Assembly: GCA_965202585.1 (NCBI GenBank)
Contig: OZ241827.1
Location: forward strand, 10,788,001 to 10,852,000
Source of the DNA: Thalia democratica
Lineage: Eukaryota
DNA length: 64,000 nucleotides
Direction of reading: 5' to 3'
Positions 1 through 64,000 of the stretch are shown here, in pieces (position 1 is the first letter of the stretch; each line of letters begins with the position of its first letter). The position numbers were made by a program, and so were the translations under genes. The notes beneath the pieces are model-generated. The model was not told where the DNA came from. It made no database searches and saw only the letters and a program-made list of their open reading frames with translations.

Positions 1-1183
1 CTTTGACTGTCAGATATTTTAATACTAAACTGAAGTTAAAAGTTTTTAGTTATAAAAAAAGTCAATCTGTTAAAATTACTATTTCGAACAGCGTCTTAAA
101 AGCGATAAAATAAAAGTCTAAAAATACAATTTAGCATCAAAGAATTTCCTTTATATTTCCAATGTTGGATTACTGCTAATCTTGCGAACATTGTCAAAGT
201 TTGATCAATCGACCAGAAGAGATAAAATTTACTAAATATTTTGCCAAAGATAAAACTTCACATTAAAGTCTAGACTAGAAAATAAAATGACCAGTAATAA
301 TTGCTTCATTTGTCATTCATTATTATTTAAAATTGTTGGAATTTAACTGAAAATTAGACATGCAATTCTGACGTTTGTTTTAAAAAGCTTTTTTTGTCTA
401 AAAGTTCAGTGTTTTTGTCAAAATATAAAACTTAAATGATACACTACTTTAGAAACAACATAAAAATGGGTGTTTTCACTACACACAAAGGTTAAATTCC
501 AACACATAAACAACATATTTTAAAAGTATATAGCGTGTTCGACATACAGCAAGTTTAATTTGTCCATTAATATCTTGTTTTTAGTTTTTGACTATTGTTA
601 TCACACTTTAGCTTCTAATTTTTAAAGCAAACACCAAATGTTATCAGCATACTAAACAAAATAACTTCAAAGAGCAAATAAAAGCACATATTTTAAATGT
701 TTGCTTCCACTTAATCCAGCCAATAGAAAGGCTTCGAAAAACTTTTGTGTGTTTGCACAAGTATATTGCTTTGCAAAATATTCAGCACAAGTTGAAAGCG
801 CGGTAATTTTTCTTGCAAATATGATAAGTCGACAAATTATTTTTAAATTTGCACGCTCAATAACTCAATCAGGTTATTTTCAATTTTTACTTTTCTGACT
901 GGTAGATATAAGGCTACTTATCTTTTTGATAAACTACGTAATGCTCATTACGGCAAGTGCTCAGGGTGAAAAGTGTAGAGGCAATTTACATTTTTCAAAA
1001 GCAATTTCAGTTTTTTTTTAGTGCAAACTAGACCAAACCAAATATCCACTTGATTATTTTATTAGTTATTAGATTAAAATTTTGTTGCTTAATTTATTCA
1101 CTTTTGAGGCTTTTGGTGTTTCAAAAAAAAGTACAATCACAAAAACCCTAAAATTAACAAAAAATCACGATCAACAAACTAAC

Positions 1184-1380
1184 ATGGTACTCGGTCGGAA
1201 CCTGAGGTAGGATATAAGGTGCATGCCGTTCCTGGAACACCTGACGGTGGATCCCCTGTAGCAGGAGCAGTACCTGGGGCAGCGGTGCCTGTGCGCCCTA
1301 TACCTTCTGTTTTGCGCCTCATTGCAGGTAATTAACGTTGTGGCGATGATAAGTAGCAGTTGAAAGGTGGACGGCTTCAT
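1184..1380 (-). CDS. Exon 1 of a secreted/cell-surface leucine-rich-repeat protein (signal peptide + LRR N-terminal cap); remaining exons not identified, probably left of the window
   Basis: ATG at 1380; MKPSTFQLLLIIATTLITCNEA is signal-peptide-like; CPRYCSCYRGSTVRCS matches the LRRNT C-P-x-x-C-x-C...V-x-C pattern; GC-rich island in AT-rich DNA; GTTAGT donor at 1183. Confidence 0.75.
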
Positions 1381-2099
1381 TGCATGGCAGTATCAGGTGG
1401 AGATTGTTTGACTTTTTTTTTAATATTTAATTAAACAGTTTGTATGCTTAGAAACTCTGGATAAACAGTTACTATAATACTAATCAGCTTTTAAAAAACT
1501 TTCTTAAAATATTTGATCTCAACTAAAGTCTAATTTTTTATGTGCATTGTATATTTTTTCAGGTTTATAAAAAAAGAATAGTCTAAAAATAATGTTTAAC
1601 TAAAATTAATATCAAACCTTTTAGTTAAACGAGTTTTTGTTAATGTTCTATTAAACCTGTTGTTAAGTAGCAAATTAACAAAACTACTCATCAAAAAATC
1701 TTAAACACAAAAACTTTTTAAATTGACCGTATTCTTCCGCTTATTTGATTTTACTTTGCCTGTGACGTAATTTTAAAAGTTATTTATAACTCAAAATACC
1801 TTGCGCTTGAAATGCAACAGTCAATCAACTAAATCCACGTTAACTTTCTAAATTATCACTAAATCAAAACTGCTAGAAACTTTACATCTTAAAAACTATC
1901 TTATTTGTAAAAAAAAACTCTAACAACGGCTGCAACCGGTCAAAATAATCTCTTAAAAAACGTTTGTCTTTAACGATGTATTTGCACAGCTAAGCTTTTG
2001 TTTGCGAAATAGAACTGGGCAAAAAAAATGCTGTCTTACAATCTTGTAATGAAAAGCTACACTGCTCAACGCGGGAAAAATTCGCCTCACCACTAAAGC

Positions 2100-5000
2100 T
2101 GGCTACTTTACAGTTGAGCAACTAAACTAATTAGCATAAGAAAGTCTTTCGAGTCTTGAAAGCTTTATCGACTGTTACAAGATGTTGTCTTATCCAAGCT
2201 GAGCAGTCTTGTGCGAAATTCAACTTCTTTTTCACATCGCTTCTCTCGTAACGGAAAGCTGAATAGCGCCACATAGCGGATTGATTTTTCTTTATGTTAG
2301 TTGAGGTGTAGATAAAGCTATGTTTGAAACAAATCAGTAGAACAACACTCACGAAAAACTTCAACTAACGGTAAACTTTGTTCAGCTTACAGTTAGTATG
2401 TATGTATTCTTAAATTCACAAAATTTTAAAAGTTTTAATTGCCTTTTTTAAAATTTTTAGTTTATTTATTGTAAATTTAAAATACAAAAATGTTTTTTTT
2501 TGTGTTGAACAGGTATAATATTTTTTCTAAACTTCGTTTTTTAATTCTTAAATTATAATACAAACTTTAAAAAGAAACTTATACACTGGTATTTTTTTAT
2601 TAAAACGTACTTTTTTGTGATTTATTAATAAATTTATGACTAATTAATTTCATAATTAGTAGTTTTCTTACAGCAAAAAATACTGCAAATTTTTACAGTA
2701 AGAGTTATAGAAACTTTTTAGTTTTCAAACTTTTCTGAAGTTGTTTTGTGTGTCAGCATTATAAAATGTTAATTATCTAAAATAAGTACGTTTTTTTTTA
2801 TTTTTTGTTTTAATTGAAACTTACGTGAAAAATTCCTGTTAAGTGAGTTTGTAAAACAGAAGTCATTAATTTGGAATTTTGTACCTGTATAACCTTTAGT
2901 TAAAATTTAAATTATACTTAATAAACTTGGCAATAATTTTTTTTAGTTTCTTTATGTAACTATTAAAGGTCTTTTACACCTATTGTTCGATAAAGAAATA
3001 AAAACAAATTATTTTTGTTAGATAAAATCTTAACCTAGGTTATCTCATATAACTTATAAAAGAGATCTATTAGTATTTTACTGTCTAATATATTGTGTTT
3101 ATGTTTTAGATACTTTTGTATAAATAAACTAAATATATAAATTAGATTAATTTACTGAAAGATTGTAGGGAAAAGTTTAAAACAGTTCTAAACTGATTAA
3201 TAGTTGGTAAAAAAAATCAAAATGTTATATTACGAACTTTTTTTTACGAATTACATGATACTGTTTTAAATTAAAGTATTTACTTTTTATTACACATATG
3301 TTAGTTTTTGGATGTGAAAAAAAACTAATTTGAATTTTTTTGTTTTATTTTCAAATAATATCAAAATTAATTAAAAACTTGGATTAGTTTCTTAAAGATA
3401 TTGACAAATTTGTTTTTTTAAAACTTGAAGGTTATAATTATTTATTAGGACATGATTGTAAAAAAACTTTTTTTGATCAGTGCAAAAAAAAATAGACATG
3501 CAAATGATTTAATGCTCACCAAGTTTAAATTTTCTTTAAACAAAGTAAATAAAAGTTTTAAAAGTTCAACTTAAATTAAATATATGTTATAGATGACCAA
3601 GTTTGCGTCAATAGAAACAAGATACACTTTACCAAAAAAGTAATTAATACAAAAATACTTTTTATACGTTTAGTTTAAAATTTTACAAGTAACAACTAGT
3701 TATAGCTCTTACAAACTTAAACAAAAAACTAAAAAGTAAATTATAAAAAACATATAAAATTAGATAATCGCAAAATTAAAAAAAAAACAACGCACTTTGC
3801 AAACTGATTAATATTGTTTTTGATTTAGCCTATTGAAGCTTAAACTATTTTACCTACCTACATAAATTTGAACGCAGAATTAAATTCATTCTTTCAAAAG
3901 ACTTAAGCAAAACTTAAATTGTTTTGTAAAATTAGTGTTATATAAAGTAATAAAAATTTCTTTTGTATGATAGGCATTCGTAAACATTTAAGTTTTTAAA
4001 CTCAAACAAACAATAAAAACGAGTAAAGTGTTTACTATTATTTGTGTGTAAACAAAATGGCAAACAAAACATTATTTGATTGAAAAAATGCCTAACACAG
4101 CAGTAATTGTTTGCAAAACTGATTAATCATCATGAAATTTTACAGCTGTGTTAGTTTATATGCTAAAAGTATTTCATAAGCTGCTGAAAAATCATTTATA
4201 TAAATTTTGAAATCATTTTGCTTTTATTAAGTTTAATGCGATCAAATATTAAAATAAAGTTTAGCTTTACCGTATTATTTGATTCTGTCAAAACAGCAGT
4301 GTAACTTGTAATGTTAGAAAATATCTGTTTTAAAGTAATTCGCATTAAGTGGTATATATCGAATAAAAATCTTAACTTAAAAACGAAAAGTTGTTTTTAT
4401 AAACCAATTAATTCTGTCAACACGTCACTCTAATTTAAAGCACTTGATATATATTTGTTTAATTATATTACAGCATTAAAAAAAAACCTTTAGTACAGAT
4501 GTTTAGTTAAACTCGTTTAGTTGTAGTATAACAAAAGGTTTAACTTATAACTATTCACCGAATTAAGAACAAAACTAGATATCAACAAACAATACTTTAA
4601 ACACCAGAGCTTATGTTTAATTGAGGCTAAAAGTTCATTAAACTTTATTAAACCTTTCATAAAACAGCTTACTATTGTTTACATTACGAACAGTGCGTGA
4701 AATTTGAAAAATTTCGATTAAAGAGTTAAGTTTATATTTGAGCTGTTAACTACGTGTGTGTTCTAAAATAAACAAAAGTTACTGAGGTTTTGAATTCACA
4801 TAGCACTTTAAATGCTAATAAAAAGAAACTTATTATAAGATTAAGTTATTTATTTTCTAGTCAATTGTGATATAAATAAATAAATAAAAATATTTGAAGA
4901 CTAACTGTTGCTTACATAATATAACGTTTTTAAAAACTTTTGGTATCAAAAGTTTACCATAATTTTTCAAAGATACATTAGAATTATGAAGGTTTGAGTA

Positions 5001-6450
5001 ACTCGTAAGCAATCTAAATTAGTCAGTATTAAAAAAAATTACTTAGTATGATAGAGTTTTTAATATTACAAAAACCTCTGTGGCCTTCTACGAAACACCA
5101 TAAAAAAAATTAATATAAAGTATCTGTCACAGATTCAACAAGCTATGTGGTCTTACAATAAGTTTCAACTTATACTTCACTTAAGGGGGCAAAAAATAGT
5201 TAATCATCTGTTTTATAAGAGTTTTTTTAGAATATTTGTTTAAAAAATTTACCAATGATATACTTTTTTGTATTTAGGTCCTGTGATACAATTATAAGTT
5301 TAACAAACAACTTTTAGCTCTTAAAGTTTTATATACAATTTTTAGAATATATTTTGACTTTAACAACTTCATAAACATACATTTATTTAGGTTCGGCAAC
5401 TTCTAAAAATTAAAAGGTTTTATATAAATTCAAGTTTAAAACTATTTTAAGGTTACATGAAAACTCAAATTCAGACTTCTCGAACTCTGAAAATTCAAAT
5501 TCTAATAAAAAATATTTAAAAGACTATATATTGAAAAGTACTATAAATTTGAAAAAAATTAAAATTGCGTATATAAATCTTATTAATATCTACAAGCCAC
5601 CTTTATCTATTTTTGAAAAATCTAAAATATTTTAAAGATATTTTAAAATTAATAAAAATAACTATATTACTTTAACATATTTAAAAATTACTTTAATAAA
5701 GCCATATTAAAAAATATTTAGTTTTTATCATACACATTTCTTTATTATTTTTATCACAATTTTTTATTAAGGGTTTGAATTGTCGGCATTTGAATTTCCG
5801 ATTTTTTATAGTGGTGCAGCCTATTAATATGCTAAGGTTTTGATTTTTAATCAAGTTTACAAAGTAAACTAAAAAGCCGAAAATTATTAAATGATTCAAA
5901 CCTTACAACTTGTACTACATACATAAATGTCGTTTTAAAACTCAAGCTATGACTTTTTTTCATTTAATGATAGCTCAAAGGTGGTCTAGATTTAAATTTC
6001 TACTGAGCTGAATAATACTGAATTACTTTATGTAGAGAGTAATAAATCTCAATATAGATTCAAATAAACACTGTTCACCGTAAATTGAGATGTTTCTATG
6101 TCGAGTAAGAATAGCCGAGATTAAAGGTTTAAAAAGCTTTTACTGAGGGTTTTTCTCTTAACAAGTTAGATTTTTAGGTGCCGAGCTTATTTAATCGTTT
6201 TGTTTTTGCTTTTCTAGAAAGTAGTCATTATATTTTTTTTTCAGTTTTAACACTTTACTTTTGAACAAAATTGTCTAATATTTTTATAAGTTTTGATAGT
6301 GAAATTTTTTATTAAAGGTATAGTTTTTTGTTTAAATGTTGTTAATCTTCAAGGTCATAAAAGTCTTAAACTCTAAAATTAAAACTTTATTTAACATTTA
6401 GTATTGTTTATTTTTGCACAAAGACTCTTACTACTTTTTAGTAAGCAACC
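2100..6450. repeat. Degenerate ~3.5-4 kb duplicated unit, copy A
   Basis: Shares colinear blocks with 9.5-12.7 kb and 17-20 kb, e.g. AAAAATGCCTAACACAGCAGT (4085/10840/17915), CATTACG..AGTGCGT.AAATTTGAAAAATTTC (4682/11455/18343), GTCGAGTAAGAATAGCCGAGAT (6100/12500). Boundaries approximate. Confidence 0.75.
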
Positions 6451-8289
6451 CATTAATTATCAAAACATCATTTTAATTTGAAAATAAACTTAGTAAACGT
6501 TTACTAAACATGTTATATAAAAAAGCTTTAATTGTACCAAGTAGAAGTATAGTATAGCTATATATTGAAAATTTGGACTATAATAAAACTTAAGCTAAGA
6601 TTACAACATAATTGAGTATCATAAGAAAATGTATTTTTAACTCAAAATTAATAGTTAGTCCAATAGTATACAAAGTTAGTATTAAATTAAATTTACTTTA
6701 ATCTTAAATTTAAAAAATTAAAGCTTACTTTAGTTTAAAAAAGATTAAAAATGTTCTAATTTAAATACACTAAAATAGTATAAAACCATTTAATGCTTTA
6801 CAATGCATGTGAACAGAATTTTCTGAGAAGATTAAGTAGTTTCAACAAATACTATGAAGAAATAATTTAAGTGTATTTAGGGTTAAATGTCAACCCAGTT
6901 AAACCGATATGGGATTAATTTTTCATGTGACAATTAGTTTGTAACGAATTTTTTAAAGCAGATTAAGACAGCTTTGAAATTATAGCTTTTAAGAACATAT
7001 ATAACACAAAGTAAAAAAATACATTTTTGTGTAAACCAAACTTCACGTACCATAAAAAATGTTCAAGTTTTGCTAATACTTTACAGCTAAAGTTTTTAGC
7101 TTTATCATGACATTATTGTTAAAAAATTCCCTAAATAGTTATTAACAAACTATTTAAATTTTGATTTAGTAATTTTAATTTTGAAGTTTCTTAAATTAAG
7201 AACTACTGCTGAATAATGTTCTATTGAAATAAAAAACTAAAGTGTTACTTTTTTAAAACACTTCCAAATAGAACTATTTTTTTTAACTTGAATACTTTGC
7301 GTGTTAAATAACAAACCAAATAATCTGCTATTTTTATACTGTAATGCTAAAAAAGCGTGTGAATATTTAGTAAACAATTTCTAATAGAAGAGTTTTTCTT
7401 TTTGTATACACTCAGCAACTCAAATTATTTAAACAAGTTCGTTATTGTGCTATTAAGAACAAAAATATTTACTCAAGTACTTTTAAACTTAACGACTTAA
7501 ACTTTTCTTGCTGTAAAAGTTTATTTCCCTTCTATTGATAACTTTAAGTTTCTTTTGTTTTTAACTACTATTTATAGTACAATAAAACGTAATTTAAGGC
7601 ATATTTTTTACTTACTTTAGTTTTTAATTTAGTATTCGCTACTTATTTGTGTTGGCTAGAAGTAAAGACTTAAAAACCTAAAAACTTAATTTTAAAAGAC
7701 GTTATCAAATCTATATGTTTCAAAAACTATTTCAAATATACCCTAACGAAATGTTTTTTTTGTATTTGTCAAATAAAACCAACAAAATTTGCTAAGCTTG
7801 TGTCTAATATTGTTTTACATATTTTTTAAATGTAAAAAGCTTTTAACGACAAAACTGTCGTGTTTTCAATTAAGGTGTTTAAATAAATTCTGTAAAACAT
7901 TTTGATTAAAATATTTTTAGTTTCCTAGCTAAAAACTTAAATAAGATATTAGTTTATTTCATTAAATTTCAAAGTATTTATTGTTATATTTTAAACTAAG
8001 CTGGTTAATTCTTTAAATTCATTATTTTGCTTTTAGTCAAAAGGATTAGTAAGTTTAATAATACAATAAAACTTGGTTTTGAATTATATAACTTGTTACA
8101 AAACCAATTATTCGTGGCAAAGTACAGCGATTGATTTCAATAAGTATAATAAACAAATTTAAAACTATTACATTTAGTCTTTTCTTAACTAAATTATTAA
8201 TTTTTAGTTGTATTTGTTGTTAAAACAGTTTTTTGATCTATTGTAAGCATTACGTTAGGGTCATAACTATATATATTGTTATAAAAGCT

Positions 8290-8690
8290 GTTCTAGACAA
8301 GACGTTAAAAGGAATCCGTAGTATGCGATTCAACAACCGATAGGTTTGTTCCTAGGATCCACCAGGTCCTAGGATCAAATATTTTGAGCTTATTTGTTGT
8401 CGTTCATATAGTTGATAACACTTTCAAGACTCGAAAGAATTTCTTGTGCTAGTTAGTCAAGTTGCTCAACTTTTAAGTAGCCAGGCTTACTGTTTAGGTT
8501 TAATATCAAAGTTTAAAAAATCATTTTTAAACTTTAGACACTGTTCACATCCTTTATACAAGATATTGGAATAAGGTCGTGAACTATTTTATCCAATGTT
8601 TATTTGGCGTAATTAGCTGCATAAAGTAGTGTAACAGATCTATTCCGGTTGAAATATTTGGGCTGTGTCCAAAGTGTGTATAAAAAAGAA
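8290..8690. repeat. Inverted mosaic copy joining a module homologous to 19012-19130 with one homologous to ~1900-2180
   Basis: GACAAGACGTTAAAAGG..TCCGT (8297) is the reverse complement of ~19100-19125; CTTTCAAGACTCGAAAGA.TTTCTT.TGCTA.TTAGT..AGTTGCTCAAC (8420) is the reverse complement of 2115-2165. Confidence 0.7.
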
Positions 8691-9149
8691 ACAACTAAAA
8701 TTTAAATTTTTAATTTTAAAATCATCTTACTGCGTATGCAAGCAAGATGAAGCAAAAAAAAATTAAATATTACAAAAATAATTCTTCAGAAATATATGAA
8801 ACTGAAATATTTTAAAGCCTTTAACAAATTTTACCCGATATCACAGCATCATAAACTAAAATATTTTTCTTTATAAAATTAAAATTTGAAGCTACGAATG
8901 ATACTATTTATAAAATTGTTTTTACTATACTTTAAATATTATACAATTTAATTCTCATATACATTACCGAGATTAGTCCGTAACTATACTTTAATTTTTT
9001 TTTTAATTTCTATAGATCGTCTACCGGTTGGTAAAAAAGCAACTATCATGTAATGTGTTTATATAAAAACGATAGTTACTTAACGTAATAAAGATTTTAA
9101 CTAAAATTAAACACAATACAATTTTTCATTAGTTTATTTAATGTATATG

Positions 9150-12100
9150 ACATTTTATTACTATAGTCTAAGTTTAAAGTTTTATATCATAATGCGCTTT
9201 TGTGTAAATCAAGTGTAAAGTTGTTTTGTAAACGTTTAATTTTTGTAGTTTTTTCATTATAATAAAAGTTTTAATTTTTTTTATATATTAATAACACCGC
9301 ATATTAATAACTTATTTTTTTTGCGAGTTTGTTAGTTTTTATCAATATAATTTAAAATAAGTTTTATTTTAGTTCCTCCTAAAGTTTAAATTTTAGTTGG
9401 TAACCTTGACAATTTAACATCATAAATAAGTTTTCAGTTTTTGATAGTTTTAAATTAATTTTTTTAGTTTATTATAAAATTTAGTAATTTAAAACTTTCT
9501 GAATTTATTTTATGTGCCGTCAGCATTATACAATGTTAATTATGTAAAATGAGTAATTTTTTTTAACTTCTGTTAGTTTTATTTTACGTACAAAGTCTTT
9601 TTTTTCCTGTTAATTGAGTTTGTAAAATAAAAGTCATTAAATTTTGTACCTGTTTAAACTATACCTGAAATTTACGTTGTATTCAATAAAAAATATAAAT
9701 ACTTTACAACCTTTTTTTAATTTTCTTTTTCTGATAGTTTTAGGTATTTTACGCCTACTACCTCAAACATAAATAAATAATTTTTTAGATTAAATTTTTT
9801 CATATATTTTCTAACATTGCTTATATAAAATATTAATTTTTAAATGCTTATAATTTTGTTTATACTTTTAAAATACTTTTCATAATTAAACTAGATATTT
9901 AGATTAAGAAAATATACTAATAAGAAAAAAAAATTAAGATTACAGCAAAGCGTATGAAATAGTACTAAATTAACTTTTTGTCGTAAAAAAAATATAAAAA
10001 TTATGTTATCAACATTATTCGTGTTAAACAATTAGATAATAATGCATGAGTTTATAGTGTTATAAATTGAAATATTTTTATTAAACATATGCTAGATTTG
10101 TATATAAAACAAATTAATTTGAATTATTCTTTTTCCTTCAAACTTCATTTATATAAATTAAAAACTTGGCTTAGTAACTTAAAGATATTGATAAACTTGT
10201 GTTTTAAAACTTAAAAGTTATACTTATTTATTAGGACATAATGGTAAACAAATGTTATAGATTCCAGCCAGAAAAATAAAACATATAAACGTTGTAATGC
10301 ATTTTAGCTAAGTTTAAAAATTTCAATTCAAATTTTAGAAAAACTATATTTCACCAAGTTTGCATCAATAAAAACAGAAATAATTATTAAAAAAAGTCCT
10401 TGATATATAAAAAAAGTATGTGTTTAATTTAAAGTTTTCAAATAACAGCTAATTATTACTTTTATAAACTGTAAAAAAGTACATACTAATTATAAAAAAT
10501 ACATAAAAAAGTTTTATCGTATAAACTAAAAAAAAGACGTTTAATTTAAACTACTCAATATTTTTTTAGACTTAGTTTAATGTAGCTTCAACAATTTTAC
10601 TGAATTAAGATATCAATTTAGAAACACAATTGAATAATTTTTTTAAAAAGACTTAAACTAAAATTTAATTCGTTTTATAAAATTAGTGACTGGTAGAGTA
10701 GTAAAAACTGCTCTTGCATCTTAGATATAAATACTGATGTAAATAAGCTTTGGAATCAAACAATAAGTTAAAAACAAGTAAAGTGTTTACCGTTATTTTT
10801 ATGCAAGCAAAATAGCGAACAAAACATTATTTGATTGAAAAATGCCTAACACAGCAGTAACTGTTTACAAAATAAATTAATCATCATGAAGTTTTACAGC
10901 TGTGTAACTTGTGATGCTAAAAATATTTCATAATTTGCTGAAGATCATTTAAGTTTAATCATTGTTTTGCATATATTATATTGAAAGCAGTGAAAGTGCA
11001 GATTAAATTTTATAACAAACTGTTGTTACAATGAATAAATTTATTCTGTCAAGACAGTTAGGTAAGTTGTAATATTGAAAATTATCAAGCTGTTTTTAAA
11101 TAACTTGCATTAAGTCTAAAAAACATTTATCGAGTGAAAAGTTAAAGCAAAAGAAAAAAAAGCTTTTATAAACTAGCTAATTCTGTCTAGACATCATTTA
11201 AATTAAAATTATTTTATTGATTGGTTTCAAATATTTTATAACCTTTTTTCTAAAATAATTTTTAGTACAGATGTTTATTAAACTCGTTAAATTAAAGTAT
11301 AATAAAAAGTTTTAACTTATAACTCATCCCCAAGTAAACACCAAAACTAGATAATAAAATACACTACTTTTGACATCAAAAATTTTTGTTTGGTCGAGGT
11401 TAAAAGTTCATTAAATTGTACTAAACCTTCAATAAACCAACTCATTTTTGTTTACATTACGGGTAGTGCGTAAAATTTGAAAAATTTCAATTACAGAGTT
11501 TAGTTTATACTTGAGCTTTTAACTATGTGTGTGTTCTAAAATAAACAAAAGTTAGTGATATTTCAAGTAGATGTTGTACTGTAAATGCTGATAAGTAGAA
11601 AGCTATTAGAAGCTTAAGTTTTACAAGTAATAATCAAACACAATATAAAGCAAATAAGTTACTTATTATATAGAATAACTGTATCTTACATTACATAAAT
11701 TTTATTTTAACTGTTTTTTAATACCATTTTACTTTTATTTTTCTTGAACACTTTAGTTTAGGTGAACTATTAAGTAACTTGTTAACAATCTAAATTAGTC
11801 AACATTTAAAAAATTACTTAGTATGGTAGAATCGTTAACATTACAAAAACCTCTATGACCTTTTACGAAACACCATAAAAAAAATTTAATGCAATGTATC
11901 TGTCACAGATTCAACAAGCTAGGTGGTCTTACAATAAGATTCAACTTTTATTTCACGAACAGTTAAGCTTCTGTTTTGTCTGAATTTTTTTAATGATATT
12001 AGTTTAAAGAATTTATTGATGGTTTACATTTTTGTATTTAGGTTCTGAGATGCATTTATAAATCTAAAAAACAATTTTAAGTTCTTAAATTTTTATACTT

Positions 12101-13130
12101 ATTTTTTAGAATACATTTTGACTTAAACAAGTTCATAAACATACGTCTATTTAGGTTTGGCAGCTCTTAAAAATATAAAGAATTTATAAAAACTCAAACC
12201 TATAACTGTTTTAAGTAGTTATTGGTTGATTTTTAATCAAGTTTTTAAAGTAGTTTTTTAAACTTTCAGTTGAGCCAAAAATATTAAAATAATGCAAAGT
12301 TTACAACTTAAATAAAATTATAAAATTTTCGTTTAAAAATCTCAAGTTATGATTTTCTTTAATTTTATTTATAGTTCAAAGGTGATCTATTTTCAATTTT
12401 TACTGAGCAGAACAATATTAAATTACTTTTTTTAGAAAGTAATAAATCTCAATATGGTTTTAAATATACACTTTTTAATGTAATTTGAGATTTTATTAAG
12501 TCGAGTAAGAATAGCCGAGATAAAGGTTTTAAAAACTGTGATTGAGGGATTTTTTTCATTTGGGTAGTTTTTTAGGTTTCAAAATTTAGTTATTCGTGTT
12601 GTTTATTTCTACAGAAAGTAGTTAATATTTTTTTTTTTAGTTTTCATACTCTAATTTTGAATAAAAGTATCTAATGTTTTTATAAGTTCAGATAGCAAAA
12701 TTTAAATACTTATACACTTGTAACAAATCATTAAATTTTTACGTATTTTTCTTAAAACTATTTTTGGTTATTTTTGTAGCTTTGTTTTTACAGTTTTCTT
12801 ATAAATGTTTTAATTAACTTTCAAAAAAAAAAATTAAATTTTCAAAAAGATAACAACTTTACAATTGTAAAGTTTCTAAATAAATAAACTACAAACGGAT
12901 ATATAAAATCAGCTTTTTTTATACAATTGGCAAAATGTTTGTTTTAACTTTTACGTACTCTATTCTTTTATTGACATCAATGTTTTCAATTGCCAAAAAT
13001 TTTACAATGTTCTTAGAAATTACTGATCACAATTCGTTTGGCTAGTTGTTTTGTGTTTCGGCACAGACACTGTTTCTAGGTGGTAAAAATTTAGATACGT
13101 GTTTTTATATTATGTTTCTAGGTAGTACAA
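9150..13130. repeat. Degenerate duplicated unit, copy B
   Basis: Colinear with 2750-6300; its right end (TCGGCA...CACTGTTTCTA.GTGGTA, ~13060) also matches ~20280. Boundaries approximate. Confidence 0.75.
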
Positions 13131-16100
13131 CCCATACGTTTTACTGTGATGTATTTAAAGGCAACTTGTTTTTTTTTTGTTGAGTAGCAATAACCTCACA
13201 AGCTTTATTCATCTACTATATATGTCACTTACACTGTTTATAAAATTTTTGATAAATATAGCTTATTTTCTATGCTCAGTGAACTAATTTTGTTATTGTT
13301 TCGGTTTTTATTGCATAAAAAATTCAAACAAATTTATTGGTATTAAAAAATTATTATTTTAAAAGAATCATATTTTTATAAATCTATGTTTAATTAATGT
13401 ATAGTTTTTAAATTGCTCTGAAGACAAAGTATGAAAATATTTTGTTTTAATTTGTCGATATTACAACTTTATTTTACAGGCTATAGTTTTTCGATTATAA
13501 AACTGTAAATTATCACGCTGCACAAGTTTTAGAGTTTCAATTATTTGTGTCAAACAAGTTTAATCATTCTCGTAGCTTATTTAATTATAAAGTACTTGAA
13601 AGTATTGAGTGAGCAACAACTAAACTTGCATACGAAAACCTTCAAAGACAGTTTTGATAAACAATTTTTGAAAAGACCGTACAATAGTTACGATGATTAA
13701 GAAACAGCATAGTGGTTATCGTATATGTGTAGCATTATTAACAAAAATACAATTTAAGCAACGAAACACAAACAAGTATGTAATTAAACTTAATTTTTCC
13801 TAAACAAGTTCAAAATACACAGATTAATTTCATAACACTGATAAAAAACTTTCCCGTTTATTTACTCATAAATAGTTTAAAACGTTGTAATGCTTTAATA
13901 CTCATGTAAACAAGTTTTAGAGTGAGAACTACAAGAGTAATTTCAAAACAAGATAAAAAAACTTGTTTAAGTTTTTTTTAGGTTAACTGACAAAACAGTT
14001 TAAATCTTTTGATGTGCTATGTATCCACTAGTGAACAGGTGAAGACAGTATTACAAATACAGCAGTAAAATATGAGCTTTGTTTTAAAGTATACATTCTA
14101 ATGCTGTGTGTTTAGTTTTACGAAATATTTTTGAAGCTTAAACTAACATGCTTTACAACTTTTATATCAAAATGATACAAACAAATGATATTAATAAAAC
14201 TGAAAACAGTTTATAAAGTTAATATTTATTTTACAATGATTTTTCACTATAATAAAATAATGTTAGTTTAGTAAAAGAAGTTTTAGTTAAACCATCAAAA
14301 AAAAACAGTTTTGCACTAAAATATTCAGTAAAAAACTAAAACGAGTAAAATTATTGTAAGTCGTAAATTATAGTTTTTCTATCACAATCAAATTCTTTTA
14401 AATAGGTAAAATAAATGTAAAACACTTTTTAAAATATATTAAGTATTATCCGATAATGTAAGAACTATATTTTAATCAGTGTAATGATTAAAAAAAGCAT
14501 CACATTGTTTAATAAAAGTTGCAAAAGTTTTATTTTAAAACTACTTTTTGTATTACTAATTTAAAATTGTTTAAACAATAAGGTTTTCGAGTAATTTCTT
14601 AATTAACTTAAATAACTTTTTTAAATACTAGCAATCATTGATTTAAAGAAGTGCCGACCTAATGGGTTTCAATTTGAAGTAGGAAAGTTCTAAATATTTG
14701 TATAACTTTCAGTGTTTGATAAAAACAAAACAATTTATTGTATAAGTTTATAACAAAAAAGCGCGGTAGAAAATAAAAAAAAATATTTTTGAACTTTATT
14801 TTATTATTTATTAACATAATTTATATTTTGAAAGGAAATTCGCTGCTGTGCATACAAAATGTTTAATTAGTTACTTTATATGCTTAACCTTTTTTTTAAT
14901 TCAAGTTTTAAAAGTTAAAATATCTTTACTTTTAATATTTCAACTACTGCTTTTTTTAAGTAATACTTAAGATCAAAAAAAACATTATGGCTTTTTAAAC
15001 ATTAACGCAATCCTTTTAGATTAAAAGTGTAAAACACATCTGTTTTTTTTCAATTTTATATTTCTGTCACTTACAAATAAACTTATTTTAAGTTCATTAT
15101 GATAATGTTTTAATTCTTGTTACATATTTTTTTATAAATCATTGTAACATAACATATTTTAATATCTTTGTAAAACATTTTGTGCAAGAGTCTACAACTC
15201 TTACACTTGATAAATTTGTAAATACTTTTGCTCTTTTTTTCAAGTCGAATAATCTTACGTCAAACAAAACTGTTAATCAGTTTTATGTTGTTTTTAGACA
15301 GCACAAAAATAAACTAAACTCCTTTCAGTAAAGTTTTAAGGATTATGTTGTAATGTATGTAACTTTTACATAATGGTTTTACATAATTTCGTGACAAATT
15401 GACTTAACTATAATCAAAAGTTGAAAGAAGTAAATTTACTATATTTTACAGTTAGTCTTTGCTGACCAGTTAATAAGCTGCCTAGCTATGATTAAACATA
15501 AAAAAACTAAATGCTTTTTACAACACGTTTTAGTCACAAATCCGAATGATATAACTGTTTATTATTAATTACTATTTAACACTACGGTATATGTTTTTAC
15601 TTAGTATGACGTATATGCTGTTTTCATATTTAAAATTTTTTTATAATAGATATTTTTGATAACTAATAATTAATTTAATAGTTTAAATATTTAATTACTA
15701 ATTAAATACTTTTTAAAAGTTTAAGCGTTGTATTAAAAAGCATGGTTGCATACAAATTTTAACTAAGCATTTTCAAAACAAAAACAAGTTCAAATAAGTT
15801 ATAGGTCTCATTTTTTACAAAATTTTGTAAGTTTATGATTTACAAACAAACGTTATAGAACTCAAAATAATGTTATGTTTTATAACTGTAGTAATCTGTA
15901 TAATATTTATTGTACATTGGTACTACAAAAATTAATCTTATAATAAATTGGTTTACTTTTTAAAATATTTACTATAAGCTATAAGTTTTCCGAATATAAT
16001 TAATATTAAACTAAATTTTAAGAATAGAATGTAAAATTAATTAGTAGAAACGTAAGTTCTAGACATAGATAGTAAACAACAAAGTTATAATATAAATATT

Positions 16101-16594
16101 AAGTCTAAAATTTTAATAAAATGCTGGCGGAAAGATGAAACAAATTTACAAACGGATAAATGTTAAAAACCATTCATTTATTTGTTTTTTTATTGTCTAG
16201 TTTTAAAACCTTGCAAACTTTAAGTCTCTTTACTTCCACATTGTTCAATAGTTACATTGTAACTTCAACTGGAACATTTAAGACGGGTTTTTATGACGAC
16301 ATAATTGACGTATTTGCTTCTTAAAATTCTTGAACTGATACTAAAATTTTTATTGTTAGTAAACCAAAATTTTTTATTTAATCAATTTTTTTGTTTCACT
16401 GTAATTCTAAAAAGAAGTGTTAAATGATACTTAATTACTAATAATAAAATAATTTATCTAGAGAAACAAAAAATAAAAACTATATTGAATACTATAGACA
16501 GTACTATACTAAATAGCAAGCTAGTTTTAAACTTTTTACCATAGGTTTTCAGTAGATGCTTATAAAAACAAAATACCAGCTAATTAATGTAAAG

Positions 16595-16760
16595 CAGGGT
16601 TTCCCAATAAAAGGCAAAATGCCCTTTTAGAGGCGGTTTGGCTAACAGCGGACTTAAACTGGTACAGCTAAAATGTAATTGATACATTGACTGTTAAAAA
16701 CGATTCCTTTTCTAACTTCTATCACGGAAGTATTTTTTAAAACAAGTTTGGGAAACACTG
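16595..16760. mobile_element. 166-bp non-autonomous hAT (Buster-type) MITE
   Basis: TIRs CAGGGTTTCCCAA / TTGGGAAACACTG (12/13 match); 8-bp target-site duplication ATGTAAAG / ATTTAAAG (7/8) with the central TA typical of Buster hATs. Confidence 0.85.
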
Positions 16761-16949
16761 ATTTAAAGTAATAGTTTTGCCTTAGCTGCAATGTAAGTTA
16801 ATCTTTTCAAATTTTTTTTTTTTTTTGAAATAACAATTTATCTTTTTTTAATCATTTAGTTATTATTTAGTTTTTCAAACATATTAGCATACAAATGTTT
16901 TTAGAGTTTTGACGGTTATAACAACTATTACAATACAATCTCAAGCTAA

Positions 16950-19900
16950 CAAGCTAAGCAGACTTTTAACTAAATTCTAATAAAATTCATAACTTTTACA
17001 TCATTTCTCTTCATAATTCGAGACTGAATAGCGCCACACAGTGAATTGTTTTTTGATAATTCGTTAACTTAGCTGCACAAAATATTTTCTGCAAATAAAA
17101 AAGAGTATGTTTTAGGCAACACTTTGACTTTTGGGAACAAATTTTATACATTCAAACTTAGTATGAACAAAAGTAATTCAATTACTAGTTGTTTATTTTG
17201 TTTTTTATATCTTTCAAAATAACACAGGTATTTCAAACCAAAAATGTTTTTTACCAGTTTTAAGTTGAATGGTCAAAACATTGTAAACAGATTTAATTTG
17301 ACCCGGCAAAAAAAAATAAAACAATGTAATGCATTTAAACTGAGATTGGTAGATAATTAAGCTGTGTTAAAAACTTTCAATTTAAAAATAAAAAAAAGTA
17401 AAAAGCTTAGCAATCAAACTTAGTGTTAGAAATTAAAAACAATATTAATTTCTTAGACAAAAATACATATATGTTTACTTACAAATTCTTCAATTAATAC
17501 CTTATTACCACTCTAAAGTACTAAATTAAAAATGTGAAAACTCAATTATGAAAAACTTATAAATATTTTTTTTCGTATTTACTTCAAAAAAACTAATTTA
17601 TTCAATGTATGTTTTTATATTTAGTCTATTGTAACTTCAAGTTTATTACTAAACTATAGTAGAATATTTAAAAATGGATCTAAACTAGTTACAAAAGAAG
17701 TTAATCAAAACTAAACACATTTTGTATAAGTTTTGTATAAGTTTTGAATTAAAAAAAAATTAACTGTATGCTTTATATGCAGTCATAAATATTTTAGTTT
17801 TTAATATCAAACAAACATTAAAAATACAAACTCTTTCAACAATCTTTATGCATACAAAACTGCTAACACAATAGTTTTTGATTTATAAAACAAAAAATGC
17901 CTTACACAGCAATAGTTGTTCGCAAAATAAACTTATCTTTATGAAATTTTACATCTGTGTAACTTGTAGTGCTATAAAAATATCAAACTAATAATTTGTA
18001 TACCGTGTTAAAATCATTTGACTTTATTGCATTAACAGCTACTAAATTTAAAATTTAAATTTAAAATATTTCAGTTGTTATTGTAAACTAATTAATTTTT
18101 TCATACCTCTATAAAAGTTTAATTTTTGATTTGTTGGTTTTATAAAACTTAACGTCATTTTTAAACCTAAAATATCTTTATTATACATTTTATTTAAACT
18201 TTTTGAAGTTAGCAAAAAAACAAAATCCAGTTTACGTTTTTTTTTAGCTAACAATAAAACTAGTGATAAAAATTACTAGCCTTATCACTAAAATTATTTC
18301 ATACTTAGCATAAACCAACTTACTTTTGTTCACATTACGAGTAGTGCGTAAAATTTGAAAAATTTCGATTACAGAGTTTAGTTATATTTGAGCTGTTAAC
18401 TATGTGTGTGTTTCATAATAAACAAAAAGTTAGTGATGTTTTAATATACATTATACCTTTAAGCTTAATTATTAGAGTTCTTTTAAGATTAATGTTATAA
18501 TTATTAGATTAGAATCAAAATAATAACCATTTTTATAATTGGTTAAATGTTAAAACATTGAATTTATTCTTTCTAATTATTTCTCATCCAGTAGTTAAGA
18601 TCTCTATTTGTTTTCTTAAAACCAAAACATAAAATAGTAAAAGTTAAAACTATAATATTACATTTGTTTAAAACTTTTCTTTATAGTTAAAAAAAACTAA
18701 GAATTTTCAAAAGTACACCAATATGAAAAATTTTTAGCAATTTAATAATAGTTTAAAGTTGACCTGTTATATATAAAAACTGTTCACATTAATTGTATTT
18801 CAAACATTAAAAATTCATTATTTTTGTTTACACAAAGTAACATAGCAATTTGTTTTTTTCCATACGTAGGAAATATGGAACTATAGTTATTCAAAGTCTA
18901 TTTTTATTAAAGTTAATTAATTTTTGAAATTGGATACAAAACAAAGTAAATATTTCGTTTACCATTAAAATATCTTTCTAAGACACAACAGGCTAGGTGA
19001 TCTTATACTATAGTTTATTGAACGAAAAAAGAAGACACTCAAAATACTCGGTCCTAGGACCGAATGCACAAAGAACCTTTTGGTTATCGAGTCGCACACC
19101 ACGGATACCTTTTAACGTCTTGTCCAGGAATTATAATGAGTTAAAACTTATATTTTAAACTATTCGAGTAGAAAATTGATGCCTAATAGTTTTACCTGAA
19201 GTTTATAAGTTTATTTGGTGTATTAAAGCAAATTACCAATAGTTTTCTTTTTAGTATTAAAAATTTTAGATGCATTTACAAACTTGGAAAACTTTTTTTT
19301 TAATTTAATACTTTATATTTATTGTGTACAATAAAGTTTAATCTATAAAAGTCTATAAAATACTTTTTAGCTTTGTTTTGTAGGAACATATAGAATCTAG
19401 TTCAAATATTTTAGAAGATTTATCTATAAGAATATTTTTAAATTGAATTAGTTATTAATTTCCAACTATATTACTAAGTTGGTATTATTATAAACATAAT
19501 GTTAGGCAAACAATTTTATACTACTATATCTTAGTTATAAAGCTTAAACTAGAAACTTTAACATCGTTTAACCAATTCAAAACATTATATTCTTTGACTT
19601 AATTCAATTTCAAAAAGTGGTCTTATTTTGATTTTTTATTAAATGAAAAAAATTAAAATAACTTGATGTAGAGAGTTACAAATCTGAGTATTATTTCAAA
19701 TATACAATTTTCGTTGTAACTTTAGCTTTTATAGAACTAAGTAAAAATAGCAAAAACTAAAATTGAGACTATTTATTTAAGAAGATAGTTTTTAATTTTC
19801 AAAATTGAAATTGACAATTATTTTTCTTAGTTTTATTAATTAAAATTTCTTCTAGTTTTAACACTTGAACTTAAAAAAAGACACTAAAAGTCTTAAAAGT

Positions 19901-20345
19901 TCTAATAATAAAACTTGATTTCTTTAACCATTCCCAGTTTCAACTTATACATATAAATGTAATTTTATGTACATTTTTCATCAATAAGTTCTTATGTTTG
20001 CCTTATATAATTATATTTTGTAACAAAAACAGTCACTTGAAAACTATTTTATTACCAAAAACTAATATTATTAATGATAGTTCACAATAATCAAAGTATA
20101 ACTTCTTCAAAAAGTACAAAACTATACCTAAAATTTTTTTACAAGTGAATTAATAATTACTTTTAGTTTCTACACCCATCATACTTCAATTGAAATTATA
20201 AATTTTAAATTATTAGGTGGGGAATTTTACTTTTTCAGTATAAATGACAACTTTGTAAAGTTTGTGGTTTATATTTTTCGGCATACCACTGTTTCTAAGT
20301 GGTACTATTGTTAATATATATGTGTTTTTATAACGTGGTAAATAC
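16950..20345. repeat. Degenerate duplicated unit, copy C (most diverged)
   Basis: CTGAATAGCGCCACA (17025) matches 2259; further blocks match 4085, 4682, 5140. Boundaries approximate. Confidence 0.65.
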
Positions 20346-22173
20346 AATTCTATTGTTGCTGTTTTAGTTAAGACTTAAAATAAAATATGAAATTGCATGT
20401 TTTTAAGATAATACTTGAATTTTAAAAGTGTTATGTATTGATGTTCGGATTTTATTTGTAAAAAACCACAAAACTACAAACTTGAACTATTTATAACTGA
20501 TATCATTTGTCAAACAGTTTAATTTAGTTTGCTTTCTTATTTTCACACTGTCAGCTTTATTAGTCAAAATAGTATAGAGTCTAAGTCTTAGTTTTATAAC
20601 AAGTTGTCTTAGATTGACTTAATTTTGACAATATCTAAATGCAACTTATTGTAAATCAAAAATGAACATTTATAAGTTTTTATTGCATCAATAAAATTTA
20701 CAGCGTTTACATAAAACGCTGTAAAATAGGTCAAAAAAAAATCAAGTTGTTGTAAAAAAATGTACTTTAACAAAATGTGTAAAAACTTACTCAAGTTAAT
20801 TGTAGCTTGTTTGTGCTTTTTAACTTGTGAAATATTTTAAGATAAAAAGTTATATGTATGTTAATCTACTTTTTTTAGTTTTTTTTTAATTAATCTAGGT
20901 ATTTTAAGTTAAGCTTTTCAAAAATGTCTTTTAGTTTGTAGTTTTGTACTTGTCTTTTCTGTGACAGTTGACGTTTCTTCTGTTGAAGCAATGACACGCC
21001 ACGTCAATGCTTCCATGTGATTAACTGAAAGTTTTTAGTACTTAATACCAATTACTACAAAGAGTTGTAGAAAGAATATTTTAGCTTTCAAAAAGTGTTG
21101 CATAAAAAGAAGTGTAAATGTCTTAATACTTAACTGCGTAGCACGTTTAGTTTATTTATTATTTTTAGTAAAAGTATTTTTTTTGCTGGAAAACGAGATT
21201 AAAAGACAATATAACTCATTTTAAACATTTTTTGTCTTAATTTTATTAATTTTAAATTACCTAACAAAATAAGTAGAATATTACAACACTATCACCACTG
21301 TTTATCAAAGACCATCGAATATGTTTACCAGTCGTCAATACAAGTATGTAAAAAATGTTCTGTCAAAGCAAAAACCATAATTTTCTAAATTTATATTTTG
21401 TTAGGCTATAAACATAATAAGATAAAGTATTTTTTAGATTCTAATAGTTACATATACATTGAAATTAAATCAAAATAATATTATGTTGTTAACACAGTAT
21501 AACATTTCTCAATCGTTTAGAAAAAAACTGTGTTAACTAACAATTATTGTTTTTCAAACACTAAACCGAAAGAAATTAAAAAAAAAACAGACTTAGTTTA
21601 ACTTAACAATATTTTTGTTTTGCTTACCTCTTGAGTTTATAACTTTCTTATTTATTAATTAGTGTCGTCTGTTCCGTTTGATCATTTGTGCTAAGCTAAT
21701 TATACATACACTCTTACAAAAATTTCTATACGCTGCATATACAATTTAACCTGTTAGCTTCATTATTAATTTGATTTAGTCAAGTTAATCTTATCATTAA
21801 AAGCTAAACACATACGAATTCATAAAGTTTACAGTTAGAAATAAACATGTACTCAACAACTTTATATAAAGTTATAGTAAATGTATGATATATCTACTGT
21901 TTATATCTCCTACCAATATAGTAAGTTTGTCATATATTTTAAGTATTAATTGATACATGTGTTATACATATTTGTTACATTTAAAGTATAAATCTAACAA
22001 CATTTTACCTGAAAAAACTCGTAGTAAATATATACTAATATATTACATGTCTGATTTACTTGTAATGAATGTTTGATACACATATAACATGTACCTGACA
22101 GTTTGAGGTAATTACCCCGTACATTCATTAATATCTGACGACATGGTAAATTTACTTTTAAGTGTTTGTAAAT

Positions 22174-22980
22174 ATGTCAAAAAAGTTAATACTCAACCCT
22201 GATGACTCTGAGGAGCAGAAGGGAGCAGCAGCTCTTGAATTTTTCGAGAACGAGTTCAAGAAAACTCGGCAAGGCTTCGACGAACTCCGCGACTCCTGGA
22301 ATAAGGCCTTCGACTACCTTGTGCCTAAAAAAATCAGCGAAGGTGCCGAGGTGAACAATGTCCCGGGTATTAGAACGGACGGTAAAAAAGTGCCTGGAGC
22401 AGCTCAAAAAACTACGACTAAGCACGCAAAACCTAAAGTTGTGACCAAACATACAGAATCTGAAGTTGTGACTAAATCTGTAACACCTGAAGTTAGGAAT
22501 ACAACTACAAATCCTGAAGTTGTGGCTGAATCTGCGAAACCTGATATTGTTGCTGTACCTGCGAAATCTGAAATCTTAACAGAATTTGCGAAACCTGAAG
22601 CTCCGATTACACCTGCAAATCCTGATGTTAAGAAAATAACTACGAAAACTGAGGTTAAAACTGCACCTGTAGAAGGTGACGATTCAACTTCTGTCAAGGT
22701 AGTTTCTACAAGCGCTGTGCGGACTGCTGTGGACCGGCCACCTGCATCAAACTGTGATTTATCCTTTGATGATGGCGTTGTTGCATTGCATGAAACGGTG
22801 AATGATACAAAGACTGAAGCACCAAGTTTTAAAGGTCATATGCGTGTTCCAGATCAATCTGTTGAAGTAGTGGAAAATACTGTTGAGCAGGTGAAAGATC
22901 AAACCGATGTAGCTAACCAAAACCAAACTCAGTATGCTGAGAAAACAGACACTGAAGCAAAAATCCAAGATGAAGAGTAA
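22174..22980 (+). CDS. Intronless 268-aa hypothetical protein, T/E/K/V/P-rich and probably disordered, with 9-aa repeats
   Basis: 807-nt ORF from ATG 22174 to TAA 22980 in DNA where chance ORFs are short; raised GC; frame-preserving 27-bp repeats; AATAAA at ~23020. No recognisable domain. Confidence 0.75.
   Translation: MSKKLILNPDDSEEQKGAAALEFFENEFKKTRQGFDELRDSWNKAFDYLVPKKISEGAEVNNVPGIRTDGKKVPGAAQKTTTKHAKPKVVTKHTESEVVTKSVTPEVRNTTTNPEVVAESAKPDIVAVPAKSEILTEFAKPEAPITPANPDVKKITTKTEVKTAPVEGDDSTSVKVVSTSAVRTAVDRPPASNCDLSFDDGVVALHETVNDTKTEAPSFKGHMRVPDQSVEVVENTVEQVKDQTDVANQNQTQYAEKTDTEAKIQDEE
22423..22665 (+). repeat. In-frame 27-bp (9-aa) tandem repeat, about 9 degenerate units
   Basis: HAKPKVVTK / HTESEVVTK / SVTPEVRNT / TTNPEVVAE / SAKPDIVAV / PAKSEILTE / FAKPEAPIT / PANPDVKKI / TTKTEVKTA. 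Confidence 0.8.
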
Positions 22981-24421
22981 AACTGACAGACAATCTGATG
23001 GATAAAGAGTAATGCTTGAAATAAATGATAATATTTTACAGTAAAACTAAATGTTTTATAATCTTGTTTAGTTGTTTCATGTTTGTGTTTTTCAATTGCA
23101 GTTTTTCGTTTAGCGTCTTTATGTTTGTGTTCGTATTGATTAATAAACTAAGTTGACACAAAATGTCCTCTTTTTAATTTTCAATTGGTTAATTAGCTTA
23201 AAAGTTCATCCTTTTTAGTATTTGAAAGAATGAAAAGTGTGTTTTGCGGCTTATATAAAACTAATGATCAACAAACAGCTACATAACTAGATTAATTCAA
23301 AAAAACTTAAAGATAGTTTCAAGAAGTTTGAAAAATTCATTAAGTAGTGTTTTTAAACCAAACTAAGACCGAAAAATGTGAATCTTTGAACTAAACTTTT
23401 AAATGTATTTGATTTCTTAAAAATTACATAATGCTTCCCTAGACTTTAGTTTTGGTCACTTCATAGAAGCCTTAATCTAATTCAGCTTATTTTAAAAGTA
23501 ACAATTAGTTTACTACCTAACCAAGTTTTGAATTTTTAAAAAATATAAAATATTGTATCACTTCAACATTTAAAAATAGAGTTAAGAAAAAAGAGGCAAA
23601 AAATTAAGAGTAGAAAAAAAGGTGGTAGCAAGTTGATAAATAGCAAAAAAACAAATTTTAAGTTCTTATATGACATTTTTCTTGAATTTGATAAATTTTT
23701 AAGTAAAATTCTGAAAATTAGTTCGAAAATAGATTGTTGATGTTTTTACGAAGAGTTTTAAACTTATGTTTAGACAATTCTTTGTAACAAATAGTTTATA
23801 AATATCATTCTTGAGAAATGTAAGAAGTTCAATAAATGTTTATTTTGTGTTATGAGCTAAAATTAAATTCCGAAATTTGATTTTGTAATTAAATATAGTG
23901 GTAAAATTTATCTTTTGTATAATTTCTTGATTTAGTGACGCATTAAGACTTAAAAGTGTAATAAAAGAGTTCAATGTAAAAACGAGTTTAAACTATTTGT
24001 TTTTTTATTTGAAACTAAATTATTTAAATGATTGAGTTGAAATCGTTTAATACCTACACAATAGTTTATTGCGCTAAAGACAAAAAATACAACAAAAAAG
24101 TGAACAAGAAGTTGGAAAATTGTCTTGAAAACTTTGTGGTTTAATTTTATTATAAATATTAAATGGAAAAATGAAAAAATTACAAAATTTTATAAATGCT
24201 TATTTTAATTAAGTAAAAATATTTTTAATTGGCTGCCATATTTTATTGAGTAAGTCTAATAAGCTAATTACGAATATATCACTAAATAAATTGTTTTTTA
24301 GAATAGAATTCTCTAAGTGTTCGCATTCAATATAACTTGTCGTGTATTTTAAGATTTTTTAAATTTATATGGTTATTTTTCATTTTCATTTTTTTTTAAT
24401 ACTTTTACTTCTGTTTATCAG

Positions 24422-27326
24422 GAGCGATTTCTCCCAATGTTCAGTGTCTTGCGGGGACGGCGTGAAAGCGAGGACGAGGTCCAACACCTGCAATCCGGGG
24501 GAAATCGAATCCCAAACTGTCAAGTGCTCCAGCAGGGTTTGCAGCAAGAACTGCGAAGTCAAGTGGACGGACTGGACAGACTGCAATGATCAGTGTCAAG
24601 GTTTTAAAAATAAAATAATATAAATAAATAAGTTGGTGGTTTTATGAGATATTTGGACTGACTCTAACGATCAGTGTCAAGGTTTGGAAGATAAAATTAT
24701 ATAAATAAATAAGTTGGTGGTTTTATGAGATATTTGGGCTGAATCTAACGACCAGTGTCAAGGTTCGAACAGAAAAAAATGTATAAACAAGTTTTATTGT
24801 TGGTGGTTTTCTAAAATATTTGGATTGACTCTAACGATTAGTGTCAAGGTTTGGAAGATAAAATAAAATGTATCAATAATTTTTAATGTTGGTGACTTTC
24901 TAAACTATTTGGACTGATTGAAATAACTAATATCAACTAAAAAATGATGTAGACATACTAAGTCAAGTTTTATAGCAGTAGAAATATTATTTTACATCAA
25001 CTTTTAACTTTGAAGTATTTCATAGTTTTAATTTTAGTTGCACTGATAATTTTTGTTGTATTAAACTTTTAGTGTTTAGTTTATGAATCAAACAAGCCAA
25101 TTGTATAAAATAAACACTTTTTAGTTTTGAAATTCATCAGATAAATATTACTATACCGATATTTACAGTATCTTTTCAATGTTGTTATACTACTTAACAC
25201 AGCTTTTTACTTTAAATTTAAAATAAAAATTTAACTAAATACGTGTACTTACTAAACCCTGGCACTTGGATGGAAAAAAAATTAGAAAACCTGGATAAAA
25301 TGTGCCTAAAAGCAATGGCAACCCTGCTAACCAAATCTTTTAGAATTAAAAAAAAACTATAAAACCAAATATCTCTTTATAAAATTTAAATATTATAAAT
25401 TCAAGCTTTATATTGCATATATATATGTATATATATATATATATATATATTGTTTTTTCACAGGCGAAAGAGTTAGAAGATAGTAAGTTCTTGTAACGGG
25501 AATGTTATCATGGAGCAAAAACAAGAGTTCTCTGAAATAAGTAAGCAAATATTTTAGTTCTAAAATAGTTATGATACAACCAACTGTGTAAATTTTGTTT
25601 TGTTTTTAAGGTAGAAAAAATTTCTCGATAACTTTAATACTGTTGAATCAGTAAAAACTATCTAAATTAGACACTGACAGAAAATTCTAAAAAAAACAAC
25701 TTCTGTATATCAACATACGAGTGCCAACTATTATATCCTTCTGTACAAACTTATAAATTTCAAACCTTTTTACATAAATATATATATATTTAACTGTTTA
25801 AAATCTAATTTACTAAAAGTTTTACAAAAAACCATTGATATTTTCTAAAAGATAGTTTTGCGTATATGTATTGTTAACTATTAATATTTTTTAATACTTT
25901 TCTTCACAGACACATCTGAATTGACAAATTGGACTCCTTGGTCGAGTTGTTCATCCGTTTGTTACTCAGGAACTCAGAAAAGAAGCAGAAAACAAATTTG
26001 TCCCGCTTTGACTCAAGTGAGAAGCGTTTTTGTATTATTTTTTTTACGTTTATCTGAAGCGAAGTTGTGGTAAAGAGAAAAATATTTAACTCAATATAAG
26101 AAGCATTTTTAGTACGTCTTGGAGTTTTTAAAACAGTTGAAAGCAAAAACTACTTTGTTGATAACGGCAACAAAAAAAACATACCCGTGTTTAATCAATA
26201 AAATACATTTTAAGTATATCGTAAACGTTTAACTATCTGTACAATATATCAGTATATATAACGTTTTTATACCTTTCGAGATACTTTAGAGTTTTGTGTG
26301 AAATTGATCTCAGTTGAAAGATTTTTAGCTAATAATTTTTTTTTTAAAACCCAAAAAATCAAACCGTTTTCGGTTTAAAAATATAAAGTATAACAACAAT
26401 GGGTTTATTTAATTTACTAAACAGGTTTTATTTACAATTTTACAACTCAAGTACAACAATTAACAGCAACAAAAGTAGAAAGTCAACTAATGTGTAAACT
26501 GTCAAAAACAGTACTGTGGAAGCACTTATGTTAAACCTTTTTTCGTAGTTTGAAAAAAACTTTAGTATTGTAGCACTTATAACAAATACTATTTAGTAAA
26601 ACTAAGAACAGTACTATAGAAGCACTTTTAACAAATACTATTTCGTAGCACCAAGAACAGTACTGCGGCAGCGGAGCAGGTTGGGGCGAGTACTCGAAGT
26701 GGTCAGTTTGTTCGGTGAGCTGCGGGCAAGGAGTCAGAAAGAGAACGAGAACACATCCCTGCCGTGAGTAACTACCTTAATATGCTAATATGTGTTTATG
26801 ACGTATGGTATAATGAATTACTTTTATGTAGTAAATAATTTTCAACTGTAAGTGACATTTTATAAAAGCGTAGAAGTTTCTTAAATAATATTTTTTAAAA
26901 ACTCAAAGTTCAGCTCAAAGTGTCATTTGACAAAATTAAAGTTTTTTTATCACACATTAATAAATCAACTTCAACAAAAATTGAAAATTTAACTTCACGC
27001 TCGAATGAACAGCCGATGACGTCATGGGGAGCGGTGCCGAGGATCAAACAGAAATTTGCCGAGGCGAATGCCGAACTTCATCGGACGTTCAGGCGCTCCC
27101 CTCCGTCATCAGCTTCGACCCCAAAAAAGATGACGTCACAATGCATCATCACCATCACGACGGATCGGGACATCACCACGGGGACGAGGCGGGTCACAGC
27201 GGCAGCGAGATGGATCGCCATGACAACGGGGCGTTGGGGGCGGCGGAGAAGGTTTTGGGGTCGAAAGTCGAGGACACGAGCGTGCAGGACGTTTTGAAAA
27301 TAATACAAGCCCAGTTGGTCGGGTGA
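24422..27326 (+). CDS. 3' part of a thrombospondin type-1 repeat protein with His-rich C-terminal tail; exons 24422-24600, 25464-25540 (1-nt frameshift), 25910-26016, 26649-26763, 27013-27326; 5' exons not located
   Basis: TSP1 motifs [75 protein letters not shown]. All exons are AG/GT bounded with compatible phases except the 77-nt exon, which needs 78. The last exon ends [19 protein letters not shown]...QAQLVG*. Confidence 0.85.
24573..24915 (+). repeat. ~81-86 bp tandem repeat (4 full units + 1 partial) built from a TSP1 exon 3' end plus splice donor
   Basis: TGG.(C/T).GA.T..AA.GA..AGTGTCAAG|GTT recurs, with GT at 24601, 24682, 24763 and 24849. Confidence 0.85.
25256..25326 (-). mobile_element. 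Fragment of a repeat/MITE family ending in CAGGGTTGCCA
   Basis: TGGCAACCCTG end and AAAACCTGGA motif; related to the element starting CAGGGTTGTCA at 63108. Confidence 0.45.
25417..25450. repeat. (AT)n microsatellite
   Basis: About 17 AT units with one interruption, directly upstream of a splice acceptor. Confidence 0.9.
26505..26648 (+). repeat. Degenerate tandem echoes of the acceptor and 5' end of the following TSP1 exon (also at ~36738-36870)
   Basis: AACAGTACTGTGGAAGCAC (~26507) and AAGAACAGTACTATAGAAGCAC (~26604) copy the exon start AAGAACAGTACTGCGGCAGC; TTTCGTAG and AACAAATACTATTT also recur. Confidence 0.7.
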
Positions 27327-28044
27327 AAATAAATAAAATATAATCAAGTATTTTTGTTTATTTGTTTTTGTTGTAACGCTTTCGATGTGCCCATTTCAAA
27401 TGCTAACAGTTCTCTAAAAATCTAGCTTTTAAGTCAGATGGTATTAAGTTTAACATTTTCGAATTTCTTTTGTAGTTCATTTGAAAGTATTTGTTTTTAT
27501 AACACTAGACCAATAAATTAATTTTAAACGTTTCTATTTATCGTTTTTTCAAAATTTTCTGTTTTCCTTTACTTTTTTCAATATTCTTTAATTAAGCTAA
27601 AAAGAGAATAAAATGGTTAGACATCTATGTTTAATAACTAAAGTTTTTTTACTAGAGCCAAAAACAAAACTAAAAATGTAGTATCTATTAATTCACTTAA
27701 GCATACACAAATAACACCAATTTTCAGTAAAATTTTTATTTACATGATTAATAGAAATAATGAATAAAATGTAAATGAGTATGCAGTAAATTGAGCTACA
27801 ATTAAATAATCAGTTTCAATAAAATTCTGTAAGTCAATTGTGTCATAAAGGCGTTGTCAAAATGTAGTTTAAATCGTTTCCGAAAAATCAGTTGTAACTA
27901 AATTATTTGAGCTAAGTATTTCTACTATGTTTAGTGAACTAACTGTTAAAAATAAAAACATTTTAACAAGTAACTAATCAAAGTTCAAAATGCAGCAAAT
28001 ACTTTATTACTAAATTCAATTATCAAATGTCAAGTGTGATTGTT

Positions 28045-28307
28045 TTAAACAACTTCGCGCACCATCCATCTCATTGCCTTGAGTGCCATGACGTAATTGC
28101 TGGCGTCGAAATAATCCCAGTGCATAAACTCACCACCTGCATCTCCATCTGCTCCGTAAACCCCATTCATGTTTTGTGAAAGACAGGCGTTGAACCAGTT
28201 GCCTCCATTTCCCCACGAAGTAGCGCAATTTCCATTACTCCACCCGTCGTTGTCCACGTCGTACGAACTGAATTGCATGTTGTTGTGGCCCTCGAGTGCG
28301 TCATATC
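28045..28307 (-). CDS. Isolated but intact terminal exon of a fibrinogen-related domain (C-terminal ligand/Ca-binding part); candidate alternative last exon of the 45630-38259 gene
   Basis: [21 protein letters not shown]...NCATSWGNGGNWFNACLSQNMNGVYG...MRWMVREVV*; acceptor TTTATCAAACAG identical to the paralog and in the same phase; no upstream FReD exons seen between 28.5 and 35.9 kb. Confidence 0.8.
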
Positions 28308-31300
28308 CTGTTTGATAAAGTTTTATTTCTAAAGTTGAACACAAACAAAACTTTTATATAAAAAACTGAGTTATATATAAAACGCATCAAAATCTGTCTT
28401 ATAGCAAGTATTATTGGTTTACTGTTTAACCGTTTTTAATAACTATTGAACATACTATAATAAACTTTAAAAACAGTACTAAGTTGCAGTAGTCCTCCGG
28501 AGGAACTCTTGCTCCCGGACTTTTGCACAAATAACGAAAGCCGTCCTTTAGGCCAGGTCCTTATGCTGGTCGGCACCTAATTAGTTTTTTGTTTGATGTA
28601 CGAGTAAGTGTGCATCTTAGTCAAAACTAAATTTAACTATCACTTAACTAAAAGTTGAATTATTCATTATAACTATACTATAACATATAAATAAGTTAAT
28701 GTAATACACTGCATTGTTAACAATACAAATCATATACTTTTGTAAGTTGTATCTTTTGTGTAGAAGGTTTATACCTTGTTAGATAGAAACAAAGCTAAAT
28801 TTACATTTTCAATTTAAAAATTTAATACTTAGGTCTTAATTTGTATAAATAAAGTTTGTCCATTTTTGAAAATTAGAAACTAACGAAATACAGTTTTTGT
28901 CCACAATTTTTCAAGTAATCTGTTATTTTCAATTATTACGTCATCCGGTAGTCTCAAGTAATTTTTGCTGCATCTTATGTATTGAATTATAAGTTATCAA
29001 GTTTTCTTTTAAATTGCTCTATATTTTTAATTTAAGTAGTGCAAATTTTATATTGATTAATACAGTCATTAATAGCACTAATTATATGTACATAATAAGT
29101 ATTGGATAAGGTGTATCTTAATTAAATTAATATTTATAAATATGTATGGCAATTAACCCTCAAATATTCTATTGCTGCGTAAAACTTAAACTAATTTTAA
29201 AGTTACAATTAACTCTTAATCATTAACTATTAACTTCTTGCGCTGGATTATATGATTATTTCTAGTTTTATGTCTCAAACACTGTATGTATTTATCTATA
29301 CATTTAAAACATTGTCTCTTTTAAGTAATAATTACACTTTAATTATACATCCCATTTAGAGGCTTTATGAGTTTTAAGGTATTTTTAACATCAACCATTG
29401 TATAAAACTTTATTTATCATTAAACGTGTTTAGCAAAATTAATAATGGTAGTTACTAGCTCTGTACTTTTGATATTATAAATCAAATACCGTTACTCCAA
29501 CTAACTCTTATTTTGAGGTTATTATATTTAGTAACTTTCTACTTTTAGCAAATTTTTTTCAATTAAAGTAATTAATTTTTTTTTACTTATTGGTATAGAA
29601 TAGAACAAAATTGTGGGATAAGTTGTCAATTATGTCTTAATCGTTATTAAACATACCTTATTCTAACAATATTGAAAATAGATGAAATTTTGTAATTTAG
29701 TTGGTAGTTCATTATTTTGTTCGTATTGTTGTAAAGTTAATTAAAAGTTTATTTAATAAATATTCTCTCTCGTATATTAATAGCGTTTTTTATATTTCTA
29801 GAACGTTATTACATTTCAATTTTGTTGCTTCGTAACTTAGTTCTATTTCTAACTAAATACAGTCAATTATTACTATTTTGTTATCAGTCGTCATGTTGCT
29901 CTGGTTTGTATGATCATTTCTTTATGTCTTAAACAATACTTATTTAACCTTTTAGTAATGATTACACTTAAATTATAGTTGTTATTTAAAAGCTTTAAGA
30001 GTTATTCAGTCCAGTTTCAAGGTCTACATCAAATCTATTAAGTTGTTCAACCGTTATACATGACTTGCTTAATACTGATTTCGTATCTTTATCTAAAAAT
30101 AAATAGTTTTTAAAAGACAGCTAGCTTAAATTAAGTTTTGTTTTTTAATTTTAATAAATTCTCAATCCAGAAGCCATTTTAGTTTTGAGGTTTAGTTTTG
30201 TTACCTTTTACAGTAGTTTTGTAGTGCCATTTAGTAATTAAATATATTTTCAGTTTCTAGTGATTCCTTGCTTTGCTTAAATTAGACTTTTATTAAAAAT
30301 AACTATCAATATCCTAATTATTATTTTATTGCGCTGTTTTATATGATTATTTCCAATGTTATGTCTTAAAAAAGTTGTGTTTAACTTTAAATTTTCAAGA
30401 TTAAACTGTCCACAAAAGCGCGTATCTAGGAAATTTCGATCTTTAACTACCTACAACTCAACCTAATACAAACATGTTTATTATGTTTGTATATTTAATA
30501 AAATAATGTTTAAACAGTACTCTTTCTTCATTAAATTAATACATGTTTCTGTGAAATGATAAAAGAAAGTAAAAAAGTAGTACTGGTTGAATTGGTTTTT
30601 TATTATATTTTCCATGGAACTTGTTTCGCTAGGCTCTTTATTAGTGAACTTAAAACTTTTAATAGTTTATACATTTTCAAACGTTATACACCAGGTCGTG
30701 TTTAGTTCTTTTTAGTGCCTTTTAAGTCTATAAGGTTGTGTATATTATACATAATAGTATTATTTACTGGCAATAAGAAGAAAATTTCCTTAGTTTTGCA
30801 CGTTTTAAAGCGCGTCTACTAAGTTTAAACTTTTTTTAGTACCTTTTTTTTCTTGGTTGGCCTTAATACAGTTCTGTTTTTGAAATCTATTTGAAAAGAA
30901 AGGTTATAAAACTGTAATGAGGACTTATGTAGCCTTATTTTCTTTACTTTTAATTTGTTTATGGGTCAATTCAAGTTTTATTAACCAAAATACCAGTTAA
31001 AATTAAAGCAAAGTTCACTTATTTTTAAACTCTGCAACATGCTTGTCAACCTACTTAACTCACAAATTAATTACTTAAGCGTGAAATATTATGTTTGAAA
31101 CAAACAAACGTTATTTCTACATCTTTTGCTTGTATTTCTATTTCAGTATCATAAGTATGTTTTTAGGGTCCTTGGCTGAGTTTTAATGCGGATTTTAAAG
31201 GTCTTTTAGATTATTTTATACTTATTGTTATCTAGAACTTGATTTTAGCTCTTCAGTCTTATTTGTTTAAAGTTAATTCTTTTTTACTCTCTTATTTAGT

Positions 31301-31745
31301 TCTTTATCTAAGCAACAAGATATTAGAGTTACAGCTTTCCACTATACTAATGAAATTAAAATACGCCTTCAATAGCAATACTTAATTAGTAGTTATTTGT
31401 TTGCACTGTTTTCCACCTTAATGAAACAAATTGATTTGCAGTAAAAAATTCAAAAGCTTTTAAAGAGTTAAATAATGTTTTATTGAAATCTATTTAGTTA
31501 TATGAGCTTGCTAATTATTACGCCATCAGTTTGATTTGGACTAAAAAAATTTTACTTATACGTAAGGCCGTAGAAGTAAATTTACAGTATATTTTTTACA
31601 CAATATTGTTAATAACAGATTTAAATTACAAGTAAAGTTTTATGTTTTATAGTATGAATCCTGGCTGTCGTACTACAAATAATACAGTTTTGTTGTAGAC
31701 AGTCTGGTATTATTCTATAATAAACACTTCAACTTACTTTGTAAT

Positions 31746-33701
31746 TCCATCGGCTTCAAAAAGTACCACGTCGACCACCACAGGTTTGTGTTTAGTTTTA
31801 CTTGCTAGACTTTGAAACATGTATTTATTTGAACTTGTTCACACATCATAAGTTGAACTTTTCTTTCAAAATGTTTTACTAACCAAAAGTTTTTCAAATT
31901 TGTTTAACATACACCACTTGATAATGAAACTCGTATAGTTTTAAAAACGTTTGTGAAATGAAATATAAAACAAAAATGTAATTTTTATACACTTAGTTGC
32001 AAATGGTATATTATCTTACGTTATTTTTTATTTACATATTTTGTTTTTCTGTTTGAATTAGAGTTAAGACACCTACAAGGCGAATCGTTGTTTAATAAAA
32101 GAGTTCTTTGAAACCTTTAATTTTTGTTTTTATACAGCGCAAAGTTGGTATTTTATTCGATAATTTGTTTATTTTCAAAATAATTTTTTGTACTCACATG
32201 CGTAAGTTAGGTGTTTTTAAAATACTTTTTTTTATTATAGACCACTGCAGGGTTTTGTGTTAGAGGCTGATAGTATTCAGCAATGAAAGTTATTATTTTT
32301 GTTATTGGTATTTCCATGTATTCAAACTTGATTTATAGTATTTTTATTCAGTCTTCGACTTTTTTAATAGTTTTCTCGTCCTTAAAGTTAATACTTAGGT
32401 CTAAATTTGCATAAATAAATTTTGGCCATCTTTGAAAATTAGACACTAACGAAAGACAGTTTTTGTCCACAATTTTTCAAGTTATTTATTATTTTCACTT
32501 ACTTTCAATTATTACGTCATAATGTAGTCTCGTACAGTTTAAAATTAGTAATTTTGCTGCATTTTTATTTCAAAGTTATTCGAAAAGTTCAAGTGATAAA
32601 AAAATTAAAGTGTATTTTGTTTTTGCGAGTTTTTTTATCATTAAAAGTCAGAAAAAACGCATTAATCATTGGTAAATGGCCACGGATTTACGATAACAAA
32701 AGAGTACATGTGTTTTTATAAACCTTTAAAAATTTGCTGTTTTTAAAAGGTTTGGATTAGTGCATTGCAATAAAACTCACTAACTAGATTAAACTTACTT
32801 TCTTTTTCTTTTTTTTAATCACGTGCACACACTTAAACTTTCATTTTTTAAAAATAATTTTGTTAAGACGTTCACTGTGGAGAGTTTAAATTCTAGTGCA
32901 AACACATTACATCATTCTTAAATTTAAGTTAAATGTCACTAAATAAACTTGACACTAGTAAACAGTAATTCGTAAAGTTATAGCGTGTATTTACTTTAAA
33001 TAGGTATGAATGCTGTTTTTTCTAATGGTTATATAACTTTACACTTTTTGTATCCTAACAAACGATTTTACCAAACCAAAGCGCATTTATTATGAGAAAA
33101 CACAGTACTGTTAAAAACTTGTTGTCCTGTTCACTTTAATATGGTTTTTGTATCTTTTTGCATACAGTTTTTACTAAACTTTTTAAAACCCATCGTACCT
33201 TAAAAAATAAAAATAAATGTGATTGAAACTTTTTTCAATTTGAACTGTTGTACTAAATTACAATAATAGACAGTTTCAGGGTTTTCGGTATGTTTTGAAC
33301 AGCTGCATTTTAGATATTTTTCAAATATATTATTTGCGATTAATTTTGTTATTCAATATTTCTAGTATGTGTTTATTTGTAAGCAAGTTACCATAAAAAT
33401 GAAAAGATTCATAGAAAACTAGATGGCAAAAAGTTAAAGTTCATTAAAAAAATTTAATAAAAAATAACAATGCCATGGTGGAAGCCTGTATGGTAGCAAA
33501 CTGAAACTACTCAAAACATTTAAACTCAAATACCATTCAACGCAGGTACCTGGGCGGGGACAAGTTGGACGTGGACCTGCCAACGGAGCTGGAAGGTTAC
33601 CTGTTCAGCAACTCGTTCACCAAAATATTATGGCTCTTCCTCAACCCGCTCTTCTACACGTTGCGACCCATGGCCGTCAACCCCAAGCCCGTCACTGGTT
33701 G
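31746..33701 (+). pseudogene. DEGS1: Captured fragment of a sphingolipid delta-4 desaturase (DEGS/DES1-like) gene: 5'-truncated exon 31746-31783 and complete exon 33546-~33701, with the intron retained
   Basis: The spliced frame reads SIGFKKYHVDHHR|YLGGDKLDVDLPTELEGYLFSNSFTKILWLFLNPLFYTLRPMAVNPKPVTGW, which aligns with the DEGS second His-box region (SISFKRYHMDHHRYLG...DVDIPTDFEG...QPLFYAFRP...NPKP, recalled from memory). GT at 31784, AG at 33544-33545. The other exons were not found in the window. Confidence 0.85.
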
Positions 33702-34342
33702 GTGATTGGTTGACTGTAGTTTTGGTTTGTTACGAGTTTTCTCAGCTTTGGTTATTTTTCTGCGCATTGAAAACTGCAAGTTCAAAAGAATAAAGTTTAT
33801 TTTTTGTATTGTGTTACTTATTTATAAAAAAGTTCTTGGGAAAAATGTATTTATAAAATATTTATATAAAGGAAAATAATTAAGATTATTGCTTAGTTTA
33901 TAATATGTGTATTCGGAATTTGTTAAAAATTTTACAAATTGTTTGTTTTCCTTGTAACGTCTTCAGCTTTTGATTTACATCAATAGCAATAAAGTTTGTT
34001 TAATTTTGTCTTTATACATAACTTTTTGGTACACCTTCAAATTAACTCCATTGTGCTTATTCCAATAAAATATTTTGAGTTCGAGTTTAATTGATAGTTG
34101 CCAAACTTTATATTCAATTTTTGGCATAAGCACTATAAATAGTGAACAATTTGATAATATAATAAACTAATTAAGTTATACGCACTTAAGCATTGTTTTG
34201 TAACTGAAGATGTTCTGTATAAATAAACATTGTACAATAGCTATAATTAAAAACATAAAACGTTTAAAACTTTTCAGAAATGTTTATAATGATTAGTTTA
34301 TATTGATAAGTATATTTTTATCAAAAATATGTGCTTAAAGTT

Positions 34343-34695
34343 TATTTTGTTATACTTAATAATGGAGTATCTTATAATTTCTTAAACTTGAGGTCTAAAT
34401 TAAACTTTATATTTTTAATGATTAGTATGTTTTTATTTAATGAATCTCGTTTGTAATTTAATTTAAATTTCAAGTATATTTTGTTATACTTGATAATGGA
34501 GTATCTTATAATTTCTTAAGCTTGAGGTCTAAATTAAACTTTATATTTTTAATGATTAGTATGTTTTTATTTAATGAATCTCGTTTGTAATTTAATTTAA
34601 ATTTCAAGTATATTTTGTGATGCTTTATAATGGAGCATCTTATAATTTCTTTAACTTGAGGTCTAAATAAAACTTTATATTTATAATGAATAGTA
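34343..34695. repeat. 134-bp tandem repeat, about 2.6 copies
   Basis: TATTTTGT(T/G)AT.CTT..TAATGGAG.ATCTTATAATTTC starts at 34343, 34477 and 34611. Confidence 0.9.
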
Positions 34696-35877
34696 TATAT
34701 TAGTATAGTATTTATAACATTTTTAAGTATAAGAAAAAAAAAACAGATTATTGCTTAGTTTGTAATATGTGTATTCCGAATATGCAAAAAGTTTTCTTGT
34801 AACGTCTTAAGCTTTTTATTTACATCAATAACGTATAGGGTTTTGTATTATTTAAAACAACAATTCGGTCAAAGAAAATGAGTACGTATTTATATGAAAG
34901 CGTTGAAAATCCTCATAAATAATTGATAGTTTGTAAGTTGAGGCAGAACAACTTAGAATAAAGAATTTTGACTTTGTGGACCGATATTGTAATGTATTGA
35001 AATTTCTTTAAACCTGGAAAAAAATTACATTTGTGTAACCGAGATTAAGCATTTATAAAGAATCAGCTTGGACTGTAAACAATGTTAATAACCGAAGAAT
35101 TCTCCTATAAAACTGAATGGTAAACGTGATATGTTTTAATTACCGAGATTAATTAAACAAAACAAAAGACCTAAAATCGATTCAACTGTCTTTTTCATAC
35201 CAATCAGAAATTATATTAAATTGAATGAATTCTTGAAGTTTGCTATTTATTTACTCAAGCCCAATTATACACCTATTTTTATATGTTTTATCGATCACAG
35301 ACTTTTAAGTATACCTCAAAACTATTCTATCAATACATTCTGAACAAAATCAGTTATTCAAATATACATTAATTTTTTTTAAATCATATAATCATATGAT
35401 CTAACAAACGCATAACAATACAGTTAAAAGCAATGATTATTTAAAAGTTGAATAATCTTTAAACAAATTAAAAATAACATTTTTTACTATTATTGTTTTA
35501 ATGCCACTCCCACGTTACTTGCAAATTAACTTACAAATACAAAATTTATAGTTATATAAAAACTTGACATATAAATAGAGTCTAAAAGTAATATATAGTT
35601 AGCTTAATTAACTTTGTTATCTACAGTATTACCTTAAATATATGTTTTTTACAGTTTAAAAACCAAAGTAGTTTCTAAACAACAGTAATATTTTAATAAC
35701 TTTAAAGACATGTAAAATTTTTCAAAGAAAATAAAACAGCTTGTAGATTTAGTTTTCATTTAAATATATATTACTTATTGAAAAATAATAAAAAACTACA
35801 TTAATCAGAATTGTAGGAATTTGAATTAATGTGAACTTCATTTAATTAGTGAATGTAAGAAAGAACTCGATAGATAA

Positions 35878-38697
35878 AACTTCTGTATATCAACATACGA
35901 ATGCCAACTACTATATCCTTCTGTACAAACTTATAAATTTCAAACCTTTTTACATACATATGTTTAAATATTAAACTGTTTAAAATCTAATTTACTATTT
36001 TACAAAATTGATTTTACAAAAAAAAAACCATTAATATTTTTTATGGATAGTTTTGCGTAAATGCATTGTGAATTTTTAAAATTTTTATTGTTTTTCTTCA
36101 CAGACACATCTGAATTGACAAATTGGACTCCTTGGTCGAGTTGATCATCCGTTTGTTACTCAGGAAATCAGAAAAGAAACAGAAAACAAATTTGTCCCGC
36201 CCTGACACAAGTGAGAAGAGTTTTAATTTGTTAATTATCCTGCTTAATAATAATTTGTTTTACGCTTAACTGAAGCGAAGTTTTGGTAAGTAGAACTAAA
36301 CGTTTAACTTATTATAAGAAAAATTTTGAGTAAGTCTTGTAGTTTTAAAAGCTAATGGTTTAAAAACTTACTTTGTTTATCTTATTACCTGCATAACGGC
36401 AACATAAAATAACATACCCGTGTTTAATCAATAAAATATACTTTAAGAATATCGTAAACGTTTGACTATCTGTTCAATATATTAGTATAAGTAAAAAGTT
36501 TTTATCGCCTTTTAAGTTCTTTTGAGTTTCTGTGTAATATTGATAACATTTGAAAGTTTTTGTAGCTAATAATTTGTTAAACAAATCCATAACAAAACTT
36601 TTTTGGTTTCAACATGTAATGTAAACAACAATGTTTTCATTTAACTGACTAAACAGGTTTTACTTACAATTTTCAACCCAAGTACAACAATTAACAGCAA
36701 CAAAAGTAGAAAGTCAACTAATGTGTAAACTGTCAAAAACAGTACTGTGGAAGCATTTATGATAAACCTTTTTCCGTAGTTTAAAAAAAACTTTAGTGTT
36801 GTAGCACTTATAACAAATACTATTTAGTAACTGTAGTGTTGTAATACTTATAACAAACAATTTTTTGTAGCACCAAGAACAGTACTGCGGAAGCGGAGCA
36901 GGTTGGGGCGAGTACTTGAACTAGTCAGTTTGTTCAGTGAGCTGCGGGCAAGGAGTCAGAAAGAGAACGAGAACACATCCCTGCCGTGAGTAACTACCTT
37001 AAGATGCTAATATGTGTTTATGACGTATGATGTAATGAATTACTTTTATGGAATAAATAGTTTTTAATTGTAAGATAACATTTTATAAAAGCGTAGAAGT
37101 TTCAATTTAATTTTTTTAAATAATATTTTCGAAAAACTCAAAGTTCAGCTCAAAGTGTCATTTGACAAAATCAAAGTTTTCGTATCACACATTAATAAAT
37201 CAACTTAAACAAAAATTAAAAATTTAATTTCACGCTCGAATGAACAGCCGATGACGTCATTGGGAGCGGTGCCGAGGATCAAACAGAAGTTTGCCGAGTC
37301 GAATGCCGAACTTCATCGGACGTTCAGGCGCTCCCCTCCGTCATCAGCTTCGACTCCAAAGAAGATGACGTCACAATGCATCATCACCGTCACGACGGAT
37401 CGGGACATCACCATGGAGACGAACTGGGTCACAGCGGCAGCGAGATGGATCGCCATGACAACGGGGGGTTGGGGGCGGCGGAGAAGGTTTTGGGGTCGAA
37501 AGTCGAGGACACGAGCGTGCAGGACGTTTTGAAAATAATACAAGCCAAGTTGGTCGGGTGAAAACAAATAAAATATAATCAAGTATTTTTGTTTATTAAA
37601 TTTCGTAGAAATGCATTTTTTTGCTCATTTCAAATGCTAACAGTTCTCTAAAAACCTAGCTTTTATGTCAGATGGTATTAACTTTAACCATTTTGAATTT
37701 CTTTTGTAGTTCATTTAAAATGTTTTGTTTTTACAACACTAGACCAATAAATTACTTTTAAAAGCTTCTATTTATTGTTGTTTCAAAATTTTCTGTTTTC
37801 TTTTACTTTTTTCAATGTCTTTAATTACGCAAAATAGAGAATAAAAAGGTTGGACATCTATGTTTAATAACTAAAGTTTTTTTATTAGAGCCAAAAAACA
37901 AAACTAAAAATTTAGAATCTATTCATTCACTTAAGTATACACAAATGACACCAATTTTCAGTAAAATTTTTATTTACATGATTAAGAGTAATAATGAATA
38001 AAATGTAAATGAATATGCAGTAAATCGAGCTACAATTAAAGAATCAGTTTCAACAAAATTCTGTAAGTCAATTGTGTCATAAAAGCGTTGTCAATTGTAG
38101 TTTAAATCGTTTCCGAAAAATCAGTTGTAACTAAATTATTTGAGCTAAGTTTTTCTACTATGTTTAGTGAACTAACTGTTGAAAATAAAAATATTTTAAC
38201 AAGTAACTAATCAAAGTACAAAATGCAGCAAATACTTTAACTATCAAGTGTGATTGTTTTAAACAACTTCACGCAGCATCCATCTCATTGTCTTGAGTGC
38301 CATGAAAGCATTGTTGGTGTCGAAATTCCTCCAAAGCATATACTCAGCACCTGCGTCTCCATCTGCTCCGTACTTTCCATTCATATTTTGGTTGTAACAG
38401 GCTCGATACCAGTTGCCTCCATTTCCCCAGTTAGTAGCGCAATTTCCCCCGATCTTGTCGTTGTCCACGTCGAATGTAGAGAATTGCATGTTGTTGTGGC
38501 CCTCGAGTGCGTCATATCCTGTTTGATAAAGTTTTATTTCTAAAGTTGAACACAAACAAAACTTTTTATATAAAAAACTGAGTTATATATAAAACGCATC
38601 AAAATCTGTCTTATAGCAAATATTATTGGTTTACTGTTTATCCGTTTTTAAGAACTAATGAACACACTGTAATAAACTTTAAAAACAGTACTAAGTT
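35878..38697. repeat. 2.8-kb segmental duplication, copy 2
   Basis: Direct repeat of 25698-28485. Confidence 0.95.
36104..37561 (+). pseudogene. 5'-truncated TSP1/His-tail duplicate (exons 36104-36210, 36871-36985, 37248-37561) with two premature stops
   Basis: TGT(Cys)>TGA at 36142-36144 and TGG(Trp)>TAG at 36922-36924; otherwise near-identical to 25910-27326. Confidence 0.9.
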
Positions 38698-41600
38698 AGT
38701 TTATAACGTTGTACTAGTGATAAAAATGAGCATTCAAACAAATATGAAGAAAATTATTTATCTTTGACGATTTAGTTTAAATATTTTTATATTTAACTTA
38801 AAACTTTTTTTTTCGACTTATTTAACATAAATAATAAAAACTTTGAATCTATTTTTCAATTAATGGGTGTGATTGGTAGAACACTGCCCTTAAAAACAAC
38901 AATAAAAATGTAAATAATGGTAGACGATCATTTCTAACTAGCGATCATTTAAAACTTCATCATTTTAAAAGATCAATGTTAAAAATAATTGGTTGTATTT
39001 AACTCCATAATATCAAGCTCAATCTTATCAAACTCCATCATAATAAACGTAACTTATATAACTTGTAACTTGATCGTACTTAGTAACTTGTACATGTTAT
39101 TTTATTATCAGTATAAAAGTTGGATTACTTATTTATAGTTTTCTTGTATTGTTAAAAGAAACGAAAGTGTACATAGGCATTATAAAAACAATGAATTGCT
39201 ATCAAATCAAATGAGCCGTTAAGTAAGCATATTATTACCTACTCGAACATTTTTAATTTAAATTAATGTCTAAAAGTTTTTTTTCTTTCGTTAGTTCTTT
39301 TATTGTACCAGTTTTTTGATAACGCAAAGACAAAAGTACTGTTCTAACATAATAGCTAGCTATATTACGTTTATTTAAAGAAAAATAGTAATAAATACAA
39401 TAAAACGTAAGTTGTAAAAATCAAAGTAAACTAAGCAGTAAATATATTTGAATATATTTATTAATAATAAACTTTAAGTCAATGTAAACTTAAAATAAAA
39501 AAGGAGGAGATAAAGAATAGAATTTATGTGAGAACAGACTATAGCTTGTTACAATAACAAATTTATAAATACTTTAGAATTACTAAAAACAATTCAAATT
39601 TAATTTTCTTCAATCTGTATTATGGATATAAGAACTACATATAAAATAAAATAATGTTTTAGCAGAGACGAATATAAGTTTTCTCGATTGAATATCATAA
39701 ATTCTTTCTTATAAAGAACTAAATAACTTTCAATAAAATACCTAATAAAATGGTTAAATCGATACTGTAAAGTAATAAGGCCTCTTCTTAAAATAAAAAC
39801 AAAAAAATAAATAAACATCTGATTAGTTATTAACTTTTGTTCTAGTGAGATAGATATTAATGATTTGTTTAACATATATATCAATATTTGGTATTTACTA
39901 AACAATTGCTATAGAGTAAATTAAAATGAGAAGGTCAGTTGTAAATAAGCTATAACTTTTAAAATATCATGTTAAGAAGCGTGCATGAAATAAAACAACT
40001 TTCAAAATATATTAAGTAAAAAAATATTTTATGTTAACTTTAACATTCAAAACTTTGAAAGTTAGCAAACTAGAAGAAGCTAAACTGTTAATATATGGAC
40101 AAATCTAAAAATAAATTAAAACAAATTAAAAATTCATTATCACAACGAGTTTGAAATGATGAAATTTAATATTTTCGAATTTGATATGACCAAAAGTAAA
40201 ATAATCGCGAATTAAAAAGGTAGTAAGCCGTAAAAAAAAATTTTAACAATGATTGATAAAATAAAAATGTTATAAGAAATACTAACCTACGTTACCAGAG
40301 AACGAGTTCTTTTCAAAAGTAAGTCTGTAGTTGTCTGTACCATCAGCTACTTTGAAGTTTCTAAATAAATATTCATATACAAAAAGTTCATTAAATATTT
40401 GTTTTAAAAGTGATATCTAAATAAAAAACTAGGATTCATATAAAGTTATCAAAAAAACTCTTTCAAAGAATTCTTAAGAACTAGAAGTTGACTATGAACA
40501 AAGTTATATTAAATTATCTAGCTTTATTAGTTAAACTAAAAGTATTCTTTCTTTTAAGAAAAATGGCAAACACTACTTGAGTATAATACAAACCATATTG
40601 CTGTTTCAAAGATGCTATTTAGTTCCGCATATAAAGTTAGTTTTTAAAAACTGTGTTCGTTTTAAAAAACAAATGTCTTAATGAAAGTTGTTAAATATAA
40701 AGTATATTATCCAAGACATTGCATTGAACGTTATCCGAATGTATGTTTGAAAATATTAAAATTTACCGTCAGTAAGATGGTTGTGAACAAACAGTTTATT
40801 ATATAATTTGTTAAATTATAAGGTTTTAAACGCAACAAAACAATAGGAAAAAAAATATTCAAGTGTTTTATGCATTGACTTTAAATAAAAAAAATATATT
40901 GTATGTGGTGAGGATTTTTTCAAACAGACTAACCTATATTCAGCATATTTTTTTTCACCTTTGTAGCTTTCCATCTCTATTCTGACTTGATAGTTTCTTC
41001 CATCGCTGGTTATATTGCTGATTGTTTTCAAACCTGTTACATATAGTTTGACATTAGTGAAAAGCGTTACTTGTAACTTTTTATCATCATAATACTGTTC
41101 AACTTCATTATTTATTAGTTTTTACAATCAATTGTAGTATAACATTAAGAGTAATCCTCGCAATGTTTATATATTAAATTTTTGTTTTACTTTCATACTT
41201 AACATATTGCTATTCATACTTTCTTACCAAGCCAGAATTCTCCATTTATATCTCCGAAGAAGTTTTCGTAAGTCGTCCAACTCCTATTAAATTCGACAGA
41301 TCCGTCATATCTGTTGTGAAAAACCTGCAAACAAAAAATCTAGTTATTTAACAACTTAAGTCTGGTATAAATTACTTAATAATGTTAGAAGATACACTTG
41401 TATTTAAATTTGCTGTAAAAACGTCGAACCTGTTTTGTTTCATCTTAAAAATCAAGTTTTAAATAAACAAGAAAACCATAAACAATTAGAAAAGATGTTC
41501 AAAAGAATTGTTTATACAACTTATTTCATGCTTATGTAAATTGTGATTTTATATAATGTACATTTTATCAAACCTACTATGCATCACCTTCAAAATTAAA

Positions 41601-44600
41601 TGTTTGTTGTTTATATTACATACTAATAAAAACTGTAATTTTATTTCTGTACTGTTAAATTAAATATTATATGTGCAATAAACTATTCAAAGGTATATTT
41701 TAATGCTTAATATATCACTTTTAAAGTAAACACAAGGAAAAATCTGACTAAACTATTTAATTAAAAGTAGTGTGATTTTTTTAGTTACAAATATCTTAAT
41801 ATAATTGTCAGTTTATAATAAGTTTTCATAAAAAATTAAAAATATCTATTAGCTCTATGTAAGTTAAAATTTTGTAGGTTTTAGATGTAACACAAAGCTT
41901 ATTTTACCAATTTTACTTGTTTTCTTTTTGTACAACTTTGCTGTTTAATAGAATATAAACAAGTAAAATTGGTAAATAAGCTTTGTATATATATATATAT
42001 ATTTGTTTATCTTGAAATTACTTCTAATTATTGTGTAAGAAAATTATTCAAAACATCTGACTGTAATTGTTTAGGTACTTAAACTTAAAAAAACCTAATT
42101 TTTTAAGTCATTACTCCTATACTTAGATATTTTTATAAAATTTAATAAACTTATTAATGAAATACTAACAATCCATCCTCCGTCAGCTGACCTCATTTCA
42201 CAAAACAGGTTGACGTGTTTCTCACCAACTAGAAATTCGTAAACTCCTGATTTTCTACTCATACCCGGTATTTGTAACGATTGACAATCTGTAAAATAAC
42301 TTGTATATAGTTTTTTAGTTGAATTTTGCTATACTGAAAATATAACTATGAAAAAAAACTTCTATTTCTCTATTGAACTATCGTTAATTTATATTTGCAT
42401 ATATTGTTTAATTATCACTTAAAGAAAAACATTGCATATATTTACATATGTTTTTCAAGTATATATTTCATTGTAAAATTGACAATTTGTTACAATAGTT
42501 ACATGTATTAATAAAACGTGGCTTGGTTATATTTTAATTATCAAGTTGTAAAATAAAGTTTTTGAGTTTTGGAATATTTTTAAAGTTTAAAAATAATATT
42601 TAATGTTCAATAATCAACAAATAAAGAAATTTATATAATAAATGAATATAATTTATAAATAAAAGCTATTGTAAGCATTCACAAACACTATTCAGTTTAC
42701 ATCTAATTGAAAAGTAAAAGCTGTTCTTTTCAGTCATTAGATTTTTTTTACATTATTTGAAAAGTTAACTTAAAGTTGAAAAAACTGAACAAATTATTTA
42801 GAAACCTTAAATAACTGAATTGCAGCAGTGCATATTTTTATTTATTTTTATTATTTATATTTTCTCTAAGTTTCCTTTCCGAAAAACAATTAATTATTTT
42901 ATTAGTTTTACTAAAACTTTTTGCCTTAACACTTAAAGTAATAATTGATTTTTACTATATACGGTATCATTTTTACCAAATTTCTTATGCACGTATATTT
43001 TTATTGACATTATGCTTGTTTCATATAATAACTTTTTATATATTTACATATATTTATATAAAATTCTTTATAAATATTCAGACTTATAATACGACGTAAG
43101 CAAAATTTTCTATAAAGATAGATGTGTTTACTTAAAATGGCTAAAAAGCATACCATTAATATTAGAGCAGTTTTTTAAGTTCATTAAAATACGAAAACAT
43201 CAGATTAATTATAATTATAATCAAATTGAACAGAAATAAAAGTTTAAACAATATACATTGGTACGACGAATAACAATAAGTAAAAATTCGAATGTGGCTG
43301 AGGTGATATTCAGATAAGCTCTTAAGATTATTTGTGTTATAATAGGTTTTTTAATCATTAAGTTAATAATAACTCATAAAGTTTTCGAATGAGATAAATT
43401 AAAAGCTTTACATTTTAATTACATATAAATTTCACAATGTTTATATATGATTACAACAATTTTTAATTGTTGATAATTTAAAATTAAACACTGTTTGTTA
43501 TTCTTATAAAATAAAAAAGTTTAACAATTCGAAATTGAAACACAAAATAAGTTTCATAACTTTATGAAGTTTAATTACTAACAAGTAAATATTTCACTTA
43601 ATAACACGTTTACTTTTACCTGTAGAAGGATAAAAAGTCATTACTTTTGGTTTTGTAAATTTTACGTTTAAATGTTTATTTGTTATTATCTTTTTTAACA
43701 TGTCTTCTGTTAAAAAAAGATTATTATATATACTCGGGTGCAATTTTAACATAAATATTAAAAGTAAAATAACTGATAAAAAAAATTACTGATAATATAC
43801 TATAAAAGTGTTTATTAACTGTTGGAACCTTTATTTACTGTTATGACTTTATTCACTTTAAAATTTACAATTGTAACTTTGTAAACTAAAAACTATACAT
43901 ATAACTATATGTTATATTAGTTTTTATGAAATTGTTTTTATTTACTTTTATTATTTAAATTTTAGTTTAAAGTTACAATAAGTTGTATTTTTTATCCAAC
44001 AAAACTATATACAAAAGTATAAATATATTTCGTATGAACGTTTATGAGCTAAACTGCATTTATTGTTATTACATAAGCTTATTTTTTAAGTAAAATAAGT
44101 TATAATTCTTTATTCAAACAACTTAGCACTAACATTTCTTGTCTGGTACACATTTCGGAGCGATGAGTTTCCACATACCACTGCCAAATCCATCATCTAT
44201 ACAGTAATTGATGGTTAAGCAAGCATCATCTATTTCGAAACCTAATAAAAGTAATTGATTGTTAAAAATGTACAATATTTGTTTTCAAAAAATGTTTTCA
44301 TATTATTTTCAACAAATTGTAACGCCCTTTTTCTAAAAAACAACAATAAAAGTTTAGAGTTTGCTTTTTTCTAACGCAAACTGTCATTAGGGTGTACAAA
44401 CACTTTATGGTTTTCAATTTAAAACACATACTATTTATTTTAAAAACACACTTACTGGTTATATTTAGGTAAAAGTTCGGTAGAAAGTTTCAAAATATTT
44501 GGTTTGTAACGATTTTGTTACCAAGTTATGAAGTATTTCATTACATAATAATTTCAATAAAAAATGTTTACTTACCCTTATTGCAAGAATAAGTACATTC

Positions 44601-45630
44601 GCTACCCACTTTATTATCAAGAGTGCATTCTATATTGCCATTAGAAATTCCTTTTAATCGCGGACAGTCGGTTACTGTTATTAATTTATTATATTAGCTT
44701 TAATAAGCGTTGCTTTATGATTAAACATTGATTTGGTGAAGAAGTTTTGATCTTTAGGCATTGCATGAAAGTTAAGGAAATTAAACATATATCTATTCAA
44801 GTTCATAATTACTGATTATTATCAGGAGCGAATAAACTTTAATTGTTAATAGTTTATGAAAATTTAACTTTTCGTCTTAATTAAAATAGAAGTATCAAAA
44901 ATAAACGTTTTCAGGATTCAAAGTATGTACTGAGTATTTTTTATTTGCTTTTATATTATAGCTATAAGAATTATTAAAATCGGAATTTGTAAAGCTTATC
45001 ATTTAATGCATATATTCAGTATTATTTTTTTAACGCTAACTCTAAAGCAAGGTTAGTACAAGTTTGAAACGTTGAGAGTAAATACCCATGAATTACTTCT
45101 TAAAATGATATACTTTTTGTCTCCTAGTTATAGTTATATTATAATTTATTAATTAACAAAATACTTTTAGCATATAATTCAAACTTAAGCACTACTCTAA
45201 AGACTATCAAATATAAAAATAATGCTGTAAAATTATAATCTTTTAATTAATTAATTGTTCAAAATTTCTTTTTTATCTAAATGCTAAAAGAAAAAATAAA
45301 GAATATGAATTTATAAGTACTTGCTGTGTATAATGTGTTCAAAAACATAAGTCTTCAGTTAAAATGTAATAGCTAAGTCTTAGTTTAGTTTCTTTTCAAT
45401 TAACTAATAAAAAATCTTGATGGTGATTATTTGTAGGAAAACGAACCTATAAAATAAATTTCATTAGAAAAGTATAGAATCAGAAAACGATAATTTTACT
45501 ATTCTTGTAATTATTTAAAAAGAAATTTAATAAACAAATAAACCATTTAAAATATTTCTCTTAGCTTACCTTGTACATTTTCAGCTCTAATTTTTAAGAA
45601 CATGAATGCGAAGATGAGTAGAAATTTCAT
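38259..45630 (-). CDS. Complete secreted sushi (CCP) + fibrinogen-related domain protein, 305 aa; exons 45630-45570, 44674-44576, 44241-44134, 42288-42170, 41324-41228, 41033-40934, 40360-40287, 38518-38259
   Basis: Exon lengths 61+99+108+119+97+100+74+260 = 918 nt with matching phases and GT-AG borders. Signal peptide [16 protein letters not shown]; sushi [14 protein letters not shown]...[10 protein letters not shown]...[10 protein letters not shown]; FReD motifs [31 protein letters not shown]...[32 protein letters not shown]. Confidence 0.92.
41892..41986. repeat. Intronic inverted repeat (~30-bp arms, ~35-nt spacer)
   Basis: ACAAAGCTTATTTTACCAATTTTACTTGTTT ... AAACAAGTAAAATTGGTAAATAAGCTTTGT; the arms differ by one T. 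Confidence 0.8.
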
Positions 45631-46837
45631 GTTTATAGAATAAAGTTGTAGAATAAACTAAATCTGTATAAAAAATTACTTATTTTTTCAACTGGTTGTA
45701 TAATTAAACTTTTTTGCTTATCAACTTAAAATATATATTATTTTCTTTTATGTTATGAAAGGCAAATAAGTTAACTTGATAGTTTTTAAAGTTTAAGAAA
45801 CTTGACTAAAAACTTTACGTCTTCTTCGAAAGCATTAACAAAATATAAAGTCTTATTAATAAACCCTAATCCTTTTTTCGTGATATAAATACTAAAAAAA
45901 TGTTCAAAGAATACAAAATAAGTAAACTAAAATACATTCAAACAGTGCGAGTAGCCCGTCACACGACAAATCTTGTGCAAGTTAAATTTTTAGAGGAAAC
46001 TGAACAGCTTAACTTTGTTTTTTGTATTTATAATCGTTAAGTACATTATACTCACAGGAAAACTAGCTAATGAGACAACAAACTAAAGCAAATGATAAAC
46101 CAGCATTTTAAGTAAACTTTAAGCTCATAATATTTACTTCTAGGTTAAACTTTGAACGTTATACAAGATCATCAAAAGCAAAATCGTGATATTAACTTGA
46201 TTAAATAAATTCAGTAACTTTTTAATTAAAAAAAAATTAAGCACTTTTGTAAGGTCAAAGGTTACGACTAAAGTTTACACTTTCTAGCTTTACTATTTTA
46301 TTTGCGTATTTAAAATTAAAAATACTATCTTTGTCCACTATAACTATTCAGATGATTTGAAAGATTAATATTTTGCAAATACAACATAATTGAACTAATT
46401 TTTTTTGATAAATTTAATCAATTACTGTTGTAAAATCCATGTTTATAGAAAAAAATATTTTTGCTAAATTTGTTCTAAGTTCTAAAATTTTTATTACATA
46501 AAAATTTAGGTATTTTATTTATACATTTAAAACTCTTATTGAAAATAAATTCTTTATTCTAACTTAATTACAAAGTTAAAATTATTTTTAGGTTATTTTA
46601 TTAGTAATCTTAGAATAAACTATAAAACATCATAATTTTTTTTTATGAATAAAAGATACTAGTCATTACTTTTTAAATCTAGCACATAAAATTTAATATA
46701 AACTTTTAAATAAACTCTATTATAATTTTGATTCAGTTAAATTTTGATTAAAGTATTGACAAAAGAATAAATATTAAACACAACATTACCAACTTCTCAC
46801 TAACAAAGAAAAGTAAACACTAATTTGGTTAATTATG

Positions 46838-49800
46838 CAAAGTTGTAAAAGCGAAATTAAAGGTCACAATTTAATTTAAGTTTAAATTTTAAGTTTGTGC
46901 ACGACTATCTAACTAAACGTGTGATTACAAATTTTACTAAGGTAAATACTGTTACAAAGTATACAGTATGTTGTTTTTGAACTTTTATAGGATTAAAAGT
47001 CTAAGTTTAAATTTAACTTTTAAATTGTTTTTAATAAATAGTTAATAAGCACAAAAATTATTATAAATAATTATAACTGTAATAGTTTTAATATACAGTA
47101 AAATTAGCGCATTTAAGGTTAAAATATTTGTAAAAGTTTAATTTGCATTATAATTGCTTTTATGTACAGCTTTATAATATAAGAGTAAGCTAATTTTAAT
47201 TATAATGAAAAAGATTAGTTATAAGTAAAGCAAGTAGTAAGCGTTAATTAGCACAACTTATAGTAGAAAGATAACTAAATAACTATATTTAAAATTTTAC
47301 TGGACCTGATTGTGAAAAAAAATAAAACATACAAATAGTATCAAAAATACTATTTTATTATAAAGAAGCAAAAAACTAATCCTTAAAAATTAATCTACCT
47401 TACAAACTGTTTTTTCTTGAATATTTTATAATCTATTATGTACTTATCATGTTTTTCAATAAATTGTAAAAATAAAGCTTACTAACAAATTAAAATGATA
47501 AATATTAGTTAAGCAAATATTAACTCAGTTATTACAAAAATGTTAAAAAACAGTCAGTGGTTTGACATAATTTCTCATGTAGGTTAAATACTAAATTTTG
47601 TTCACGGCCATTTAAGAAACGTTTTTTTTTTATGTTTGCTAGTATAAATGTCCTATGCAGTTTTGTTACTATTGTATAACTAAATGTCCGTATCAATCTG
47701 CAAAATGTTTGGCTTTAAAAGTATAGTATTTACTTTTATAGTTATAGTTATTTATTAACTTTCTTATTTAAAACTTAAATAAAAAGTTTTTTTATACATT
47801 CTAACAACTACTAATCAATATTTTGTAAGTCCACCACATAATTTTGTTTTAAGCTTTTGAAAAAACTTTATTTAAATTTTGATTTTTTTTTTATTAAAAC
47901 ATTTATTAAAACAAAAAATAAGAAAACCATTATATAACCAACTTGCAAATAAAATAAAGTCAATAATAGTTTTGTCTTTTCAAGCAAAGTTGTAAAAGCG
48001 AAATTAAAGGCCACGATTTTAATTTTAGGTTAATATTTTAAATTTGTGCACGACTATCTAACTAAACGTGTAATTACAATTTTTACTATGTTTAATACTG
48101 TTACAAAGTATACAGTATGTTGTTTTTGAACTTTCATAGGATTAAAAGTCAAAGTTTAAACTTTCTAAGTTTATTTTTTTAGTAATAAATACTTAGACCT
48201 GAGTTAATGTATTTTAAAACTGATATTCCTTTAACCGCTTTAAATGTTTTATACTAATGTTATATATATACTCAAAATTGCTAAATTACCTAAATAAAAT
48301 TTTCAAACATTATTTTATTTTTATTGTTTTTTACTAGCTTGTTAATTTGATTTTAATAGAATTGAATAGACGTTTTTTATTCTACTCTTTTATAAATAAT
48401 TTCGGTTTACATTTCTTTTTCGATAAATGCGTTACGTCTAAAAAAATATACTGGTAAATGTATCTTAGTCGATAACATTAAATGTTAACTATATTTGGGG
48501 TATTTAAAATCAGTATTCAATTATATTTGAATCAAAAATAATCTAATTGTTCCCTTAATCTCTCTCAAAAACTGTTTTTCAATTCTTAAACAACTGATTT
48601 GCTTTTGTTTAAAAATTTTTTGGAAGTTATAACTATCATACTAAAAAACAAAGAATTCTTAATATAAAAAAGTGAAAAATAACTTGGTCGTTTCAAAAAA
48701 GTGATAACTTTACAGAACAAAATTTCATATCTTCTTTTCTAAATTAAAAAGCTGAAAGTTTTCCACGACTTTCTCAATAAATGTGTAATTACTAGTCTAA
48801 GTTATGCTGTTTACAGTTTTAAACGTTTAATTTAATACTTTTTAAAGCTAAAGGTCATCTTTAAAATTTTTGTTGATATAGATTTTTGTGTTTAGTTAGT
48901 ACGAGTTTGACTATAAAATTGTTATTTTAATTAACAAGATAAGTATAAAGACTTTAAATTAAAGTTATTCCCTTTGGCTCCTTTGCTGCCGACGGCCCAC
49001 TTTGAAAAGCCCTGCTGTAAACTGAAGTCATTTAGTTTTTATCACTGTAAGGCTTTATTATACTTTTGAAAATGATTGTATTTAAATTATATTTTATTTA
49101 GTTAAAAGAAGAAAAAACAAACGTCTATCTTTTTGTATGGTTCTTAAGCAGTACAAAATATAAAACAAATATGTTTTTTTTACAATATTGAACCAGTAAG
49201 TAAAGTATAAACCCTTTTAGGTTAAAATATGCAAAGTTATAAATTAAAAACTATTAAATGTTTACCACTGAGTTGTTATTAACTGAATTTTTTCAGATAT
49301 ATTTATATTAAGTATAAGCAAAAATTGTAGAAAAGCTGTGAGTGTTGTGACATATAGTATAACGATCCGAATTTAGTTTGTCACTTTAAATTTCAAAGCA
49401 AAATCCACGTTTAATGAAACTGCATTTAATTACCAATGGAAAACAGATGATGAACATTATATTATTCTTTTAGATTCTTAGTATTTTTTATCAAGAAGGC
49501 TGCATTTAAGCATGATACAATTTTAATTTTAGTAAAACTAGACTTAAATATTTTTTTTGGTGAGTAAACTCTCTCAAAAACTTTTTTTTTATTTTTAATC
49601 AACTGATTAGTTTTTGTTTTAAAAATTCTTGGAAGTTATAACTATCTTACTTAAAAAACAATCCACTGTTAATATTAAAAGTGAATAATATCTATAATAG
49701 TTGTAAAAGCAAGATTAAAGGTCACAATTTTAGTTTTAGGTTCAAATTTTAAGTTTGTGCACGACTATCTAACTAAACGTGTGATTACAAATTTTTACTA

Positions 49801-52800
49801 TGTTTAATACTGTTATAAAGTATGTTGTTTTTGAACTTTTATAGGATTAAAAGTCAAAGTTTAATGTTGCTAAGTTTATGTTTTTGTATGCAAATGCAAA
49901 GACCAAGAATTTATATAATTTATAATTAATACTTTCATAACCGCTTTAAATGTCTTAAATTTAAGTTCACAATTGAAAACAATATTGACTACTCAAATAT
50001 AGTCTTAAAATATTTTTTTTACTATTTACTAGCTTGTTTTTATGTCTAAATAAAATTTTGAATTAAAGTCTTTTTTGTTGTTTTATTTTAAACTTGTTTC
50101 CAATTTATACTTCTATTTCGATAACTGTGTCTAAATATAAATCTAAACTTGTTATATATCTTAGTCAATAACTTTAGACAATAAACAAAGTTTGCAGTTG
50201 TTAAAAACTATATTTAATTACAATTAAAGCAAAAACTAATATTATGTTTCTTGACCTTTCTAAATAAATCATTCAAACAATTTTTAAATAGAAATAAATT
50301 AATTTTACAACTTTTGAAATAAAGAAATATATGACATTAAGTTAACAATTTTTAAAAACAATTAACTATTAAATTAAGAAAGTTAAGTAAATATTAACTA
50401 GATCACTATAAGCAAAGTGTGATATAAAAAATAATATGTCTACGCCCCTTTCTAGATTAAAAAGAATAAACTTTTCCACGGCTATCTTAATAATTTGATT
50501 TATGTTTAAAACAGTTTTTTAAAACATTTTTTTTAGTAAACTTGTAGAATTAGAGGTCATCTTTGAAACCTTTGATAATATAGATTTTAGTTTTTAGTTC
50601 GTGTTAGTTTTATTTACAAAATTGTTTTATCATATAAACAAATAAGTATAAAGAAATAAAACTAAAGTTATTGCGTTTTCATCACTGTAATACTTTACCA
50701 TACTTTTTAAAAAGATCGTAACTAGTTTGATATTTTTCTTATTCAACGGAAAAAAACACAAATGTTTATCTTTTTGTATTTTTTCTGCAGTACTTATTAC
50801 AAATTAAATAATTGTTTTTAACAAATAGTGAATAGGCACAAAAAAATTATAAATAATTATAACTGTAATAGTAAATAGACATACAGTAAAGTTAGCACAT
50901 TTCAGGTTAAAATAATTGTAAAAGTTTAATTTGCGATATAATTGCTTTTGTGTACAGCTTTATAATGTAAGAGTATTATAATTTTAATTACAACGAAAAA
51001 GATTAGTTATAAATAAGCAAGTAGTACGCATTAATTAGCACAACTTATAATAGAAAGATAACTAAATAATTATATCAAAAACTTTACTGGATCTGATTGT
51101 AAAGAAAGATATAAAACTTATAAATAGTATCAAAAGACTATTTAGTTTCGAAAAAACAAATAACTAATCTTATGAATCTAGTCTCCCAATAAAAATTGGT
51201 TTGAATATTTTAATTATATTATATTCTATTATGAACTTATCATGTTTTTCAATAAATTGTTAAAATAAAGCATACTAACAAATTAAATGATAAATTTTAG
51301 TTAAGCAAATGATAGCTCAGTTATTACAAAAAAAGTTAAAAATGACACAACTTCTAATGTAGGTTAGTAACTAAATTTTGTTCACGGCTATCTAAAAAAA
51401 CGTTTTTTTCTATGTTTGCTAGTATAAATGTTCTAAGCAGTTTTTTTTACTATTGTAGAACTAAATGTCCGTACCAAACTGCAAAATTTTTAGCTTTAAA
51501 AGTATAATATTTACTTTTATAGTTATAGTTATTCACTAACTTGCTTATTTAAAACTTTAATAAAAAAAGTTTTTTATACATTCTAACAACTACTAATAGC
51601 TATTTTGTAAATCCTTCACATAATTTTGTTTTAAGCTTTTGAAAAAACTTTATTCAAGTTTAGATTCTGTTTTTTTTATTAAAACATTGATAAACAAAAA
51701 ATAAGAAAAACATTATATAACCAACTTACAAACAAAATAAAGGATATAATGGTTTTGTCTTTTCAAGCAAAGTTGTAAAAGTGAAGTTAAAGGTCATAAT
51801 TTCTTATCTAAGGTGAAAATTTTAAGTTTGTGCACGACTATCCAACTAAACGTGAAATTACAAATTTACTATGTTTAATACTGTTACAAAGTTACAGTAT
51901 GTTGTTTTTGAACTTTTATAGGATTAAAAGTCAAAGTTTAAATTTGCTAAGTTTATATTTTTTAGTTAAATACTTAGACCTAAAGTTAATGTATTTTAAA
52001 ACTGATATTCCTTTGACCGCTTTAAATGTTTTATACTATTGTTATATTTATTTTTAAAATTGCTTACCTAAAAATAGTTTAAAAAGATGTTACTATTTTA
52101 ATTGTTTTTTACTAGCTTAAAATTTTATTTTAAAAGATTTGAATAGACGTTTTTTATTCTACCCTTTTATAAACAATTTCAATTTATATTTCTTTTTCGA
52201 TAAATGCGTTACGTCAAAAAAAAAAAAATACTGGTAAATGTATCTTAGTCGATAACATTAAATGTTGACTATATTAGGAGCATTTAAATTCAATATTCAA
52301 TTATAACTGAAGCAAAAATATTGTTTCCTTAATCTCTCTCAAAAACTGTTTTTTAATTCTTAATCAACTGATTTGTTTTTGTTTTAAAAATTCTTGGAAG
52401 TTATAACTATCTTATTTAAAAAACAATCAACTGTTAATATAAAAAAGTGAATAATATCTCGGTCGTTTCAAAAAAAAAAAAAAACTTTACAGAAAAAAAA
52501 GTCATATCTTCTTCTCTAAATTAAAAAGCTGAAAGTATTCCACGACTTTCTCAATAAATGTGTAATTACTAGTCTAAGTTATGCTATTTACTATTTTAAA
52601 CGTTTTACTTAATACTTTTTAAAGCTAAAGGTCATCTTTATCATTTTTGGTGATATAAATTTTTGTGTTTAGTTAGTACTAGTTTCACTTAAAATTGTTA
52701 TTTTAATTAACAAAATAAGTACAAAGACTTTAAACTAAAGTTATTCCCTTTAGCCCCTTTGCTGCCTGAGGCCCACTTTGAAAAGCCCTGCTTTAAACTG

Positions 52801-55800
52801 AAGTTATTTAATACCAATAAAAAAAATTATACTTTTCATAATGAATGTATTTAAATTATATCTTATTTAGTTAAAAGAAAAAAAAAACAAACTTCTATCT
52901 TTTTGTATGGTTCTTAAGCAGTACAAAATCTAAAACAAATATTTTTTTTACAATAGTGAACCAGTAAATAAAGTATAAAACCTTTTAGGTTAAAAATATG
53001 CATTCAGTTAGTAAAGTTTAATTTGCAGTATATTTACCTTTGTATAATATTTATAATATAAATTTATCAAGTTTTAACTCACATAGAAACAAAACTTTTA
53101 TTTTAAGTTGAAGTAAATAGAAAGTGTTATTTTGCACAAAACATAAAATAAAGCAACCTAAACTAACTAATATAAAAAATCATTCATGATATACTGTAAA
53201 CGTAAAAAAACTAAACTAAAATAAACTGTAATAATAAAATTTATAAAGTTAAAACTTCTTATACTTACAACTAACCATTAACACGACACAGTTGATCTTA
53301 TCCCAAACGTTAGAAGTAAAGTTTTAAAACACGAGTATTAAAAGAAAAAAAAAGCTTCGTTTCTAGGTTAAAGAGCTAAAACATGCATTTGATGATTTAA
53401 TTAAACGTTTTATTAACAATTTAAGTGATCTTAATCACAATTTTTAAGTTTTTAAAATATTGTTTCAGTACTTTGTAAAGTTAAAGGTCATAGTTAAAAC
53501 ACTTAAGCTTTTTTTCAGATTTTTTTCGTAATTTTAGAATTACATATTACCTGTTTTCGTTTGCTAGGTACGTTGAATACATAATTTATTGGGTTTTTAT
53601 TATTGTAAATTTATCATTAATAGTGAGTAAGTAAGTACAAAGACTTGAAGCTAAATTTATTGTACTTTTATAATTTTAAGAATATAATACACTCCTTAAA
53701 AAACCGTTATTACTGTAGTACGTTTTTGGTTCAAAGAAAAACTACACAGATGTTTACCGTTTTTTTTTATGGATATAGCAGTGCGCAATGAAAAAATATT
53801 TACAATCAGTACAATAAAGTATAAACCCTCTTAGGTAAAAATATACATTCAGTTAGTAAAGTTTAGTTTGCAGTAATGTTTATAATATAAAACTAGCAAA
53901 CCATAACTTACAAAGAAACTATACTTTTTATAATTGAAGAAAATTAAAAACTTTACTTTAAACATAACAACCTAAACAAACTGATCGAAGAAATTAGTCA
54001 ATATAGCTGTAAAGAGTATGAACTTAGATAAATTAAATTAACAAAATTTATAAAAATAAAACTTCTTATACTTACAACTAACTACTAACACAACACATTT
54101 AATCTCAATTCAAATATTATGAGTAAAGTAATAACACAAGAAAAAAAAGAAAAAAAAATCGTTTCTAGGTTAAAGAGCTAAAACATGAACTAGATAATTT
54201 GAATAAACGTGTAGTTATTAATCTAAGTAAAGTTAATCACCGTTTTAAACATTTTAATATATTCTTTTAGTATTTTTCAAGATAAAAGGTCATAGTTAAA
54301 GCGTTTATAACTAATTTCTTTTCAGATTTTCAGATTACTTTGAAGTTACATATAGTTCTTTTTGTTTGCTAGGTACGTTTAATACTTAAGTTGTTATGTT
54401 TTTATGATTGTAAAATTTTATATACTGCTTAAGATACTACTCATTGGTTACTTACTTCAGTAATTAAAACAAGTCTGAAAGGTTTTATCTTTCATTTATC
54501 AATATACATACCACAAAATATAAAATGATTACTAACTTATTTTAAGTAAGTTTAAATGTACAATATGATCAACCCATACTATTTGTAATGGTTTTCAAAC
54601 TCGGTCAAAAAGTAAAAGTGTTTAAAATGGCAGATTGGTTTACTTAGGTTTGTTTTTCATTTAAAAGCAGTCAAAGAAAAAATCACAAACTTCTAGTTAT
54701 ATGTGATGCAAAAGTTACAAGTATTTATTACATAACAATTAAAAAAACGCTATCTAAACAAGCTGATACGTATTAGTATGGTTGTTTCAATTGCTCTATG
54801 TAAGGAAGATAACTTCAAGTTAAAAAACAAAAACTATTAAATGATTACCACTGAGTTGTTAACAACTGAATTTTTTCAGATATATTTATATTAAGTATAA
54901 GCAAAAATTATAGAAAAGCTGTGAGTGTTGTGACATATAGTATAACAATCCGAATTTAGTTTGTCACTTAAAATTTCAAAGCAAAATCCACGTTTAATGA
55001 AACTGCATTTAATTACCAATGTAAAACAGATGATAAACATTTTATTATACTTTTAGAACCTTAGTATTTTTTATCAAGAAGGCTGCTTTAGCATGATACA
55101 ATTTTAATTTTAGTAAAACTAGACTTGAATATTTTTTTTGGTGAGTAAACTCTCTCAAAAACTTTTTTTTTATTTTTAATCAACTGATTAGTTTTTGTTT
55201 TAAAAATTCTTGGAAGTTATAACTATCTTACTTAAAAAACAATCCACTGTTAAAATAAAAAAGTGAATAATATCTCGGTCGTTTCAAAAAAAAAAGATAA
55301 CTTTACAGAAGAAAATGTCATATCTTCTTTTCTAAATTAAAAAGCATAAAGTTTTCCACGACTTTCTCAATAAATGTGTAATTACTAGTCTAAGTCATGC
55401 TATTTACCATTTTAAAACGTTTAACTTAATACTTATTAAAGATAAAGGTCATCTTTAAAATTTTTGGTGATATAGGTTTTTGTGTTTAGTTAGTAATAGT
55501 TTCACTATAAAATTTTTATTTTAATTAACAAGATAAGTACAAAGACTTTAAACTAAAGTTATTCCCTTTAGCCCCTTTGCTGCCTGAGGCCCACTTTGAA
55601 AAGCCCTGCTTTAAACTGAAGTTATTTAATACCAATAAAAAAAATTATACTTTTCATAATGAATGTATTTAAATTATATCTTATTTAGTTAAAAGAAGAA
55701 AAAAACAAACTTCTATCTTTTTGTATGGTTCTTAAGCAGTACAAAATCTAAAACAAATATTTTTTTTACAATAGTGAACCAGTAAATAAAGTATAAAACC

Positions 55801-57998
55801 TTTTAGGTTAAAAATATGCATTCAGTTAGTAAAGTTTAATTTGCAGTATATTTACCTTTGTATAATATTTATAATATAAATTTATCAAGTTTTAACTCAC
55901 ATAGAAACAAAACTTTTATTTTAAGTTGAAGTAAATAGAAAGTGTTATTTTGCACAAAACATAAAATAAAGCAACCTAAACTAACTAATATAAAAAATCA
56001 TTCATGATATACTGTAAACGTAAAAAAACTAAACTAAAATAAACTGTAATAATAAAATTTATAAAGTTAAAACTTCTTATACTTACAACTAACCATTAAC
56101 ACAACACAGTTAATCTTATCCCAAACGTTAGAAGTAAAGTTTTAAAACACGAATATTAAAAGAAAAAAAGCTTCGTTTCTAGGTTAAAAAGCTAAAACAT
56201 GCATTTGATAATTTGAATAAACGTGTTATTAACAATTTAAGTGATCTTAATCACAGTTTTTAAGTTTTTAAAATATTGTTTTAGTACTTTGTAAAGTTAA
56301 AGGTCATAGTTAAAGCACTTATGCTTTTTTCAGATTTTTTCGTAATTTTAGAATTACATATTACCTGTTTTCGTTTGCTAGGTACCTATACGTTGAATAC
56401 ATAAGTTATTGGGTTGTTATGAATGTAAATTTATCATTAATAGTAAGAAAATTGTTTAGTTATTAAAAAATGATAAGTACAAAGACTTGAAACTAAAGTT
56501 ATTGTACTTTTATATTTTTAAGGATATAATACACTCCCTAAAAAACCGTAGTTACTGTATTAAGTTTTTAGTTTAAAGAAGAAATACACAGATGTTTATC
56601 GTTTTTGTATGGATGTAACAATACATAATAAATAAAAAAATATTTACAATCAGTCCAGTAAAGTATAAACCTTCTTAGGTAAAAATATACATTCAGTTAG
56701 TAAAGTTTAGTTTGCAGTAATGTTTATAATATAAAATTAGCATACCATAACTTACAAATAAACTATACTTTTTATAATTGCAGAAAATTAAAAACGTTAC
56801 TTTGCACAAAAGATTAAACAAATCAACCTAAACAATCTGATCGAAGAAATTAGTCAATATAGCTGTAAAGAGTATGAATTAAGATAAATTAAATTAACAA
56901 AATTTATAGAAATAAAACTTCTTATACTTACAACTAACTACTAACACAACACATCTAATCTTAATTCAAATATTATGAGTAAAGTAATAACACAAGAAAA
57001 AAAAGAAAAAAAATCGTTTCTAGGTCAGAGCTAAAACATGAACTCGATAATTTGAATAAACGTGTAATTATTAATCTAAGTAAGTTAATCACCGTTTTAA
57101 ACATTTTAAAATATTCTTTTAGTATTTTTCAAAATAAAAGGTCATAGTTAAAGCGTTTATAACTAATTTCTTTTCAGATTTTCAGATTACTTTGAAGTTA
57201 CATATAGTTCTTTTTGTTTGCTAGGTACGTTTAATACTTAAGTTGTTATGTTTTTATGATTGTAAAATTTTATATACTGCTTAAGATACTACTCATTGGT
57301 TACTTACTTCAGTAATTAAAACAAGTCTGAAAGGTTTTATCTTTCATTTATCAATATACATACCACAAAATATAAAATGATTACTAACTTATTTTAAGTA
57401 AGTTTAAATGTACAATATGATCAACCCATACTTTTTGTAATGGTTTTCAAACTCGGTCAAAAAGCAAAAGTGTTTAAAAAGGCAGATTGTTTAATTTAGG
57501 TTCGTTTTTCATTTAAAAGCATTCAAAGAAAAATTAACAAATTTGTAGTTATATTTGATGCAAAAGTTACAAGTACTATTTACATAACAAATAAAAAAAC
57601 GCTATCTAAAAAAGCTGATTCATATTAGTATGGTTGTTTTAATAGCTCTATGTATGGCAGATAACTTTAAGTTATAAAACAAAAGCTATTAAATGTTTAC
57701 GACTAAGTTGTTAACCACTGATTTTTCTCAGATATATTTATATTAAGTGTGATCAAAAATTATAGAAAATCCGTGAGTGTTATGATGTATAGCACTAAAA
57801 CCCGAATTTAGTTTGTCAATTAAAATTTAAAAACAAAATCCACGTTTAATGAAACTGCATTTAATTACCAATGGAAAACAGATGATAAACATTATATTAT
57901 TCTTTTAGATTCTTAGTAGTTTTTATCAAGAAGGCTGCATTCAAGCATAATACAATTTTAGTTTTAGTAAAACTGAACTTAAATAATTGTTTTGGTGA
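46838..57998. repeat. Nested mosaic tandem array of AT-rich blocks
   Basis: GTTTGTGCACGACTATC.AACTAAACGTG at ~46895, 48045, 49755 and 51826. 47040-49250 recurs at 50835-53000 (shift ~3.8 kb). 52330-55145 recurs at 55145-57995 (shift ~2.8 kb, near-identical), with an internal ~0.8-kb duplication. Confidence 0.9.
52736..52790 (-). mobile_element. 55-bp hAT relic with one intact TIR, copied with the array (also ~48960-49014 and ~55554-55608)
   Basis: Ends CCCACTTTGAAAAGCCCTG (reverse complement CAGGGCTTTTCAAAGTGGG, similar to the TIR at 62599); flanked on both sides by CTTTAAAC (8 bp, central TA). Confidence 0.65.
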
Positions 57999-59303
57999 GT
58001 AATGCCAAAACATACCACAAATACAAACAAACTAACCTATTATCACAAAAAAGTGAAGAAAATAATAACTAGTTCTGTTAAATTCAAGTTTAAGTGCTCG
58101 AATAACTTTGCAATAATTATTATTTTTCTATTAACCTGCTTTTGATTCGAAAATTTAACTTATATGTTATCTAAATAACCGTGTTATTAATATATTTACA
58201 GAGCTTAACTACGGTTTTAGTTCTGTGTATTTTATTTGATCTATTCATATTTTTGCATTAAAAATACTGCTACTTGTATAAACTACTTTAAGTTTATCTT
58301 AGCATATATTCTAGATAAATGTTATCAACTGTAGTTTAATACTTTGCTTTCAGTAAACAGAGTTATTTATTTACTATTCAGATATATTTGAATGTGACAT
58401 AATAGTGCGTTATGCAAAATAAAATATTTATATTTTAATTTTGTTAAAATAAAATAATTTACCAAATATTTTAGCTACGAATAAAAACTATAAACAGCTT
58501 TTTTTTTCGTCCTTTGCATGCTTAAAACTGCTACAAGTAAATTCCCGTTAAAAATTTTAGATAAATTTCTAGATAATTTATTTTCCTTACAGTACTTTAC
58601 AAAATAAAAATAAATTTTGTAAAAAATGTTGATTTAATTATCATTTGTATAAGCAACAATCTACTTTAAACAAGTTAAACGGCTTACGTTAGAAAAATAT
58701 TTTTTGTACTAGTTATTGAACTCTTTGACTATAGTTGACTGTGTAGTTGAAGTACAGTACCGAAGCTTAATCTCAACTATCTTATTTGTTACAGAGTTGT
58801 TGTGATCAGCACATATAATATGACTAACATAGCACATCTATCACTCAACTAACTTGTTTTTAATTTGTTTCAAAACTAAGTAACCATTTTATGTTCTGTA
58901 GTGTTTGTACTAAAGATTAGATCTTTTACTTTAAAATACAGATAAGTTATAACTAAATGTACTTTAAGCAAAGTGTTGTGTATTAACACTTCTTAAAACA
59001 ACTTGATGTTTTTCTAAGTGATAAAGACTTGGAACTAAGTTATCAAAAGTAATAGCTAGAGTATTTAAAAAAAGTTTTATACATAATAATCTACAATATA
59101 AAGCAACTTTATTCATATAATCTTAACGGAAATAAAATAATATATTTCAACTGTATAGTATGTTTACTGCTATAACATTGTGTAGCTAAAAAAAATTTAA
59201 TGGTTTGATTCTGTTGGTTGATAAACTTTTATAATTTATTCATAAAAACATATATGAAGCAATTGTAACTTTTGCAGTTACTGAGTAAAAATGTATTTTG
59301 TAG

Positions 59304-60903
59304 TGAAGTCAACTAAAGGTAGCATTTTTACCTTAAAAGTAGATAAGGACGAATTTGCATCAATTGGCCAAGCCATAGGCCATATAAGATATTGTAGAGG
59401 TATTATTTAATTACTTTCGTTAATAAATAACCATACAAATAAAGCAATAACAAACATTTTTGTATATTTTGAAAGTATTAGTTGTAAAGTTTTAAGTTTG
59501 TAATTTTTATGATACAAAGTAATGAATAAAAATAAATTTTAGTTTTAATTCAGTTATAAGTAAAAATAAAGTTTCATGTAGATAATCATATTTAATTTTG
59601 ATTACTGAGCTAACTTTCAAAAAGCAACACATCTACACGTCGTGCTCAATTAAGCATTTTAAAATGTTTTTGCTTTTTTAAATTTAGTTACTTTGTTTAC
59701 AATAAAGTAAAACATCAGTAATAGATCACACTCAACTAAGTCTTCATAATATTTTAATGAAGTTTCAAAAAACGTACTTACATTTTCAATATGCAAATAA
59801 TGATTTATGAGAATAACATAAAAATACATCTAGGAAGTGCAACTCTACACCAGCAATGTTTGTATTTCGACCAAATTTTAAAGCAAGAAAACCATTTTGC
59901 CTTGGGTTATCACAAGTACAAAGTCGAACCAATACTGTGAGTCATAATAAGTATATTGTATATATTATAACTATAATTCGGCTTAACAAAATAGCTTGAC
60001 AAATAAATAAAAAAATATACAAATTCAATAATTAATAACTGATACTTAAAGATTTTTCTACTATTCTTACTTATTTTAATTGCAACATATCAATACATGT
60101 ACTTATAATTGATAAGCGATTGTTTTTTGCAAAATTTATTACAAGTGTCAGCATTTATGTACAACTTTAAATTAAATTATTTATAAAAATCAAGCCATTT
60201 TGTTTGTTTAAACTTTTACATTAGTATTAAACATTTTTGAAAACTTGAAAAAGTTTTGACAACCAAGTAAACACTTGATCAGTTTTTGTTAATTTTTTTA
60301 ACAGATCTGATGAACAAATGAAAATATACTTTAAAGCTTTAAAGAGTCAATTCAGGAATCATGAACTTACATTTACATTGGAAGTTGAGCCTTCAGACAC
60401 AATTGAAAATGTTAAGGATAAACTTCATAACCAAGAAGGTTAATGCAGTGTAAAATATCAATAAAAGAACTAATCTGAGTTGAACTTTAAAAACAAAAAA
60501 TTCTGCTCTCTATTTTACGAAAAAAACTTGATAAAATTTTTGATAGAATTGTTTAAATTGTCTGCTGTAAAATAACTAAACTTTTAGCTGTTTTTTATTT
60601 AACAACCTCGTTTTTAAACCCTTATTATTGTTGTTTTTCAAAACATTTTGTTACTTAGTTGTAAACTTGTTTCTTTATTAAAAATAAATGTCTTGGAAAA
60701 TAACATGTATAAAACAAATTATTATTTTCTTAGGTTTACCACCAGACACGACCCGTTTTATATTTGCTGGCAAGAAATTGGATTGTGACAGGACTCTATC
60801 ATTTTACGGCATTCAGAATTTGACCACCGTGTTTTTGGTGATGAGACTCCGATCTGGTCCACAAGAAAACTGGTGCAAGTACCTAACCAAAAAGCATTGG
60901 TGA
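59304..60903 (+). CDS. Tandem two-domain ubiquitin-like protein lacking C-terminal di-Gly; exons 59304-59399, 59834-59936, 60305-60438, 60734-60903; start exon uncertain
   Basis: Phase-compatible splicing gives [167 protein letters not shown]. Domain 2 is clearly ubiquitin-like ([20 protein letters not shown]...RTLS.Y.IQ); domain 1 is divergent. Confidence is about 0.9 for the last two exons and about 0.6 for the first two. Confidence 0.8.
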
Positions 60904-61221
60904 TCGCCATTATCACTTTTTTAGAATGTATAAAAATGTTTTTTAGGCACTTTTTTTTTTTGTAAAAACGTTCGTGTAGTTGTTTTGTAAAACTTCTTGT
61001 TTTTTGATGTATTAAACGTTGAGCACTGAAAACATGGCACTTTTGTTTAATTAAATTGTTTTAAATAATTGTCATTGAATAAAAATTTAGGGTTCAGTGT
61101 TGCATAATGATCGCCTGTTATTCAAATGGAGGTGTAAAATGATGAAATATTAACTAGTTTTAACAGCAGTTTAGATAAATTGGTGTGCTGTACAAGTATG
61201 GTGTAGTTAAAATAAATTTAA

Positions 61222-61270
61222 TACAGTAACCTCTCGTATCTTTACGCACTCTCGTTTAGTTACGCATTTT
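61222..61270 (+). mobile_element. Possible pogo/Tc1-mariner-type terminal fragment
   Basis: TA|CAGTAACCTCTCGTATCTTTACGCA; the motif ACCTCTCGTATCTTTACGCA recurs at ~61936. No matching opposite end found. Confidence 0.3.
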
Positions 61271-62221
61271 AATATTCTAAAAAATTCAAAAAATTAAAAT
61301 ACAGTTTATTTTATTGTTGCACAAGTTAGGTTCATTGTATATTTTAAATTTAAAATATATTTTAAAATGCTAACTCACCTCTCCATATTTAGACTTTGTA
61401 AACTTTAATTCTTGACTTATTGAATTACATTTAGTTATACCTCAGTATATCAAAAATTATGTTAACAATAAGAAATTAAATAAAAATTCTAAAAGAAAAA
61501 TGTCTTTTAAATAATAAAAGTATAATGAAATTAAGAGAGTTTAAAACACAAATAAATAATACAGCACTCTTGCCCTATACATGAACTACGCAACACAAAA
61601 TTTAGTATAGACCCCATTCGATTTCTTACATGTAAACAAATGCTTGATCGCAAATTGAATTTGTTAATTAGAAAAGAATATAAATGTTAAGTATCAAATC
61701 AGTCACATTTAAATAAAGATAAAGATAAAATCTACTTAATATCAAAATTAGTAACATTTTTTTACAAGTACTATTATTTCAAATAATTTTATTTATTTTG
61801 GAAATATGTATAGTTTTATCTTTTGTTTTCATATTTATAAATAAAGTAAACAAATTTTTAAAATAGGGAAAGTCCCAAGTTTGCTTTTAATTAGAAGCAA
61901 AACAAAAAACAGCCCTTATAGTAAGTAATTTGGTACCTCTCGTATCTTTACGCATTTTTTCTGTGGTAACAATGTGCATAGATAAGCAAGAGGTTTCTAC
62001 AATTTAAAAATGTTGTTAACTACCAAAGATATCGTTACCCGTACATTAAACAATTGAATATTTAAAAATTGCAGGTAGTATCTAACGAGAAAAACTATTA
62101 TTTATTTAAATTGTTATTAGTTTGTTACTGAATGTTAAGCACCTTAGGTGCTACTTAGGTTTTTCCTGTACTTTATTATTCATACTTAATACATATATAT
62201 ATGACATTTATATATATACAA

Positions 62222-62598
62222 TCGGACACGATTTAACTTGCATTTTGACAACGCCTTTAACACAATTGACTTACAGAATTTTGTTGAAACTGATTCTTTA
62301 ATTGTAGCTCAATTTACTGCATATTCATTTACATTTTATTCATTATTACTATTAATCGGGTAAATAAAAATTTTACTGAAAATTGGTGTCATTTGTGTAT
62401 GCTTAAGTGAATGAATAGATACCACATTTTTAATTTTGTTTTTGGCTCTAATCTAAAAACTTTAGTTATTAAACATAGATCTTTAGCCTTTTTATTCTCT
62501 ATTATCGTAATTAAAGAACAATAAAAAAAGAAAAAGAAAACAGAAAATTTTGAAAAAACAATAAATAGAAGCGTTAAAAAATAATGTTTGGTCTAGTG
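62222..62598 (-). repeat. Third, inverted copy of the distal FReD 3'-UTR / inter-gene segment
   Basis: Reverse complement of ~37737-38112 and ~27505-27882 (e.g. TTTTACTGAAAATTGGTGTCATTTGTGTATGCTTAAGTGAATGAATAG). Confidence 0.85.
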
Positions 62599-63107
62599 CA
62601 GGGTTTCCCAAAGTGGGCGATATCGCCCCCCTGGGGGCGATTTTAGTATTTCGGGGGGCGATAATTAGTAAGGGGGCGAAAGGGTGGGCGATAACTAGTA
62701 AGGGGGCGAAAGGGGGGCGATTTTAAAATTTTGGGTTGTCATAAAATTTTTACTTTTTATTTTGCTATTTTACTAATTTTAGCTTGCTATTAAACATTTG
62801 ACCCTGTGGTAAAACTTAAACAAAAAAGTTTATTGTGTTTATGTAAAATATAGAGAAAAAATCAAGTACTTATGACTCCTACTTTTAAGTTAATTACGTA
62901 TTTTCAATTATATATTTTCTTATTTAACACTTACATAGATCATAGACGATCGGAATTATTTTCACTATTTTTTAAGGTTACATATATGTTACTTAGGATC
63001 ATAAATGGTTTGTAAAAATATATATTTTCTATTATTAACTATCATCTCATGATATCTTCAATTATTTTTTGAAAAGTCACTAAACTAGACTAAGAAATAA
63101 AACTATT

Positions 63108-63260
63108 CAGGGTTGTCAATTTACCTAGAAAAACCTGGAATTTGACAATTTAGGCAAAAACATTTTTTTTAATCTAGAATTTTTAACAATTTCGACATAT
63201 TAAGTAGTAAAATTTCGATTTGACACAAAAAGCTATCATATAGATAAAAATATGCATCTC
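63108..63260 (+). mobile_element. Nested fragment of the CAGGGTTG(T/C)CA / AAAACCTGGA repeat family
   Basis: CAGGGTTGTCAATTTACCTAGAAAAACCTGGAATTTGACAATTTAGGC; related end at 25316-25326. Confidence 0.45.
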
Positions 63261-63607
63261 TTCGTGGCAGATCGTTTTGAAGTAAACGACTCACAGGAAA
63301 CCTTCTCCGATTTACAAACTGACCTTGAACTTAAAGTAATTTTTTCCAAAGAACGAAATGAAAGGTTTTGGACTCAATAAAAACTAAGGCAAAAGTATCC
63401 AATCATTTGAGAGGAATTTAGATTGTTGTGTATAGTTTTTCCTTCTTTCTATGTTGTTGAGAAAGCTTTTAGTTTAGTTATCAACATCTTGAGCAAAATA
63501 TTTAATCTAGATATCTTTAAAGGTGGTGACTTGAGGCTTTATTTGACTGATTTAGAATCAGATTAGAAAAACTTGCAAGCATTCATGAACCTCATCATTC
63601 GCATTAT
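63261..63607 (+). pseudogene. hAT transposase C-terminal (dimerisation-region) remnant, Buster/ZBED8/SCAND3-like
   Basis: QETFSDLQTDLELKVIFSK..FWTQ*KLRQKYPII*EEFRLLCIVFPSFYVVEKAFSLV..IL....LDIFKGGDLRLYLTDLE./.KLASIHEPHHSH resembles the Buster-family FPSSYLVE.GFS...GDLRL.LT..EPDI..L...H..H.SH end; contains 2 internal stops and a frameshift. Confidence 0.85.
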
Positions 63608-64000
63608 ATTAGAATTCAGTAACAGACATTATTTTATTAAAGTTTTTATTTATTTATTTGATCTTTTAAAATACTTCTTGTTTAACCTGGTTTGTATTAT
63701 ATTTAAGTAGTCTTTTTATATTAAAAATTCTTTAAAGTTATTTATTCTATAACAGGTTTGCATAATGCCTAATAAATATTAATTACGGTAGACTTCCTCT
63801 TGATTTCGCACTTTTTACCCAAAAAAGTGCAAACTTATTCTTTCTTAAATTTAACTTAAATAAAGTCTATTACTAACTAAGTACTAATAAAACAAAAAAT
63901 ACACAATATTTAATAGCTTATCTTATCTTTTTTTTTATGAATATTTGTTTTATGTTTTAGTTGATTTCATGTTTATTCATAACGTTATTGCATATAACAT

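Follow-up and report, generated by a model that had tools for sequence, protein, structure and literature searches.

A second, intact but highly diverged copy of the last exon of a lectin-like gene was found 10 kb downstream of that gene in a 64,000-nt stretch of Thalia democratica DNA (hereafter, the window). The gene encodes a sushi-FReD protein. Its last exon and the second copy, called here the main and the orphan exon, lie in the two copies of a 2.8-kb block revealed by self-BLAST and MAFFT alignment (Table 1). We infer that the orphan is not used; on the features described below it has an even chance of being a spare copy, either young or refreshed by gene conversion.

The hand-made model of the sushi-FReD gene and two relatives from metatranscriptomes, P0018 and P0162, are colinear. 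A signal peptide, Pfam Sushi and Fibrinogen_C matches and the open gene model bear out the secreted sushi-FReD protein that had been proposed in a preliminary description of this DNA. The start of the Fibrinogen_C domain is matched by another, upstream exon of the gene, and the main and orphan exons cover positions 143–216 of the profile (PF00147; 47 bits for the main exon and 38 bits for the orphan, with a cut-off of 22). The introns of the gene range from 194 to 1845 nt. The DNA is AT-rich, with a GC content of 24.7%.

Table 1. Features of the window (positions counted from its first nucleotide).
Feature	Position	Strand	Remarks
Sushi-FReD gene, 8 exons	38259..45630	-	model confirmed by translation and splice sites
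Sushi-FReD exon 1	45630-45570	-	signal peptide
Sushi-FReD exons 2-3	44674-44576, 44241-44134	-	together one sushi
Sushi-FReD exons 4-6	42288-42170, 41324-41228, 41033-40934	-	
Sushi-FReD exon 7	40360-40287	-	donor 40287, followed by GT
Sushi-FReD last exon (main copy)	38518-38259	-	probably in use, from its position nearest exon 7
Orphan second copy of last FReD exon	28045..28307	-	open frame, Pfam match, acceptor and phase as in main copy
Hypervariable core of orphan exon	28090..28271	-	46/179 aligned bases differ from main copy (38304-38482)
Duplicated block 1	25698..28485		orphan FReD exon (-) and intact last three TSP1 exons (+); self-BLAST, MAFFT
Duplicated block 2	35878..38697		main FReD last exon and decayed TSP1 exon copies
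Substitution-free tract, 138 nt	28270..28407	-	corresponds to 38481-38619 in main copy
Spacer between blocks, 7.4 kb	28486..35877		repeats only: 134-nt tandem units at 34335-34736, dispersed short repeats
Very high-copy element in spacer	28486-28633		word depth ~6e4 vs ~40
3' part of convergent TSP1-repeat gene	24363..27329	+	exon region 24363-24620
TSP1 gene exons	25910-26016, 26649-26763	+	
TSP1 gene His-rich last exon	~27013-27329	+	stop 27327-27329
Block-2 TSP1 exon copy	36104-36210		TGA at 36142-36144
Block-2 TSP1 exon copy	36871-36985		TAG at 36922-36924
Block-2 TSP1 exon copy	37250-37564		frame still open

The counts given earlier for the orphan and main exons were reproduced: 49 substitutions and one in-frame 3-nt indel, 22 amino acid changes and one inserted residue, eight codons replaced at all three positions, four simple synonymous changes (plus a TCT/AGT serine) and no stop in the orphan. 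The shared acceptor and phase were confirmed as well, the 20 nt preceding the acceptor being identical and the codon being split after its first base, as at the end of exon 7. Joined to exon 7, the main exon gives a product of 305 aa and the orphan a product of 306 aa, both in open frames. Both exons terminate in TAA, and an AATAAA or ATTAAA follows 37 nt downstream in the orphan and 285 nt downstream in the main copy, such hexamers being weak evidence at 25% GC. Acceptor and phase of either terminal exon are compatible with the shared donor, and neither exon lacks a stop or a candidate poly(A) signal. No exons 1–7 belonging to the orphan were found anywhere within the 64-kb window.

No disabling change (stop, frameshift, lost splice site or lost conserved residue) was found in the orphan. 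At the 37 positions conserved in the family its sole departure is one conservative Thr/Ser replacement, and neither copy has lost a framework residue. In the hypervariable codons, dN was 0.65 and dS 0.53 (saturated); in the framework codons, dN was 0.016 and dS 0.21, statistics that are not significant at the local divergence (P ~0.2). Among the codons that encode the same residue in both copies, only 5 of 53 have changed.

Outside the FReD exon, the two blocks differ by 9.2% (228/2486) and 23 indel events, with regional values from 3.4% in the adjacent intron to 16.7% in a TSP1 intron. The six substitutions and one indel described in 178 nt of the adjacent intron were recovered, but the resulting ~4%, which had served as the neutral reference, is too low in view of the 9.2%. 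A non-coding segment (26416–26241) contains 46 mismatches, the same number as the 180-nt exon core, and the exon is thus strongly but not uniquely diverged. Its special feature is that the frame is kept and the changes are confined to family-variable positions. The substitution-free tract comprises the last 100 nt of the intron and the first 38 nt of the exon, and a 1-nt homopolymer length is the only difference in it; the local divergence of 4.5% would predict about 6 differences and the block-wide 9.2% about 13. This tract ends precisely at the start of the variable core. The two stops reported in the co-duplicated TSP1 exons were also found, together with 13 replacements in 176 codons (block 2 versus block 1).

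Similar blocks with repeats at their boundary could also result from an assembly artefact, namely haplotypes or collapsed paralogs misplaced in tandem. Mis-assembled haplotypes had been raised in the preliminary description as a reading to be checked by read depth. The depth proved to be single-copy-like and the junctions were supported, which makes an artefact extremely improbable. An independent Logan contig (X1) spans the junction of block 1 and the spacer (28378–28536), and the orphan core forms its own 163-nt contig (28126–28288), both with zero differences. The word depth of the orphan core was 40 in X1 and 50 in X2, with 41 for single-copy neighbours. In addition, an X3 contig, with a second organism label, carries the left junction of block 2, and its loose end at 25698 is the reverse complement of 35850–35877. 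The unique neighbours of the blocks are also different: the upstream TSP1 exons for block 1 and intron 7 of the FReD gene for block 2.

No FReD, sushi, signal-peptide or other recognisable exon was found in the spacer (28486–35877), and no Rfam or tRNA features were found at the repeat-rich block boundaries. These results bear on whether the orphan could belong to another transcription unit, the spacer supplying an unrecognised promoter or first exon, or a leader being trans-spliced onto the acceptor of the orphan. Such a unit would agree with the intact acceptor and with the lack of substitutions in the last 100 nt of the intron. However, with the required exons and the Rfam and tRNA features absent, it is very unlikely; moreover, the exon by itself covers no more than the C-terminal 86 of the 220 residues in the domain, a fragment which would neither fold nor be secreted.

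More than 30 distinct related terminal-exon ORFs were found in marine metagenomes and metatranscriptomes. Any two members of this family differ at 19–37 of 85 residues, over a range from 4% flank divergence to unalignable flanks. The positions at which the orphan and main exons differ are family-hypervariable in 22 of 23 cases (P 2e-7), and the column entropy was higher where the two exons differ (2.31 bits) than where they agree (0.72 bits; Mann–Whitney P 3e-9). The orphan–main differences match the fast change of the whole family and, for this reason, do not prove a specificity switch. Paralogs with unalignable introns show a low synonymous divergence of framework codons, L005 and L009 (4/48) being an example. 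This low divergence and the 138-nt tract are signs of exchange. At L005, an orthologous exon 7 is joined to a different terminal cassette, from which it follows that cassettes behind exon 7 have been exchanged or added.

Potential conversion donors, that is, paralog cassettes with homologous flanks, are L001, L007, L009 and L010. Protein word-index searches and a representative search gave no donor or ortholog of either exon with more than 76% identity, and JGI metagenomes gave no match to a protein profile or to a 30-nt conserved DNA pattern. Each of the 12 metagenome contigs, the longest of 2.4 kb, holds at most one terminal exon, and a look-up of the L001 intronic ORF for contig extension returned its own contig only. 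A PHI test on seven family exons gave no significant recombination signal (P 0.54). Neither was significance reached in a runs test on sites polarised with L001, an unreliable reference because it is itself saturated at the variable codons.

In ficolins and tachylectin-5A, which are FReD lectins, the P subdomain carries a Ca site and a pocket for acetyl groups. The two exons share with them the D-x-D-x-D Ca loop, the P-domain cysteines and their spacing; the protein described here consists of a signal peptide, one sushi and a FReD. It is not a ficolin in the strict sense, since the gene model contains no Gly-X-Y exon for a collagen-like stalk. An alignment to tachylectin-5A was made through P0163 to 1jc9. 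The DVDND Ca loop and both cysteines occur in the main and the orphan exon alike and do not vary within the family; the cysteines align to the disulfide pair Cys206/Cys219 (aligned tachylectin-5A residues 196–219). The tachylectin-5A pocket has four aromatic residues, Tyr210, His220, Tyr236 and Tyr248 (PMC11741071). The only aromatic counterpart in both copies is a Trp at Tyr210. His220 corresponds to Tyr in the main exon and Leu in the orphan, Tyr236/Ala237 to Gly and Ala/Gly, and Tyr248 to a variable T/A-N/S-N-A/Y loop. A tachylectin-5A-type acetyl-group lectin, which would have all four aromatic residues, was therefore rejected, and acetyl-sugar binding is not implied, as the last two contacts lie in variable loops. 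As had been described, the differences fall in the region of the FReD that aligns with the Ca loop and pocket: they lie at or next to the residues matching His220, Tyr236/Ala237 and Tyr248, as well as within the Ca loop. The family can thus be regarded as hypervariable, with variation concentrated at predicted binding-site positions.

The data establish the duplication and the gene models, along with how the two exons differ and how hypervariable the family is; from these, the way in which the orphan came to differ can be suggested. Where two convergent genes meet, a segmental duplication of 2.8 kb copied the final exon of the sushi-FReD gene together with the three final exons of the TSP1 gene, and the 7.4 kb that separate the copies would afterwards have been filled with repeats. 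At present, each gene would use the block copy adjoining its own upstream exons; judging from position, these are the lower block for the TSP1 gene and the upper one for the lectin gene. The far TSP1 copies are decaying, and the far FReD exon would most likely be an unused spare. About 25–30 Ca-loop and pocket codons change rapidly enough for any pair of family members to appear saturated, with framework codons staying near-identical even at synonymous sites. The healthy state of the orphan could then have two causes: a recent origin, with change confined to the exon in use, or repeated rewriting by gene conversion with functional members of the family.

The claim that the orphan is under coding selection does not follow from its open frame. 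At a per-lineage divergence of a few percent, the frame would be kept by chance in ~20–30% of cases: for a drifting orphan at the local per-lineage value of ~2.6%, the probability of no stop is ~0.5–0.7 and that of no frameshift ~0.35–0.45. Gene conversion from functional paralogs would look the same. Several observations nevertheless count against the spare copy. If all 49 differences had arisen by drift, the frame would remain open in only ~1% of cases (0.083 x 0.12). In addition, the orphan is clean, while the TSP1 copies of the same duplication have decayed, and its acceptor region is perfectly preserved. As for gene conversion, no donor paralog was found, the closest known exon being 76% identical.

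The rival reading is the alternative last exon of the preliminary description, with the exon 7 donor (40287) spliced either to 38518 or, bypassing the proximal exon and its poly(A) site, to 28307. In one version, the duplication would be old, the flanks later homogenised and the cores kept different by selection. The framework dS and the intron patches of 16.7% exceed the adjacent flank (3.4–4.5%), which fits an older duplication with patchy homogenisation. The identical acceptor and phase with two open products, the conserved positions kept but for one Thr/Ser, the restriction of the differences to family-hypervariable positions at or beside tachylectin-5A contacts and the Ca loop, the low framework dN relative to dS, the decay of the TSP1 copies and the cassette exchange at L005 also favour this reading. 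On the other hand, use of the orphan would require an 11,979-nt intron running past the nearer identical acceptor, which should win, and past a terminal exon with AATAAA. This repeat-filled intron would be six times the largest in the gene. Moreover, a young relic or conversion from a paralog also explains every sequence feature, and the framework statistics do not reach significance. Searches for RNA runs matching either exon gave only three runs, of unrecorded type; their coverage over introns and spacer is DNA-like, and they contain no splice joints. Alternative splicing to the orphan is possible but rather doubtful. A two-way specificity switch, which would rebuild the Ca loop and pocket in a cassette-exchanging family behind a constant exon 7, likewise seems unlikely.

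In Drosophila lola and mod(mdg4), the choice of 3' terminal exon determines which binding module the protein carries. In fibrinogen alpha-E/Fib420 (PDB match 1fzd), an extra last exon adds a FReD. If the orphan were used, the sushi-FReD gene would similarly keep one N-terminal scaffold and vary the binding part at the C terminus; unlike those cases, it has only two such exons, 10 kb apart with identical acceptors, and part of a domain rather than a whole one would be swapped. In UGT1 and protocadherin clusters, variable first exons each have their own promoter and documented use. The likeness to them lies in tandem exon duplicates that diverge at ligand-contact positions and share constant exons, whereas here a candidate alternative last exon is concerned. 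A full-text literature search found no report of such terminal-exon switching for fibrinogen-type lectins. If it does occur, a single gene would yield two recognition proteins with different binding pockets and no other difference. This would be an uncomplicated way for an animal that lacks antibodies to diversify recognition, and a germline cassette system to the same end in a marine invertebrate.

The diversity of invertebrate FREPs (Biomphalaria, bivalve, mosquito) is thought to widen recognition. The family described here resembles them in being large, in consisting of secreted FReD proteins and in its exceptionally high sequence diversity. In contrast to FREPs, the diversity is germline, between paralogs or loci, and packed into ~25–30 codons of the last exon; the framework codons are near-identical, and there are no IgSF domains and no sign of somatic change. 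Even if the orphan is unused, the pocket codons are saturated while neighbouring synonymous and flanking sites have changed by a few percent, and the decayed TSP1 exons of the same duplication provide a matched internal control. The locus is thus well suited to the question of whether hypervariability in FReD lectins is driven by selection or by gene conversion.

The sushi-FReD gene was assembled by hand as an eight-exon model on the minus strand of the very AT-rich window (GC content 24.7%), with AG/GT at every junction and introns of 194-1845 nt. Its predicted product of 305 residues contains a hydrophobic N-terminus, one sushi domain encoded by two exons and then a fibrinogen-related domain (FReD). 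Sushi and Fibrinogen_C were backed by Pfam, and the metatranscriptome relatives P0018 and P0162 were colinear with the model. An unusual donor preference was observed: four of the seven introns start with GTTAGT (44133, 42169, 40933 and 40286) and the remaining three with GTAAG.

Exons of the sushi-FReD gene model and of the neighboring TSP1-repeat gene
Feature	Position	Strand	Remark
Sushi-FReD exon 1	45630-45570	-	hand model
Sushi-FReD exon 2	44674-44576	-	hand model
Sushi-FReD exon 3	44241-44134	-	hand model
Sushi-FReD exon 4	42288-42170	-	hand model
Sushi-FReD exon 5	41324-41228	-	hand model
Sushi-FReD exon 6	41033-40934	-	hand model
Sushi-FReD exon 7	40360-40287	-	hand model
Sushi-FReD exon 8 (main exon)	38518-38259	-	hand model
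Last three exons of TSP1-repeat gene	inside duplicated block	+	earlier exons directly upstream at 24363-24620

When the second copy of the last exon (28307-28045, the orphan) was put in place of exon 8, the frame was kept and a product of 306 residues was predicted; no second copy of exons 1-7 was found anywhere else in the window. A recount of the differences between main exon and orphan gave the same figures as the preliminary description: 49 substitutions, a single 3-nt indel, 22 amino acid replacements and one inserted residue. Eight codons have changed at every position, four changes are simple synonymous ones and there is no stop; the adjoining 178-nt intron stub has 6 substitutions and one indel.

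Both exons are part of a 2.8-kb duplication (25698-28485 and 35878-38697), which also includes the last TSP1 exons. These are intact in the lower block, whereas those in the upper block carry TGA at 36142, TAG at 36922 and 13 replacements in 176 codons; synonymous divergence between the two sets is 0.075. As the block holds the ends of both genes and the TSP1 exons are intact only in its lower copy, the duplication copied the junction of two convergent genes, each presumably using the copy on its own side. It is extremely unlikely that the two blocks are a misassembly artefact. Three sequencing runs were found, all DNA-like, and independent contigs cross the block junctions: a contig of run X1 spans 28485|28486 (lower block and spacer) without difference, and the left junction of the upper block is present in a contig of X3. 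The orphan core (the hypervariable 180-nt part of the exon) forms a separate contig with zero differences and the depth of its single-copy neighbors. The last TSP1 exon (27013-27329, plus strand; copy at 37250-37564) is GC-rich, His-rich and open on both strands; it has no Pfam match, and its decayed upper-block copy is still open.

The preliminary description had contrasted a strongly diverged exon with well-preserved surroundings. The first part stands (25.7% in the core), but the low neutral yardstick does not, the rest of the block differing by 9.2% plus 23 indel events. Local divergence ranges from 3.4% adjoining the exon through 7.9% in the 3' flank to 16.7% in one TSP1 intron, and the non-coding stretch 26416-26241 contains 46 mismatches, equal to the count in the core. 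Given this spread and the TSP1 synonymous value, the core is at about 3 to 5 times the neutral level and its raw divergence is not unique. It is unique in its indels: one, in frame, was seen, versus about 2.4, mostly frame-breaking, expected.

With either exon as query, many short ORFs were retrieved from marine metagenomes, those of Tara Oceans among them, along with a few transcript-derived proteins; no match exceeded 76% identity to either exon. All family exons share a rigid framework (MQFS.-DVDND, NCA, GNGGNW, C, QN.NG.YG and FM.W, with a tail ending MRWM.REVV), while the positions between these motifs accept almost any residue. Variable columns hold 22 of the 23 positions at which main exon and orphan differ (hypergeometric P 2e-7), and differing positions have a mean column entropy of 2.31 bits, versus 0.72 bits for identical ones (P 3e-9). 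Conserved positions are respected by both copies, except for one Thr/Ser in the orphan. The exons were aligned to tachylectin-5A (1jc9) via P0163, using the pocket contact residues quoted in PMC11741071. Variable columns fall in the loop following the Ca-binding aspartates, at Thr209 directly before the contact Tyr210 (whose counterpart is Trp in both copies), immediately on either side of Cys219 (His220 included), at or next to Tyr236/Ala237, and in the Tyr248 loop. This alignment supports the earlier structural proposal that the differences sit in the putative Ca-loop and pocket part of the FReD.

Any two of the ten terminal-exon cassettes with DNA show 19-37 differences among 85 residues, no matter if the flanks are 4% diverged or unalignable. 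In the main-orphan pair 22 residues differ, yet only 5 of the 53 same-residue codons do. Splitting codons by family conservation gave dN 0.016 and dS 0.21 for the framework and dN 0.65 and dS 0.53 for variable codons. The main-orphan difference is thus a further instance of a family-wide pattern rather than a special event at this locus. In the paralog pair L005-L009 from metagenome contigs, for example, synonymous framework changes number 4 of 48, although the introns are unalignable. Near-identical synonymous framework codons were likewise noted in the window exons, L001, L002, L005, L007-L010 and L012, with introns 15-50% diverged, and the interleaved pocket codons were replaced wholesale in the same exons. 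The framework similarity hints at exchange, or at constraint acting on the DNA itself; the combined pattern might reflect such DNA-level constraint, anchors for conversion or a targeted process.

A 138-nt tract without substitution between the window copies comprises the final 100 nt of the intron and the initial 38 nt of the exon. The corresponding intron stretch is about 18% diverged in related cassettes, which points to recent conversion between main exon and orphan, ending where the variable core starts. Contigs L004, L005 and L006 from a related organism carry the orthologous exon 7 end and an 85%-identical intron up to window position 39274, beyond which lie 244 unrelated bases and then another terminal exon (P0009). 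The sample that gave L004 also contains L001 (terminal exon P0001), which matches the window from around 39263 onward, across the main exon and its flank. The two homologies meet within about 10 bases at 39263-39274 in intron 7 (L005:1-1034, L001:44-1040). This abrupt switch suggests that terminal cassettes behind exon 7 are swapped, inserted or deleted between close relatives. In unrelated animals, the predicted proteins P0025 (Limanda limanda ficolin-2-like), P0012 (Macrostomum lignano) and P0026 carry the C-terminal part of the FReD, or an internal FReD exon, two to four times in tandem; tandemly duplicated FReD exons thus recur elsewhere, as mis-joined predictions or real arrays.

The cassette change between L004/L005/L006 and L001 keeps alive the idea that exon 7 is spliced to either terminal exon, a predicted alternative last exon that we nevertheless consider rather unlikely. 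Splicing to the orphan needs an 11,979-nt repeat-filled intron, against at most 1845 nt elsewhere in the gene, and must bypass both a complete terminal exon and a nearer acceptor that is identical over the final 100 intronic nt. Such splicing is possible, given that animals often use distal last exons, but it is not what would be expected by default. That the orphan belongs to another transcription unit is very improbable. Neither hypervariable families of FReD lectins nor segmental duplications are new in kind; an alternative-last-exon switch, if shown, would go beyond them.

Had drift alone produced all 49 changes, the frame would be expected to stay open in about 1% of cases (0.083 for no stop x 0.12 for no frameshift); coding constraint therefore acted somewhere, not necessarily in the orphan. 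The chances are about even that the orphan is an unused spare copy, young or refreshed by conversion. If young, only the exon in use would have changed, at the usual pace of the family, and the orphan would merely have drifted, by about 2.6% (local estimate with L001 as outgroup), staying open with a probability of about 0.2-0.3; about 2-4 framework hits are expected versus 0-2 seen, which is not significant. If refreshed, the orphan may have had its sequence replaced by that of a functional paralog. Cassettes at other gene ends do have homologous flanks, e.g., in L009, where the downstream neighbor is a kelch-like ORF, not TSP1. No donor paralog was found, which speaks against conversion, as does the flat PHI test (P 0.54), whose power is low and which very short tracts would escape.

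In the 7.4-kb spacer between the blocks, only repeats were found. A very high-copy repeat (28437-28633, of which 28486-28633 is in the spacer) abuts the right end of the lower block, with a word depth of about 6e4 versus about 40 for single-copy sequence; others lie at 25088-25284 (Logan word depth about 1e5) and 29028-29224 (about 8e3). ARAGORN found no tRNA-like part in these repeats and Rfam, run from 24000, no match. Three tandem 134-nt units are located at 34335-34736, the later two matching the first at 97% and 74% identity. Each of the two FReD exon copies has an element of about 380 nt in its 3' flank (37737-38116 and 27500-27880), as do the related cassettes in L001, L004, L007, L009 and L010; a third window copy (62222-62598, plus strand), close to the end of the window, is inverted, 90% identical and without an adjoining FReD exon.
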